Positions 1 to 56,188 of a stretch of 56,188 nt of DNA are shown piece after piece. The stretch is from the IMG/VR virus record IMGVR_UViG_3300021962_000038. One strand, given 5' to 3'. The stretch comes from an uncultured virus (IMG/VR IMGVR_UViG_3300021962_000038) (lineage: Duplodnaviria > Heunggongvirae > Uroviricota > Caudoviricetes). A program made the position numbers and the translations under genes. Each line of letters begins with the position of its first letter. The stretch's first letter is position 1. A model generated the notes under the pieces. The model was given only the letters and a program-made list of their open reading frames with translations. It had not been told where the DNA came from and searched no databases.

Positions 1-1
1 A

Positions 2-109
2 GGTGTTGACCATAGTAAACTTGTACCGCTTCTAACAAAAGCCATCCAAGAACAACAAACCATCATTGAAAACCTCAAAGCAAGAATAGAAACATTGGAG
101 AACGCATAA
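2..109 (+). CDS. C-terminal end of a tail fibre with an intramolecular chaperone (peptidase S74-like) coiled coil; partial
   Basis: Frame 2 reads GVDHSKLVPLLTKAIQEQQTIIENLKARIETLENA*, the typical end of S74 chaperone domains. Confidence 0.75.
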   Translation, partial: GVDHSKLVPLLTKAIQEQQTIIENLKARIETLENA

Positions 110-110
110 C

Positions 111-1034
111 ATGGCAACCACAAAGGTAACAAAAGGAGTCATTGCAGATAATGCTGTCGGTATAGATCAGTTAGATGTAACCGATGGATCAAACGGTCAA
201 GTTCTCTCTACAGACGGTAGTGGGACATTATCGTTCACTTCTGTTACAAGTTATTCTGATTCAGCTGTAGAGACATACTTAGATAGTGGAACATCAACCC
301 CTATTTTAGCAAATGCAACATTTGGTGGAATAATATTAAGAGATGGAAGTGGTTCTATAGGAATAAATAGAAACCCTTATAATGGTAATAGTGTTTCAGA
401 TTCAAACTTACAAAGATTTCAAATCAATGCTCCATCAAGTGGTTCAGACTTTTTAGATTTTCAATCTTATAACAGCAGCGGAACATATACAGGTAGTTTT
501 TATTTAAACGCTGGCAAGCTTGGTATTGGTACGAGTAGCCCAACAGATAGACTTCATGTAGTAGGAACTTCATTTTTAAATGGTAATACTTATGTTGGTT
601 CAGGTGGTTCAGGTAATATTTATCTTAGTGCAGGAACAGGTATTTACATGGATGGCGGTACAACTTCTGCAAATCTTCTTGACGATTACGAGGAAGGTAC
701 TTGGACTCCTAGTTTAAATGCAGGAAGTTTTAGTTCTGTAAATGCTAGATACACAAAAATAGGTAGGGTTGTTACATTAACAGTAGATGCAACAGTAGGT
801 ACTGGTGGTGGTTCACAAATATCTAACATACCATTTACTGCTGGAAATACTACAGGAACTGCAATATACACAAGTGGTCAAGATTTTAATAGTGGAAGAA
901 CAGTTCCAATTGTCATAGTAGGTGGTGGTTCAACTACAATGTATTTTAGAGATATAGGAGATAATGTATCTTATTTAGGATTGGCTTTAACAGCAGGTGC
1001 AGCAATTTCTTTTACTTTAACTTATGATGTGTAA
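111..1034 (+). CDS. Tail fibre/virion structural protein
   Basis: Gly/Ser/Thr-rich; GQVLSTDGSGTLSF, GKLGIGTSSP and LDDYEEGTWTP...YTKIGRVV motifs common in phage fibres. Confidence 0.7.
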   Translation: MATTKVTKGVIADNAVGIDQLDVTDGSNGQVLSTDGSGTLSFTSVTSYSDSAVETYLDSGTSTPILANATFGGIILRDGSGSIGINRNPYNGNSVSDSNLQRFQINAPSSGSDFLDFQSYNSSGTYTGSFYLNAGKLGIGTSSPTDRLHVVGTSFLNGNTYVGSGGSGNIYLSAGTGIYMDGGTTSANLLDDYEEGTWTPSLNAGSFSSVNARYTKIGRVVTLTVDATVGTGGGSQISNIPFTAGNTTGTAIYTSGQDFNSGRTVPIVIVGGGSTTMYFRDIGDNVSYLGLALTAGAAISFTLTYDV

Positions 1035-1087
1035 CATAAATTTAACTAATATACCTAGTGGATTCTAGGTAAGGAGAAAAAAATAAA

Positions 1088-1336
1088 ATGGCAATAACAA
1101 AAGAACTAATAGAAGATAAAATAGAAATCGTAGGCGATTACAAACATGTACAGGTAAGAACTGCTACAGTCATTAAAGAAGATGGCGTAGAACTTAACAG
1201 GTCTTTCCATAGACATAGCTTAAATTGCTTAGACGATATAAGTGGTGAATCTTCTGAAGTCCAAGCAATCTGCAATGCAGTATGGACTGACGAACTAAGA
1301 GCAGCTTATCAAGCACATTTAGATAGTCAAAACTAA
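1088..1336 (+). CDS. Small tail-fibre-associated protein
   Basis: Strong SD (AAGGAG); follows the fibre gene; VQVRTATVIKEDGVELNRSFHRH motif. Confidence 0.55.
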   Translation: MAITKELIEDKIEIVGDYKHVQVRTATVIKEDGVELNRSFHRHSLNCLDDISGESSEVQAICNAVWTDELRAAYQAHLDSQN

Positions 1337-1445
1337 AATCTGCATAGTTTTACAAAAAAACTTCCCAAAAACATATTGTTTGAAGAGTAAGACTTACTAA
1401 ATATATGTGTATATACCCAATAACATTTTTTAGGACACACTAAAC

Positions 1446-1679
1446 ATGGCAACACAAAACAAATTTGTTATCGAGTACGGACTTAGTGTAGGTTCTACAG
1501 AAGTAATCACATCTTCAGGTAAGATCGTTGCAGCTGCAATTTCAGACTTAGACACAGACGATCTTTCAGAAGGTTCTACAAATGTTTACTTCTCAACCTC
1601 AAGAGTCGATACTCATCTCGCAGACGGAACTGCATCAAAAACATTAAACAATGTTCAGATTGACGGAGGCACCATCTAA
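1446..1679 (+). CDS. Small virion/fibre protein
   Basis: N-terminus paralogous to the next gene; TDDLSEGSTNVYF fibre repeat motif; late promoter-like ACTAAATA at 1396. Confidence 0.55.
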   Translation: MATQNKFVIEYGLSVGSTEVITSSGKIVAAAISDLDTDDLSEGSTNVYFSTSRVDTHLADGTASKTLNNVQIDGGTI

Positions 1680-3319
1680 TGGCTGGAGAAAAGAACTTTG
1701 TAGTCAAGAACGGACTCTCTATCGGAACAACAGAGGTAATAACCTCTTCAGGTAAAGTTACATCTGCAGCTTTATCATCAAACACTGATTTCACAGAACA
1801 GGTACAAGATATTGTCGGTGCTTTTATCACAGGAACAGGGTCAACAACAGTAACCTACAACGATGCTGGTGATGCACTTACAATCTCATCAACAGGTAAA
1901 ACCGAAGAAGAAATCCAAGATATCGTTGGTGCTCAGTTAGTAACCAACGGTTCACATACAAACATTACTGCATCTTACGATGATGCAGGAGACGGTGCAG
2001 TTGATCTTTCTATCTCAGATGCAACAATCAGAGGAAAGATTTTAGTAACAGATGCAGGTGGAGATGGTTCACTTGCATATGATAACTCAACTGGTGTAAT
2101 CACTTACACAGGCCCAAGTGCTGCTGAAGTGCAAGCACATATCACTGCTGGAACAGGTGTGTCAATATCCAGTGGTGCAGTAAGTATCGGTCAGGCAGTA
2201 GGAACTTCAGATTCACCCACATTTGCAGGTATGACACTTACAGGTGCATCAACAGTTTCAGGACATATTCTTCCTAGTGCTGATGTTACCTACGACTTAG
2301 GTTCATCATCATATCAATGGCGAGATATCTATGTCGGGCCAGGGTCTTTATATGTTAACGGACAAAAGGTATTAGAAGATAACTCAGGAACAATTGTTGT
2401 TTCTGCTGATTCAGATCAGAATCTTCAGATAAAAACTGCTGGTAGTGGTGACATTGAGTTCAACCCATCAGGTACAGGTATCATTCAAGCAAAAGGAACA
2501 CTTCAAATGCTTGATGGTGAGTTGATCACCAACAGTGCTGGTAATGCAGTTGCATTCGGAAACAACATCACTGTAGATCAGATTACATCAAGAAGTGCAG
2601 ACACTAACTTAGTTCTTAGTGGAAACGGAACAGGTAATGTTACACTGAATGATAGTGTAAACATCACAGGTAACTTGACAGTTTCAGGAACTACAACAAC
2701 TGTAAACTCCGAAACTATTTCACTTGCAGATAACATCATTGCATTGAACAGTAATTTCACTTCAGGTGTACCAACAGAAGATTCAGGTATTAGTATCACA
2801 AGAGGTGGTTCAGCTGCAAAAACATTCTTATGGGATGAAACCAATGATAGATGGACAGTCGGTTCAGATTCAATGGTTGCAGGAACATTCATTGGTGGTC
2901 TAACAGGTAATGTCACAGGTAATGCAGACAGTGCTACTACACTAACAGGTTTGACTTCAACAGTTGCAGAACTGAACTATTCAGATGGTGTAACATCAAA
3001 CATTCAAACTCAGTTGGATGCAAAACAAGCTGCATCAACTGCTCTTACAACATCAACAACTTTTGGTGGTGATGTAAGTGGAACATATAATGCTATAGTA
3101 ATTGCAGACGACTCACACAATCATATCATCGGAAATGTTGATGGATTACAATCAGCACTTGATGCAAAATATGGTAGTGGTTCTAATGCAACACTAGGTA
3201 CAATAACAACAAGTAATGCTTCAAATGCAGGTGGATATGTAAGAAATATTTACCAATCAACATCAACACCTTCTTCAGGTGATGGTGCGGTTGGTGATCT
3301 TTGGGTATACTACGCATAA
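1679..3319 (+). CDS. Tail fibre protein
   Basis: 546 aa, T/G/S-rich; EQVQDIVGA repeated; GNLTVSGTTTTVNS; C-terminal STPSSGDGAVGDLWV. Confidence 0.75.
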   Translation: MAGEKNFVVKNGLSIGTTEVITSSGKVTSAALSSNTDFTEQVQDIVGAFITGTGSTTVTYNDAGDALTISSTGKTEEEIQDIVGAQLVTNGSHTNITASYDDAGDGAVDLSISDATIRGKILVTDAGGDGSLAYDNSTGVITYTGPSAAEVQAHITAGTGVSISSGAVSIGQAVGTSDSPTFAGMTLTGASTVSGHILPSADVTYDLGSSSYQWRDIYVGPGSLYVNGQKVLEDNSGTIVVSADSDQNLQIKTAGSGDIEFNPSGTGIIQAKGTLQMLDGELITNSAGNAVAFGNNITVDQITSRSADTNLVLSGNGTGNVTLNDSVNITGNLTVSGTTTTVNSETISLADNIIALNSNFTSGVPTEDSGISITRGGSAAKTFLWDETNDRWTVGSDSMVAGTFIGGLTGNVTGNADSATTLTGLTSTVAELNYSDGVTSNIQTQLDAKQAASTALTTSTTFGGDVSGTYNAIVIADDSHNHIIGNVDGLQSALDAKYGSGSNATLGTITTSNASNAGGYVRNIYQSTSTPSSGDGAVGDLWVYYA

Positions 3320-3338
3320 TAGCGTATAGTGAGGATAA

Positions 3339-4202
3339 ATGGTAACAGGTAATCAAAAGGTAAAAACGCCTACTGGTTGGAGTGCAACTAGAGGTGCTTG
3401 GGTAAAGACTGCATCAGGCACATGGTCAGCAGTCAAACAAATTTATATCAAGACACCTACTGGTTGGAATGATGCTTCAGGTCAAGCACTAGTACAACAA
3501 CCTTACCCTTACATTGCAAACGCTCAACAACCGTATATCGCTAACGCACAACAACCATACGCGTATCAAGCAAACGCTCAGACACCATATATTGCTAATG
3601 CTCAACAGCCTTATCCATATATTGCGAATGGACAACAACCTTATATTGCTAACGCACAACAACCTTATCCATATATTGCGAATGCTCAGACACCTTATAT
3701 CGCTAACGCTCAACAGCCTTATCCGTATATAGCAAACAGTCAGACACCATTCACATATCAGGCGAGGTCACCGTTTACATATAGTAATAGATATCCTGCA
3801 AATGCTCAGCAACCTTACATTGCAAATGGTCAAACCCCATTTACATATAATGCTAGATCGCCGTTTACATATAACGCAAGATATCCTGCTAATGCACAAC
3901 AACCTTACATTGCAAATGGTCAAAACCCATTTACATATAATGCTAGATCGCCGTTTACATATAGTAATAGATATCCTGCTAATGCTCAGCAACCATATAT
4001 AGCAAACGCAAGACAGCCAGGGACATATCAAGCATCTTATAGGGTTCCTTATATTGCAAATGCTAGGTCACCATTTACATACGATGCAAGATATCCAGCA
4101 ACATATCCTGCAAATGCTCAACAACCAAACACATATACATTTTTCACGGATAGAGCTTACTACTTCCAAGGCCCGCCTGGGAATGTACCATCATTTAAGT
4201 AA
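3339..4202 (+). CDS. Repeat protein A: Trp-rich N-domain plus 25 [QR]xP units; putative fibre strand
   Basis: VKTxxGW repeats in aa 1-52; units of 6/8/10 aa in aa 53-260; SD GAGG. Confidence 0.8.
   Translation: MVTGNQKVKTPTGWSATRGAWVKTASGTWSAVKQIYIKTPTGWNDASGQALVQQPYPYIANAQQPYIANAQQPYAYQANAQTPYIANAQQPYPYIANGQQPYIANAQQPYPYIANAQTPYIANAQQPYPYIANSQTPFTYQARSPFTYSNRYPANAQQPYIANGQTPFTYNARSPFTYNARYPANAQQPYIANGQNPFTYNARSPFTYSNRYPANAQQPYIANARQPGTYQASYRVPYIANARSPFTYDARYPATYPANAQQPNTYTFFTDRAYYFQGPPGNVPSFK
3495..4118 (+). repeat. Coding tandem repeat array of protein A (208 codons)
   Basis: QQPYIANA / RSPFTY / RYPANA units; 90-nt block in 3 copies at 3741-4010. Confidence 0.95.
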
Positions 4203-4210
4203 AGGAAATT

Positions 4211-4942
4211 ATGGCACTAGGATTTTATCAAATACCACTTCAGGGAAACTCAAGGTCTCCGTTTACCTATCAGGTATCCTATCGCGTTCCTTATATTGCA
4301 AATGCTCAACAACCTTACACATACAATGCAAGATATCCAGCAACATATCCTGCAAACTATCAGAATCCGTTTACATATAATGCAAGGTCACCATTTACAT
4401 ATAGGGTTCCTTACATTGCTAGTGCTCAACAGCCTTATATAGCAAACGCAAGACAACCATTTACTTATAACGCTAGATCACCGTTTACTTATCGAGTGCC
4501 TTATATTGCGAATGCTCAACAACCATATATAGCAAACGCAAGACAGCCATTTACATATCAAGCTAGAACGCCGTTTACTTATCGTGTGCCTTATATAGCA
4601 AATGCTCAACAACCATATATTGCAAATGCTAGACAACCAAATACATATCAAGCACAAGGTAGAACTCCGTTCACATATCAGAACAGATCGCCTTCTACAT
4701 ATCCTGCACAAGGTCAGACACCATTTACATATCAAAACAGATCACCGTTTACATATGAAACACAAGGTCAGACACCGTTCACATATCAGAACAGACAACC
4801 TAGTACATATCCAACAATAGGTAGAACACCGTTCACATATCAGAACAGATCACCATTCACATATCAAGCACAAGGTAGAACACCAGTTGCAAGATGGGAT
4901 GGTACATTGACACAACAGTGGCCTGCAACACCTATCACATAA
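4211..4942 (+). CDS. Repeat protein B: 25 [QR]xP units, mirror partner of protein A
   Basis: Own SD (AAGGA) and ATG; units in aa 15-222; C-terminal VARWDGTLTQQWP. Confidence 0.8.
   Translation: MALGFYQIPLQGNSRSPFTYQVSYRVPYIANAQQPYTYNARYPATYPANYQNPFTYNARSPFTYRVPYIASAQQPYIANARQPFTYNARSPFTYRVPYIANAQQPYIANARQPFTYQARTPFTYRVPYIANAQQPYIANARQPNTYQAQGRTPFTYQNRSPSTYPAQGQTPFTYQNRSPFTYETQGQTPFTYQNRQPSTYPTIGRTPFTYQNRSPFTYQAQGRTPVARWDGTLTQQWPATPIT
4253..4876 (+). repeat. Coding tandem repeat array of protein B (208 codons)
   Basis: RSPFTY / RVPYIANA / RTPFTYQN units; 90-nt block in 3 copies at 4361-4630. Confidence 0.95.
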
Positions 4943-4981
4943 TACACTAAATAATTGATATTATATTTTTTGGGATGAATT

Positions 4982-6565
4982 ATGCCGACAGACTTTATTA
5001 AATTAGAGTCAGTAGAAGATGCTAAACAAGTAAAACCTATTGACTGGACTGAAAAACCAACACTTATCCACTTAAGAACTACTCAACCAAATTATCATTT
5101 GGGTACCTTATCTGTAAATAGATATTCTGAAAACAGTAAAACATATCAAATTCTAAAATATCTATTTGATAATAATATCCTTCCACCTCTAAAATATTTC
5201 AAGTGGGGTGCAATAAAGGATGATATCAAGAACGATAAATTTCGTGCATTTCATGGTCTCAGACATCATGCATCAAACTATCTAAGTTTTTTACATCATG
5301 GGTGGACTTGTAGTCCTAAGTCACCAAAGGTAGGTATGCTTGGTGGAATGGATTTCCAAAGTGGTGATGAAACAGAAAAGTCAATTACAGATTTTACCTC
5401 TATAACAAATCCTTCAGATTGGGACAATCATAATCTAAGTTCAATTTACTATCATTCTGCAAAAGCACACTGGTTAGTTCATAGTATGCAAGAAGAGGGA
5501 TTGTGGGCACCTATACAAGGGGTGGTAGAAAGTGTACCTGAAAGTAAGGATAATTACAGAGTCTTCATTCATCCTGGCTCTGTTCGTTCTTGTGTTATAG
5601 AAGAGTTAGATGACTCTGAAAATGATTGTCTCTTTTTTGATCCATACAATCTTTTACCCCACATTGATCCTATAGGAGTAGATGAATACTTGCAATTATG
5701 GAAAGAGAAGTTAAATAAAAAGGGAGTGAAACATGATGATATATCACTCATAATGAATGGGGGAGTTATTGAAATACAATCATCTCTTGCAACATTAGAT
5801 TTCAGACATCAGGTCTATGAATTTAACAAGAAAGTTCATATATTGACAAATAAAAAACCCTTCAATATCTATATTGGTTATGACTCAACACAAAATGGTG
5901 TAGAAAAAGTATGTAAACATTCTATACAAACAACAATAGAGAAATCATGGTCTAGAGGTAGAAATATGGATTCTACTTATTTCATGCCTGAAATAAAGTA
6001 TCTTGACATATCCAAGATCCCTGAGTATACTAGACCGTATGCAAATCAAAATACTGAATTTACATATAGTAGATTTTTGATTCCATACTTGGAAAACTAT
6101 GAAGGATTTAGTATGTTTGTGGATGATGATTTTGTATTTACAAAAACATTGTTACCAATGTTTTATTTTCTAAATCCTGATCATGCAGTTGCATGTATTC
6201 AGTACCCACAGTACAAACATGATACAACAAAATTTGTAGGTGCAGTCAATATAGACTATCCAAGAAAATTGTGGTCTAGTATGATGATATTCAACAATGG
6301 TCATGAGGATTGTAAAAAACTCACACCTGAGGTTATCAACACTTGGACTGGTGCTCAACTGCATCAATTTCAATGGACAGAAAAAATTTCTAAAATTCCT
6401 GAACATTTCATTTTTACAGAGGGGTACGATGATCCTGAAACTAAATGGAATGTTAGTGGATATCACTATACAAGGGGAGGCCCTTGGATTGATGGAATGG
6501 ATTGTTCTAGTATAGAAAGACTTGAATACTATGAAAAAGCAAAGTCTTCCATGCAGTCTAAATAA
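4982..6565 (+). CDS. Two-domain protein with C-terminal GT-A glycosyltransferase (GT8/CDI-like) and unknown N-domain
   Basis: IYIGYDS, TEFTYSRFLIPYL, FVDDDF (DxD), YPRKLWSSMMIFN, HYTRGGPW. Confidence 0.8.
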   Translation: MPTDFIKLESVEDAKQVKPIDWTEKPTLIHLRTTQPNYHLGTLSVNRYSENSKTYQILKYLFDNNILPPLKYFKWGAIKDDIKNDKFRAFHGLRHHASNYLSFLHHGWTCSPKSPKVGMLGGMDFQSGDETEKSITDFTSITNPSDWDNHNLSSIYYHSAKAHWLVHSMQEEGLWAPIQGVVESVPESKDNYRVFIHPGSVRSCVIEELDDSENDCLFFDPYNLLPHIDPIGVDEYLQLWKEKLNKKGVKHDDISLIMNGGVIEIQSSLATLDFRHQVYEFNKKVHILTNKKPFNIYIGYDSTQNGVEKVCKHSIQTTIEKSWSRGRNMDSTYFMPEIKYLDISKIPEYTRPYANQNTEFTYSRFLIPYLENYEGFSMFVDDDFVFTKTLLPMFYFLNPDHAVACIQYPQYKHDTTKFVGAVNIDYPRKLWSSMMIFNNGHEDCKKLTPEVINTWTGAQLHQFQWTEKISKIPEHFIFTEGYDDPETKWNVSGYHYTRGGPWIDGMDCSSIERLEYYEKAKSSMQSK

Positions 6566-6584
6566 TTATTATTGAGGAAAAATT

Positions 6585-7154
6585 ATGAACCATAAAATGA
6601 ATGCATTTGTTTTTTGTGAGAACTCAAATCTTTTTATCAGAAAACCTAATGGATTAGAGTACACATTTGATAATGTAGATACACCTGCACTAGGATTTGA
6701 ATATGAAGTGTTAGTGTATGATGAAATAGAAGTAAAAATCTTGAAATGGGATTGGGATAAAACTTTCCATGAACAAGAAAAAATACCTCTATCAGATAAT
6801 GAAAAAGAAATTATAGAAAACTATATTTCAAATTCTGAACCACCTGAGGGTGTAACACTTGCAGGTCAAATAATCAATCGTCTAAAAACTTATATTACCT
6901 CTGAAGTATTACAGATGTGTCATATGCTTGGGTTTGAGGATTTGAATGAAGTTGCAGTTGCAGGACGAGAGGGGTCAAACCATCCGTATCGTTCAAATGC
7001 AAGGAGAGTGTTAGAGTATGTGGATGCAGTTTGGAATGTCTTTGATGATGTTTCAAATGATGTCTTTAGAACTAGAGAAGATCATCTAAAACCATTACAA
7101 GAATATATTCTAATAATACCTAGAGCTGCAGTACTACCTGATCAAGAAAGATAA
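6585..7154 (+). CDS. Hypothetical protein, possibly a tail fibre assembly chaperone
   Basis: C-terminal LGFEDLNEV...HPYRSNARRVLEYVDAVW loosely resembles fibre-assembly proteins; SD GAGG. Confidence 0.4.
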   Translation: MNHKMNAFVFCENSNLFIRKPNGLEYTFDNVDTPALGFEYEVLVYDEIEVKILKWDWDKTFHEQEKIPLSDNEKEIIENYISNSEPPEGVTLAGQIINRLKTYITSEVLQMCHMLGFEDLNEVAVAGREGSNHPYRSNARRVLEYVDAVWNVFDDVSNDVFRTREDHLKPLQEYILIIPRAAVLPDQER

Positions 7155-7873
7155 TGTCCAAAACTCTTGATGTAGTTTATCTAGATAAACCATTCAAAAT
7201 TCAAGATCTACCACTTACAAGTGTGTATGTTTTTGATAATTGGTTATCTTCTGAATTACATCATTATTTTGATAAGTTTATAGTTAATGAACAATTTTGG
7301 TCTAAATCAAATCAAGTAGGAAGTAGTAGTCCCACAGGATTGCCTCATCATAGTTTTTGGGGTGCATCGTTTTTTCGTCAGAACTTTGAATTAGAACATG
7401 GTATCAAACCATATCAAGCATTTTTTGCAAATTATCTAATCCGTAGATTAGAAACAGAGTTTGGTTTCAAGTGGGTTAGATTTCAATATGCAGGTTTGAA
7501 TTCTCAGACTGTTGGATTACAGGGTACAACTCATAAAGATTGTCAAGATGAAGATGCATGGAATCTCTCCTTTCTTTATTATCCAAATCGTTTTTGGAAT
7601 AAAGAATGGGGTGGAACACTAAGACTCTATGATGAGATGCAACAGGGTTTAGATGGGAGAGATGAACATATAAAAAACCATCAAATTGCAGAGATAGAAT
7701 TTGTTCCAAATCGTCTTGTAATGTTTGATGGAAGAATACCACATGGTGCAGATGCACCTGATCCGTCTGCACGATACATAGACAGGAGATCTCTTGTGGT
7801 AAGAGGTGATGAAGTAAGATTAGTAGATAGTGAGGAGTTTTTTTATGCCAACGATAGAATTCGTCGCATATAG
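7154..7873 (+). CDS. 2OG-Fe(II) oxygenase (prolyl hydroxylase-like)
   Basis: HKD (HxD), WNKEWGGTL, PNRLVMFDGRIPH, distal Arg. Confidence 0.85.
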   Translation: MSKTLDVVYLDKPFKIQDLPLTSVYVFDNWLSSELHHYFDKFIVNEQFWSKSNQVGSSSPTGLPHHSFWGASFFRQNFELEHGIKPYQAFFANYLIRRLETEFGFKWVRFQYAGLNSQTVGLQGTTHKDCQDEDAWNLSFLYYPNRFWNKEWGGTLRLYDEMQQGLDGRDEHIKNHQIAEIEFVPNRLVMFDGRIPHGADAPDPSARYIDRRSLVVRGDEVRLVDSEEFFYANDRIRRI

Positions 7874-8714
7874 TGAAGAAACTGTAAAGTATTTCAAACC
7901 TGTTCTTGCATCAACAGTTCAGCCTGATTGGTGGAAGAAGATGAAGATAATGGAAATAAATAGGGGTCACCGACAACATACTGTTCGTGCATGTCCCGCT
8001 ATGGATGATTGGTTGAGAATAGGATACTATCTGATTGCAGCTCAGGATATAGAAGTTATAAATGGTGTGTCTGATACTGACGAAGGTGATGAAAGATTTT
8101 CAACTGCAGACATTAGTGGTAATGGTATAAATTCCATTAGTCATCCTGCATCTCAGATGGGAAATGTTTTTGAGTTTTTAGGTGACGGTGGCCCAATAAA
8201 GGATGCATTCAAAATGAGAAATCCATGGAATGTGATCACTCCTAAGGGGTATTCTTGTTTCTACTTAGATCCATTTTTACATCAAAATAGATATTTCTCA
8301 ACATGGCCTGGTATCATAGATACTGATAGTTTCAATATCAATCAAGATAATGCACAAATCATTTTTTATCCCAAAGTTGAAAAGGGATTTATAATACCAA
8401 AGGGAACACCGTTAGTGCAAATTATTCCTTTTAGACGAGAGGAGTGGGTTGCCTCTTATCAACTAAGAAGTCACAAAGCATATATCGAAAATCTATCCTC
8501 TAGAACTTCACCTCATGGTGATGTACCAAATAGATTATCAATGTCTGAACATAGAAGAAGGGATCCTGAGGGAGATGCGTTTTCTATCGGGCCATATCGT
8601 AAACATGGATATTGGCATAGAAAAGATCAGTTTTTTAAGAAAATAGAAGAAGGTAAATGTCCTTTTCATACAGAGGAAGAAAGTCCTGAAAAACAAATGG
8701 AGTTTGATTTCTAA
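7845..8714 (+). CDS. DUF6065-like (dUTPase-like fold) protein
   Basis: ACPAM, PWNVITPKGYS, GIIDTD, IPKGTPLVQIIPFRRE; likely ATG at 7845 after GAGGAG. Confidence 0.55.
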   Translation: MPTIEFVAYSEETVKYFKPVLASTVQPDWWKKMKIMEINRGHRQHTVRACPAMDDWLRIGYYLIAAQDIEVINGVSDTDEGDERFSTADISGNGINSISHPASQMGNVFEFLGDGGPIKDAFKMRNPWNVITPKGYSCFYLDPFLHQNRYFSTWPGIIDTDSFNINQDNAQIIFYPKVEKGFIIPKGTPLVQIIPFRREEWVASYQLRSHKAYIENLSSRTSPHGDVPNRLSMSEHRRRDPEGDAFSIGPYRKHGYWHRKDQFFKKIEEGKCPFHTEEESPEKQMEFDF

Positions 8715-9415
8715 TGGCAGTTCGATTACTATTTCCAACCTTTATATTTCACAGATATTTGCTAGACCCAAATCTACCTGAGGACAGAGGTGTATCTCAA
8801 GATTATCTAAATTTACTTAGACATGAAATGGATAATATGAGAAAGAAAGATCCTAAAGGTAGACAAATTTCTAATGCATACACTGGATGGCAATCCAATG
8901 ATGGATGTGAAAGTCACCCTGCATTTGTAAAACTTATGAGAAGAATTGTCCATACCTTTAACGATGAGGTGTTACCGTTTCATGGTCTTTCTAAAAATAC
9001 TCATAAAGTAGAAATAGGTAATTGTTGGGCAAACATAAATGATTATCTTGCATGGAATAGACCCCACTTTCACAATGGTTGTTGGTATAGTGGTGTGTTC
9101 TATATCAAAGGAGATGGTGATGAAGGGTCTATCAGCTTCTTAGATAAGGACAATAAGGTTGTTGCAGACTTTCCATCATGTCAGAGGACTAGATCATCAG
9201 AGGAATTTCCACCAGTTTCAGGTAATTTGATTTTGTTTCCAAGTGGTGCAATGCACATGGTTGATCCTAATATTACAGATAAAGAGAGATACAGTGTATC
9301 ATTCAATATCAACATTCATAGATTAAGTAATGAATACCATGGTAATATAAAGAACTATAATCCTGATGAATTCGTTTTCGATTTAGATGAAAATGGTAAC
9401 CCATTGATGGGTTAG
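8714..9415 (+). CDS. Putative 2OG-Fe(II) oxygenase (TIGR02466-like)
   Basis: WANIN, HFH, SGVFY, LILFPSGAMHMV, RYSVSFN. Confidence 0.85.
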   Translation: MAVRLLFPTFIFHRYLLDPNLPEDRGVSQDYLNLLRHEMDNMRKKDPKGRQISNAYTGWQSNDGCESHPAFVKLMRRIVHTFNDEVLPFHGLSKNTHKVEIGNCWANINDYLAWNRPHFHNGCWYSGVFYIKGDGDEGSISFLDKDNKVVADFPSCQRTRSSEEFPPVSGNLILFPSGAMHMVDPNITDKERYSVSFNINIHRLSNEYHGNIKNYNPDEFVFDLDENGNPLMG

Positions 9416-9432
9416 TTTATCTAAATATGTAT

Positions 9433-9693
9433 ATGGAAATTATAGTAGATGCTCATATTATATGGAATATCTTACTAACATTTGTTCTAGCACCTTTGGG
9501 GTTCTTAGTTCGTAATGTACTCACAGAACAAAAACGAATAGATATTTTGATCAATAAAACTAGAGAAGAAGTAGCAAAAGATTATGTTACTAAAGACGAG
9601 TTGGCCGAAGATATGGAAAGATTAGTTAGAATGATTGAAAGAATTGACCAAAAACTAGATCGATTACAGAACCGAACTTACTTCCAAGAGTAA
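9433..9693 (+). CDS. Small membrane-anchored coiled-coil protein
   Basis: One TM segment (IIWNILLTFVLAPLGFLV) then coiled coil; late promoter-like TCTAAATA at 9420. Confidence 0.55.
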   Translation: MEIIVDAHIIWNILLTFVLAPLGFLVRNVLTEQKRIDILINKTREEVAKDYVTKDELAEDMERLVRMIERIDQKLDRLQNRTYFQE

Positions 9694-9699
9694 AATCAT

Positions 9700-9707
9700 T
9701 ATAAATA
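9700..9707 (+). promoter_or_regulatory. T4-type late promoter
   Basis: TATAAATA upstream of gp13. Confidence 0.8.
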
Positions 9708-9740
9708 GTAGAAGAACATAATTTTTTATGGAATACTACT

Positions 9741-10556
9741 ATGTCAGAACCAAACAGTAAAGCAACACTAAAGTCTTATATAAAGAGAAGATTGGGAGCT
9801 CCAATCTTAGAAATCAATGTTGATGATGACCAGTTTGATGACAGAATTGATGAAGCACTTCAGTATTTTAGAGAGTTTCATTATGATGGTTCTATCAAGT
9901 GTTATCTGAAACATCAATTATCTGCTGATGAAATAACCACACTAAAATCAGATGAGACTTTCACAGAGACAGCTGCTGGGTCACAAGTTCATACAGATCA
10001 ACAATATAAACTACAACAAAATTATATCACATTACCTGAGTTTGTCTTGTCAGTTATAAACATATTCCCTTTCAACGACAAACACAACCTCAATATGTTT
10101 GACCTCAGATATCAACTTAGATTGAATGATATCTATGATCTAACTGCAACAAACATTCTCTATTATGAGATGGTGCAACAACATATCTCACTACTTGATA
10201 AAATACTTGTAGGTCAAACACCAATAAATTATTCAACCCATCAAAATAGATTGTATATGCACATGGATTACAATAGTGTAAATGCAGGTGAGTATATTAT
10301 TATTGAGTGTTATAGAAAAATCGATCCCACAGATTTCACCGATATTTACAATGACTTATGGTTGAAGAGATATGCAACTGCATTAGTCAAGTATCAATGG
10401 GCAGAGAACTTATCTAAATTCTCAGGTATTCAGTTGCCTGGCGGAGTAGCATTAGATGCAGGTCAAATGAAAACCGAAGCACAAGAGGAAATCCGTAGAC
10501 TAGAAGAAGAGTCAAGACTCAACTATGAGTTCCCAGTCATGGATATGATGGGGTAG
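9741..10556 (+). CDS. gp13: Neck protein gp13
   Basis: RRLGAPILEINVDDDQ; KYQWAENLSKFSGIQLPGGV; synteny. Confidence 0.95.
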   Translation: MSEPNSKATLKSYIKRRLGAPILEINVDDDQFDDRIDEALQYFREFHYDGSIKCYLKHQLSADEITTLKSDETFTETAAGSQVHTDQQYKLQQNYITLPEFVLSVINIFPFNDKHNLNMFDLRYQLRLNDIYDLTATNILYYEMVQQHISLLDKILVGQTPINYSTHQNRLYMHMDYNSVNAGEYIIIECYRKIDPTDFTDIYNDLWLKRYATALVKYQWAENLSKFSGIQLPGGVALDAGQMKTEAQEEIRRLEEESRLNYEFPVMDMMG

Positions 10557-10559
10557 TAA

Positions 10560-11408
10560 ATGCCAACTAATGTATTTTTTAACCATGCAGTAAGTACTGA
10601 ACAACACCTTTATGAGGATTTGGTTGTTGAGGCTTTACGATTTTATGGACACGATGTTTACTATCTACCTAGAGAGATTGTAGAAGAAGATAAAATACTA
10701 GGCGAAGATGTTCAGTCTACTTTCGGTGATTCTTATCAAGTAGAGATGTACTTAGATAATGTCGAAGGTTTTGAGGGAGAAGATTTATTCTCAAGATTTG
10801 GTGTACAAACACAAGAAGAAGCAACATTTACATTAGCACTTAGAACATGGGAAAGATTTATTTCGTTAGACAGCAACCTTGCAACAAGTCTAAGACCAAA
10901 TGAGGGTGATCTCATATACTTCCCACTTTCAGGTTCATTGTTTGAAATTCGATATGTAGAAGATCAAAATCCTTTCTTCCAAATAGGAAAACTTTTTGTC
11001 TTCAAACTCAAATGTACATTATTTGAATACTCAGGTGAAGACTTTGATACAAATATTGATGCTATTGATCTTGTCGAAGATGATAACGCTTATACTATTC
11101 AACTCACAATGGCAGGTGGTTCAGGTAATTATTATCCAAATGAAAACATATCGTACAACAGTTCAGTGATAGGTGAAGTTGTATCATGGGTACCTTCAAC
11201 AAGTAAACTCACAATCAAAGATGTAACAAGAACATTAGAGGTGGGTGATACACTTGTGGGTGCTGGTGGTGCATCATGGAATATATCATCAATTACTGAT
11301 ATACTTACAATGAATGCAAGTGAAGGACTTGCAACAAACAAAGAGTTTGAAGACAATGATTCAAATTACTTAGACTTTAGTGAAACAAATCCATTTGGTG
11401 AACCTTAA
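10560..11408 (+). CDS. gp14: Neck protein gp14
   Basis: GHDVYYLPRE, RPNEGDLIYFP, DFSETNPFG. Confidence 0.95.
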   Translation: MPTNVFFNHAVSTEQHLYEDLVVEALRFYGHDVYYLPREIVEEDKILGEDVQSTFGDSYQVEMYLDNVEGFEGEDLFSRFGVQTQEEATFTLALRTWERFISLDSNLATSLRPNEGDLIYFPLSGSLFEIRYVEDQNPFFQIGKLFVFKLKCTLFEYSGEDFDTNIDAIDLVEDDNAYTIQLTMAGGSGNYYPNENISYNSSVIGEVVSWVPSTSKLTIKDVTRTLEVGDTLVGAGGASWNISSITDILTMNASEGLATNKEFEDNDSNYLDFSETNPFGEP

Positions 11409-12448
11409 TGTTTGGTACATATTTTTACAATGAAACGATAAAGAGAAGTGTGTCTATCTTTGGTACACTTTTCAATAATATCAAAATCAGAAAAACAAAA
11501 TCAGACGGTACTGTTCTGACTGAACAGATTGTGCCTATATCTTATGGCCCCAAACAGAAATGGTTACAAAGGCTCAATCAGGATCCAAAGAAAAGAGATG
11601 CGAACATCACTGCAATGTCATTACCAAGACTTGCATTTGAACTTAGTTCATTTGAATACGATGCAACAAGACAACAAAACAAACTTATCAGAAATACAAA
11701 GCCTGCATTAGAAACAGGAAACACATCTCGTAAATTTCAATATGCACCTGCACCTTATAATCTAAAATTTACACTTAGTGCAATGTGTAAAAACATGACG
11801 GATGCATTGCAAATTGTAGAACAAATCGTACCTTATTTTCAACCTGAATATACAGTTACAATGAAAATGATTGATGATCTAACTGATGTTAGAGATGTTC
11901 CAATTGTTCTAAATTCAATCTCATTTGAAGATAGTTACGAAAGTAGTTTTGAAGAAAGAAGAGTTATTGTTTATACTTTTGAGTTTACCATGAAAGTATA
12001 TTTCTTCGGCCCAGTTTATCAAGGAGACATTATCAAGAATGTTATCGAAAGAGAATACATCAACGATAGTGTTTCAGGTCAGTTTACTACATCACAAATT
12101 GATGAGAGTGGATTGGTCAAAGAAATCAAACACTACGAACCTGCATTTGGAGAAGTTGCAAATGCAGTATCCAACTCAACTACAATCACTTTTGATACTG
12201 CAATAAATAGTAAGATAAGTGTTGGAGATGAAGTATTTTACACAGGAAACACACCTAATCCAACAATCAGTAGTATTGCAGCTGATAAATTATCAATCAT
12301 ATTGAATACTGCTGTAACTATAACTGAACCGAAAACGATTATGTTTGTTGGTTCAGTGCAACCAACTGATACATTTGTGGTTGCAGAAACAGTGACATTT
12401 TATGATGATGGTGCTAAAGAAACATTTAGTGAAACCGATGACAGTTAA
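11408..12448 (+). CDS. gp15: Tail sheath stabiliser/terminator gp15
   Basis: YFYNETIKR...FGTLFNNI, VPISYGPKQK, QIVEQIVPYFQP. Confidence 0.95.
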   Translation: MFGTYFYNETIKRSVSIFGTLFNNIKIRKTKSDGTVLTEQIVPISYGPKQKWLQRLNQDPKKRDANITAMSLPRLAFELSSFEYDATRQQNKLIRNTKPALETGNTSRKFQYAPAPYNLKFTLSAMCKNMTDALQIVEQIVPYFQPEYTVTMKMIDDLTDVRDVPIVLNSISFEDSYESSFEERRVIVYTFEFTMKVYFFGPVYQGDIIKNVIEREYINDSVSGQFTTSQIDESGLVKEIKHYEPAFGEVANAVSNSTTITFDTAINSKISVGDEVFYTGNTPNPTISSIAADKLSIILNTAVTITEPKTIMFVGSVQPTDTFVVAETVTFYDDGAKETFSETDDS

Positions 12449-12450
12449 TT

Positions 12451-12858
12451 ATGCCAAAAGACATTGATGCAAAACTAGATGATATCTTAGACATTTCTTC
12501 TAATATAAAAGAAAAAACAGCAGAAATAGTAAAGATACCACCTAGACAAGAAAATACAGAAACCGATTATCGTTATGCACGAGAAAATCTCTATAATCTT
12601 ATAGAGAGAGGTCAAGATGCAATAGACGGTATCCTAGAACTTTCCAAAGAAACCGAACACCCAAGAGCATATGAAGTTGCAGGACAACTTATCAAAACTG
12701 TTTCTGAAACAGCAGAAAAGCTAATTGATTTACAAAAGAAAATGAAAGACATAGAAAAAGAAGATGACACTATTAGAACACAACATAATCATTTGTATGT
12801 TGGTTCTACTTCAGAGTTACAGAAGTTTCTAAAGAAGTCTAAAAAGGATGACAGTTGA
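12451..12858 (+). CDS. gp16: Terminase small subunit gp16
   Basis: DYRYARENL, HPRAYEVAGQLIK, VGSTSELQKFL. Confidence 0.95.
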   Translation: MPKDIDAKLDDILDISSNIKEKTAEIVKIPPRQENTETDYRYARENLYNLIERGQDAIDGILELSKETEHPRAYEVAGQLIKTVSETAEKLIDLQKKMKDIEKEDDTIRTQHNHLYVGSTSELQKFLKKSKKDDS

Positions 12859-13555
12859 TGTGTATAAAAAGAATACACACAATGTTATTTTAGATCATGT
12901 AAGAACTAATGCATTCGATGAATGGATTAGTAAAAATGTAAAGGATAAAGTTGTTTGTGATCTAGGTGCAGGTTCAGGTATACTTTGTTATCTTGCATAC
13001 ATATACGGTGCAAGAAAGGTATACGGAATAGAGTGTCAAACGAAGTGTTTGAAAAATCTAAAAGTTATCTTCAAAGATTACCCTATAGAGATAATTGAAG
13101 GAGATGTTTTTGAGATGGACTATCCTGAGTGTGACATTTACTTACACGAACTCTTTGCAAGTAATTTTGTAGGAGAGGGTGTGATGAAAATGGTTGAGAA
13201 TGCAAACAGACAGGGAGTTGGTGATAAGTTGTTCCCAAATAAGATAAACTTATATGAGGGACATACTGAATTGAAAAATGGTATTATTGTAGAACACACA
13301 GGATATCTCAATAAAAATCCTAGAGATTTTTTTCTTTTCAGTGGACAAAGAAGTTTCAATCTAAAAATGTGGGAATATTATTCAGTAAAACACAACACAG
13401 TGTATGAAGGATTGATAAAAGACTTAGATATGAGTAATTTACGATACAAGAAAGGAAGTATTATATTATGGGATGCAGAGATTGTATCAAATTACTTAGA
13501 TTGGTCACACTGGCAACCAAAATACAAATGGGGGTCTATAGATGGTACAACCTAA
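12848..13555 (+). CDS. SAM-dependent methyltransferase, protein-arginine-MTase-like
   Basis: DHVRTNAF, VVCDLGAGSGIL (motif I), ARKVYGIE, DIYLHELFASNFVGEG (double-E loop-like). Confidence 0.7.
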   Translation: MTVDVYKKNTHNVILDHVRTNAFDEWISKNVKDKVVCDLGAGSGILCYLAYIYGARKVYGIECQTKCLKNLKVIFKDYPIEIIEGDVFEMDYPECDIYLHELFASNFVGEGVMKMVENANRQGVGDKLFPNKINLYEGHTELKNGIIVEHTGYLNKNPRDFFLFSGQRSFNLKMWEYYSVKHNTVYEGLIKDLDMSNLRYKKGSIILWDAEIVSNYLDWSHWQPKYKWGSIDGTT

Positions 13556-15149
13556 AAACGAAGGCTATCTAGGTAATACCCTTATAAAACGATCAGGTAT
13601 TGAAACTCAATACACTGAACAGGAGATGCAAGAGTATCTCAAATGTGGTCAAGATCCTATACACTTCATAGAAAATTATACACAGATTATCTCACTTGAT
13701 GAGGGTTTAGTTCCGTTCAAACTTCGTGGTTATCAACAAGGACTCATAGAACACTATAATATTAATCGTTTCAATATTGTTCTTGCAAGTAGACAGAGTG
13801 GTAAGTCTATTACCTCGTGTGCATACTTATTGTGGTTCTTATTATTTAATCCTGAAGTAACAGTTGCTATCCTTGCAAACAAAGGTGCAATTGCAAGAGA
13901 GATGATTGCGCGTCTCGTAACGATGTTAGAGTCTGTTCCATTCTTTTTACAGCCTGGGGTCAAGATTTTGAACAAGGGGTCAATTGAGTTTGCAAACGAT
14001 AGTAAGGTAGTTGCAGCTGCAACATCTTCAAGTTCAATTCGTGGATTGTCTATCAACTTACTATACCTCGATGAGTTTGCATTCGTTGAGGGTGCAGAGG
14101 AGTTTTACACTTCAACCTATCCAGTGGTAACCTCAGGTAAAGATTCAAAAGTTATCATTACATCTACTGCAAACGGTGTAGGTAATATGTTCTACAAGAT
14201 ATATCAATCTGCTGTACACAATCAGTCTGAATATAAACACTTCACTATCAACTGGTATGATGTGCCAGGCAGAGACGAGGAGTGGAAAAGACAAACCATT
14301 GCAAACACTTCAGAGGCACAGTTTGAACAAGAGTATGGAAATAGTTTCTTGGGGACAGGAAATACACTTATCAATGCAGATACTCTATTAGGAATGAGGA
14401 CTTCTGACCCACTTTATTCACAAAATTCCTTCAATATGTATGAAAAACCACAAGAGGGTCATGTATATGTTTGTACAGTGGATGTATCCAAGGGGAGAGG
14501 TTTAGACTATTCTACCTTTAGTATCTTTGATACTTCAGTTCAACCCTTCAAACAAGTTGCAACATATAGAGACAATATGATTTCACCAATGTTATTTCCT
14601 GATATCATTGCAAAATACGCAACACCCTATAATAAAGCTTTAGTGATTATAGAGAACAATGCAGAGGGGTCAATGGTTGCAACTCAGTTACACTACGATA
14701 TAGAGTATGATAATGTTTTTAAACAGGGTGCAACAAAGGCCGAAGATATTGGTATAACCATGAACAAAAAGATCAAAAGAATTGGTTGTTCCACTCTCAA
14801 AGAAATAACAGAAGAAAATAGATTAGAAATAGTAGATAGTAATACAATAACAGAAATGATGACCTTTGTAAACAAAGGTAATAGTTATGAAGCAGATAGG
14901 GGGTTTTTTGATGATTGTGTTATGAATTGTGTATTATTTGCATGGTTTTTGACCACAGATTATTTCACACTTCTAACAGATAAAGTTGCAAAGAACTTAC
15001 TATATGCAGAACAACAGAAGTTAATTGAGGATGACTTATTACCTGCAGGTATTTTAGGAGATCAAACAGGTAGTGAAGAAACATTTGTCGATGCAACAGG
15101 AGATAGATGGTTCCTCACGGATGATGAGTCAGAAACAAGAAACTTATAA
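13542..15149 (+). CDS. gp17: Terminase large subunit gp17
   Basis: SRQSGKS Walker A, YLDEFAF Walker B, ITSTANG, DVSKGRGLDYS nuclease domain. Confidence 0.97.
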   Translation: MVQPKNEGYLGNTLIKRSGIETQYTEQEMQEYLKCGQDPIHFIENYTQIISLDEGLVPFKLRGYQQGLIEHYNINRFNIVLASRQSGKSITSCAYLLWFLLFNPEVTVAILANKGAIAREMIARLVTMLESVPFFLQPGVKILNKGSIEFANDSKVVAAATSSSSIRGLSINLLYLDEFAFVEGAEEFYTSTYPVVTSGKDSKVIITSTANGVGNMFYKIYQSAVHNQSEYKHFTINWYDVPGRDEEWKRQTIANTSEAQFEQEYGNSFLGTGNTLINADTLLGMRTSDPLYSQNSFNMYEKPQEGHVYVCTVDVSKGRGLDYSTFSIFDTSVQPFKQVATYRDNMISPMLFPDIIAKYATPYNKALVIIENNAEGSMVATQLHYDIEYDNVFKQGATKAEDIGITMNKKIKRIGCSTLKEITEENRLEIVDSNTITEMMTFVNKGNSYEADRGFFDDCVMNCVLFAWFLTTDYFTLLTDKVAKNLLYAEQQKLIEDDLLPAGILGDQTGSEETFVDATGDRWFLTDDESETRNL

Positions 15150-15152
15150 ATA
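15145..15152 (+). promoter_or_regulatory. T4-type late promoter
   Basis: TATAAATA upstream of gp18. Confidence 0.8.
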
Positions 15153-15192
15153 AAAAGGTAAAACAACTTTTTTACATTAACAGGAGAAAAGT

Positions 15193-17190
15193 ATGGCATT
15201 TCAAGTATCACCAGGCGTACAGGTCTCAGAGATAGACTTGACTAATGTTGTACCTGCCGTTTCAAGCACTACAGGTGCTTTCGCAGGTACTTTCAAATGG
15301 GGCCCTGTTGATGAAGTAGTAACAGTTTCAGATAGTAAAGGATTAGTAGAGGAATTCTATTCAGCTGCTAACACAGATGCTGGAGCTGAGGACTTTTTCG
15401 CAGCAGATGCATTCTTGAAGTATGGTGCTTCATTGAGAGTTGTTAGAGTCAATGCAACAGGTTTGTTTAGTGCAAACCAGTCAGGAGACTCTTCATCACT
15501 CTTAAAGAATTCAGACCATTATGAATCCACATACAAAGACGGTTCTCAAGCAGGAACAGTCGGTAAATGGGTTTCAAGATTTGCAGGTTCCTTAGGAAAT
15601 TCATTAAAAGTCTCAGTTTGTGCATCCTCAAACGCTTATTTTAACGATGCTGTAACAGCCGTAGATCAGGTAGGTAACGAAGCTGCTGGTCAAACATCAA
15701 TCACGGTTGATGATTCATCAGTTTTCACAGTTAGAGATATCATCAAGTTTGCAGGACATGATACAAAATATCGTGTTACCGAACTTACAGATGGTACAAC
15801 AATTGTAATCGAAGCCCTAGATCAACCAGCTGGAACAGGATTAACAACAACAGTCAATGACAACACTCAGATAGATAGGTACTGGGAACATTATGCTTTA
15901 TTCAATAAAGCCCCAGGCACTTCTGCCACTGCAACAGCAGCTGGTGGGTCAGCTGACGAAATACACATTGTAGTAGTAGACGAAGATGGTGTAATAACAG
16001 GTAAAACTAATACAGTTTTAGAAACTTATGGTTTTGTCTCACTTGCATCAGATTCTAAAGACTCACAAGGTAATTCAAATTATTACAAAGATGTGATTGC
16101 AAGAGATTCTAAGTGGATTTGGTGGTCAGGACACTCAACAGCTATGTTGAGCACTGCAACCGAAACTAGAACTCATGTCCAATCAGCAACAAGTGCTTTC
16201 TCAAGACCATCAGCACCTGAAGTAAGTTCATTATCAGGTGGTGCAGACGGTAGAACCCCAACTGCCGCTGAAAAATATGGTGCATGGAACACACATTTTG
16301 CAGACGGAGAAACAATCGATATATCTTTCCTAATCGTAGGTTCTACAAGAACTGATAACGGTTCAGGAACAGATCAAGATATATTAACAGATCACAACAC
16401 TCTAGTAAACCAAGGTATTCTTATTTGTGAAAACAGAAAAGATTGTATGTTGGTTGCATCACCAAGAAGAGCTTCAGTAGTTGGTGTGACTTCAGAGTCA
16501 TCACAACTATCTAATGTACTTGCAGATTACGCAAGTGTAACATCTTCTTCTTATGCAGTATTAGACAGTGGATGGGTATATCAATACGACAGATTCAACG
16601 ATAGATATTGTTGGATACCTGCATGTTCACACACTGCTGGTATTATGGTCAGATCAGACCTTCTTAGAGACCCATGGTTCTCACCTGCTGGTTTCTCAAG
16701 AGGTCAATACTTAGGTATTACTAAACTTGCTTTCAATCCAAAACAAGCAAGTAGAGATGATCTATATCGTGCAAGGGTCAACCCAATTTGCACATTCCCA
16801 GGCCAAGGTACAGTTCTTTTCGGAGATAAAACTGCACTTACAACATCATCTGCATTCGATAGAATCAATGTAAGAAGATTATTCATTGTTTTAGAAAAAG
16901 CAATCGCAACAGCTGCAAAAGCTTCACTGTTTGAATTCAACGATGCATTTACAAGAGCACAGTTCAGAGCAACAGTAGAACCTTTCTTAAGAGATGTTAA
17001 GAACCGTAGAGGTTTGACAGACTATTCAGTATTATGTGATGAAACAAACAACACAGACACCGTTATCGATAGAAACGAGTTTGTATGTTCAATCTTCATT
17101 AAACCTTCAAGGTCAATCAACTTTATTACTTTGAACTTTGTAGCTGCAAGAAGCGGTGTAGAGTTTGAAGAAATATATGGAGCAGTTTAG
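15193..17190 (+). CDS. gp18: Tail sheath protein gp18
   Basis: SPGVQVSEIDLT, PWFSPAGFSRG, FDRINVRRLF. Confidence 0.97.
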   Translation: MAFQVSPGVQVSEIDLTNVVPAVSSTTGAFAGTFKWGPVDEVVTVSDSKGLVEEFYSAANTDAGAEDFFAADAFLKYGASLRVVRVNATGLFSANQSGDSSSLLKNSDHYESTYKDGSQAGTVGKWVSRFAGSLGNSLKVSVCASSNAYFNDAVTAVDQVGNEAAGQTSITVDDSSVFTVRDIIKFAGHDTKYRVTELTDGTTIVIEALDQPAGTGLTTTVNDNTQIDRYWEHYALFNKAPGTSATATAAGGSADEIHIVVVDEDGVITGKTNTVLETYGFVSLASDSKDSQGNSNYYKDVIARDSKWIWWSGHSTAMLSTATETRTHVQSATSAFSRPSAPEVSSLSGGADGRTPTAAEKYGAWNTHFADGETIDISFLIVGSTRTDNGSGTDQDILTDHNTLVNQGILICENRKDCMLVASPRRASVVGVTSESSQLSNVLADYASVTSSSYAVLDSGWVYQYDRFNDRYCWIPACSHTAGIMVRSDLLRDPWFSPAGFSRGQYLGITKLAFNPKQASRDDLYRARVNPICTFPGQGTVLFGDKTALTTSSAFDRINVRRLFIVLEKAIATAAKASLFEFNDAFTRAQFRATVEPFLRDVKNRRGLTDYSVLCDETNNTDTVIDRNEFVCSIFIKPSRSINFITLNFVAARSGVEFEEIYGAV

Positions 17191-17199
17191 GAGTAAAAA

Positions 17200-17697
17200 A
17201 TGGCAACAATAGATCAATTTAAAGCACAACTAATCGGTGGAGGCCCTAGAGCTAACCGATTTAGAGTTTTCATTCCTAGAACTGGTAATCGAATAGAGTT
17301 TCTATGTCGTGCAGCTAACTTACCTGCTGGAACCCTAACATCATTTGACATCAAATGGATGGGTACAACACTCAAACTTCCTGGCGACAGGACATTTGAG
17401 AACTGGGAAGTAACTGTAATCAATGATGCAGAATTTTCTGTAAGAACTGCCGTAGAAAATTGGCAGAATGAAATCGTTGGTTTCACAGATGGTAGAGGTA
17501 GTACCACATTAGATTTTATGGTTGACAGAGCATATGTTGAACAACTAGATAAAGCTGATTCAGTTTTAGCGAGATATGAATTCTTCAATATGTGGCCAAC
17601 TAGTATAGGTAATGTTGAACTTAACTACGAAACTGTTGACGCATTAGAAACATTTACAGTTGGTTTCGCTTTCTCACACTGGGAAAGAGTAATCTAA
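17200..17697 (+). CDS. gp19: Tail tube protein gp19
   Basis: GGGPRANRF, LPGDRTFENW; synteny. Confidence 0.95.
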   Translation: MATIDQFKAQLIGGGPRANRFRVFIPRTGNRIEFLCRAANLPAGTLTSFDIKWMGTTLKLPGDRTFENWEVTVINDAEFSVRTAVENWQNEIVGFTDGRGSTTLDFMVDRAYVEQLDKADSVLARYEFFNMWPTSIGNVELNYETVDALETFTVGFAFSHWERVI

Positions 17698-17701
17698 GTG
17701 A

Positions 17702-17727
17702 ATACCCTAAAATTTAGGGTATAAATA
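17702..17727 (+). promoter_or_regulatory. Late promoter overlapped by an inverted repeat
   Basis: TATAAATA at 17720-17727; ATACCCTAAA-A-TTTAGGGTAT at 17702-17722. Confidence 0.7.
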
Positions 17728-17732
17728 TAGGT

Positions 17733-19274
17733 ATGGAAATTTTTGGGTTTGAAATAACTCGTAAAAAAGACGAGTTGAGAGCAAGTGATACAGTCAGAAA
17801 GGCTGTATCATTTGTTCCACCTGTCGATGATGACGGTACTCCTGTCATTCAAAGCCAGCCTGGCGGTTTTATAACTGGTGGTGCGTATGGTTCTTATATC
17901 GACATGGAAGGTGGTATCAAGAGTGAGGCAGAACTCATTCGTAGATATCGTGAAGCGTCTTTGATACCTGAAGTTGATTCAGCCATCGAAGATATAGTTA
18001 ATGAGTGTATTACTTCTGACACTTCGGATAGGATTGTAACACTCGACCTCAGAGATGTAAAACTCTCTGACAGTATCAAAAATAAGATACGAGACGAGTT
18101 TTATCACATCCTAAACATAATGAAGTTCAATCAGAACTCTCATGAACTTTTCAGAAAATGGTATGTAGACGGTAGAATTTATTTCCACAAGGTAGTAGAT
18201 TCTAAAAGACCGAAGGCAGGGATTATCGACATTAGAAATGTTGATCCCATAAAAATCAAGAAAGTCAGGAATATAGAAAAGGAAAGAGATCCAAAGACTA
18301 AGGTCGAAAGGATTAAAAAGGTAGAAGAGTTTTATCTTTTTAATGATAAGGGTTTTGACAAGAGTGGTTCAGGAGAAGGAAACACTGTCAAAATTGCACC
18401 TGAAGCAGTAACATATACTACCTCAGGTTTATTAGACTACACTAAGAATGTTGTAGTCGGATATCTTCATAAATCGTTGAAGACTGCAAATCAGTTATCA
18501 ATGATTGAAGATGCTCTAGTGATATACAGAATATCTAGAGCACCTGAAAGAAGAATATTCTATATTGATGTTGGTAACTTACCAAAAGCAAAGGCAGAAC
18601 AGTACCTTGCAGATGTAATGAATCGATATAGAAACAAATTAGTGTACAATGCACAGACAGGTGAACTGAAAGATGATCGTAAACACATGTCTATGCTAGA
18701 AGATTTTTGGTTACCTCGTAGAGAAGGTAACAGAGGTACGGAGATACAAACTCTGCCAGGCGGTTCAAACCTATCAGAGATTGACGATATAGAATACTTC
18801 AAAAAGAAACTATATCGTTCATTGAATGTACCAATATCTAGAATGGAATCAGAGAACGGTTTTAACATGGGTCGTTCATCTGAGATCACTAGAGACGAAC
18901 TGAAGTTTAATAAATTTACTAATAGACTTCAGAAAAAGTTTGCAAGAGTATTTGTTGATGTATTAAGAACACAACTTTTACTCAAAGAGATTGTAACTGG
19001 TGAAGAGTTTGATCAAGTCAAAGACTTCTTACAGTTTGATTTTGCAACTGACAACCACTTTACAGAGTTGAAAGATGCAGAAATATTGAGAGAAAGATTA
19101 GATACTCTCAATCAAGTAAATGACTATGTTGGAAAATATTTCTCTAAAGAGTATGTAAGAAAATATATACTTAGACAAACAGAAGAGGATATTAATCTCA
19201 TTGATAAACAAATCGAAACCGAAAAAGAAACAGGTGGAGATGAGGGAGACAATGATCAACAAGGATATTTTTAG
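17733..19274 (+). CDS. gp20: Portal protein gp20
   Basis: YRISRAPERRIFYIDVGNLPK, EDFWLPRREG. Confidence 0.98.
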   Translation: MEIFGFEITRKKDELRASDTVRKAVSFVPPVDDDGTPVIQSQPGGFITGGAYGSYIDMEGGIKSEAELIRRYREASLIPEVDSAIEDIVNECITSDTSDRIVTLDLRDVKLSDSIKNKIRDEFYHILNIMKFNQNSHELFRKWYVDGRIYFHKVVDSKRPKAGIIDIRNVDPIKIKKVRNIEKERDPKTKVERIKKVEEFYLFNDKGFDKSGSGEGNTVKIAPEAVTYTTSGLLDYTKNVVVGYLHKSLKTANQLSMIEDALVIYRISRAPERRIFYIDVGNLPKAKAEQYLADVMNRYRNKLVYNAQTGELKDDRKHMSMLEDFWLPRREGNRGTEIQTLPGGSNLSEIDDIEYFKKKLYRSLNVPISRMESENGFNMGRSSEITRDELKFNKFTNRLQKKFARVFVDVLRTQLLLKEIVTGEEFDQVKDFLQFDFATDNHFTELKDAEILRERLDTLNQVNDYVGKYFSKEYVRKYILRQTEEDINLIDKQIETEKETGGDEGDNDQQGYF

Positions 19275-19283
19275 GAGTAATAA

Positions 19284-19457
19284 ATGAGTGAAATAAGCAA
19301 ACAGATCGTAGATCAAATTGAAAAGAAAGAATTTGCAGATGCAAAAGAATCTATTTTTCAAGGTTTACACAAAGCTGCAGCTGAAGTAGTTGATATGAAA
19401 AGAGTTCAATCACAAGTTGATTGGATGAGTAAAGACGAACCAACAACAGGAGAGTAA
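19284..19457 (+). CDS. 57-aa prohead core protein (gp67-like position); not in the ORF track
   Basis: SD AGGAG; MSEISKQIVDQIEKKEFADAKESIFQGL...; TAATG overlap with the next gene. Confidence 0.7.
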   Translation: MSEISKQIVDQIEKKEFADAKESIFQGLHKAAAEVVDMKRVQSQVDWMSKDEPTTGE

Positions 19458-19753
19458 TGAAAACTTTTCAACAAATCTCTAAAGAATTGAACGAAGCAAA
19501 GTTCAAACTTCCTTCAGGTCATAAAGAACTGAAGTCTGAGATTGTTAAGGTTGGAAGTAAAAAATATGACCTTACCTTTACTCAAAAAGGTAGTAGGGTA
19601 CATGTTTGGATCGATGGTATGGATACAGGTGAAGAATACAGAGACTTGAAAGCTGCTGAAAACGAAACAAAAAACATCAAAGCAGTTTTATTACAAATGG
19701 GAGAAGATTTCTCATTTGATCAATTAGGAGATTTCAATGAAACTAATATCTGA
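19457..19753 (+). CDS. Prohead core protein (gp68-like position)
   Basis: Between portal and protease; MKTFQQISKELNE start resembles T4 capsid-targeting sequences. Confidence 0.6.
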   Translation: MKTFQQISKELNEAKFKLPSGHKELKSEIVKVGSKKYDLTFTQKGSRVHVWIDGMDTGEEYRDLKAAENETKNIKAVLLQMGEDFSFDQLGDFNETNI

Positions 19754-20390
19754 ATTTAACGACCAAAATGTTGCATCTGTAATTGTAGAAGCAAACGAAA
19801 ATGGAAAGAAAGATTACTTTATTCAAGGTGTCTTTATGCAGTCCGAGATAAAAAATAGGAATGGTCGTGTATATCCTAAAGAAATAATGCTCAAAGAAGT
19901 AAACAGATACAGAAAAGATTTCATTGAACAGAAGAGAGCCTTTGGTGAATTAGGACACCCTGAAGGCCCAACAATCAATTTAGATAGAGTTTCACACCTT
20001 ATTACCGAACTCAACCAAGACGGTAATAATTTTGTTGGAAAAGCAAAGATTTTAACAACACCAATGGGTAACATTGTTCGTAATCTCATAGATGACGGTG
20101 CAAAGTTAGGTGTTTCCTCTAGAGGACTAGGTTCACTAGAACAGAAGGGGGATGCCCAGTATGTGAAAGGAGACTTTCAACTTGCAACTGCAGCTGATAT
20201 AGTTGCAGACCCATCTGCACCTGCCGCTTTCGTAGAAGGTATTATGGAAGGTGTAGAGTGGATATATGAAAATGGTAGACTAAGAATGCTTGACATTGAA
20301 CAAATGAAAGAGGATCTTATGAAAACTAAAGTTCATAAGTTGGAAGAAAAAAAATTAGAACTATGGAAGAGGTTTGTTGAGAATCTCTGA
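19737..20390 (+). CDS. gp21: Prohead protease gp21
   Basis: NRNGRVYP, GELGHP, GVSSRGLGS, DIVADPS. Confidence 0.97.
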   Translation: MKLISEFNDQNVASVIVEANENGKKDYFIQGVFMQSEIKNRNGRVYPKEIMLKEVNRYRKDFIEQKRAFGELGHPEGPTINLDRVSHLITELNQDGNNFVGKAKILTTPMGNIVRNLIDDGAKLGVSSRGLGSLEQKGDAQYVKGDFQLATAADIVADPSAPAAFVEGIMEGVEWIYENGRLRMLDIEQMKEDLMKTKVHKLEEKKLELWKRFVENL

Positions 20391-20392
20391 TA

Positions 20393-20400
20393 TATAAATA
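20393..20400 (+). promoter_or_regulatory. T4-type late promoter
   Basis: TATAAATA upstream of gp22. Confidence 0.8.
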
Positions 20401-20428
20401 AATAGAAAGACTCAAACAGGAGAAAACT

Positions 20429-21778
20429 ATGGCAGAGTTAGAAAAAAACCTAAAAGCAATTGTAGAGGCACAACAGCCTAATTCAAATGCTGAGAAAGGT
20501 GACAAAGTAGCTCCAAAGCAAGGTTCGAGTGATGCAGAATCAGTAAATGTTTCAGGCAAAGCTCCAGTCGTCAAACCTGAAGAAAATCCTGTTGACAAAG
20601 CTGTCGATGCAATACATAAAGCAGAAGACGAAACTAAACCTGTCAAAGATGCAGTTAACAAACTAGCTGCACCTGCTGAAAAAGGTGAAAAGTTAAAGGA
20701 AACTGAAGAAGATTCTAAGAAAGACGAAGTAAAATTGTCTAAAATGGAATCCATCAAAGCTGTCGTCAACACTATGAAGGATATGACTAAAGAGGAACTT
20801 CTAAAAACTTTTGGTCACATATCAGAAGAAGAAGTTGACGAATCCTTGACTAAAGCAGAAGTCGCCAGAAAAATCGTTGAAGCACTTAAGGGAATGGACG
20901 AAGCAGATGTTTTAAAATTCTCAGAAGGTTGGAACAAAAAAGGCGAAGAAGAAGAGGAAGAAGAAGAAGTTAAAAAAGAGGGAGTAGAGGAATCTATTCA
21001 CACTTCAGAATTAGAATCTTCATTAGTTGAGATTGAAGTAGAAGACGACCTCAATGCAATCTCAGAAGCACTCGAATTATCAGAAGAGAATGCTGAGAAA
21101 GCAAGAACTATATTCAAAGCAGCTGTTCAATCAAAAGTTGCAGAGATTAGAGAATCATTAGAATCTCAGTATTCTGAAGAATTAAAAACCTCAGTAGAAA
21201 AAGTCAAAGGTGACCTCGCGGAAGCCGTTGATAAGTATCTCACTTATTGTGCAGAAGAGTGGACGAAAGAAAACGAACTCGCAATTGAAAGAGGTTTGAG
21301 GTCAGAAATGACTGAAAACTTCATCGAAGGTCTAAAAACATTGTTCGTAGAACATTATGTTGATGTGCCTGAAGATAAGTACAATGTCATTGACGAACTC
21401 GCAAATCGTCTAGAAGAAGTCGAACAAAAACTTGACAGTGAAGTTCAAAAAAATATGGACATTACTGAAGAGTTAGAGACTATGAAAAGACGAGAAATCG
21501 TTGTGAATGCAGGTAAGGATCTTACCGAATCACAAAAGGAGAAACTAGAATCACTATCTAACGGTGTAGATTTCAAAGATGCAGAAGATTTCGCAGAGAA
21601 AATTTCTGAAATCAAAGAAGCCTACTTCCCAACCGAAGATGGTGAAACTATCGCTGAAGAAACTGTAGTAGAAGAAGGTACAGGAGATTTTGAAGATGGT
21701 GAAACATCTGCGAAAACTTACACACCTGAAATGAACCAGTATCTAAAAGCAGTTTCAAAATTAAAACCATTGGGATAG
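20429..21778 (+). CDS. gp22: Prohead scaffold gp22
   Basis: Acidic coiled coil; VDKYLTYCAEEWTKENELAIERG. Confidence 0.93.
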   Translation: MAELEKNLKAIVEAQQPNSNAEKGDKVAPKQGSSDAESVNVSGKAPVVKPEENPVDKAVDAIHKAEDETKPVKDAVNKLAAPAEKGEKLKETEEDSKKDEVKLSKMESIKAVVNTMKDMTKEELLKTFGHISEEEVDESLTKAEVARKIVEALKGMDEADVLKFSEGWNKKGEEEEEEEEVKKEGVEESIHTSELESSLVEIEVEDDLNAISEALELSEENAEKARTIFKAAVQSKVAEIRESLESQYSEELKTSVEKVKGDLAEAVDKYLTYCAEEWTKENELAIERGLRSEMTENFIEGLKTLFVEHYVDVPEDKYNVIDELANRLEEVEQKLDSEVQKNMDITEELETMKRREIVVNAGKDLTESQKEKLESLSNGVDFKDAEDFAEKISEIKEAYFPTEDGETIAEETVVEEGTGDFEDGETSAKTYTPEMNQYLKAVSKLKPLG

Positions 21779-21798
21779 AATTAAAGGAAAAAAGTAAA

Positions 21799-23109
21799 AT
21801 GTTCTTATCAGAAAATTTACAACAAAAGTGGCAGCCTATTCTAGAGCACTCTGATCTTCCTGAGATCAAAGACAACTACAAGAAAGCCGTTACAGCAGTT
21901 ATCCTCGAAAACCAAGAAAGAGCTCTTTCAGAAGATAGAGCAACTCTTGCCGAGGCTGCACCTTTGAACTCTACTGGAAGTGCTGTTCAGAATTGGGATC
22001 CAATCTTGATCTCATTAGTAAGAAGAGCAATGCCAAATCTCGTTGCATACGACATTTGCGGTGTTCAGCCAATGACTGGCCCTACTGGACTTATCTTTGC
22101 TATGAAAGCAAGGTATAATGACTATCCATCAGCTAATAGAGAGAGCAAATCAGAAGCATTGTTTAACGAAGCTCGTTCAACATATTCTTCATCTGCTCAA
22201 ACTACAACTGCTGGATTAGGTTCAGACCCAGTTAGCGACCCATTTGATGCTACAGGCCCTGATACATACGCAAGTGGTACAGGTGCAGGTATGACCACAG
22301 CTTCTGCAGAATCACTAGGTGATGCTGCTGGAAATCATTTTGCAGAAATGTCTTTCACAATTGAGAAAGCAACTGTAACTGCAAGGTCAAGAGCATTAAA
22401 AGCTGAGTACACATTAGAGTTGGCACAAGACCTCAAAGCAATCCACGGTCTTGATGCAGAATCAGAATTAGCAAATATTCTTTCATCAGAAATTCTTGCT
22501 GAAATCAACAGAGAAGTAGTTAGAGAAGTTAACCTACAAGCAAAAACAGGTGCTTCATCAACTTCAACACCAGGCACATTCAACTTAGATGTTGATGCAA
22601 ATGGTCGTTGGTCTGTTGAGAAATTCAAAGGATTGTTATTCCAAATCGAAAGAGAATCAAATGTTATCGCTAAAGAAACAAGAAGAGGTAAAGGTAACTT
22701 TATCCTTTGTTCTTCAGATGTAGCGTCTGCTCTTTCAATGGCAGGTGTATTAGATTATGCTCCTGCTCTTTCAACTAACTTGAATGTTGATGACACAGGT
22801 AATACTTTTGCTGGTGTTCTTAACGGTAGAGTTAAAGTATACATCGACCCATATGCTGGTGTTGATTACTTAACAGTTGGATACAGAGGAAGCAACCCTT
22901 ATGATGCAGGTCTTTTCTACTGCCCATATGTTCCATTACAAATGGTCAGAGCTGTTGGTGAAAATACTTTCCAACCAAAAATCGGTTTCAAAACAAGATA
23001 TGGAATGGTACCAAACCCATTCGTAACATCTTCACCTTTGAGTGCCGTTTCAGGTGGTAGAGGTAATAACCAATACTTCAGAAAATTAGCTGTTTCTAAC
23101 ATTCTGTAA
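21799..23109 (+). CDS. gp23: Major capsid protein gp23
   Basis: GVQPMTGPTGLIFAM, ELAQDLKAIHGLDAE, FQPKIGFKTRYG. Confidence 0.99.
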   Translation: MFLSENLQQKWQPILEHSDLPEIKDNYKKAVTAVILENQERALSEDRATLAEAAPLNSTGSAVQNWDPILISLVRRAMPNLVAYDICGVQPMTGPTGLIFAMKARYNDYPSANRESKSEALFNEARSTYSSSAQTTTAGLGSDPVSDPFDATGPDTYASGTGAGMTTASAESLGDAAGNHFAEMSFTIEKATVTARSRALKAEYTLELAQDLKAIHGLDAESELANILSSEILAEINREVVREVNLQAKTGASSTSTPGTFNLDVDANGRWSVEKFKGLLFQIERESNVIAKETRRGKGNFILCSSDVASALSMAGVLDYAPALSTNLNVDDTGNTFAGVLNGRVKVYIDPYAGVDYLTVGYRGSNPYDAGLFYCPYVPLQMVRAVGENTFQPKIGFKTRYGMVPNPFVTSSPLSAVSGGRGNNQYFRKLAVSNIL

Positions 23110-23128
23110 TAAACAATTTATTGTTTTT

Positions 23129-23158
23129 AGAGGGGTCTTTTGACCCCTCTTTTTTTTT
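23129..23158 (+). terminator. Rho-independent terminator after gp23
   Basis: AGAGGGGTC-TTTT-GACCCCTCT followed by a T run. Confidence 0.9.
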
Positions 23159-23218
23159 AACTAAATATAATTGTAGTCATGGTGATTACAATTACACATA
23201 CACACACAGGAGAAAATT

Positions 23219-23434
23219 ATGAGTAATTCAAAAAGTGGATTTGAAAACCGAGAAGAATTGTTATCACAAGCACAAGGTATACTAGAACAAAATCTCGACA
23301 GAGAAAATCAAAAGGTCTACCTTCACAATGAAAACTTCCCTAACGACAAAAGAAATTTGGGTGACCAAACAATTTCTGTTGAACAGGTTATTGCAACTGC
23401 AAGACAACTCAACGAGTTCGTAAACGAGAAGTAA
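23219..23434 (+). CDS. Hypothetical protein (late)
   Basis: SD CAGGAG; ACTAAATA at 23160. Confidence 0.7.
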   Translation: MSNSKSGFENREELLSQAQGILEQNLDRENQKVYLHNENFPNDKRNLGDQTISVEQVIATARQLNEFVNEK

Positions 23435-23491
23435 ATTGACCTAAATAGTATACAGGGGGATATTTTTCCCCTGTATATTACGGAGTAAATT

Positions 23492-23716
23492 ATGTCAGAA
23501 TATGCAAAAGAAGTGAAAGTGTTAGAAGGGCCATGGGAAAGGAATGCATTTCCCAATGGTATAGAAACAACTAATGTATTGAATCGTAAAATCATTACAC
23601 AGTATGTAAAAGATGGTTATCTTTGTGAAAAAACTGTTACAAGAGAATACAAAGGAAATGACTACTTTGATACCACCTCAACAAAAAGGATTATAAAACT
23701 TGACAACAATCAATAA
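23492..23716 (+). CDS. Hypothetical protein (late)
   Basis: SD GGAG; CCTAAATA at 23440. Confidence 0.7.
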   Translation: MSEYAKEVKVLEGPWERNAFPNGIETTNVLNRKIITQYVKDGYLCEKTVTREYKGNDYFDTTSTKRIIKLDNNQ

Positions 23717-24236
23717 GTCTATACTTAATAAAAACAACTTTAGATTACTGATAGATAAGGTACCTACTGTAGAGTACTATGTTCAGTCAGTCAATATCCC
23801 AGGCTTACAGTTTTCAGAAACAGTGCAAGCTGCTGGTGTCGGTTTGGATGCATATTTTCCAGGCGACAAGGTGACATTTGGTACACTTGATGTAACCTTT
23901 CTTGTTGATGAGGACTTAGAAAACTTCAAAGAAATATACGATTGGATTGATGCAATCGTTCCTGTTGCAGATCCATCTGCATATCAGGCATATACTTCAA
24001 CAGTAAAAACCTCTACAGGTTTAGTAAGTGCAATAGACAATGATCTAAATCAATACAGTGATATTACACTTGTTATAAACACAAACAAAAATGTTCCCAA
24101 TAAGTTCTTTCGTTTCCACGATTGTTTCCCTATATCATTGGGTGCATTAGAATTACAATCAGGTGCAGAAAGTGAAGCAGTGACATGTCAAGTGTCATTT
24201 AGATTTACATATTATAATATAGAATCCACTTCCTAA
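23700..24236 (+). CDS. gp3: Tail completion/tube terminator gp3
   Basis: TTG start; QSVNIPG, FLVDEDLENFKEIYDW, FPISLGAL; position before uvsY. Confidence 0.85.
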   Translation: MTTINKSILNKNNFRLLIDKVPTVEYYVQSVNIPGLQFSETVQAAGVGLDAYFPGDKVTFGTLDVTFLVDEDLENFKEIYDWIDAIVPVADPSAYQAYTSTVKTSTGLVSAIDNDLNQYSDITLVINTNKNVPNKFFRFHDCFPISLGALELQSGAESEAVTCQVSFRFTYYNIESTS

Positions 24237-24266
24237 ATACCCATAATCGTGGTATAATAGTATATT

Positions 24267-24710
24267 ATGAATTTAGATAAAATCAAAGAAATGTGGAAAG
24301 AAGATTGTGTTATCGATGACATCGAATTAGACAAATCATCTTTAGATGTTCCTAAACTTCATGCAAAATATTCAGAACTACTAACTGATCAAATAGTTCG
24401 TATCAAAAATCTTCAGTTTCAAAAAAACATTCTTATGAAAGATAAGTGGTTATGGTATAACGGTAAATTAGATCAGTCAAGAATACAAGAATTGGGATGG
24501 ACACCTGATCCTTTTGATGGTCTAAAAGTTCTAAAAAACGATCATCAGGTGTGGTTGAATGCAGATGCAGATGTGCAAAAAATTGATGCACAGATAGAGT
24601 TGACCAATATCACTATAAACTTTCTAAGAGAGTGTATGCAAAACATCACTTGGAGACATCAAACAATTAAAAACACTATAGAGTGGCGTAAGTTCATGGC
24701 AGGTTCCTAA
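24267..24710 (+). CDS. uvsY: Recombination mediator UvsY
   Basis: WKEDCVID, PKLHAKY, IKNTIEWRKF. Confidence 0.93.
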   Translation: MNLDKIKEMWKEDCVIDDIELDKSSLDVPKLHAKYSELLTDQIVRIKNLQFQKNILMKDKWLWYNGKLDQSRIQELGWTPDPFDGLKVLKNDHQVWLNADADVQKIDAQIELTNITINFLRECMQNITWRHQTIKNTIEWRKFMAGS

Positions 24711-25375
24711 TGATTTTGAAAAATTATTTTTGGGGTGTATCTAAAGCCTTTACATCAGAAGAGATAGAAGAAATTCATACTATTGCATCTAAAATAAATG
24801 AAGATATTGGAAAGGTAGGAGAAGGTGTTTCATCTGATCCTGATGGTAATATAGACGAAAAGTTTAGAGAAGAAATCAGGAGTTCAACTGTCAAATGGAT
24901 GGAACGATTACCTGATCACTTAGAAAATAAAATGTCTGAACTAATGTTTAGGTGTTTAGATGAAACTGGATGGCGGTTTACAATTGATGAACATCAACCG
25001 TTTCAATATACCATATACAATGCTCAACCTCAAAAACCCAAGGGAGATTTTTACACTTGGCATACTGATGCAGGGCCTCTTCCTTATAAAGATGGGAGAA
25101 TTAGAAAACTGTCAATGACTATCCAATTATCTGATCCTGAAGAATATGAAGGTGGTTATTTTCAATGGTTAGTTCCTAATCAAATATTTGACAGATTAGA
25201 ACTAAATCAAACAAAAGTAGATTTGACTAATGCGATATCTACAACACCATTTAGTATGAAAGAGAAGGGTAGCATTCTTTTCTTTCCATCTTTTCTCTAT
25301 CATCAAGTAACCCCAGTAACATGGGGGACACGAAAATCCTTGGTGGGATGGATGATAGGTCAACCTTATGTCTGA
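24710..25375 (+). CDS. 2OG-Fe(II) oxygenase (PKHD/P4H-like)
   Basis: WHTD, RKLSMTIQLSDPEEYEGG, FPSFLYHQVTPV, RKSLVGW. Confidence 0.9.
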   Translation: MILKNYFWGVSKAFTSEEIEEIHTIASKINEDIGKVGEGVSSDPDGNIDEKFREEIRSSTVKWMERLPDHLENKMSELMFRCLDETGWRFTIDEHQPFQYTIYNAQPQKPKGDFYTWHTDAGPLPYKDGRIRKLSMTIQLSDPEEYEGGYFQWLVPNQIFDRLELNQTKVDLTNAISTTPFSMKEKGSILFFPSFLYHQVTPVTWGTRKSLVGWMIGQPYV

Positions 25376-26789
25376 TACCGTTAGAGTTTCCAAAGTAGAT
25401 GAAGTTTTTCTACAAGTGCATTGTGATAATGGACTTGCAAGGGATCTTTATGAGTTCTTTTCATTCACTGTACCCAACGCAAAATTCATGCCTTCAGTTC
25501 GTAATAGGTTTTGGGATGGTAAAGTTAGACTGTTTTCAATCAAAACTAATAAGGTTTACATAGGTTTATTACCCTATATCGATCAATTTTGTACCGAAAG
25601 AGGATATAAGTTTGAGGGTATAGAGGATGTAATTGGTACTAAAACACGACTTACAGACGATAAAATCAATGAGTTTGTCAAGGCCCTTGACATGGGGTTA
25701 ACACCTCGTGATTATCAGATAAGTGCATTCCGAAGTGTAATAGAGTATGGTAGACAGTTATTGTTATCCCCCACTGCAAGTGGTAAGTCTCTCATCATAT
25801 ATCTACTTGCTCGTTGGTATAATAAGAAAACAGTTATCATTGTTCCTACCACATCACTTGTAGAACAGATGTCAAAGGACTTTATTGATTATGGATACAA
25901 GGATAAAATTTGTAAGATCTATCATGGTCAGGAAGTATTCCCTGCACCTATCACTATAACCACATGGCAGTCATTTAGTAAAGCACCTAAAGAGGTGATG
26001 CAATCATTTGATGTGGTAGTAGGAGACGAAGCACATCTATTCAAAGCACAGACACTTAAAAGTATATTAGAAAAAATGAAAAAGACTGCAATTCGTATAG
26101 GAACAACTGGTACATTGGATGGTTCGGAGTGTCATAGATTACAACTTGAAGGAATGTTCGGCCCAGTAAAAAAAGTGATCACCTCTTCTGAACTTATGGA
26201 ACAGGGAACAATTGCAAATATTGATATACAATGTATTATACTTAAACATCCAAAGTGTCCTAATATGTCATACCAAGAGGAAATGGATTATTTGGTTTCT
26301 AATGAAAAACGAAACTTCTTTATTACTAATCTAGTAAAGAGCCTCAAAGGAAATACATTGGTGTTATTTCAATATGTCGAGAAACATGGTGTAGTATTGT
26401 ATGACATGATGTCTCAGACTGACTTAGGTGGTAATCTACACTATGTGTATGGTGGAACAGATACCGAAGATAGAGAGTCAGTTAGAGAAATTGTAGAGAA
26501 GAATACAGAGGATACTATACTTGCATCCTATGGAACATTCTCTACTGGAGTGAACATCAAACGAATCAATAACATTGTCTTTGCAAGTCCATCTAAATCA
26601 AGAATAAGAAACTTGCAGTCAATTGGTAGAGGCTTGAGAAAGGTTGAAGGTAAAACTAAGATGAGATTATTTGATATTGCAGATGATTTACAGACAGAAA
26701 ATTACACTCTCAATCACCTGAAAGAACGCATAAATACTTATAACGAGGAAAACTTTCCTTACGAAATTTTACAATTTGACTTAAAATAA
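25368..26789 (+). CDS. uvsW: DNA helicase UvsW
   Basis: SPTASGKS, GDEAH, QSIGRGLR. Confidence 0.96.
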   Translation: MSDTVRVSKVDEVFLQVHCDNGLARDLYEFFSFTVPNAKFMPSVRNRFWDGKVRLFSIKTNKVYIGLLPYIDQFCTERGYKFEGIEDVIGTKTRLTDDKINEFVKALDMGLTPRDYQISAFRSVIEYGRQLLLSPTASGKSLIIYLLARWYNKKTVIIVPTTSLVEQMSKDFIDYGYKDKICKIYHGQEVFPAPITITTWQSFSKAPKEVMQSFDVVVGDEAHLFKAQTLKSILEKMKKTAIRIGTTGTLDGSECHRLQLEGMFGPVKKVITSSELMEQGTIANIDIQCIILKHPKCPNMSYQEEMDYLVSNEKRNFFITNLVKSLKGNTLVLFQYVEKHGVVLYDMMSQTDLGGNLHYVYGGTDTEDRESVREIVEKNTEDTILASYGTFSTGVNIKRINNIVFASPSKSRIRNLQSIGRGLRKVEGKTKMRLFDIADDLQTENYTLNHLKERINTYNEENFPYEILQFDLK

Positions 26790-27278
26790 ATGGCAACACC
26801 AAAAGATCTGATCCCACAAAAATACGAAGTTCTTAGACTTAGGAACGGTGTAGAAATTTGTGGTATGACAAGAGATACAGGAGTTGAGGTAATCATTACA
26901 TTACCCATGATCTGTCGTCTTATGGCTAGAAGCCCTAAAGAGACAGTTGCAACTTTCTATCCCTATGCACCTTTGACTTCAGATCACAATATCAAAATCC
27001 CTAGAGATTATGTTGTGCATAGAAATAATATGAACGATCAGTATATACCTTTTTACGATGATGCATCCTCACAATGGATGAATATGATTGAGAATAAGAG
27101 TATTCCTCTTATCACTCCACAAGAAATATCAGAATTTGACAGAGAAGATTTTGACGAAATGTTATCTGAAATAATGGATGAAATGCGACACAGAGGTGAC
27201 AAACCTGAAACATTTGAAGATAGATACGATGAGTTTACAAAGTTGTTAAAACCTAAAAAAGGACAAAAGGTTCATTAG
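26790..27278 (+). CDS. Hypothetical protein between uvsW and gp55
   Basis: Abuts uvsW; VLRLRNGVEICG Sm-like start. Confidence 0.65.
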   Translation: MATPKDLIPQKYEVLRLRNGVEICGMTRDTGVEVIITLPMICRLMARSPKETVATFYPYAPLTSDHNIKIPRDYVVHRNNMNDQYIPFYDDASSQWMNMIENKSIPLITPQEISEFDREDFDEMLSEIMDEMRHRGDKPETFEDRYDEFTKLLKPKKGQKVH

Positions 27279-27346
27279 GATTTAATTCTTTATAAATATC
27301 GTGCGTCATAACGACACTTTATAATAATATATCAATGGAGTTTATA

Positions 27347-27481
27347 ATGACTGAATTAGTCAAAAGAGTAATAAGAGAATTACCTGAAATAGAGACCGAT
27401 CATATATGGGATGTGATTGAGGTGACTGTTTTAATTATCATGTTTGTAACGACTACGATTGCAGTTGCACCTGTTATTTAA
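27347..27481 (+). CDS. 44-aa membrane peptide; not in the ORF track
   Basis: TATAAATA at 27291, SD GGAG at 27337; MTELVKRVIRELPEIETDHIWDVIEVTVLIIMFVTTTIAVAPVI. Confidence 0.6.
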   Translation: MTELVKRVIRELPEIETDHIWDVIEVTVLIIMFVTTTIAVAPVI

Positions 27482-27626
27482 TATATCTCACCGCGGCAAC
27501 ATAGTAATCATATCATACTAAATGAGATTTGAAAAGGGACTTTTCTAAAAAAATCTAAAAAAAAATCATTTGAATAAATACTAAAAACCCCCTTGTAGAA
27601 TGGGGATTTATAAGTATAATATAATT

Positions 27627-28181
27627 ATGACTACGAAAAAACCTAATGAACACTATGTAAACAACAAAGAGTTCACTCAAGCAGTCTCCGAGTATAACAA
27701 AGCTGTTGCACTCGCAGAATCAAAGGGGAAAACCCCACCTAGAATGACTGAATACATAGGAGAGTGCATCTATAAGATTGCAACTCGTTTATCTACTCGG
27801 CCCAACTTTATCAATTATACTTACCGAGACGAAATGATTTGTGATGCAATTGAAAACTGTATTCAGTACATCGGTAATTTCGATGCAGAAAAATCAGACA
27901 ATGCATTTGCATACATTACACAGATTTGTTATTATGCATTTTTAAGAAGAATACAAAAAGAGAAAAAACAAGTTTACATCAAACAGAAAAGTATTCAAGA
28001 AGCTGGTATTCTTACCGAAGTTTTAGGAACACTAGATGGTTCTCATGATCCTGATTTAGTAAACACTAATGTAGAGTGGTTACAAGAAAATATGAACCTT
28101 GTAGAGTACGAACCTAGAAAGGTCAAAAGAACAAAAACCAAAAAAAGCAAAAATAACTTAGATAATTTTACAGAAGAATAA
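27627..28181 (+). CDS. gp55: Late sigma factor gp55
   Basis: HYVNNKEF, RPNFINYTYRDEMICD, AFAYITQICYYAFLRRI. Confidence 0.96.
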   Translation: MTTKKPNEHYVNNKEFTQAVSEYNKAVALAESKGKTPPRMTEYIGECIYKIATRLSTRPNFINYTYRDEMICDAIENCIQYIGNFDAEKSDNAFAYITQICYYAFLRRIQKEKKQVYIKQKSIQEAGILTEVLGTLDGSHDPDLVNTNVEWLQENMNLVEYEPRKVKRTKTKKSKNNLDNFTEE

Positions 28182-29248
28182 TGCAAATAGCCATACTGAA
28201 CGACACACACTGTGGAGTTCGTGGGGATATGATAGAAATGTCCAACTATCAAGGACGGTTCTATAACGAAATATTTTTTCCATATCTAGACGAACACAAC
28301 ATCAAACACATCATTCACTTAGGTGATTACTTCGATAGACGAAAGTTCATCAACTTTGCATCCATGAAAGCAAACCTCAAACATTTCATAGAACCTATGA
28401 ATGAAAGAGGTATCACAATGGATTTGATACTGGGTAATCACGATACTTATTATAAGAATACTAATGATGTCAATTCACCTGAGTTGTTATTATATAACCA
28501 ACCTAATGTCAATGTTATATCAGAATGTATTACCAAAGAATACGATGGTTTCAATATTGCATTAGTTCCTTGGATCAATAATGAAAACTATGCAGACAGT
28601 GTAGAATTTTTATTGGGGGCCGAGGCCTCGATTGCAATGGGACACTTTGAGATTGAGGGTGCATTGATGCAGCCAGGCATGATGTGTCAACATGGACTTG
28701 ATCATTCATATTTGAAAAGATTTGATAAAGTGTTCAGTGGTCACTTCCATCATAAATCAGAAGTCAAGAACATTCGTTATCTTGGTTCACAAATGCAATT
28801 CACATGGTCAGATTATGGTGATCAAAAATACTTTCATATTTTTGATACAGACACTCAAGAGATATCACCTATTCATAATCCACTCACTATGTTTGAAAAG
28901 GCGTTCTATGATGATACTAAAGAAACTTTTGAAAGTATCACTAATGCAGATTATAGTAAGTATGCAGGTAAGTTCACCAAAATCATTGTAGTCAATAAAG
29001 AGAACCCATATTGGTTTGATGCATTCTTAGATAGAATACACATGGTAAACCCTTTACATATATCTGTAGTCGATGATAACAAACACATGGACTTTATGGA
29101 TGATGAGGATATGGGTGATGTTGAAGACACACTTACCATTCTCACAAAGTACATCGATGGTCTTGATATCCAAGGAAAGAAAAAACCCCTTGCAGATTTG
29201 ATGACTTCGTTGTATCATGAAGCATTGGATGAACACAATTATCTATGA
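28181..29248 (+). CDS. gp47: Recombination endonuclease gp47 (Mre11-like)
   Basis: DTHCG, HLGDYFD, GNHD, SGHFH. Confidence 0.96.
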   Translation: MQIAILNDTHCGVRGDMIEMSNYQGRFYNEIFFPYLDEHNIKHIIHLGDYFDRRKFINFASMKANLKHFIEPMNERGITMDLILGNHDTYYKNTNDVNSPELLLYNQPNVNVISECITKEYDGFNIALVPWINNENYADSVEFLLGAEASIAMGHFEIEGALMQPGMMCQHGLDHSYLKRFDKVFSGHFHHKSEVKNIRYLGSQMQFTWSDYGDQKYFHIFDTDTQEISPIHNPLTMFEKAFYDDTKETFESITNADYSKYAGKFTKIIVVNKENPYWFDAFLDRIHMVNPLHISVVDDNKHMDFMDDEDMGDVEDTLTILTKYIDGLDIQGKKKPLADLMTSLYHEALDEHNYL

Positions 29249-30960
29249 TAAATTTCAAAACTATAAGATATAAAAACTTATTGTCATCAGGAAATAAGTT
29301 TACAGAAATAGAATTAGACAAACACCAAACTACACTTATACTAGGTGAGAATGGTGCAGGGAAATCAACTATACTGGATGCACTTTGTTTTGCACTCTAT
29401 GGTAAAGGTTTCCGTAATCTCAAAAAAGAACTTCTTATCAATTCCATCAATCAAAAAGAATTACTCGTTGAGTTGGAATTTTCTGTTGGTAAGAAACAAT
29501 ACAAAGTCATTCGTGGTGCAAAACCAAATAAGTTTGAGTTATACACGAGTGGTGTCCTTATAAACCAAGATGCAACTATGAGAGACTATCAGGAACATTT
29601 GGAGAAGAACATTCTCAAAATGAGTTATAGATCGTTTACTCAGATTGCAATTCTTGGTTCTGCAAACTTCACACCTTTTATGCAGTTGAAGGCTGCTGAA
29701 AGAAGAAGACTTGTAGAAGATCTATTAGATATTTCAATCTTTAGTACTATGGGTGATATACTAAAGAAAAGAATTTCTAATCATACCGTTGAATTGAAAG
29801 AAACTAAACATGAAATTGCTATTCTAGAAGAAAGAATCAATGGTCTACATGAACAACAAAATGCACTCCGTGAAAATCGTGATCAAAAACTCAAAAAGTT
29901 TGAGAACACCGTTGATGAAACCCAAACCAACATTGATAATCTCATGGAGAGAATAGATGAAAAGACGAAAAATGTGGTGGAGAAAAAATCCACTATCTCG
30001 GATGTCGATCCTCAGAAAGATAGACTCAAACAAGCAACTGACTTGGAGACTAAACTCAAAGAAAATTATAACAAGGCTAGGAAAGAGATTGAGTTTTACC
30101 AATCAAATGATGAATGTCCAACCTGTAAACAAGACATGGACGAGGAACACAAACAATCACACATAGAAGAGATCGACAAAAAGAAAGAAGAATTACAATC
30201 TGCAATTGAACAACTTGGTATCACTGTCAAAGAAACAAAAAAACGACTTGATGAAATACAAAGGATTCAAGATGAGATAGAAAAAGTACAAAAAGAGATC
30301 GGAATACTTCAAACAGAAGTTATGTCTAATCAAAAGTTCATTCAGAAAATACAAAAAGAAATTGAAGATCTAAAAGCAGAAGAACACAATAATACCAATG
30401 TACAATCAAAGATTGAAGATAGTGAAGATGGGTTAGATATATTACATAAGAAATCCGAATCACTCACACAACAAGGACACTACTTTGATATTGCACAAAT
30501 GTTGCTTCGAGATCAAGGTGTCAAACAAAAGATCATCAAACAATATGTTCCGATCATGAACAAACTTATCAACAAGTATCTTGCATCACTAGAGTTCTTT
30601 GTGGGATTTGAATTGAATGAAGCCTTTGAAGAAACCATCAAGTCAAGATTTAGAGACGAGTTCAAATACGACAACTTCTCACAAGGTGAAAAGATGAGAA
30701 TCGACCTTGCACTTCTATTCACATGGAGAGCCGTTGCAAGAATGAAGAACTCAGTGAACACCAACCTATTGATATTAGACGAAGTGTTTGACTCCTCACT
30801 TGATACACAAGGTACAGATGACTTCTTAAAACTTCTGAATACACTTACAGAGAAAACTAATGCATTCATTATATCTCATAAAGGGGATGCACTGTACGAT
30901 AAGTTCAATGATGTCCTAAGATTTGAGAAATACAAGAACTTCAGTCGTCTTTCTGAATAA
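29245..30960 (+). CDS. gp46: Recombination ATPase gp46 (Rad50-like)
   Basis: GENGAGKST, CPTC hook, FSQGE, LDEVFD, ISH. Confidence 0.97.
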   Translation: MINFKTIRYKNLLSSGNKFTEIELDKHQTTLILGENGAGKSTILDALCFALYGKGFRNLKKELLINSINQKELLVELEFSVGKKQYKVIRGAKPNKFELYTSGVLINQDATMRDYQEHLEKNILKMSYRSFTQIAILGSANFTPFMQLKAAERRRLVEDLLDISIFSTMGDILKKRISNHTVELKETKHEIAILEERINGLHEQQNALRENRDQKLKKFENTVDETQTNIDNLMERIDEKTKNVVEKKSTISDVDPQKDRLKQATDLETKLKENYNKARKEIEFYQSNDECPTCKQDMDEEHKQSHIEEIDKKKEELQSAIEQLGITVKETKKRLDEIQRIQDEIEKVQKEIGILQTEVMSNQKFIQKIQKEIEDLKAEEHNNTNVQSKIEDSEDGLDILHKKSESLTQQGHYFDIAQMLLRDQGVKQKIIKQYVPIMNKLINKYLASLEFFVGFELNEAFEETIKSRFRDEFKYDNFSQGEKMRIDLALLFTWRAVARMKNSVNTNLLILDEVFDSSLDTQGTDDFLKLLNTLTEKTNAFIISHKGDALYDKFNDVLRFEKYKNFSRLSE

Positions 30961-30968
30961 ATAGTAGT

Positions 30969-32423
30969 ATGAAAACATTTTCAGAGTATTCAAATCCACC
31001 ACTAGACAAACTTACACTTCGTGAAGATACAAATACATTTGATTTCAAAATTCTAAGTAAGTTCAAGACTACCATAGAATCAAAAAAATTTGTAAAAGTG
31101 GAAGTAGAAAGAACACCTCAGAGAACAGAGGTACGACAAGCTCTAATGGACACTCTTGCAAAAAACAATATTGCATGTAAGTTAGTAGATTTGGGATCTA
31201 AATCATCCTTTGATGGTGTTGAAACAGAAGATGGAACTGTTTTTTATTTCAAAGCTGCAAAAGGTGGAAGCGGTGGTGAACCTAATGCAACACAATGGGA
31301 AGCAATCATATCCGTTGCAGTGAATAAACTTATTGGTGTATCCTCATGGAACCGTGGAAAGGATTGGAACATTGCACAAGGGTTTTGGGATGATTATGAA
31401 AAAAGTGCAATAGGTATAGGAACTAATCTTCTCAGAGAAATTACAGGTATTGATAAGTTAGAGGGAGTAGGTTCATCTAAACTTCCAACCAACAAACTAT
31501 GGAAAAGTTCAGATGGAACACCTAAAACAGATATCCATTCTAGTAAAGTTAACATATCACTAAAGAAAAAAGGTGGTTCACAGTTGATGTCAGGTAAACG
31601 AGACGAGGCAATATCAACTGTTGAAGCTGCAATGAGAACTTATGGTTCAAGTAGTGCAGGTCAGAAAACTGTAGAGAACCTACTCAAAACAATGGAAGAA
31701 AAGATGATATCTCTTTCAGAAAAGGACTCTGTTACAAAGATAGACAAACTAAGAGATAAAACAAAACTAACTCAAAAAGAAGTTGAACAAATTGCAGAAC
31801 TTGATCAGGTAAGACTTGATGCAAAAGAAATCAATAATGAAATGGATAAGGTATTCAAAGATATGTTATTCAAGGCACATTTCTGTTTTGAAGCTGCATC
31901 AGGTGCTGAAAAATTTCAACCCTCACCACTAGGTATTGCACATCAGATCATCACATTTGATGACAGTGCAGGTAAGGTTTATAACAAACTTGTATTAGAT
32001 AGTCCTGAGGGTGCAGGAATGAAACTTGCAAGAAGTAATAATTTTTATGTTTCTTTCAAATCAAGTGCAGGATCAGCACCTTATCTTGCATTTAGAAGTA
32101 AAAAGTTATCAGTTCCAATTACTGAGACATTTAGAAACATAGTTTTTGAAGAAATGAATAAGTCAAAACTTTTGACTGAAGATTTTCAAAAACTAAATGA
32201 ATGGCAAGTGTTTCAAAAGTTAGGTCAAAAAATCAAAGACATTTCTGTAGATACAGTAAATATGTTCAAAAAAGTATTTGATGCAATAATGGAAAGAGTG
32301 AAAAAGGCATTCAATTACATTTTGACACTAGGAAGAAGAATGATTGCAACACTGTTGAATTTTTTTGGTGTTTCAATTTCAGGTGTGAGTATAAGTGGTG
32401 GTGGAGACTACCCATTAGCATAA
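30969..32423 (+). CDS. Hypothetical 484-aa late protein; possible packaged PD-(D/E)xK-like nuclease
   Basis: AATAAATA at 30956; MKTFSEY start; TPKTDI...ISLKK motif. Confidence 0.5.
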   Translation: MKTFSEYSNPPLDKLTLREDTNTFDFKILSKFKTTIESKKFVKVEVERTPQRTEVRQALMDTLAKNNIACKLVDLGSKSSFDGVETEDGTVFYFKAAKGGSGGEPNATQWEAIISVAVNKLIGVSSWNRGKDWNIAQGFWDDYEKSAIGIGTNLLREITGIDKLEGVGSSKLPTNKLWKSSDGTPKTDIHSSKVNISLKKKGGSQLMSGKRDEAISTVEAAMRTYGSSSAGQKTVENLLKTMEEKMISLSEKDSVTKIDKLRDKTKLTQKEVEQIAELDQVRLDAKEINNEMDKVFKDMLFKAHFCFEAASGAEKFQPSPLGIAHQIITFDDSAGKVYNKLVLDSPEGAGMKLARSNNFYVSFKSSAGSAPYLAFRSKKLSVPITETFRNIVFEEMNKSKLLTEDFQKLNEWQVFQKLGQKIKDISVDTVNMFKKVFDAIMERVKKAFNYILTLGRRMIATLLNFFGVSISGVSISGGGDYPLA

Positions 32424-32432
32424 GGATATATA

Positions 32433-33059
32433 ATGTATGAATTAATTAATGAAGCAAGTAAGGTTCTAAGAACCCCCCCACAATTATTTGACTTTGAGAC
32501 AAGAACAGATGCAAAAGAAATTGCAGAAGCACTTTCTAATGCAATGATTAGGTTTGGTGGAATAGGTTTGAGTGCAAACCAAGTTGGATTAGACGCAAGA
32601 GTGTTTGTTATGAAAACAAATGACAAGGGTATTGTAGCATTCTTCAATCCACAAATCAAAAAAATATCTCAAGAAACAGACCTAATGAAAGAGGGATGTT
32701 TATCCTTTCCTGATATCTATCTAATGATTACTAGATCTAAATTTATTGAACTTGAATATCAGGATGTTGAGGGAGAAACACACACTGTTCAGTTAGAGGG
32801 TCTTGCAGCTCGTTGTGTGCAACATGAGATTGATCATCTAAACGGTATTCTATTCTTACAAAGAGCATCAAGACTGAAACTTGAAAGAGCATTGAAGGTT
32901 AGACCTAAAGAACAGAAAAAAAGAATAGAATTTGAGAAAAGAATGGCTATTGCAAGACATCTTCAAAAATTAGAACAAGAGAAAGCAGAAAGACAAAATG
33001 AAGAAAGTGAAATTCAAAATACTGACAGTCAACCAAGTTCTGTCGCAACAGGAAGCTGA
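32433..33059 (+). CDS. def: Peptide deformylase
   Basis: GIGLSANQVG, EGCLS, QHEIDHLNG. Confidence 0.96.
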   Translation: MYELINEASKVLRTPPQLFDFETRTDAKEIAEALSNAMIRFGGIGLSANQVGLDARVFVMKTNDKGIVAFFNPQIKKISQETDLMKEGCLSFPDIYLMITRSKFIELEYQDVEGETHTVQLEGLAARCVQHEIDHLNGILFLQRASRLKLERALKVRPKEQKKRIEFEKRMAIARHLQKLEQEKAERQNEESEIQNTDSQPSSVATGS

Positions 33060-33621
33060 CCGTCTCATTTACTGGAGTGCAACCCACACACATAAAAGAG
33101 CGTTGGGTGATGGTTCAGACTACACTGGATATAACAAGGTACACATAAAGGATCATTGGGTTAGAGATACACTCAATGCACTAGAGTGTATTGCAATCAC
33201 TGAAATCAGAAAGGAAACGGATCAAATAGTTTTCCCTGAAATGACTACTATTACAGAATGGCCTATAGGTGGAATTCAAGAACCTCATACAGACATCTAC
33301 ACTAACTCAGAAATAGAGAGTGATACTAAAGATCCTAACCCAAGTAGAGAGTGGACTGCAATAGTTTACCTCAATACCAACTACACTGGGGGAAGAACTT
33401 ATTTTCCACCTAGTGATTATAACTCAATACTATACACACACCAACCTGAGACTTGTCAGATGATATTATTTCAGGGTATCTATCACCCCCATGGGGTAGA
33501 AAAAGTGTTTAGAAATTCTAGACACACAGTTGCAATGTGGTTTACCACAAATAAAGATCGCATTCTAACAGATTACATCACCGAAGATCTTTCCCTAGAT
33601 CAATTCACCCTAAGAAAATAA
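32998..33621 (+). CDS. 2OG-Fe(II) oxygenase (prolyl hydroxylase-like)
   Basis: PHTD, IVYLNTNYTGG, HPHGV, RHTVAMWF. Confidence 0.85.
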   Translation: MKKVKFKILTVNQVLSQQEADRLIYWSATHTHKRALGDGSDYTGYNKVHIKDHWVRDTLNALECIAITEIRKETDQIVFPEMTTITEWPIGGIQEPHTDIYTNSEIESDTKDPNPSREWTAIVYLNTNYTGGRTYFPPSDYNSILYTHQPETCQMILFQGIYHPHGVEKVFRNSRHTVAMWFTTNKDRILTDYITEDLSLDQFTLRK

Positions 33622-33638
33622 TTTATCTTTTTTCTCTC

Positions 33639-33674
33639 TAGGGGTTGACAATACCCCCTACTTTTTTATATAAT
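33639..33674 (+). promoter_or_regulatory. Sigma70-type early promoter overlapping a terminator-like hairpin
   Basis: TTGACA(33645)-18 nt-TATAAT(33669); TAGGGG/CCCCTA stem plus T6. Confidence 0.75.
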
Positions 33675-33702
33675 TAAAACATGATGAGAAAAGGAGATAA
33701 AA

Positions 33703-33906
33703 ATGTCACATTTTAGTAAACAAATACTTGCAGACAGAGCAGTTGATGATGCAATCGCTCTAGTCGATACATTTTCTGATATGAAAGTAAAACAAGTCCT
33801 TCACCTAAACTTTGGTGTTAGGGATGGAGATAGAGACGACCTAGTAGAATTCATTGCAAATGATTTCTTCAACGACTACATGAATGCCCCTACCCCACAT
33901 GGGTAA
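33703..33906 (+). CDS. Hypothetical early protein
   Basis: SD AAGGAG; directly behind the sigma70 promoter. Confidence 0.7.
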   Translation: MSHFSKQILADRAVDDAIALVDTFSDMKVKQVLHLNFGVRDGDRDDLVEFIANDFFNDYMNAPTPHG

Positions 33907-33940
33907 GGGTAAGTCTTTGTTTTTCAAGGAAATAAAAAAC

Positions 33941-33970
33941 TTGACAATACCCTTCACTTTTTAGTATACT
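33941..33970 (+). promoter_or_regulatory. Sigma70-type promoter
   Basis: TTGACA-18 nt-TATACT. Confidence 0.75.
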
Positions 33971-33977
33971 TAATATT

Positions 33978-36269
33978 ATGGAAAACCTAAGAACACAAAA
34001 AGACAATCTTGCCAAACTAATGGCCACTGAGAACCTGACTATCGTGCATAGGAAAATCCCTACTGCATATTTTGATATCAAAAACAGAGTTCTTGCTTGT
34101 CCTATTCTAAAGGACGATATCTCACCTGAACTTTATGACTTGTTTATGGGTCATGAAGTATCACATGCATTACACACACCTTTTGAGGGATTACACTCTA
34201 CTCTCAAAGAAAATAGAACTCTCAAGGGATACCTCAATGTTGTTGAGGATGTCAGAATTGAGAAAATGATCAAAGAGAAGTATGCAGGTCTTAGAAAGTC
34301 TTTCTTCAAAGCATACAATGAATTGATGAACATGGACTTCTTTAGTCTAAAAGGTAGAAACCTACAAGAACTTTCGTTGATTGATAAGATCAACTTGCTC
34401 ACTAAAGTTGGTTCAAGGGTCAACATCAAACTGACTGACAAAGAACAGGAGTTTTTAGACTGGTCTTATAGATGTCAGACTTGGGAAGATGTTGTTGAAT
34501 GTGCAACTGCGATTTATGAATACTCTAAAGAGAATGAAACAAGAACAAAAGAAGATGAGGAAATCAAAGGATCATTTGAATACGACATAGAAGAAAGTGA
34601 TGATGAAGTTGATCTAGGTGAAGAAGATTATCCTTTTGAGCCATACACTGGTGAAGAAGATGATGATATAGAAGAAAGTGATATAGAACTAGATGAAACT
34701 CAACAATCAACAGTGCATGATCATTCTGCTGGTTCTCAATTTGATGATGAAGATGGTGCAAGAGAAGCTCTTACCGAATACAATGCACATGAAAACGAAG
34801 ATACTCTTTACAGCACAGAGAACAGGATCAGAACACAAATTGATTTGAGAAAAGAATGGAAAGAAGTAAAAAACCAAGAGGTTATTGTTCCTAACAAAGA
34901 GTTCAACAGTGATTGGTCTAAGTTTTGGAATTCACCTACAGATGATTACAGTTATAGATGGGGTGCCTACAGTGTAGGTGATGGATACAATCTTGCAAAG
35001 AAAACTTCTAACATCATAGAGTTGAAAAACAAAAAGACCGTTATGCACATGGTCAAAGAATTTGAAATGAGACAATCAGCTGCTATAAGTGCAAAAGCAT
35101 ATACTGGTAAAACTGGTCAACTTGATATGAACAGACTTGCAAAATATCAGATTGTTGATGATGTTTTCAAAAGAGCAGTCTACCTTCCTGAAGGTAAAAA
35201 TCATGGTATCACAGTGTTGATAGATTGGTCAGGTTCTATTTCAAATGTAGTTCCTGATTTATTAGAACAAGCAATCATTCTCACAATGTTTTGTAGAAAA
35301 GCACAGATACCTCACAGAGTATATCTTTTTACTGATAGTTATGGTAAAAGAGATCTAGGTATGAGTACAAACCTTATTGAAATATTCTCAAACGAACAGA
35401 GTTCAAGAGACTACAAACAAAGTTTACTCAATGTAAGTGCATTATATAACGCACATGCTTTTAGTGATAGAGGATGGAGAGGATACGAAAAGTTCAAAGC
35501 AAAATGGGAAGGACACTTCAAAGAAGCACTCAAAGTAGATGATAGTACAAGATGGGTGCAGATACCACATTTTGTTCAAGGTCGTTATCATTTAGGTGGA
35601 ACACCTTTAGATGCATCACTTGTGTATTTGAGAGAAACTTTACCTAAGTTCAACAAACAATATAGCATTGAGAAATCTATACTAACCGTTATTACAGATG
35701 GTGAAAGTCATAGTTCAAGATTATTCAGTAGAGATAAAGTTCAAGAACAAATCCAAGATCAAACTGTTGAGGGAACAAATCATTATACACCTGTTGAGAT
35801 TGAGATCATTGATCCTTACAATAACAAAGTTTATCCGATTGTAAAACCTGTTGGAAAATACAATGGTTCTTCAAACTTCAGAACAACCCAACATATTTTA
35901 GAATGGATTTCTAAATCTTGTAATGTAAGTTGCACTGGATACTTTATTGGAACATCAAGAAATGATTTCTACCACATCTATGATAAAATTAGGGAAGATA
36001 GTCGAATTAACTCTGAAAACCATTCATACATGAGATTTGATGAATGGTATAAAGTTGCAAAAAAAGAAGGTCAGGTTGCAAACATAAAAGGATATAACAA
36101 AATGTTCATTACAAGTGCAAACCTAATCAAAGTAGATGATGAGGATACACTAGATGATAAATTCATTGGAGCTACAAAAACCTCAGTGCTTGCAGCTTTC
36201 AAAAGAAACAGAAAATCAAAAACAACATCAAGGTTCCTAACTAACGAATTTATAAAGGAGATATCATAA
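33978..36269 (+). CDS. CobT-like protein: HExxH metallopeptidase-like N-domain, acidic linker, vWA domain
   Basis: GHEVSH, NVVEDVRIE, DWSGS MIDAS, GGTPL, VITDGES. Confidence 0.85.
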   Translation: MENLRTQKDNLAKLMATENLTIVHRKIPTAYFDIKNRVLACPILKDDISPELYDLFMGHEVSHALHTPFEGLHSTLKENRTLKGYLNVVEDVRIEKMIKEKYAGLRKSFFKAYNELMNMDFFSLKGRNLQELSLIDKINLLTKVGSRVNIKLTDKEQEFLDWSYRCQTWEDVVECATAIYEYSKENETRTKEDEEIKGSFEYDIEESDDEVDLGEEDYPFEPYTGEEDDDIEESDIELDETQQSTVHDHSAGSQFDDEDGAREALTEYNAHENEDTLYSTENRIRTQIDLRKEWKEVKNQEVIVPNKEFNSDWSKFWNSPTDDYSYRWGAYSVGDGYNLAKKTSNIIELKNKKTVMHMVKEFEMRQSAAISAKAYTGKTGQLDMNRLAKYQIVDDVFKRAVYLPEGKNHGITVLIDWSGSISNVVPDLLEQAIILTMFCRKAQIPHRVYLFTDSYGKRDLGMSTNLIEIFSNEQSSRDYKQSLLNVSALYNAHAFSDRGWRGYEKFKAKWEGHFKEALKVDDSTRWVQIPHFVQGRYHLGGTPLDASLVYLRETLPKFNKQYSIEKSILTVITDGESHSSRLFSRDKVQEQIQDQTVEGTNHYTPVEIEIIDPYNNKVYPIVKPVGKYNGSSNFRTTQHILEWISKSCNVSCTGYFIGTSRNDFYHIYDKIREDSRINSENHSYMRFDEWYKVAKKEGQVANIKGYNKMFITSANLIKVDDEDTLDDKFIGATKTSVLAAFKRNRKSKTTSRFLTNEFIKEIS

Positions 36270-36547
36270 TGGGAATAAATGCAATACAATTAGATACAGA
36301 TTACTACTGGGGAACCATGTCGGATGGTGCATACAACAAGTTTGCAGATGCAGTTCAAGATGTCGGGCCTAGTCCTTGTAAAAAGTTTGATTGTCCTAGA
36401 CAATCTCTTTGTGCAACGGAAGGAGTAGAATGTAAAGCTTTTAGGTTTTGGGTAAACAATGGATCATTAGAAACCTATTCTTTAAAAGAGGATAAGAAGA
36501 TTTCTATTGAGAAAGATATCCAAAGAATTTTGAGAAATTGTGAATAA
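36269..36547 (+). CDS. Hypothetical Cys-containing protein
   Basis: SD AAGGAG; CxxxxC...C...C. Confidence 0.65.
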   Translation: MGINAIQLDTDYYWGTMSDGAYNKFADAVQDVGPSPCKKFDCPRQSLCATEGVECKAFRFWVNNGSLETYSLKEDKKISIEKDIQRILRNCE

Positions 36548-36551
36548 AGGG

Positions 36552-36581
36552 TTGACAATAGCGACAACTTTTTTATATAAT
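36552..36581 (+). promoter_or_regulatory. Sigma70-type early promoter
   Basis: TTGACA-18 nt-TATAAT. Confidence 0.8.
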
Positions 36582-36615
36582 TAAAAAATGATGAGTAATA
36601 ATAAGGAGACTGCTT

Positions 36616-37869
36616 ATGAATAAAAGAACCTATGATAGGTCGGAGAGTGTTACCGTTGCAGGTAAACCTTTCCATTTTACGCCAGATAGAAAGGAATTTC
36701 TAACTGCACTAACCACAAACTTCCCCAATCAGGTGGAGTTTACTTCAGAACAGATCAACCAAGTAGGAGACTTTCCATACTGGATAAAATCTGCAAGGTA
36801 TAATTTCAAACAAAATGGGGTTTTCAATCTATCCCAAGTTTTGAATGTGGTGCCTATGACCAAGACTACACCACCACCAAAAGCTTTTATGCCTACTGCA
36901 CCTAAGGTATCGAATATGCCTGTTGCAGCTCAGACACAAAAGACAATCAATCTTATTGAGGACAATGTAAAAATCATTCCTGAGAAGATGACAAACTATG
37001 TTCCTTTTGGTCATTTCAAAGATGTAGAGAATATCATCAAGTCTAAGATATTCTTTCCAATCTTTATTACTGGTCTAAGTGGTAATGGTAAGACACTTAT
37101 GGTTGAACAAGTGTGTGCTAAACTCAAGAGAGAACTCTACAGGGTCAATATCACCATCGAGACAGATGAAGATGATTTGATGGGTGGACACACTTTAGTC
37201 AATGGTAACATTACTTTCAGAGAAGGCCCAGTTATCAAAGCTATGAGAAAAGGTGCCGTCCTTCTCTTAGACGAAGTTGACTTGGGTTCTAACAAAATGA
37301 TGTGTTTACAATCAGTTCTTGAGGGTAAAGGATATCTAATCAAGAAAACTGGTGAATGGGTATCTCCTGCAGAAGGGTTCACAGTGGTTGCAACTGCAAA
37401 CACTAAAGGACAAGGATCTGAGGATGGTAAATTCATTGGAACTCAAATCATGAACGAAGCTATGTTGGAAAGGTTTGCTATTTCAATGCAACAAGAATAT
37501 CCACCAGTCAATATTGAGAGAAAAATTCTTGAAAAGGAAATGGAACTTCATGGTGAAGTTGATATGGAGTTTATCAAGAAACTTGTAGACTGGGCGGACA
37601 TTATCAGAAAAACCTACTACGAAGGTGCAATTGATGATGTCATCACCACTAGAAGATTGGTTCACATCATCAACGCATTCAAAATGTTTGGTGATAAACT
37701 CAAGTCAATCCAAATGTGTATCACAAGATTTGACGAAGATACCAAGAATGCAATACTTGATCTCTATTCTAAAATAGACGAAGGTGTTGATGTGTCAGGA
37801 ATGTTTGGTGAAGTATCGGAAGATACCTCATCAGACGAGGATTACCAAGAGGATACACAATATCCATAA
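36616..37869 (+). CDS. cobS: CobS-like MoxR-family AAA+ ATPase
   Basis: GLSGNGKT, LLLDEVD, ATANTKGQG, NEAMLERF. Confidence 0.9.
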   Translation: MNKRTYDRSESVTVAGKPFHFTPDRKEFLTALTTNFPNQVEFTSEQINQVGDFPYWIKSARYNFKQNGVFNLSQVLNVVPMTKTTPPPKAFMPTAPKVSNMPVAAQTQKTINLIEDNVKIIPEKMTNYVPFGHFKDVENIIKSKIFFPIFITGLSGNGKTLMVEQVCAKLKRELYRVNITIETDEDDLMGGHTLVNGNITFREGPVIKAMRKGAVLLLDEVDLGSNKMMCLQSVLEGKGYLIKKTGEWVSPAEGFTVVATANTKGQGSEDGKFIGTQIMNEAMLERFAISMQQEYPPVNIERKILEKEMELHGEVDMEFIKKLVDWADIIRKTYYEGAIDDVITTRRLVHIINAFKMFGDKLKSIQMCITRFDEDTKNAILDLYSKIDEGVDVSGMFGEVSEDTSSDEDYQEDTQYP

Positions 37870-37912
37870 AACCCCATTGACGAACAAGTGGATTGGAAGT
37901 ATAATGAGTAAA

Positions 37913-38215
37913 ATGTTTAGAAAGTTTGAGAAAGTTGGGTACAAATACGAGGAAGATAAACTCCTCAAAGAATTGCGTACCTATATTGACGGAACCTACA
38001 AACAACATTACAGTCTGAACAACTTTCAGTCCACAGAGTTCATTATTGATAGTGGACACGGTGAAGGATTTTGTATCGGAAACATACTCAAGTATGCACA
38101 ACGATACGGAAAAAAGGACGGAAAGAACAGAGCAGATTTATTGAAAGTATTGCACTACGCTCTAATAATGTTACATGTGCATGATAAGGAGAAAAAGAGT
38201 GGAAATGAAAATTAG
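37913..38215 (+). CDS. DUF3310-like conserved phage protein
   Basis: TYKQHY, GFCIGNILKYAQRYGKK, DLLKVLHY; promoter TTGACG(37877)-17-TATAAT; start 37904 or 37913. Confidence 0.8.
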   Translation: MFRKFEKVGYKYEEDKLLKELRTYIDGTYKQHYSLNNFQSTEFIIDSGHGEGFCIGNILKYAQRYGKKDGKNRADLLKVLHYALIMLHVHDKEKKSGNEN

Positions 38216-38870
38216 TAATGACACTAGAAATATATTGAAAAACTTTTCTACCATCAACAGTGGTATCAAAGTAAAAACTGGGAACAAGTTGGAAACAATT
38301 TCTAACATGAAGAACATACTTGCAGTTGCAACGGTAGATGAGACATTTCCCAAAAATTTCTCTATCTACAATCTACCTGAGTTCTTAGGTGCAACTTCTT
38401 TATTGGAAGATGCAGACTATGAGTTTGGGGATGTAAGTGTATCTATCTCTGATACAGATAGTTCACTTTCATATTTTTATGCAAGTGAGGGTATGATTAC
38501 TGCACCTGAGAAAGAGGTCAAGATGCCTGAGGCAGAAGTAAACATAACTGTATCCTCTACACTACTTTCTGAATTACAGAAAGCTGCAAGTGTTTTAGGA
38601 GTAAATGACTTAGTTCTGAAATCTGATGGTACTACTATCTCTCTTGTTGTAGTTGATAAGAAAAACCCAACTTCAAATACATTCTCAAGAATAGTTGGTG
38701 AAGGTAGTGGAACAACTTTCACTTTCAATTTCAAAATCGAGAACTTGAAAATTCTTGATGGTAATTATGATGTTGCAGTATCGTCTAAAGGAATATCCCA
38801 TTTCAAAAACAAGGATGTTGATTTAGAGTACTTTATTGCACTCGAACCTGATTCAAAATATGGTTCTTAG
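38205..38870 (+). CDS. gp45: Sliding clamp gp45
   Basis: ILKNFSTINSGI, IYNLPEFL, YFIALE. Confidence 0.95.
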   Translation: MKISNDTRNILKNFSTINSGIKVKTGNKLETISNMKNILAVATVDETFPKNFSIYNLPEFLGATSLLEDADYEFGDVSVSISDTDSSLSYFYASEGMITAPEKEVKMPEAEVNITVSSTLLSELQKAASVLGVNDLVLKSDGTTISLVVVDKKNPTSNTFSRIVGEGSGTTFTFNFKIENLKILDGNYDVAVSSKGISHFKNKDVDLEYFIALEPDSKYGS

Positions 38871-38993
38871 TATAAATAATACTACAAACGGCAGTAAGAA
38901 ATTCAGTCTCTATTCTTACTGCGGGAGTATCCGAAAATCTCATCATTGTTCTCTTTGGGTCGGATACACGAACAAATCGGCGGGGGTTTGTTC
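38871..38993 (+). ncRNA. Late promoter plus candidate structured leader RNA (three hairpins)
   Basis: TATAAATA at 38871; stems 38891-38900/38913-38922, 38927-38934/38960-38967, 38970-38978/38985-38993. Confidence 0.55.
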
Positions 38994-38996
38994 ACT

Positions 38997-39944
38997 TTGA
39001 ATACTGAATTTTTATATGTGGAGAAATATAGACCTCAAACCATTGAGGAAACCATACTTCCTAAACCAATCAAAAACACTTTCAATGAGTTTGTAAAGAA
39101 AGGTGAAATACCTAATCTTATGTTGTGTGGTTCTGCTGGTGTAGGTAAAACTACTATTGCAAAGGCACTTTGTAATGAGTTGGGTGCAGACTTCATTGTG
39201 ATCAATGGTTCTGATGAAGGACGATTGATCGACACACTACGAACCAAGATCAAAAACTTTGCATCTACAACATCTTTGGGTGGAGGCCCTAAGGTGGTTA
39301 TACTAGACGAAGCAGATTATATAAGTGCAGAGAGTGTTCAACCTGCATTGAGAAACTTCATTGAGGAGTTCTCATCCAACTGTAGGTTTATTTTTACTTG
39401 CAATTACAAGAATAGAATTATTGCACCTCTACACTCACGAACTACTGTCATTGACTTCTCTTTGACACCTCAGGACAAACAACAACTTGCAGGTCAATTT
39501 CTTTCACGACTAGAAGAAATTTGCACTACAGAGAATATCAAATACGATCAAAAGGTTCTTGTAGAACTTATACTCAAGTTCTTTCCTGATTTCAGAAGAT
39601 GTATCAACGAAGTTCAAAGATACGGAGTATCAGGAGAGATTGATAGTGGTTTACTTGCAACACTAACTGAAGAAAAACTAACTCCTCTCATAACTACTAT
39701 ACAAGAGAAAAACTGGAAAGGAATGAGGAAGTGGGTTGCACAAAACTCAGACAATGATTTCAATACACTTTATCGTAAAGTGTTCAATGCATTAGAAACA
39801 AAATTACAACCAACATCACTTCCTGCAGCTGTTTTGATCATTGCAGATTATCAACATAAAGCTGCCTTTGCAATGGATAGTGAGATCAACTTTGTTGCTT
39901 GTTTGACAGAGATTATGTCAGAATGTAAATTTAGAGGAGACTGA
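38997..39944 (+). CDS. gp44: Clamp loader large subunit gp44
   Basis: Probable TTG start; VEKYRP, GSAGVGKTT, ILDEAD, SRT. Confidence 0.96.
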   Translation: MNTEFLYVEKYRPQTIEETILPKPIKNTFNEFVKKGEIPNLMLCGSAGVGKTTIAKALCNELGADFIVINGSDEGRLIDTLRTKIKNFASTTSLGGGPKVVILDEADYISAESVQPALRNFIEEFSSNCRFIFTCNYKNRIIAPLHSRTTVIDFSLTPQDKQQLAGQFLSRLEEICTTENIKYDQKVLVELILKFFPDFRRCINEVQRYGVSGEIDSGLLATLTEEKLTPLITTIQEKNWKGMRKWVAQNSDNDFNTLYRKVFNALETKLQPTSLPAAVLIIADYQHKAAFAMDSEINFVACLTEIMSECKFRGD

Positions 39945-39945
39945 T

Positions 39946-40245
39946 ATGGGACAATATGACGATAGAGTAGAAAGACAGAGAGTTCTGTTGGAGGCAGAGG
40001 AATGGGCAAAGGGGGTGAAATCCATTCATGCACACAGACTTCAATCCTTGTGGTATGACAATAGACCCATGGATACATTTGAGGGTAGTGTATGTGACAC
40101 TACCTACAATGATGATTCTATCAAACGAGAACTAGAAAATGGTAAGGTCGTTTGGATGAATTCTGAAAAGAAAACAGGTGACGATCTTATTGATCAATAT
40201 CTCAAAAAAGTCAATCCTTCTAAAACACAGCGTATTCTATTGTAA
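39946..40245 (+). CDS. Hypothetical protein inserted between gp44 and gp62
   Basis: SD GAGGAG; fills the gap exactly. Confidence 0.7.
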   Translation: MGQYDDRVERQRVLLEAEEWAKGVKSIHAHRLQSLWYDNRPMDTFEGSVCDTTYNDDSIKRELENGKVVWMNSEKKTGDDLIDQYLKKVNPSKTQRILL

Positions 40246-40246
40246 T

Positions 40247-40639
40247 ATGGATAAGACTAATCCTTTTGACTTTGTCAAGTCAGTGTCATATACAAAAAAA
40301 GACATCATGTTTGATGAAGTCGAGGAAAAGTCTTATGCACCATTCCTAACCAATAAAGCATTATCCTATCACCAAGATAGTATCATTTTTGCAAACGAAA
40401 TGAACATCAGACACGGTGCAGATAGTCGTCTTCAATACCTGTTTTTCCTAAATACTTTGAGAAAAAGAAATAGGTTTTCCACATGGATAAAACCTTATCA
40501 GAGTCAAAAACTCGAAGTTATTAGACAAGCATATCAGGTAAGCACCAAAGAGGCGAAAGACTATGCATCACTGTTATCTGAAAGTCAATATCGTGAGTTG
40601 AAAAAAAGAATGAACATTGGTGGTCAGGATAATGGATGA
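40247..40639 (+). CDS. gp62: Clamp loader small subunit gp62
   Basis: PFDFVKSV, YAPFLTNKALS, ANEMN, RKRNRFSTW. Confidence 0.93.
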   Translation: MDKTNPFDFVKSVSYTKKDIMFDEVEEKSYAPFLTNKALSYHQDSIIFANEMNIRHGADSRLQYLFFLNTLRKRNRFSTWIKPYQSQKLEVIRQAYQVSTKEAKDYASLLSESQYRELKKRMNIGGQDNG

Positions 40640-41027
40640 AATAATAAAAAACTTAGTCGAAGTAACTTTTGATAAAGATGACGATTTCTTAAAAATCAAA
40701 GAGACACTATCAAGAATAGGTGTTGCATCACGAAAAGAACAAGAACTGTTTCAATCGTGTCATATACTTCACAAAAGAGGTAAATACTACATCGTACACT
40801 TCAAAGAACTTTTTATGTTAGATGGGAAACCAACTAACATTGATGAGAATGACATTGGTAGAAGGAATACAATTGTAAGACTTTTACAACAATGGAATCT
40901 CTTGAAAGTGGTTGACAAGGGTCAGATAGAAGAACCACAAGCTCCTCTATCACAGATCAAGGTCATACCTTATAAAGAAAAGAGTATGTGGAAGTTGACT
41001 ACTAAATACTCTATAGGTGTAAAATAG
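40632..41027 (+). CDS. regA: Translational repressor RegA
   Basis: DDFLKIKETLSRIGVAS, QSCHILHKRGKYYIVHFKELF. Confidence 0.97.
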   Translation: MDEIIKNLVEVTFDKDDDFLKIKETLSRIGVASRKEQELFQSCHILHKRGKYYIVHFKELFMLDGKPTNIDENDIGRRNTIVRLLQQWNLLKVVDKGQIEEPQAPLSQIKVIPYKEKSMWKLTTKYSIGVK

Positions 41028-41070
41028 TATATAAATACTACTTACATAAAACAATAAAGGAGGCGGAATT

Positions 41071-41277
41071 ATGTTTCAAGGCATAATCGACTTCGTTATG
41101 GGGATATGGAACCTTCTAATGATCGTTCCAATTGTAATATCAATCTGTAGTGTTATTGTCGCATTGACACCAACACCACATGATGACAAGTTATGGGCCA
41201 AGGTATATAAATACCTTGAAGTTCTTGCACTTGCCGTTGGTAAAGCAAAGGACAAAAATCCATTACTTGACAAGTAA
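41071..41277 (+). CDS. Small membrane protein (holin-like)
   Basis: TATAAATA at 41030, SD AGGAGG; TM segment then LTPTPHDDK. Confidence 0.55.
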   Translation: MFQGIIDFVMGIWNLLMIVPIVISICSVIVALTPTPHDDKLWAKVYKYLEVLALAVGKAKDKNPLLDK

Positions 41278-41295
41278 TTAAATTGAGGATAAATT

Positions 41296-41565
41296 ATGGA
41301 CTTTTTGATATTTTTAGGAGTTGTTGCAGTTATAACCTTCTTCGTATGGAAAGGGAATAAAGATAGAGGAACCACATCGACAAGTTCTTCAACTACTGCA
41401 AAAGTGTCTGTAGACCGAAATGAAGATTCAGTAGTTTCTAAAGCTGAGCTGAAGAAACTTACTAAAGTTCAATTGGTACAACTTGCAGAAAAAAAATCTA
41501 TTTCAGTGAAGAAGTCAGGTTCAAAAGCTGACTTGATCAACGAGATACACTCTCAACTCAAATAA
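41296..41565 (+). CDS. Membrane-anchored protein with C-terminal HeH/Rho-N-like domain
   Basis: N-terminal TM; LKKLTKVQLVQLAEKKSISV...KADLINEI. Confidence 0.6.
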   Translation: MDFLIFLGVVAVITFFVWKGNKDRGTTSTSSSTTAKVSVDRNEDSVVSKAELKKLTKVQLVQLAEKKSISVKKSGSKADLINEIHSQLK

Positions 41566-41581
41566 ACCTTTTCAAGGTGCT

Positions 41582-41617
41582 AAAAGGGGAACAGTGTTCC
41601 CCTTTTTTTTATAAATA
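41582..41617 (+). terminator. Terminator fused to a late promoter
   Basis: AAAAGGGGAAC-AGT-GTTCCCCTTTT plus T run, running into TATAAATA at 41610. Confidence 0.85.
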
Positions 41618-41622
41618 ACAGT

Positions 41623-41919
41623 ATGGAATTTGTTTTTGAATTGATAACTGAATTGGGATTTCCTATTGCAATAGCATTAGTAATGGGGTTCTTTATATTC
41701 ACTATCATCAAACAAATTCTACAAGGTATAGTTGACAACATAAAGACACTTACCATGTTCTGTAAGTCACTAGAGAATCGTGCAAGAACGATGTCAAACG
41801 AAATGATAAAGATTGACATGTTGGTATCGTCTGCATTGGAACTCAGACCTGATATCGAAAGAGTTGCTCGTGCAGAGAACTTTATCGAAGACGGTAAACT
41901 AGATGTGAGGAGAGATTGA
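41623..41919 (+). CDS. Single-TM coiled-coil protein (holin/YvrJ-like)
   Basis: ELGFPIAIALVMGFFIF. Confidence 0.55.
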   Translation: MEFVFELITELGFPIAIALVMGFFIFTIIKQILQGIVDNIKTLTMFCKSLENRARTMSNEMIKIDMLVSSALELRPDIERVARAENFIEDGKLDVRRD

Positions 41920-42203
41920 TGGAAGAACTAGACATCATAGCTCTGATCTCACAATATGGATTTCCAATTGTTATGGCAGTTGGTCTAGGATACTTTATAT
42001 ACTATGTGTGGTGGTTCATTGGTGAACACATAGAGCCCGAAATTGAAAATATGCATTTTGCATTGATAAGAGTAATAGATCAAACAAGAATGTTAGACCA
42101 AGATCTTATTAGACTACAACAAAAAGTAAATGTAGTTCTTGAGTATAGAGAAAACGAAAAAAAGGGCAATATAAAAACCAATGAGGAAAAACTTAGAAGT
42201 TAG
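41916..42203 (+). CDS. Single-TM coiled-coil protein, paralogue of the previous gene
   Basis: QYGFPIVMAVGLGYFIY. Confidence 0.55.
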   Translation: MMEELDIIALISQYGFPIVMAVGLGYFIYYVWWFIGEHIEPEIENMHFALIRVIDQTRMLDQDLIRLQQKVNVVLEYRENEKKGNIKTNEEKLRS

Positions 42204-42666
42204 TATTTTATTACTATTATCAGGGGTGCTTCATGCATCACCTATTGTACACGATTTCAAAAATCCAAGTTTTAGTGGAGTAGGAACAGGTGCTCACTAT
42301 CTTACAATCGAGAACCAAGAGTTTTCTCGGAAGAAATCAATTGAAGATGCTCTTGAGTCTGCAAGAAAAGCTGCTGAAAGAGAAGCCGAGAACACAACCC
42401 TTTCAAAATTTATACGAAACTTAGAGAGTAGAATCTACGCTCAGTTTGCAAAACAACTTGTAGAGTCAATGTTTGCAAATGATAATCCTGCTGGGTTTGG
42501 TTCATTTGTTTTAGAAGGTAACACCGTTACATGGGAAGTTATAACAGATGAAAGTGGTACAGAATTTATTCGTCTGATTGTTGTTGCAGAAGATGGAACA
42601 TCTACAGAGATAACAATTCCAGTAGGAACAGGAAACTTCCAACAAGATCCTGACGGTACAGGATAA
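42181..42666 (+). CDS. csgF: Curli assembly protein CsgF-like
   Basis: Signal peptide (VLHA|SP) then FKNPSFSG matching the CsgF NPxFGG pore-binding N-terminus; C-terminal GTSTEITIP. Confidence 0.8.
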   Translation: MRKNLEVSILLLLSGVLHASPIVHDFKNPSFSGVGTGAHYLTIENQEFSRKKSIEDALESARKAAEREAENTTLSKFIRNLESRIYAQFAKQLVESMFANDNPAGFGSFVLEGNTVTWEVITDESGTEFIRLIVVAEDGTSTEITIPVGTGNFQQDPDGTG

Positions 42667-43583
42667 TGATTCGAGTTTTACTTGCACTTACACTACTTAT
42701 TAGTGGTTGTGCATCTATCCCAAGATTTAGTAATGATCCTCAGGAATGTAATCCAGCAACATGGGGGCCTGAATATAATCACGATCTATACAACTATGCA
42801 CTTGCAGCTGGTAGAACATTTGAAAGAGCTATGCCTTTTATTTGTGTAGAAAATCCTGAGATTGTAAAACTACCATCTTACATAGAATTACTAGAATTAC
42901 CACCTGCAAAGGAACAACCCATAGTTGCAGTCTATCAATTTTTAGATAAGACTGGACAGAGACAACCTTCCGACACAGTTGCATCATTCTCTACTGCCGT
43001 ATCACAAGGTGGTGTTGAGATGGTTATAGATGCACTCAAAACAGCAGGTCAAGGAAAATGGTTTAGGGTCGTAGAAAGAAACGGAATTGATAATCTTATT
43101 AGAGAAAGACAGATCATCCGTTCTGCAAGACAAGAGTATGCAGATTCTACAGGTACAGACCCACAAGGAATTCAACCCATGCTATTCGCAGGAATGATAA
43201 TAGAGGGTGGAATAATTGGTTATGATGCCAATGTGCAAACAGGTGGACGAGGCGCAAGGACACTTGGTATTGGCATGGCGAGACAGTATCGACAGGATGT
43301 TGTCACTGTCAGTATGAGAGCCGTTTCGGTTCTAACTGGTGAAGTTTTACTCAATGTTCAAACTCGTAAAACCATATTGAGTTATGGTGGTGGGGGAGAC
43401 ATCTTTAGATTTATTGAAGATGGAACACAACTCATAGAGTTTGAGGACGGAGTAGGAAACAATGAGTCAGTGACTTTTGCAGTACGAACAGCAATTGAGG
43501 CTGCCGTGCTGGGTTTAATACACCAAGGCCACGAAAGAGGTTTTTGGGAAATAGAGGGTAACGAAAATGAAGAAACTAATTAG
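42666..43583 (+). CDS. csgG: Curli secretion channel CsgG-like lipoprotein
   Basis: Lipobox ISGC; AVYQFLDKTGQ, FSTAVSQG, WFRVVER, ERQIIR, EGGIIGYD, TGEVL. Confidence 0.92.
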   Translation: MIRVLLALTLLISGCASIPRFSNDPQECNPATWGPEYNHDLYNYALAAGRTFERAMPFICVENPEIVKLPSYIELLELPPAKEQPIVAVYQFLDKTGQRQPSDTVASFSTAVSQGGVEMVIDALKTAGQGKWFRVVERNGIDNLIRERQIIRSARQEYADSTGTDPQGIQPMLFAGMIIEGGIIGYDANVQTGGRGARTLGIGMARQYRQDVVTVSMRAVSVLTGEVLLNVQTRKTILSYGGGGDIFRFIEDGTQLIEFEDGVGNNESVTFAVRTAIEAAVLGLIHQGHERGFWEIEGNENEETN

Positions 43584-44301
43584 TTTATTTTTACTTATGT
43601 CGACATCATTCGTTTTCGCACAGGCCACTGATGACAACGAAATTAAGATCACACAAACAGGTGATACTCTAAAACTATACATCGATCAAATCGGTTTTGG
43701 AAACAAAGTCGGTGGAGACGATGCAAGTAGTGGAACTTTAAGTTCAATGTCAATAACTGGTGCAACACTTGATTTCAACTTAGATTTCACTGGAGACCAA
43801 AACATTTTATTTGGGCCAGTTGTTGCAGACAGTTCATATTACATAATCGATATTACAGGAGACTCTAACGAGATAGACTGGAACATCGGATATGTCGGTA
43901 GCGCTGATAGTTCAAACATAAACTTTGATATCACAGGTGATTCAAACACCTTTGATTTAGATCAAGGCTATGTGGCTAGTGCTGAAAGACTTGATGCCGA
44001 CCTTATATTATTAGGAAGTTCTAATGTCTTTGACATAGACTGGGAAAGTGATGACATCGTTTGGAACTTTGATGTTACTGGTGCATCCAATAATATCAAT
44101 ACACTCCAAAATGATGGTGCAGGAAGTATAACTTTCACTCTTGATGGAGACAGTGCTGATGTAGATATCACTCAGATATCAGGTACTTGTTCACCATCAA
44201 ATGCATCTTGTTCATCACCTAATGGTGTAATCGTTTTAGATATTACTTCAGACAATGCAATCATTCAACTCGTTCAAAAAGACAGCGGGACTGATTCTTA
44301 G
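43567..44301 (+). CDS. Secreted curlin-like beta-repeat protein
   Basis: Signal peptide VFA|QA; DNEIKITQTG and repeated ITGDSN beta-arc motifs; Cys pair near the C-terminus. Confidence 0.7.
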   Translation: MKKLISLFLLMSTSFVFAQATDDNEIKITQTGDTLKLYIDQIGFGNKVGGDDASSGTLSSMSITGATLDFNLDFTGDQNILFGPVVADSSYYIIDITGDSNEIDWNIGYVGSADSSNINFDITGDSNTFDLDQGYVASAERLDADLILLGSSNVFDIDWESDDIVWNFDVTGASNNINTLQNDGAGSITFTLDGDSADVDITQISGTCSPSNASCSSPNGVIVLDITSDNAIIQLVQKDSGTDS

Positions 44302-45400
44302 TTTGTTATTTGTCAGTGGGGTTGACGCTCAAGTTGACCCCATTGGTGATATCATAGAGTCTACTGGTATAGGCTCAATCACTCGGAGTAGAGAAGACAT
44401 TGGAAACAATGTAGGTCTTGACATACTCCTCAGAGACGAAGCAAGAACTGGAAATGGTCGAATGAAAATTCAGTTCTTAGATAATGAAATACTTGACATG
44501 ACCGAAGGGACTTATGCATACATAGATGAAGCATATTATGACCCTGATCCAAACTTATCACGAATGTCATTACGAATGGTGCAGGGGACAGCACGATTCA
44601 CTTCAGGTGCAGGATTACGAATAAACAAAGCAAATGTAGAAGTGTCCACACCTACTGCACAAATATCCATAAAAGGAACAGATTTCACAACAAGTATAGA
44701 TGAGATTGGAAGATCACTTATCATACTTTTACCTGATGCAAATGGTAATGCATCAGGTATTATAGATGTAACTAACAACATGGGAACCATTACACTTGAT
44801 GAGGCCTATCAAGCAACAATGGTATCATCGTTAGACTCATCACCTACACCACCAGTAACTATAAACGGTATTACTCCTGCAATGATTGATAATATGTTTA
44901 TCATCAATCCACCTTCAGAGATCCGACAGGCAATCAGAGACCAAGCACAAAATGATTTGAATGATGATGGTGGTATACTTGATGTTGACTTCTTAGAGTT
45001 CAACGAACTGGAACAAGATGCACTTGTAGATTCAGAAGGAGATTTAGAGTTCTCAGAGTTAGACATAGACATGTTGGGTGTAGACTTTCTCACTGATCTT
45101 TTAGATGTTGTAGAAGAACTCACAAAGACCACAGTAACACTCTCAGATGTTCAGCAGGGTTCAGAGTCAGCTAATGTCAGATTACAGGGTGCAGAAATAG
45201 GGTTTAATAAGGATTCACAATACAATATCTTTGTTCAAGACGGAGATTTGTACTTCTATAGGAATGTCAGTGGTGTTATAGAAATTATCATTGTTGGTGA
45301 TCGATCAGGATTTATTGAGACAAATGTCGAAGGATACGAAGGTCGAATAGGGTTCGGAAGTGGTGATCCAACTGTCGAGATAGTCATTACTCAACAATAA
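44255..45400 (+). CDS. FecR-domain secreted protein
   Basis: Signal peptide; RTGNGRMKIQFLD, GTARFTSG, TPTAQISIKGTDF; acidic C-terminal half. Confidence 0.8.
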   Translation: MQSFNSFKKTAGLILSLLFVSGVDAQVDPIGDIIESTGIGSITRSREDIGNNVGLDILLRDEARTGNGRMKIQFLDNEILDMTEGTYAYIDEAYYDPDPNLSRMSLRMVQGTARFTSGAGLRINKANVEVSTPTAQISIKGTDFTTSIDEIGRSLIILLPDANGNASGIIDVTNNMGTITLDEAYQATMVSSLDSSPTPPVTINGITPAMIDNMFIINPPSEIRQAIRDQAQNDLNDDGGILDVDFLEFNELEQDALVDSEGDLEFSELDIDMLGVDFLTDLLDVVEELTKTTVTLSDVQQGSESANVRLQGAEIGFNKDSQYNIFVQDGDLYFYRNVSGVIEIIIVGDRSGFIETNVEGYEGRIGFGSGDPTVEIVITQQ

Positions 45401-45422
45401 ATATATCTAAGGGGGTAATTTT

Positions 45423-45569
45423 ATGGAATTACTATCAAAACTTGTTGATTGGCACAAGGGTAAAACACACCACTTTCAATCAGCACTTAGATTAGATGAT
45501 TATCACATGATGTGGATATCTTTTATGAAAGGAGTTATTTTAGTATTATTACTTCAATGGATATTTTAG
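45423..45569 (+). CDS. 48-aa membrane peptide; not in the ORF track
   Basis: AATAAATA at 45396, SD AGGGG; MELLSKLVDWHKGKTHHFQSALRLDDYHMMWISFMKGVILVLLLQWIF. Confidence 0.6.
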   Translation: MELLSKLVDWHKGKTHHFQSALRLDDYHMMWISFMKGVILVLLLQWIF

Positions 45570-46291
45570 AAAAAACTAAAAAATCATACGACAAGCCACT
45601 CTTATGGATAGGGTGGCTTGTTTTACTATCTTATTGTGGTCTTATTTTTGCAGACGACAATGAAATTACTATTTACCAAATCAGTGGAGATAACTTCAAT
45701 CTCACAATAGATCAATATGGTGCAGACAATGTCGTCAAAATGTATGATGCATATTCTTATGTCAGTGGTGCAAATATGTCATTGCATTTTTATCAAAACA
45801 ATGATGGTTCAAATCAAAACACAATAGACCTTTGGCATTTAGATGGATCAAATAATAGTATTCGTTGGGGTCAAGGTGGAAAATTAGATGATGCCTCTGA
45901 TACAACATTCTATTATGATGGAAGTGAAAGTGGTGGTCATTATGCTAACTTTGATATACATGGAAGTAATAATAATGTTGTAGGTTGGCAAGCAAACTCA
46001 GGTAATGGTGCTCACACATATAATCAATTAATCTTTAGTAGTTATAATGATGTATATGTAGAACAACGAGGTGATGGTGCTAAAACATTAAATCTTACCA
46101 TTAGTAATGATGGTAATGATGTAGAAGTAATTCAAATGAATACTGGACATACAGCAACAATTAACTTATCAGGTTCAGACCCAACCACATTAAATCTTTT
46201 ACAACAAGGATATACATCACAATCATATTCACTTTCACAAAGCTGTGTTACAGTGGGTGGTTGTTCAGTATCAGTCACACAAGGTAACTAA
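45557..46291 (+). CDS. Second secreted curlin-like protein
   Basis: Signal IFA|DDNEITIYQ; Q/N-rich repeats (IDQYGADN, VEQRGDG); C-terminal CVTVGGCSVSVTQ. Confidence 0.72.
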   Translation: MDILEKTKKSYDKPLLWIGWLVLLSYCGLIFADDNEITIYQISGDNFNLTIDQYGADNVVKMYDAYSYVSGANMSLHFYQNNDGSNQNTIDLWHLDGSNNSIRWGQGGKLDDASDTTFYYDGSESGGHYANFDIHGSNNNVVGWQANSGNGAHTYNQLIFSSYNDVYVEQRGDGAKTLNLTISNDGNDVEVIQMNTGHTATINLSGSDPTTLNLLQQGYTSQSYSLSQSCVTVGGCSVSVTQGN

Positions 46292-48129
46292 TGTACTCTT
46301 GGAAAACTGTAATCGCAACGATTGGTCTTCTAGTCGGTCTCAAAATATGGTCACCATACATTGTTGAAAATATACAATGGTCATGGTTTGACTTTCTTCA
46401 TCAACAAAAAGAAAAAGTTCATGTACCTGAAATTGTTCTTGTAAATATCGATGAACCATCATTACAAAAATACGGTCAGTTTCCGTGGCCAAGAGACACT
46501 TATAGAGATTTACTTTTACAAACAGACCCAACAAACACACATGTGTTTACTATGGTCTTTTCAGAGGAAGATAGATTTGGTGGAGATCGTGCATTTGCAG
46601 AAGGACTAATCAATCGTCTTACTATCTTAGGTTCACAACCTACACTTCAGTTGAATAGTGGTAATGCACCTTTTGTAAACACTACCACATTTGGTGGTGG
46701 AAATATTGAGGACTCTATATGGAAGTTCTCAGGGATTGCATCTCCTATTCCTATTTTACAAAACAACACTTATGGTGTTGGAGTTACAGTTGCAACACCT
46801 AGTGTATCAGGTACACCTAACTTTGATGGAACTATTCGGTCTGCACCATTGATTGTGTATGCAAACGACTCTGTATATCCATCACTTGCACTTGAAACAC
46901 TTCGTGCATACTTTGATCAACCTTCATATCAGACTAGAGTTGTTCCTGAATTAGGGATAGAATGGATACGAATGGGAAGGCAACCACCTATCAACACAAC
47001 ACCAACAGGTGATGTGATGATCACCTATTGGAATCACTTCGACACTATTTCCGTCTCTGAACTTGCAGACTCAGATATCAATAATAAGATTCTGATATGG
47101 GGTCTAACGGCAGAGGGTCTGAATAATCCAGTTTCAACCCCAATGGGTGTAATGTATCCTCACGAAGTGCAAGCCTCAATTCTCCAAACCGTTTTGCAAG
47201 GAGTTCAAATACAACAATCCTACTATCTTGAATTACTTGAAGTTGCTCTTCTTGTGATAGTTCTTTTAGGAATACTTCTTGTGGTCTACAAAACTCCCAC
47301 AGCTGTTGCGGGGATAGTGAGTCTAAGTGTTGTTGCAGGTCAGGTGGGATTGGGTTACTATATTTGGATTGATAAGTTGATTCTTTTCGATACTTTTTAT
47401 TCATCGATTAGTTCCTTATTAGTTTTTGGTCATGCTTCTTTCAACAAATACTATGTGACTTATCAACTCAAGGAACAAATTAAGAAGCAGTTCCAAAAAT
47501 ATTTATCTCCTGACATGGTTGAAGAACTGCAGAAAGATCCAAGTAAACTCAGACTTGGTGGTGATCGTAAAGAGATGACATTCATGTTTATGGACATTTG
47601 TGGGTTCACACCAGTCTCAGAATACTATAAAAACAATAATGATCCTGAGGGTTTAGTTGAACTAATCAATAAATACCTAGACACAATGACAAAAATAATT
47701 TTGTCAAATGGTGGAACCATAGACAAGTATATGGGTGATTGTATTATGGCGTTTTGGAATGCTCCCTTGGACTGTGAAAACCATGCTGAACTGGCAGTAA
47801 AGAGTGCAAAAGAAATTTCAGAAAAAGCAGACGAACTTATCAAAGATCTTGAAGACATGGGTCTTCCTCGTATTGATGTTGGCATCGGCATCAACACAGG
47901 CGAATGTATCGTTGGAAACATGGGGTCAGAACTTAGATTTGACTATTCCGTTATTGGAGATGCCGTCAACCTTGCCTCTCGACTCGAAGGCCAGACTCGC
48001 AATTATGATGGGGTTCGAGTGTTGCTATCGGAATTCACTTATCAACAGTGTAAAGGAAGAGATTTCAAACGAGTTGATTCTATCCAAGTTAAAGGAAAGT
48101 CAGAATCAGTTACAGTCTATACGATTTAG
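46291..48129 (+). CDS. CHASE2-domain class III adenylate cyclase
   Basis: VNIDEPSLQKYGQFPWPR (CHASE2), 3 TM, FMDICGFT, DKYMGDCIMAFW, GINTG, DYSVIGDAVNLASRLE. Confidence 0.93.
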   Translation: MYSWKTVIATIGLLVGLKIWSPYIVENIQWSWFDFLHQQKEKVHVPEIVLVNIDEPSLQKYGQFPWPRDTYRDLLLQTDPTNTHVFTMVFSEEDRFGGDRAFAEGLINRLTILGSQPTLQLNSGNAPFVNTTTFGGGNIEDSIWKFSGIASPIPILQNNTYGVGVTVATPSVSGTPNFDGTIRSAPLIVYANDSVYPSLALETLRAYFDQPSYQTRVVPELGIEWIRMGRQPPINTTPTGDVMITYWNHFDTISVSELADSDINNKILIWGLTAEGLNNPVSTPMGVMYPHEVQASILQTVLQGVQIQQSYYLELLEVALLVIVLLGILLVVYKTPTAVAGIVSLSVVAGQVGLGYYIWIDKLILFDTFYSSISSLLVFGHASFNKYYVTYQLKEQIKKQFQKYLSPDMVEELQKDPSKLRLGGDRKEMTFMFMDICGFTPVSEYYKNNNDPEGLVELINKYLDTMTKIILSNGGTIDKYMGDCIMAFWNAPLDCENHAELAVKSAKEISEKADELIKDLEDMGLPRIDVGIGINTGECIVGNMGSELRFDYSVIGDAVNLASRLEGQTRNYDGVRVLLSEFTYQQCKGRDFKRVDSIQVKGKSESVTVYTI

Positions 48130-48436
48130 AGAACCTGCATCCAATTTGGTTTGGTTTACATTTGCAACACTAAATGTATTAGATGTTTACTCTACACATA
48201 AGACTATGAAATATAAATGTGTTAGAGAACTCAATCCTTTTTTACCTGAAGTTCCCACAATATCAGAAATGATTGCATTGAAGTATATTATTCTTTATCC
48301 TACATTGAAGGCAACAAACGAAGTATATACTATTACCAACAATGATATGATCATGCCTAACTTTATTACAATGGGTGCTGTACTCAACAATTGGAATGTG
48401 TACAGAAGAGTAAAAGACACTTGTGAAAAAAGATAA
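47849..48436 (+). CDS. Hypothetical secreted/membrane protein overlapping the cyclase 3' end; start uncertain
   Basis: Frame open from 47804; TTG at 47849 gives MKTWVFLVLMLASASTQA; non-overlapping half has LDVYST...RELNPFL. Confidence 0.5.
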   Translation: MKTWVFLVLMLASASTQANVSLETWGQNLDLTIPLLEMPSTLPLDSKARLAIMMGFECCYRNSLINSVKEEISNELILSKLKESQNQLQSIRFREPASNLVWFTFATLNVLDVYSTHKTMKYKCVRELNPFLPEVPTISEMIALKYIILYPTLKATNEVYTITNNDMIMPNFITMGAVLNNWNVYRRVKDTCEKR

Positions 48437-48454
48437 ACTTTTTTCAAAAATCCC

Positions 48455-48543
48455 CTTGAAAAAACACCTTTAGTCCATATATAATATAAATATAAGGTAG
48501 ATGCCATAATGGGTCTATCAAACTAACTTGCTTATTAAAGGAG
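48455..48543 (+). promoter_or_regulatory. hsp20 upstream region: RpoH-like promoter, late promoter, ROSE-like hairpins
   Basis: CTTGAA(48455)...CCATAT(48475); TATAAATA at 48485; CTTGCT-TATTAA-AGGAG pairing over the SD. Confidence 0.55.
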
Positions 48544-48549
48544 AAAACT

Positions 48550-48966
48550 ATGTCTATCTATGACGATATCTTTGGGAGAACATTCCCATTTGCAATAGGG
48601 TTCGACAGAACCTTTTCACTACTTGAGAGAGCAGCTGATGCTCCATCAATAAACTATCCACCTTACAACATCATCAAGGAAGATGACGAACATTTTCGCA
48701 TTGAACTTGCTGTTGCAGGTTTTGATAAATCAGAACTCAAAGTCTCGAAAGAGAAAAGTTATTTGATTGTCGAAGGTAAGAAGGAAGTAGATAGTGAGGA
48801 CAACTTCGTTCATAAAGGACTAGCCTCTAGGTCATTCAAAAGGACTTTCACACTTGCAGACGATGTAATCGTTACTGGTGGAGATCTTAAGAATGGTATT
48901 CTTATGATAAACCTAGAAAGGGTAGTACCTGAGGAAGATAAACCTCAACTTATCAAAATCAAATAA
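48550..48966 (+). CDS. hsp20: Small heat-shock protein Hsp20 (IbpA-like)
   Basis: NYPPYNI, IELAVAGF, HKGLASRSFKRTFTL, NGIL. Confidence 0.96.
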   Translation: MSIYDDIFGRTFPFAIGFDRTFSLLERAADAPSINYPPYNIIKEDDEHFRIELAVAGFDKSELKVSKEKSYLIVEGKKEVDSEDNFVHKGLASRSFKRTFTLADDVIVTGGDLKNGILMINLERVVPEEDKPQLIKIK

Positions 48967-48975
48967 AAAACCCTA

Positions 48976-49012
48976 TTTACAGGTGCCTCTATTTGTAATA
49001 TAATAGAGGTAC
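48976..49012 (+). promoter_or_regulatory. Sigma70-type promoter with inverted repeat around -10
   Basis: TTTACA-17-TATAAT(48999); GTGCCTCTATT/AATAGAGGTAC. Confidence 0.55.
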
Positions 49013-49034
49013 TATAATTATAGGAGTATACATT

Positions 49035-49532
49035 ATGTTAAATGTCGGTGATCAAGTACCCTCAGTGGTACTACCACATAGAGTGAATGGTGAGTGGAGT
49101 AGTATCAATACACATGAACAATTCGCAGGAAAAAGAGTGATCATCTTTGCACTGCCTGGGGCTTTCACACCCACATGTTCTAACTTTCAACTGCCAGGCT
49201 TTGAAGAAAAGTTTTCAGAGTTTGAGAGTAAAGGTATAGACGAGATTTATTGTTTATCTGTAAATGATTCTTTTGTGATGAACTCATGGTTTGAAGCACA
49301 AGGTATCAAAAATATTTTACCTTTACCTGATGGTAATGGAGAGTTTACTCACCTTATAGGTGCAGAAGTCAAAAAGGCAAACCTAGGATTTGGTTATAGG
49401 TCTTGGAGATATGCAATTGTTGTGTCCGATAATATTATTGAACAGATCTTTTTTGAAGAAGGTTTTGGTGATAATATTGAAACAGACCCCTACGAAGTTT
49501 CTTCACCTGAGAATGTGCTAAATAATCTGTAA
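49035..49532 (+). CDS. Peroxiredoxin (Prx5/redoxin)
   Basis: LPGAFTPTCS, SVNDSFVM, DGNGEF, RSWRY. Confidence 0.95.
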   Translation: MLNVGDQVPSVVLPHRVNGEWSSINTHEQFAGKRVIIFALPGAFTPTCSNFQLPGFEEKFSEFESKGIDEIYCLSVNDSFVMNSWFEAQGIKNILPLPDGNGEFTHLIGAEVKKANLGFGYRSWRYAIVVSDNIIEQIFFEEGFGDNIETDPYEVSSPENVLNNL

Positions 49533-50950
49533 TGGAATTATACGACATTCTAAAGCAACATGCGAACTCAAAGGGACTACCTATCATTGATGGTAGTCTC
49601 TTTGATAAGCTTACCGAAACATACGGTAGAGAAAAATTTAGAGAAGTACTTGCAGAGTACATAGAGAAAGAGAGACCTACATTTCCTCTAAAGGATATTT
49701 CATATACAAAAATGAAATCTACCTTTATCAAATTACGAGAGAGTGATACATGGAAGTTTGTTCACCCTGCCGATCAAATAGAAACTGAAGTATGTGAAAA
49801 GTATGATGACTATGCATTCCCCTATTCAACATTTGGTTTGGGTATGGTAAATGCACCATCGACTTATAACGATGCATCCGATTACTTTCATCAAGACTTG
49901 AGATTGAACTGTGATAGTTATGGACATAAATCACCTATCAATGCATTCAAGAACAGTACTAAACAACAACTACTTGCACCACTGGGTGCAATATGGAGAG
50001 GTGTCAATGACATTACCAAAGAAATCAGTACAGATATAGATGGTAATGAAGTAGTCAAACTGATGGGTGGTTCACTACAAGAAGACACTTACAGAATGGC
50101 ATTTAGATTGGGTGCCTATATTGCAACACAATTCAAACCAGTGGTTGCAAAATGTTTTTATGATATGACTAATGCAAAAACAGTATTAGACACTTCATGT
50201 GGTTGGGGTGATAGACTGTGTGGTTTCTTTGCATCAAAGAACACGGAAGAGTATTACGGTTGTGATCCAAACCCATATACCTTTGCACGATACAAATTAC
50301 AATGCATTGAGTATGAAAAGATACTCACTGGAAAAGAACCTACAATAGAGGAGTGGGATGATCACTTCATATCAATCGGTTCTAAAAAAGTAGTCATATA
50401 CAGATGTGGTGCAGAAGATTTAGATTATAAATCTCTACCACCTATCGATTGTTCATTCACTTCACCACCATATTTTTCAACAGAAGAATATAACAAAGGT
50501 GGAGAACATCAAGAAGATCAATCTTGGTTCAAGTTCAATGAATACGAAAAATGGAGAGACGAGTTCTTTTTACCAGTTTCTAGAAAGTGTTTTGAAAGTT
50601 TGTCAATGAACGGACACTTACTTATAAACATACTTGATCCTAAAGTCAAAGGTCGTAGATATCGTTCAGGTGATGAATTATGTACACTTCTCAAACCACA
50701 CTTCAAGGGTCAGATAGGAATGAGAATTATGCAGAGACCACAATCATCAGAAGCTTTTTTAGAGAAGTGGACAGATGTAAAAGGTACTGATGATGAACAA
50801 CAAGTTAGTAGTAAAGGTGGTATTGATCGAACTGCAATGCAGGATTTCATGAAAAAATTATACATGGAAAATGTTTGGTACTTTGCAAGAGAAGATGTGG
50901 ATTTATTTCTACCAACAAGACACAATACACTAGATGAATTTTTTGGATAA
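49532..50950 (+). CDS. SAM-dependent DNA amino-methyltransferase-like protein
   Basis: LDTSCGWGDR (motif I), FTSPPYF (motif IV). Confidence 0.8.
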   Translation: MELYDILKQHANSKGLPIIDGSLFDKLTETYGREKFREVLAEYIEKERPTFPLKDISYTKMKSTFIKLRESDTWKFVHPADQIETEVCEKYDDYAFPYSTFGLGMVNAPSTYNDASDYFHQDLRLNCDSYGHKSPINAFKNSTKQQLLAPLGAIWRGVNDITKEISTDIDGNEVVKLMGGSLQEDTYRMAFRLGAYIATQFKPVVAKCFYDMTNAKTVLDTSCGWGDRLCGFFASKNTEEYYGCDPNPYTFARYKLQCIEYEKILTGKEPTIEEWDDHFISIGSKKVVIYRCGAEDLDYKSLPPIDCSFTSPPYFSTEEYNKGGEHQEDQSWFKFNEYEKWRDEFFLPVSRKCFESLSMNGHLLINILDPKVKGRRYRSGDELCTLLKPHFKGQIGMRIMQRPQSSEAFLEKWTDVKGTDDEQQVSSKGGIDRTAMQDFMKKLYMENVWYFAREDVDLFLPTRHNTLDEFFG

Positions 50951-51770
50951 ACTTACCCCAGTCGAACAACACGGTTATATTTGGTATAAACGAGAGGATC
51001 TCTATGCACCCTATGGAGAAGATTGGATCACTGGTGGGAAGATTAGACAGTGTAGACACTTAGTAGAGAGTAATTTAGAATACATTAGAAACGAGTGTAA
51101 TAACACAATTGCAACAGCAGCCTCTATACACTCACCTCAAGCACCAATCGTTTCTAAAGTTGCAGAGGAGTTTGGTTGTAAATCAATCATAGGTTTTGGA
51201 AACTCTACAGTTGAGAAGGCAATCACTAGAAAGGGAATGTTGGAGTGTAAAGAACTAGGTTCTGAATTAGTAGTACTTAGTGAGACACAAGGGTTCAACA
51301 ATGTGTTGTATCCTAATCTAGAGAAACTAAGAAAAAAGAGACCGTTCTTTCCTATTCTGTTTGGATATGCAGCTACAAGTAACAGAGAGTCTATTATAAA
51401 TCAGATTGCAGATCAAGTGGAGAATGTAGACTGTGATGTCCTCTATGTTCCACTAGGAAGTGGTATCACCTTTGCAAGTATTTTAGAAGGTGTAAAAAAA
51501 TTCAATAAGAAATTTAAGGTTATCGGACTTCAACCTTTTGGATACGATAGAAGACCTGATGTGCATAAGTACCTTGCAGAACCACAATGGGATTATGATT
51601 ATAAATATTTTATGGGTAAATATCCCTATAACAAATTAGTATGGAAAAATGTAGGGTTTGAATTGGATGCAATATATGAGTCAAAGTCTCACCTAATGAT
51701 GGAAGAAATGATTGATATAGATAAAAAGAATTGTTTTTGGGTTATTGGAAACTCTAATTTTATAAGATGA
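50934..51770 (+). CDS. PLP-dependent enzyme (ACC deaminase/D-cysteine desulfhydrase-like)
   Basis: LTPVE, YKREDL, GGKIRQ, PLGSGIT, LDAIYESK. Confidence 0.8.
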   Translation: MNFLDKLTPVEQHGYIWYKREDLYAPYGEDWITGGKIRQCRHLVESNLEYIRNECNNTIATAASIHSPQAPIVSKVAEEFGCKSIIGFGNSTVEKAITRKGMLECKELGSELVVLSETQGFNNVLYPNLEKLRKKRPFFPILFGYAATSNRESIINQIADQVENVDCDVLYVPLGSGITFASILEGVKKFNKKFKVIGLQPFGYDRRPDVHKYLAEPQWDYDYKYFMGKYPYNKLVWKNVGFELDAIYESKSHLMMEEMIDIDKKNCFWVIGNSNFIR

Positions 51771-52090
51771 AACTATTTGAGAAAGGACTATATAGAGTAG
51801 TTGAAAATCCTTTAGTGAAGGATGCAGCTATAGAGTTATTAGAAGGAGAATGGAAAGGTCTAGTATATCAATACGGTAAGGTTCAGTTTGAAGATGGGAA
51901 ACCTAACATCAATTTTCAAAGGACAATTCGTAGACTACCAAATGATGTAGAAAAGACAGAAGAGGAGATCGAGAAACTCCTAAATAATAATAACTTACAA
52001 AGTCTCATGGGAGACATCCTAATAGAAATTTTACAGGAAGAAATTAAAAATGAACAAAGAATTACTGAAGGAACAAATAAAGAGACATGA
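51767..52090 (+). CDS. Hypothetical phage protein
   Basis: Coupled to neighbours; YQYGKVQF, MGDILIEI. Confidence 0.7.
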   Translation: MKLFEKGLYRVVENPLVKDAAIELLEGEWKGLVYQYGKVQFEDGKPNINFQRTIRRLPNDVEKTEEEIEKLLNNNNLQSLMGDILIEILQEEIKNEQRITEGTNKET

Positions 52091-52505
52091 AGGAGAGGTC
52101 TTAGAGATCTATAAAGACTCTCTAGGTTATCTAACATTTGGTGTAGGACACTTGGTTAGAGAAGGAGATCCTGAGTTTGGTGAACCTGAAGGAACACCTG
52201 TATCACAAGAAAGAGTTGATATGGTATACGATATTGACTTTGACAAACATGTAGACGAAACCTATCATGTATGTGAAGAACATAACATTGATTTTATGGA
52301 GTTACCTGAGAACATTCAACATGTATTAGTCAATATGTGTTTCAATCTAGGTGCAAACAGACTAGGTAAGTTTAGAAACATGTTGAAAGCATGTTCAGAA
52401 TCTAACTGGAAAGAAATGGCTGCTCAGATGGAAGACAGTAAATGGTTCGGTCAAGTTGGTCGTAGATCAGTAGAACTACAACAGATGGTACTAGATTGTG
52501 AGTAA
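52050..52505 (+). CDS. Phage lysozyme (T4 lysozyme-like)
   Basis: HEG...YKDSLGYLTFGVGH (E-D-T triad), NMCFNLG, SKWFGQVGRR. Confidence 0.9.
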   Translation: MNKELLKEQIKRHEGEVLEIYKDSLGYLTFGVGHLVREGDPEFGEPEGTPVSQERVDMVYDIDFDKHVDETYHVCEEHNIDFMELPENIQHVLVNMCFNLGANRLGKFRNMLKACSESNWKEMAAQMEDSKWFGQVGRRSVELQQMVLDCE

Positions 52506-52827
52506 TCCATTACCAGTTGTAAAGTGTGTCATTCTAAACTCAGGTGATATACTTATGGGTTTCTATGAGTTCAATGTAAAAACTCAGATGCATACTCTGT
52601 ACGATTGCAAACAATGTGTCAGTGAAATATCTGAAGGCAAAATGGAAGTTCTACTTGCAGATTTTATACCTTTTGCAAAAGAGTACAACTTCTCTTTCCA
52701 TGAAAGTAAAGTGATCACTATCTTTGATGCAAAACCTCAACTACAACAAAATTATAAAATCGCCACTGGAAACAATGCCATAGAAAGTAGAGTATTGTCA
52801 GGTGGTAAAGTGAGAGGACAGAAGTGA
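52498..52827 (+). CDS. Hypothetical protein
   Basis: GTG start overlapping the lysozyme stop; ILNSGDILMG. Confidence 0.6.
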   Translation: MSNPLPVVKCVILNSGDILMGFYEFNVKTQMHTLYDCKQCVSEISEGKMEVLLADFIPFAKEYNFSFHESKVITIFDAKPQLQQNYKIATGNNAIESRVLSGGKVRGQK

Positions 52828-53051
52828 GAAACGAAATAATCAAGTCATTGATTGCACATGCAGATGCACATATTCAAAAACATAAGATGAATGTTGAAAT
52901 TCATCTTTCAAATCCAGTAGGTGTTGCAGAACACCCTGATCATTTAGAAACAGTTGAGAAAGAACTAGAAAATATCGCTCATTACGAAGATATCAAAGAT
53001 GTTCTACTCAAACATTTTGAGAATCCACAACAAACTACATTGACAGAATAG
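52824..53051 (+). CDS. Hypothetical conserved phage protein
   Basis: NVEIHLSNPVGVAEHPD. Confidence 0.7.
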   Translation: MRNEIIKSLIAHADAHIQKHKMNVEIHLSNPVGVAEHPDHLETVEKELENIAHYEDIKDVLLKHFENPQQTTLTE

Positions 53052-53068
53052 ACACCATTTAGTATAAT
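53040..53068 (+). promoter_or_regulatory. Consensus sigma70 promoter for gp43
   Basis: TTGACA-17 nt-TATAAT; ATG 6 nt downstream. Confidence 0.85.
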
Positions 53069-53074
53069 AACTAC

Positions 53075-55588
53075 ATGGACTTCTATACAAATGTATCTCG
53101 AACACGAGACAAAATTCTTGTTGTCGGTTATAAAGGTAATCAAAAACAGAAGATCTCTGTATCATATAGACCCAAACATTTCATTCCATCTAAGAAAGGT
53201 GATACACCTTATCGTGCATTAGATGGTCGTCCACTTGAAGTTGTTGAACTCAACTCTATGGGTGGTGCAAGGAAGTTTAGAGAGAAGTATGACGGAGTAG
53301 AAGGATTTGAAATTCACGGTTATGACAGATACATCTACACTTATATCTCTGATAGATTTCAGGGGGATATAGAATACAATCCAAATCTTATTCGTGTTGC
53401 AACACTTGACATTGAGTGTGAGTGTGAGGATGGATTCCCTGATCCTCAAATTGCATCTGAACGAGTCAATGCAATCACACTCAAACCACACGGTAAACCT
53501 GCCCATGTATTTGGTATCGGGCCGTGGAACCACGAACACAATATCGTTTATCACAACTGCACCAACGAAGCAAACTTGTTGATGGAGTTCATCAAGTATT
53601 GGAGAACTGAGTCATTTGATATTATCACTGGTTGGAATGTAGATGCATTTGATATCACCTATCTTTGCAATCGTATCGACAAGATATTGGGAGAGGGTGA
53701 ACACAAGAAACTTTCACCATGGAACATGTCTGACTCTAGAGATTATGTTTCACAAGGTTATCAGAAGAACACTACTTACACTCTCTATGGAGTGAATGTA
53801 TTAGACTACCTAGATCTTTACCGTAAACATACCTTTGTCAACAGAGAGTCCTACAAACTAGATCATATTGCACATGTTGAACTTGGTAAAGGTAAACTAG
53901 ATTATTCAGAGTATGGTTCACTGCATACACTTTACAAACAGGACTACGGTAAATTCCTAGAGTATAACATCAAGGACACCACTCTTGTAGAAGAACTAGA
54001 GGAGAAACTTGGTTTGATTGAACTGACACTTGCAATGTCGTATAATGCAAAGTGTAATTATGCAGACACTTTCGGTATGGTAAAATACTGGGAGACTATC
54101 ATCTACAACTTCCTCAAAGATCAAGGTATCCAAACACCACCTCAAAGACTTAGAACTGGAAACGATAAGACTTCACGAATTGTTGGTGCGTATGTCAAAG
54201 AACCTCAGGTTGGTGGACATAACTGGGTCATGTCATTTGACTTGAACTCACTGTATCCACACTTGATTATGCAGTTCAACATTTCACCTGAGAAGATGGT
54301 GAGATCTGCAAAACAAGAAGTGTCGGTTGAACGATTACTTGCAAAGGCAGCTGATCTATCTTATATCAAACAACAGAACAACACTATCACACCTAATGGT
54401 GTTCTCTTCAAACGAGACAAACAAGGTATGTTACCTGAACTCATGGAGAAATTCTATGACGAGAGACGAGAGTGGAAAAGGAAGATGATTGAGTTTCAAA
54501 AGGAAAGAGAGAAGTGTACTGACACTAAACGGAAACGAGAACTCGATACCCTTATCAAGAGATCATACAACAACCAACAGGTTCGTAAGATTGCACTGAA
54601 CTCTGCTTATGGTGCTCTTGCAAATCAATACTTTGCATTCTTTTCCATTGACCTTGCAGAAGCAATCACTACCAGTGGTCAGTTAGTTATTCAGTGGGCA
54701 GAGAAAACCATCAACAACTATCTCAATGAAATACTCAAGACTGACGATGAAGATTATGTAATTGCAATGGACACTGACTCAGTGTATATCACTATGGATA
54801 AACTGGTTAGTCAGATATTTCCTGAGGATACACCACGAGAACAGATTATTGATTTCCTTGTAAAGGCCGAAAGTAAGATAGAGGCAGTTCTAAAAACTGG
54901 GTTTGAAGAACTTGCAGATTACACTAATGCATTTCAACAGAAGATGCAGATGGGTCGTGAGGTGATTGCAGATCGTGGTATTTGGACTGCAAAGAAACGA
55001 TACATTCTCAATGTATACGACAATGAAGGTGTCCGACTTGCAGAACCTAAACTCAAAATGATGGGTATCGAAACTGCAAAGTCATCTACACCTATGTGGG
55101 TTCGTAAGAAACTAGAAGCTGCACTCAAAGTGGTGATGACTGGAACGGAACAAGAACTATGGGAGTTCGTGGAGACTGCACGAAAAGAGTTTCGTAATCT
55201 ACCACCTGAGGAAGTTGCATTCCCACGAGGGGTCAAAGGACTTCAACAATACAAGGACACTACCACAATCTATTCAAAAGGAACGCCGATCCATGTAAGA
55301 GGATCACTACTATATAATCACTACCTCAAAGAGAAAAACTTGGATATGAGGTATGAGGTAATCAAGAACGGTGAGAAGATACTGTTTACTTATCTAACAA
55401 CACCTAATCCTATCAATGAGAATGTGATCTCATTTGTGAATGTATTACCACGAGAACTGGACTTGAAGAAATACATTGATTATGATATGCAATTTGACAA
55501 ATCATTCATTGAACCTCTGAAAGTAATTGTAAATCTGATCAACTGGAATGTAGAACCAGTTGCATCACTCGACTCATTTTTCGCATGA
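53075..55588 (+). CDS. gp43: Family B DNA polymerase gp43
   Basis: DIECE exo I, SFDLNSLYP, KIALNSAYG, DTDS, KKRY; C-terminal clamp-binding SLDSFF. Confidence 0.98.
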   Translation: MDFYTNVSRTRDKILVVGYKGNQKQKISVSYRPKHFIPSKKGDTPYRALDGRPLEVVELNSMGGARKFREKYDGVEGFEIHGYDRYIYTYISDRFQGDIEYNPNLIRVATLDIECECEDGFPDPQIASERVNAITLKPHGKPAHVFGIGPWNHEHNIVYHNCTNEANLLMEFIKYWRTESFDIITGWNVDAFDITYLCNRIDKILGEGEHKKLSPWNMSDSRDYVSQGYQKNTTYTLYGVNVLDYLDLYRKHTFVNRESYKLDHIAHVELGKGKLDYSEYGSLHTLYKQDYGKFLEYNIKDTTLVEELEEKLGLIELTLAMSYNAKCNYADTFGMVKYWETIIYNFLKDQGIQTPPQRLRTGNDKTSRIVGAYVKEPQVGGHNWVMSFDLNSLYPHLIMQFNISPEKMVRSAKQEVSVERLLAKAADLSYIKQQNNTITPNGVLFKRDKQGMLPELMEKFYDERREWKRKMIEFQKEREKCTDTKRKRELDTLIKRSYNNQQVRKIALNSAYGALANQYFAFFSIDLAEAITTSGQLVIQWAEKTINNYLNEILKTDDEDYVIAMDTDSVYITMDKLVSQIFPEDTPREQIIDFLVKAESKIEAVLKTGFEELADYTNAFQQKMQMGREVIADRGIWTAKKRYILNVYDNEGVRLAEPKLKMMGIETAKSSTPMWVRKKLEAALKVVMTGTEQELWEFVETARKEFRNLPPEEVAFPRGVKGLQQYKDTTTIYSKGTPIHVRGSLLYNHYLKEKNLDMRYEVIKNGEKILFTYLTTPNPINENVISFVNVLPRELDLKKYIDYDMQFDKSFIEPLKVIVNLINWNVEPVASLDSFFA

Positions 55589-55818
55589 CAAAAGAAGAAC
55601 TAATTGAACTAATAACCAATCTTCATCCTGAAGATACAAAGGGGGAACTAAGTGGAATTTTTATCGGAAGACATGGTGAGGTGGTTACCACCGATAGTAT
55701 CCGTATTGATATGGATGGGGGTCGAGTTATACTGGCTCAAAGAGGAAGTGGTGAAGCGGAGACAAATAAAAAGAACTGGCAGAAAGAACTAGAGTTCATA
55801 AGGAACAGAAATAAATGA
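55585..55818 (+). CDS. Hypothetical protein
   Basis: ATGA overlap with gp43. Confidence 0.65.
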   Translation: MTKEELIELITNLHPEDTKGELSGIFIGRHGEVVTTDSIRIDMDGGRVILAQRGSGEAETNKKNWQKELEFIRNRNK

Positions 55819-56045
55819 AAATAGTATTGATGATTTTTTTGATGTTTGATGGTGAGGTGCAAGATACTCAACCAGTGAAAGCATTTGATAACATAAAACA
55901 ATGTGAAAGTTTTATGAAAGGATTAGATTCATTTCAGAGTATGGATATCTACATGCAATACTACAGAGAAAACAGAGATACCATCACTAAACAACACAAA
56001 CTTACATTCAAATGTGTAAGCTTACCAGTGGAGAATTTTGCATGA
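55815..56045 (+). CDS. Hypothetical protein
   Basis: ATGA overlaps on both sides; hydrophobic N-terminus, two Cys. Confidence 0.6.
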   Translation: MKIVLMIFLMFDGEVQDTQPVKAFDNIKQCESFMKGLDSFQSMDIYMQYYRENRDTITKQHKLTFKCVSLPVENFA

Positions 56046-56188
56046 AACACATGATACGATGGATGAAGATCAATGCCTTCATCAACTTATACCTAGGAAT
56101 CATTCTCACAATGGTATTGATTGCACTTGTCGTTGACATTACACTAGACAGTTATTGGCACACCAACGATTTCAAAGAACTACTACTT
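56042..56188 (+). CDS. Hypothetical membrane protein, truncated by the window end
   Basis: ATGA overlap; MKHMIRWMKINAFINLYLGIILTMVLIALVVD... Confidence 0.55.
   Translation, partial: MKHMIRWMKINAFINLYLGIILTMVLIALVVDITLDSYWHTNDFKELLL

Follow-up and report, generated by a model that had tools for sequence, protein, structure and literature searches.

Two adjacent repeat genes in a conserved neighbourhood

The window is the whole stretch of uncultured-virus DNA that was analysed (56,188 nt), and two adjacent repeat genes, here called A and B, lie on its + strand. Gene A (3339..4202, +) is an open reading frame of 287 aa composed of a Trp-rich N-terminal domain (aa 1-52; 3339..3494, +), which belongs to the conserved end of the pair, a repeat array of 25 units and 208 aa (aa 53-260; 3495..4118, +), and a C-tail at the variable end (aa 261-287; 4119..4199, +). 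An 8-nt spacer (4203..4210, +) containing AGGA, 4 nt 5' of the ATG of B, separates it from gene B (4211..4942, +), an open reading frame of 243 aa with an N-tail, a 25-unit array of 208 aa reversed relative to that of A (aa 15-222; 4253..4876, +), and the conserved C-tail RTPVARWDGTLTQQWPATPIT (4877..4939, +), which stands opposite the N-domain of A when the two proteins are aligned antiparallel.

We found 271 homologs of A, with relatives in all 80 fetched viral loci. Both ORFs, the A-like one and then the B-like one, are seen in 73/80 loci, and the remaining 7 show a single repeat ORF only. The stop codon of A overlaps or abuts the start of B in many relatives, with gaps of -1 to 3 nt in 18/55 pairs. 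Upstream of A lies a tail-fibre-like gene of 546 aa (1679..3319, +), whose tblastn matches in other phages carry the annotation tail fibre or structural protein, and such a gene is found 5' of A in 79/80 loci. Downstream of B is a 527-aa gene (4982..6565, +) whose C-terminal half resembles a GT8 nucleotide-sugar transferase (Glyco_transf_8 of Pfam at E 0.0054, short of the curated cutoff; phrog_28018 at 1.4e-37; one match annotated as nucleotide-diphospho-sugar transferase); it is present in 74/80 loci, so that the order fibre-like gene, A, B, GT8-like gene is kept in 74-79/80. A 2OG-Fe(II) oxygenase of the PF13640 type (7154..7873, +; 33.6 bits in Pfam, where the cutoff is 27) is also syntenic and occurs in 51/80 loci, a count limited by the 4-kb flank. 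Compared with PDB and NCBIfam, the neighbouring genes gave a generic 2OG oxygenase signal only, so modification of the arrays is a speculative idea.

The A-B module lies upstream of gp13/gp14/gp15 homologs, as identified by Pfam and PHROG, and a gene setting of this kind is described as the 'host recognition cluster' of pelagimyophages (PMC7029224). The genomic context gives no support to a role as molecular ruler, which the preliminary description of the locus had also considered.

Pfam and PHROG returned no family for A or B, including the tail fibre and fibritin families, and a profile search of PDB gave no usable relative (only match, E 0.29). In the ESM Atlas, the scores for B were at most 0.80 and serve as a lead only. 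Predictors score both proteins as disordered, and prediction of the A+B complex from 16-row alignments, run without controls, gave scores of 0.00 and 0.02, which are evidence neither for nor against a complex.

Mirrored unit order of A and B in the window

To parse the arrays, we cut each protein just N-terminal to every [QR]xP triad, which yielded 27 pieces for A and 28 for B. The 25 units of each array are the central pieces; outside them are the tail pieces QQPNTY... and QGPPG... of A, and QIPLQGNS, RTPVARW... and QWPATPIT of B. The unit lengths of A were 10,8,10,8,10,8,10,8,10, then three times (8,8,6,8), then 10,8,8,10, whereas those of B were 10,8,8,10, then three times (8,6,8,8), then 10,8,10,8,10,8,10,8,10. 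The parse thus reproduced the claim of 25 units and 208 aa in both proteins with the order of lengths exactly reversed: A and reversed B are equal at 25/25 positions, compared with 9/25 in forward order. In the permutation test that had been proposed, 200,000 shuffles of the B units gave the mirror in no case (best 21/25, mean 11.3).

In one antiparallel register, 26/27 triads of the window pair stand opposite triads. A further triad (QQP-NTY) opens the C-tail of A and faces the QIP triad of B. There are no aromatic clashes at the best register, and the Pro residues lie on one residue parity (60/60). The residue pattern described earlier was also recovered: an A[NS]x triplet in one partner faces xTY in the other in 25/25 unit pairs, and the 26 opposed triad middles comprise Y:V four times, V:Y once, Q with S/T/N 20 times and T:S once. 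The symmetry is at the protein level as had been proposed, with no DNA inverted repeats of at least 14 nt in 3339-4942.

The window series consists of three blocks in reversed order in the two proteins (nine units alternating 10/8; three times (8,8,6,8); and 10,8,8,10), every one of them length-palindromic or periodic, and the middle and inner blocks of A and B are direct DNA repeats of 69-77% identity. For these reasons the 25 unit pairs amount to far fewer than 25 independent observations, and the periodic blocks inflate the apparent 25/25. The case for an order above chance rests on the family-wide test rather than on the window alone.

Antiparallel register across the A-B family

We defined a pair of this family as an A-type ORF (Trp-rich N-domain and array) with a B-type ORF (array and a ...RWDG..L.Q.WP tail) immediately after it in the same orientation, an arrangement also found in the window. 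For comparison, viral contigs contributed another 54 unique A-B pairs besides that of the window, with 22-70 units, often in aperiodic order; the shortest natural pair is L063 (247 and 200 aa), and L033 has about 70 units. The results showed that a single antiparallel offset placed on average 98.2% of triads opposite triads, compared with 58.9% at the best parallel offset and 46% for non-cognate combinations of A and B. The cognate B was the best or tied-best match for 51/54 A proteins, and 24 of the 1806 non-cognate combinations scored as high as the lowest cognate one. The correlation of unit number and order expected of homologous pairs therefore holds over 55 pairs with 43 distinct A architectures. 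Second-best offsets matched on average 56% as many triads as the best ones and set aromatic against aromatic 517 times, compared with a total of 6 such contacts at the best offsets. Aperiodic architectures are mirrored equally exactly, for example in L019, L028, L033 and L038.

Several pairs are imperfect. The B protein of L010 lacks 36 aa found in that of L009, while the A proteins of both are identical; the A protein of L036 has 20 additional aa, and L076 and L078 are mismatched too. These could be collapses in repeat assembly or true mismatches. Self-pairing of A with A or B with B was also considered and rejected, because the self-mirror score in each pair is near the parallel-register figure (mean parallel 59%).

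Residue parity and facing pairs

Over the family, all 4372 Pro residues (4372/4372) fall on one residue parity, and 5058 of the 5063 Tyr/Phe residues on the opposite one. The Pro class also holds Ile, Thr, Asn, Gln and Arg, and the Tyr/Phe class Ala, Val, Ser and Gly. This strict two-residue periodicity fits beta strands, in agreement with the alternation proposed earlier from the even unit lengths. A collagen-like or polyproline-II reading, which calls for period 3 (G-x-y, or Pro at each third residue), was rejected since units are 6, 8, 10 or 12 residues long and Pro keeps a period-2 parity; a beta-solenoid with constant coil length was rejected as well, because unit and super-unit lengths vary aperiodically inside arrays.

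In the antiparallel register, aromatic residues faced each other in 1 of 7594 facing pairs (843 expected), which bears out the claim that small residues lie opposite aromatics, and sliding the register by 2-8 residues produced 294-1657 aromatic:aromatic pairs. Where triad meets triad, Q1 is opposite P3, x2 opposite x2, and P3 opposite R1/Q1; outside the triads, residue k of an 8-mer lies across from residue 12-k, giving Y4:A8, I5:N7/Q7, A6:Y6, N7:T5 and A8:F4. Among 1884 triad-middle pairs, Q:T/T:Q occurred 672 times, Q:S/S:Q 350 times, Y:V/V:Y 153 times and Q:Q only 9 times; at this position Q pairs with T, S or N, Y with V, N with N, and E with S.

A sister family with the same code on the same contigs

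A sister family showing the same code is encoded on the same contigs, either by two genes or as a single fold-back chain. Its two-gene form matched 21/23 triads (for example in L084, L085 and L087), and in the single-chain form P0072, 32/43 triads are self-mirrored around the midpoint; strict triad matching is looser in this family (0.41-0.91). The single-chain hairpins foreseen in the preliminary description thus exist in the sister family, whereas in the A/B family no A-B fusion was found among 204 fetched proteins by a weak (length-limited, word-based) search. On six contigs with both systems, cognate registers gave 0-1 aromatic clashes, while cross-pairs gave 2-12 and matched about half of the triads. 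No sister-family B was matched in the 29-kb fragment that is the nearest record (G001). AlphaFold2 modelling of the P0072 hairpin with 13 relatives was unusable (mean pLDDT 31.8).

Conserved and variable ends of the pair

The two ends of the aligned pair differ in conservation. In 16 aligned homologs, W14, W21, W29 and W43 and the KTP motifs of the A N-domain are invariant, as are T224, P225, V226, R228, W229, D230, L233, W237, P238 and P241 of the B C-tail. The last residue of B stands opposite A residues 30-37 in 54/55 pairs, so that the last ~19 residues of the A N-domain face the B C-tail; the Trp-rich domain of A and the Trp-containing tail of B accordingly lie at one end, as had been supposed.

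At the other end, the position of the A C-tail is occupied in relatives by a short tail, by polyGly plus a Hint domain, or by another domain of ~150 aa. Many A homologs end in polyGly-Cys...HN with Pfam matches to Vint, Hint or Intein_splicing, and Hint-family profiles (PF01079, PF14623, PF14890) matched three of the four Hint-class proteins tested (L007, L054 and L065, not L001). In these forms, B Met1 is opposite the A position just before the polyGly/Cys junction. Hint and intein splicing motifs comprise an N-terminal Cys/Ser nucleophile and a C-terminal His-Asn followed by Cys/Ser/Thr. The Hint-form homologs have G-G-C-F at the junction and ...VHN near the end, then Gly (L006, L007, L013, L014), and lack the +1 nucleophile; with Gly directly following HN, they are not expected to splice in the classical way. 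Their ends resemble Hint/BIL domains and the self-cleaving C-terminal chaperone domains of phage fibres and would fit a self-removing C-terminal module, which may cleave only or may pass the C-terminus of A on to B; the window differs in that its A has no such domain, and no Hint-family match was obtained for A or B of the window (Pfam, E <= 0.01).

Loci with the ~150-aa A domain also carry a separate small chaperone-like ORF. AlphaFold2 modelled this domain of the L028 A protein (9 sequences) as all-beta with a mean pLDDT of 55.6, and Foldseek found no PDB structure at E <= 0.001 (best E 0.085, TM below 0.3).

Proposed architecture of the A-B pair

The mirror order noted in the preliminary description is confirmed, and its interpretation is supported. 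We propose, with a probability of roughly 70%, that A and B form an antiparallel, register-coded beta-ribbon heteroduplex that is a fibre shaft encoded in the host-recognition gene cluster. They would be the two chains of one long thin shaft, running antiparallel in a single register over ~210 residues each (~165 to 525 in relatives), as a two-stranded antiparallel beta ribbon that is possibly bundled further. From the sequences, we infer physical binding of A and B, the number of strands per fibre, a length of ~70 nm and presence in the virion. On either strand, Pro would sit at outward-facing sites free of hydrogen bonding and thereby keep the sheet from widening, and the aromatic rings would cover small residues on the opposite strand. 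The aperiodic succession of 6-, 8-, 10- and 12-residue units may act as a barcode that permits the full-length cognate register only and also prevents cross-pairing with the second related pair of the same phages.

The conserved end, made of the A N-domain and the B C-tail, is probably a virion-proximal attachment cap, and the variable end, made of the A C-terminus and the B N-terminus, probably the distal tip, which in relatives would bear either a Hint domain that cleaves itself or the ~150-aa beta domain, the latter with the small chaperone-like ORF after it. In the Hint variants, the C-terminal Gly of A may even be ligated to the N-terminus of B, closing the hairpin covalently. The pair likely serves as a tail fibre or whisker, encoded in the host-recognition cluster that immediately precedes the neck genes. 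As to evolutionary direction, either a hairpin may have been split or a pair fused. There is about an even chance that the system is a protein analogue of a nucleic-acid duplex, with a positional code, an address written in unit order, a unique register over 60-170 nm and orthogonal duplexes.

A possible alternative, to which we give somewhat less than even odds, keeps the same antiparallel A:B contact and makes a multi-ribbon bundle the functional unit, for example A2B2 packed through aromatic faces, or A3B3, the form to be expected of three-fold phage fibres. The strongly hydrophobic parity class (Tyr, Phe, Ala, Val) would be open to solvent if the ribbon stood alone, the gene next to A resembles fibre genes, and known phage fibres are trimers; against this, the sequence requires no second interface, and Pro on the same parity of both chains would be expected to hinder edge-to-edge sheet growth. 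We know of no solved precedent for a free two-stranded ribbon of 60-170 nm with Pro every 2-10 residues, and a lone ribbon may need more strands or another partner.

It is unlikely that B serves A, or A serves B, as a full-length assembly splint or chaperone that is lost once folding or attachment is complete. Dedicated chaperones from adjacent genes are a common requirement of phage fibres, as described in PMC9608196, and the variable distal domains are on A while B is array and tail only. However, the B C-tail belongs to the most conserved parts and sits together with the A N-domain, the fused single-chain forms retain both halves permanently, and loci with the ~150-aa A domain already have their own small chaperone-like ORF.

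We regard as very unlikely the idea that A and B are not in contact, the mirror reflecting a template, and that they either run with opposite polarity along a common third linear partner or form an extended low-complexity coat or adhesive, perhaps hydroxylated or glycosylated. The conserved GT8-like transferase and 2OG oxygenase nearby and the predicted disorder of both proteins would agree with it, but a common template predicts like opposite like, contrary to the near-absence of facing aromatics; the fold-back single chains argue for direct contact, and the period of 2 excludes the period 3 of polyproline II. Finally, the possibility that the mirror is a chance by-product of periodic tandem repeats in two paralogous genes, for which the block structure and direct DNA repeats of the window would speak, is refuted by the exact mirroring of aperiodic relatives, by cognate scores far above non-cognate ones and by the shuffling result.

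Comparison with known fibrous and paired systems

In streptococcal antigen I/II (SpaP/P1), oppositely running repeat regions are described as pairing lengthwise into a stalk of more than 50 nm, which holds a variable domain where the chain folds back and has the chain ends locked at its other end (PMC7732690). This is the logic of the single-chain forms of the sister family. Antigen I/II, however, combines an Ala-rich alpha helix and a Pro-rich helix of one chain in a Gram-positive adhesin, whereas both phage partners are Pro/aromatic period-2 (beta-like) arrays, usually on two chains, and Pfam and PDB profiles gave no sequence relation between the two systems.

The proposed A-B fibre resembles the T4 fibritin (wac) whiskers and the tail fibres gp12 and gp34-37 in having a conserved attachment N-end and a variable distal end. 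The fibrous appendages of T4 are encoded between baseplate genes and gp13/gp14. They are parallel homotrimers (coiled coil, or beta-helix/beta-spiral), unlike the proposed antiparallel A:B heteroduplex, and to our knowledge no T4-type fibre is an antiparallel heteroduplex with mirrored unit order.

With heterospecific coiled coils (type I/II keratins and designed orthogonal pairs), A/B would share two different chains whose register is set by residue complementarity, and orthogonal coiled-coil pairs are described as coexisting in one cell (PMC4570195, PMC2116153). Coiled coils are alpha-helical, heptad-based and mostly parallel, whereas A/B have period 2 and Pro-delimited units and would be antiparallel, taking their register from the order of unit lengths. 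Thin beta structures that have cross-strand side-chain pairs and no classical core are represented by trpzip peptides, the 'aromatic rescue' of Gly, and the OspA and SasG rods. Trpzip, OspA and SasG are like the proposed A/B ribbon in being thin beta structures with cross-strand aromatic/small pairs, and differ in being short hairpins or single-chain domains. In open-access PMC and bioRxiv full text, we found no description of the mirrored pair and no beta system comparable in length, two-chain nature and barcode order.

If the proposed structure is true, it would be a fibrous architecture with no described counterpart, namely a shaft that is heteromeric, antiparallel and of beta type and has its register and partner written in unit order. 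This would mean a new fibre fold for structural biology and a new class of host-recognition appendage in marine T4-like phages. For protein design, it would provide a natural, orthogonal, length-programmable code of beta-strand pairing. If the pair is indeed a protein analogue of a nucleic-acid duplex, its shaft would be a beta-ribbon scaffold that is programmable by nature and tunable in length. How dozens of indels have stayed mirrored between two genes is a puzzle of evolution that hundreds of natural pairs now make testable.

Occurrence of the pair

The carriers are T4-like phages of marine origin, abundant and uncultured; judged by capsid protein, the Pelagibacter and Methylophilales myophages are their closest relatives in culture. 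Among 50,697 phage records, no cultured carrier of the pair was found by megablast with window positions 1-12000 or by tblastn with A, the A N-domain and P0066; the BLAST low-complexity filter may hide array matches, but the A N-domain query is not repetitive. Contigs of three metatranscriptomic libraries include relatives, 90-95% alike, of segments of A, B and the fibre gene. One of these contigs (1108 nt) runs from the end of the fibre gene into A; as these are contigs and DNA carry-over is possible, the matches are not proof of transcription. In four DNA sequencing runs, 82-92% of the sampled words of 1679-6565 were present.

Mirror order of A and B

Genes A (3339..4202, 287 aa) and B (4211..4942, 243 aa) lie on the + strand with a spacing of 8 nt, and AGGA precedes the ATG of B. 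Both products are arrays of units, each running from one [Q/R]-x-P triad to the next. The preliminary description, which proposed that A and B form an antiparallel protein duplex, had counted 25 units and 208 aa in each. Cutting ahead of each [QR]xP gave 27 pieces for A and 28 for B, of which the central 25 are these units. The results showed that the unit lengths of A equal the reversed lengths of B at 25/25 positions, versus 9/25 in the forward direction, and 0/200,000 shuffles of B unit order gave this mirror. The facing of A[NS]x by xTY was reproduced in 25/25 unit pairs, as were the 26 opposed triad middles (5 Y/V, 20 Q with S/T/N and 1 T:S), and no DNA inverted repeat was found in the region, again as described.

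The unit series consists of three blocks (9 units alternating 10/8; three 30-aa super-repeats; 10,8,8,10), whose order is reversed between A and B. Each super-repeat combines two FTY-type with two IANA-type units and is inherently complementary to its own phase-shifted copy. At the DNA level, the second and third blocks of A recur as direct repeats in B with 69-77% identity, namely 4004-4137 versus 4246-4379 (A 3' array versus B 5' array, 75%) and 3702-4034 versus 4322-4654 (69-77%). Because the blocks are periodic or self-complementary and repeated in the DNA, the window by itself offers only a few independent facts instead of 25. Just ~240-440 nt separate the direct repeats of the A 3' and B 5' arrays. 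If the copies recombined, the gene junction would be lost, and fused or shortened forms could arise.

There were 271 homologs of A at E <= 0.001, and a scan of viral contigs gave 215 relatives in 216 candidate stretches, from which 80 loci were kept. An A-like ORF was directly followed by a B-like ORF in 73/80 loci, and the remaining 7 held a single repeat ORF, several at a contig end. The 73 pairs collapsed to 54 unique pairs, in which B ranges from 200 to 559 aa and the lengths of A and B increase together. Their unit series vary widely and are often aperiodic, and the reversed B matches A almost unit for unit, so the correlation of unit number and order on which the duplex proposal depends was seen in these homologous pairs. 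For the window and these pairs, the best antiparallel offset placed a mean of 98.2% of triads opposite triads (counted on the chain with fewer triads), the best parallel offset 58.9%, and the runner-up offset matched 56% as many triads on average. When a chain was set against itself, about as many triads matched as in its parallel register. Non-cognate A and B, from different loci, matched 46% versus 98% for cognate pairs under the same normalisation. The cognate B was the best or tied-best partner for 51/54 A proteins, with locus L024 dropped from this ranking since its B is truncated by the contig end, and only 24/1806 non-cognate combinations (43 distinct architectures) reached the lowest cognate score. 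These results indicate that the antiparallel register of A and B, as far as it can be read from their sequences, is unique.

Exceptions were rare: the B of L010 is 36 aa shorter than that of L009 while their A proteins are identical, the A of L036 has one additional 20-aa block compared with L033, and L076 and L078 disagree in the mirror. In such mismatched pairs one chain is 20-36 aa longer than its partner, mostly within exact tandem repeats. Short-read assemblies collapse exact tandem repeats, and these pairs are either real bulged intermediates or products of assembly collapse.

Residue pairing between the arrays

In the paired regions, 4372/4372 prolines fall on one residue parity and 5058/5063 Tyr/Phe on the opposite one, which also takes most Ala, Val, Ser and Gly, while Ile, Thr, Asn, Gln and Arg mostly share the parity of Pro. 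A period of two kept this strictly for hundreds of residues is the signature of extended beta strands. A solenoid does not fit the variable unit lengths. A polyproline-II or collagen-like helix was ruled out, its period of 3 being incompatible with a strict period of 2.

In the common register, the triad Q1-x2-P3 lies opposite P3-x2-R1, and position k of an 8-mer lies opposite position 12-k. Aromatic residues faced each other in 1 of 7594 pairs at the aromatic parity versus 843 expected under independence, and shifting the register by 2-8 residues produced 294-1657 such pairs. YIANA:FTYQN was the commonest facing core (189), followed by YPYIANS:GTYARQG (77), FTYNA:YIANA (76) and ANA:FTY (63). 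Among 1884 opposed triad middles, Q:T and T:Q accounted for 672, Q:S and S:Q for 350, Y:V and V:Y for 153, N:N for 129, E:S and S:E for 107, and Q:Q for 9.

Ends of the paired region

The last residue of B faced A residue 30-37 in 54/55 pairs, the truncated L024 being the exception, indicating that the conserved B tail (..RTPV.RWDG.L.Q.WPATP) always lies against the end of the Trp-rich N-domain of A. This supports the earlier placement of the two at one end. The opposite end is variable, and the A C-terminus takes three forms. The first, which the window has, is a short tail. In the second (L007:4001-5296, L054, L065 and many further A homologs), polyGly and Cys lead into a ~160-aa domain with Pfam Vint/Hint/Intein_splicing matches, which ends ..VHN-Gly; Hint-type matches were found in 3/4 such proteins tested. 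This domain begins at polyGly-Cys, exactly where the paired region stops, Met1 of B lies opposite A 0-8 residues ahead of the Gly|Cys junction, and the B start often overlaps the A stop. The Hint domain could remove itself, or could transfer the A C-terminus onto the adjacent N-terminus of B. The third form carries a different ~150-aa domain, with an acidic ORF of ~100 aa between it and B (L028:5066-5542 and L028:5563-5865). AlphaFold2 modelled this tip domain as all-beta with low confidence (pLDDT 55.6), and the model gave no significant fold match. In phage fibres, the proximal end is usually conserved and the distal end variable, with a small ORF adjacent; the acidic ORF of L028, between A and B, lies where a fibre chaperone is usually encoded.

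A second system and one-chain forms

Searching for longer homologs revealed a sister family with the same repeats and a different N-terminus (M-S/A-D/E-E-I-Y-I/V-N-T-G). Some members have 460-530 aa and 37-46 triads, and on paper their N-terminal half is antiparallel to the C-terminal half about the midpoint with the same code (32/43 triads self-mirrored in protein P0072). Single-chain hairpin versions, anticipated in the preliminary description, thus exist as fold-backs on paper in this family; no A-B fusion of the window's own family was found among 204 fetched proteins. An AlphaFold2 model of a natural one-chain form had a pLDDT of 31.8, too low to be used.

A scan with the B-like protein P0097 located this second system on the same viral contigs as the A/B pair, ~8 kb further upstream; its A-type start is that N-terminus and its B-type end is ..EKIHQSVPNAQF. 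It consists of two adjacent genes (18 unique pairs, including L085:2796-4828, L087, L102 and L094) or one fused gene (4 loci: L091:3767-5233, L097:3116-4711, L098:149-1615 and L133:3197-4729). In the window's own phage it would, if present, precede the window start. Strict triad matching is looser than in the A/B family (0.41-0.91), and the end geometry is constant. Where both systems occur on one contig (6 contigs), there were 0-1 aromatic clashes in cognate registers, and cross-pairs had 2-12 with only about half of triads matched, so the two mirror-coded systems look orthogonal.

Proposed assembly and nearest analogue

Given the features demonstrated at the sequence level (co-oriented coupled genes, period-2 arrays, one antiparallel register, residue complementarity, fixed ends and one-chain variants), we propose that A and B would zip into an antiparallel beta ribbon. 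Prolines of both chains would occupy non-hydrogen-bonded, outward-facing positions and cap the ribbon edges, aromatic rings would cover small neighbours across strands, and the order of unit lengths may act as an address that excludes every register but the full-length cognate one. The cap, formed by the A N-domain and B C-tail, would attach to the particle with the variable end outward. At ~0.33 nm per residue, the shaft would measure roughly 70 nm in the window and about 55-175 nm in relatives; the ribbon may stand alone or be bundled (2:2, 3:3).

No relatives of A/B were found in Pfam, PHROG, PDB or Atlas, no cultured carrier was found among 50,697 phage records, and no description of such a pair was found in open-access PMC and bioRxiv full text. 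In principle, the closest analogue is the streptococcal antigen I/II stalk. As described in PMC7732690, its single chain contains two repeat regions that run in opposite directions and intertwine, holding a variable domain >50 nm out. The stalk and the A/B pair differ in secondary structure, in the number of chains and in organism.

Genome setting

The window covers part of the genome of a T4-like myovirus, encoding homologs of gp13, gp14, gp15, large terminase, tail sheath, portal, scaffold, gp23 major capsid protein, UvsW, a gp46-like nuclease subunit and family-B DNA polymerase. Its capsid protein is nearest to those of Pelagibacter phage HTVC008M and Methylophilales phage Melnitz (65.5% identity), followed by cyanomyophages (~61%), and no DNA match was found among 50,697 phage records. 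The A/B pair lies immediately upstream of the neck genes, a region that passages of PMC7029224 describe in pelagimyophages as a 'host recognition cluster' with tail fibres and GT8 glycosyltransferases.

The conserved gene order is a fibre-like gene (1679-3319, upstream of A in 79/80 loci), A, B, a GT8-like transferase gene (4982-6565, 74/80), a 189-aa ORF (6585-7154, 68/80), a PF13640-type 2OG-Fe(II) oxygenase (7154-7873, 51/80) and a 294-aa ORF (7830-8714, 25/80), the counts for later genes being limited by the 4-kb flank of the loci. The fibre-like product has similarity to other phages' proteins that carry a tail-fibre or structural annotation, and the N-terminal half of the GT8-like protein (~290 aa) has no assigned identity. 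The products of the four genes downstream of B, the transferase and oxygenase among them, could modify the Pro/Thr/Tyr/Asn-rich arrays, which is a speculative idea. Relatives of the A/B region also occur on RNA-library contigs, which cannot show transcription.

Elsewhere, a CbbQ/NirQ-type AAA ATPase (36616-37869, phrog_249) adjoins a 763-aa phrog_459 ('peptidase') protein (33978-36269), and the two look like an auxiliary gene pair with no relation to A/B. Between a 307-aa ORF and the fibre-like gene, 644 bp (1035-1678) hold no ORF of at least 100 aa, in contrast with the tight packing elsewhere in the genome. A 612-aa protein (46291-48129) carries CHASE2 sensor and adenylate/guanylate cyclase domains (Pfam 4.2e-33 and 2.7e-19; phrog_35576), and such a signalling gene is unusual in a phage.
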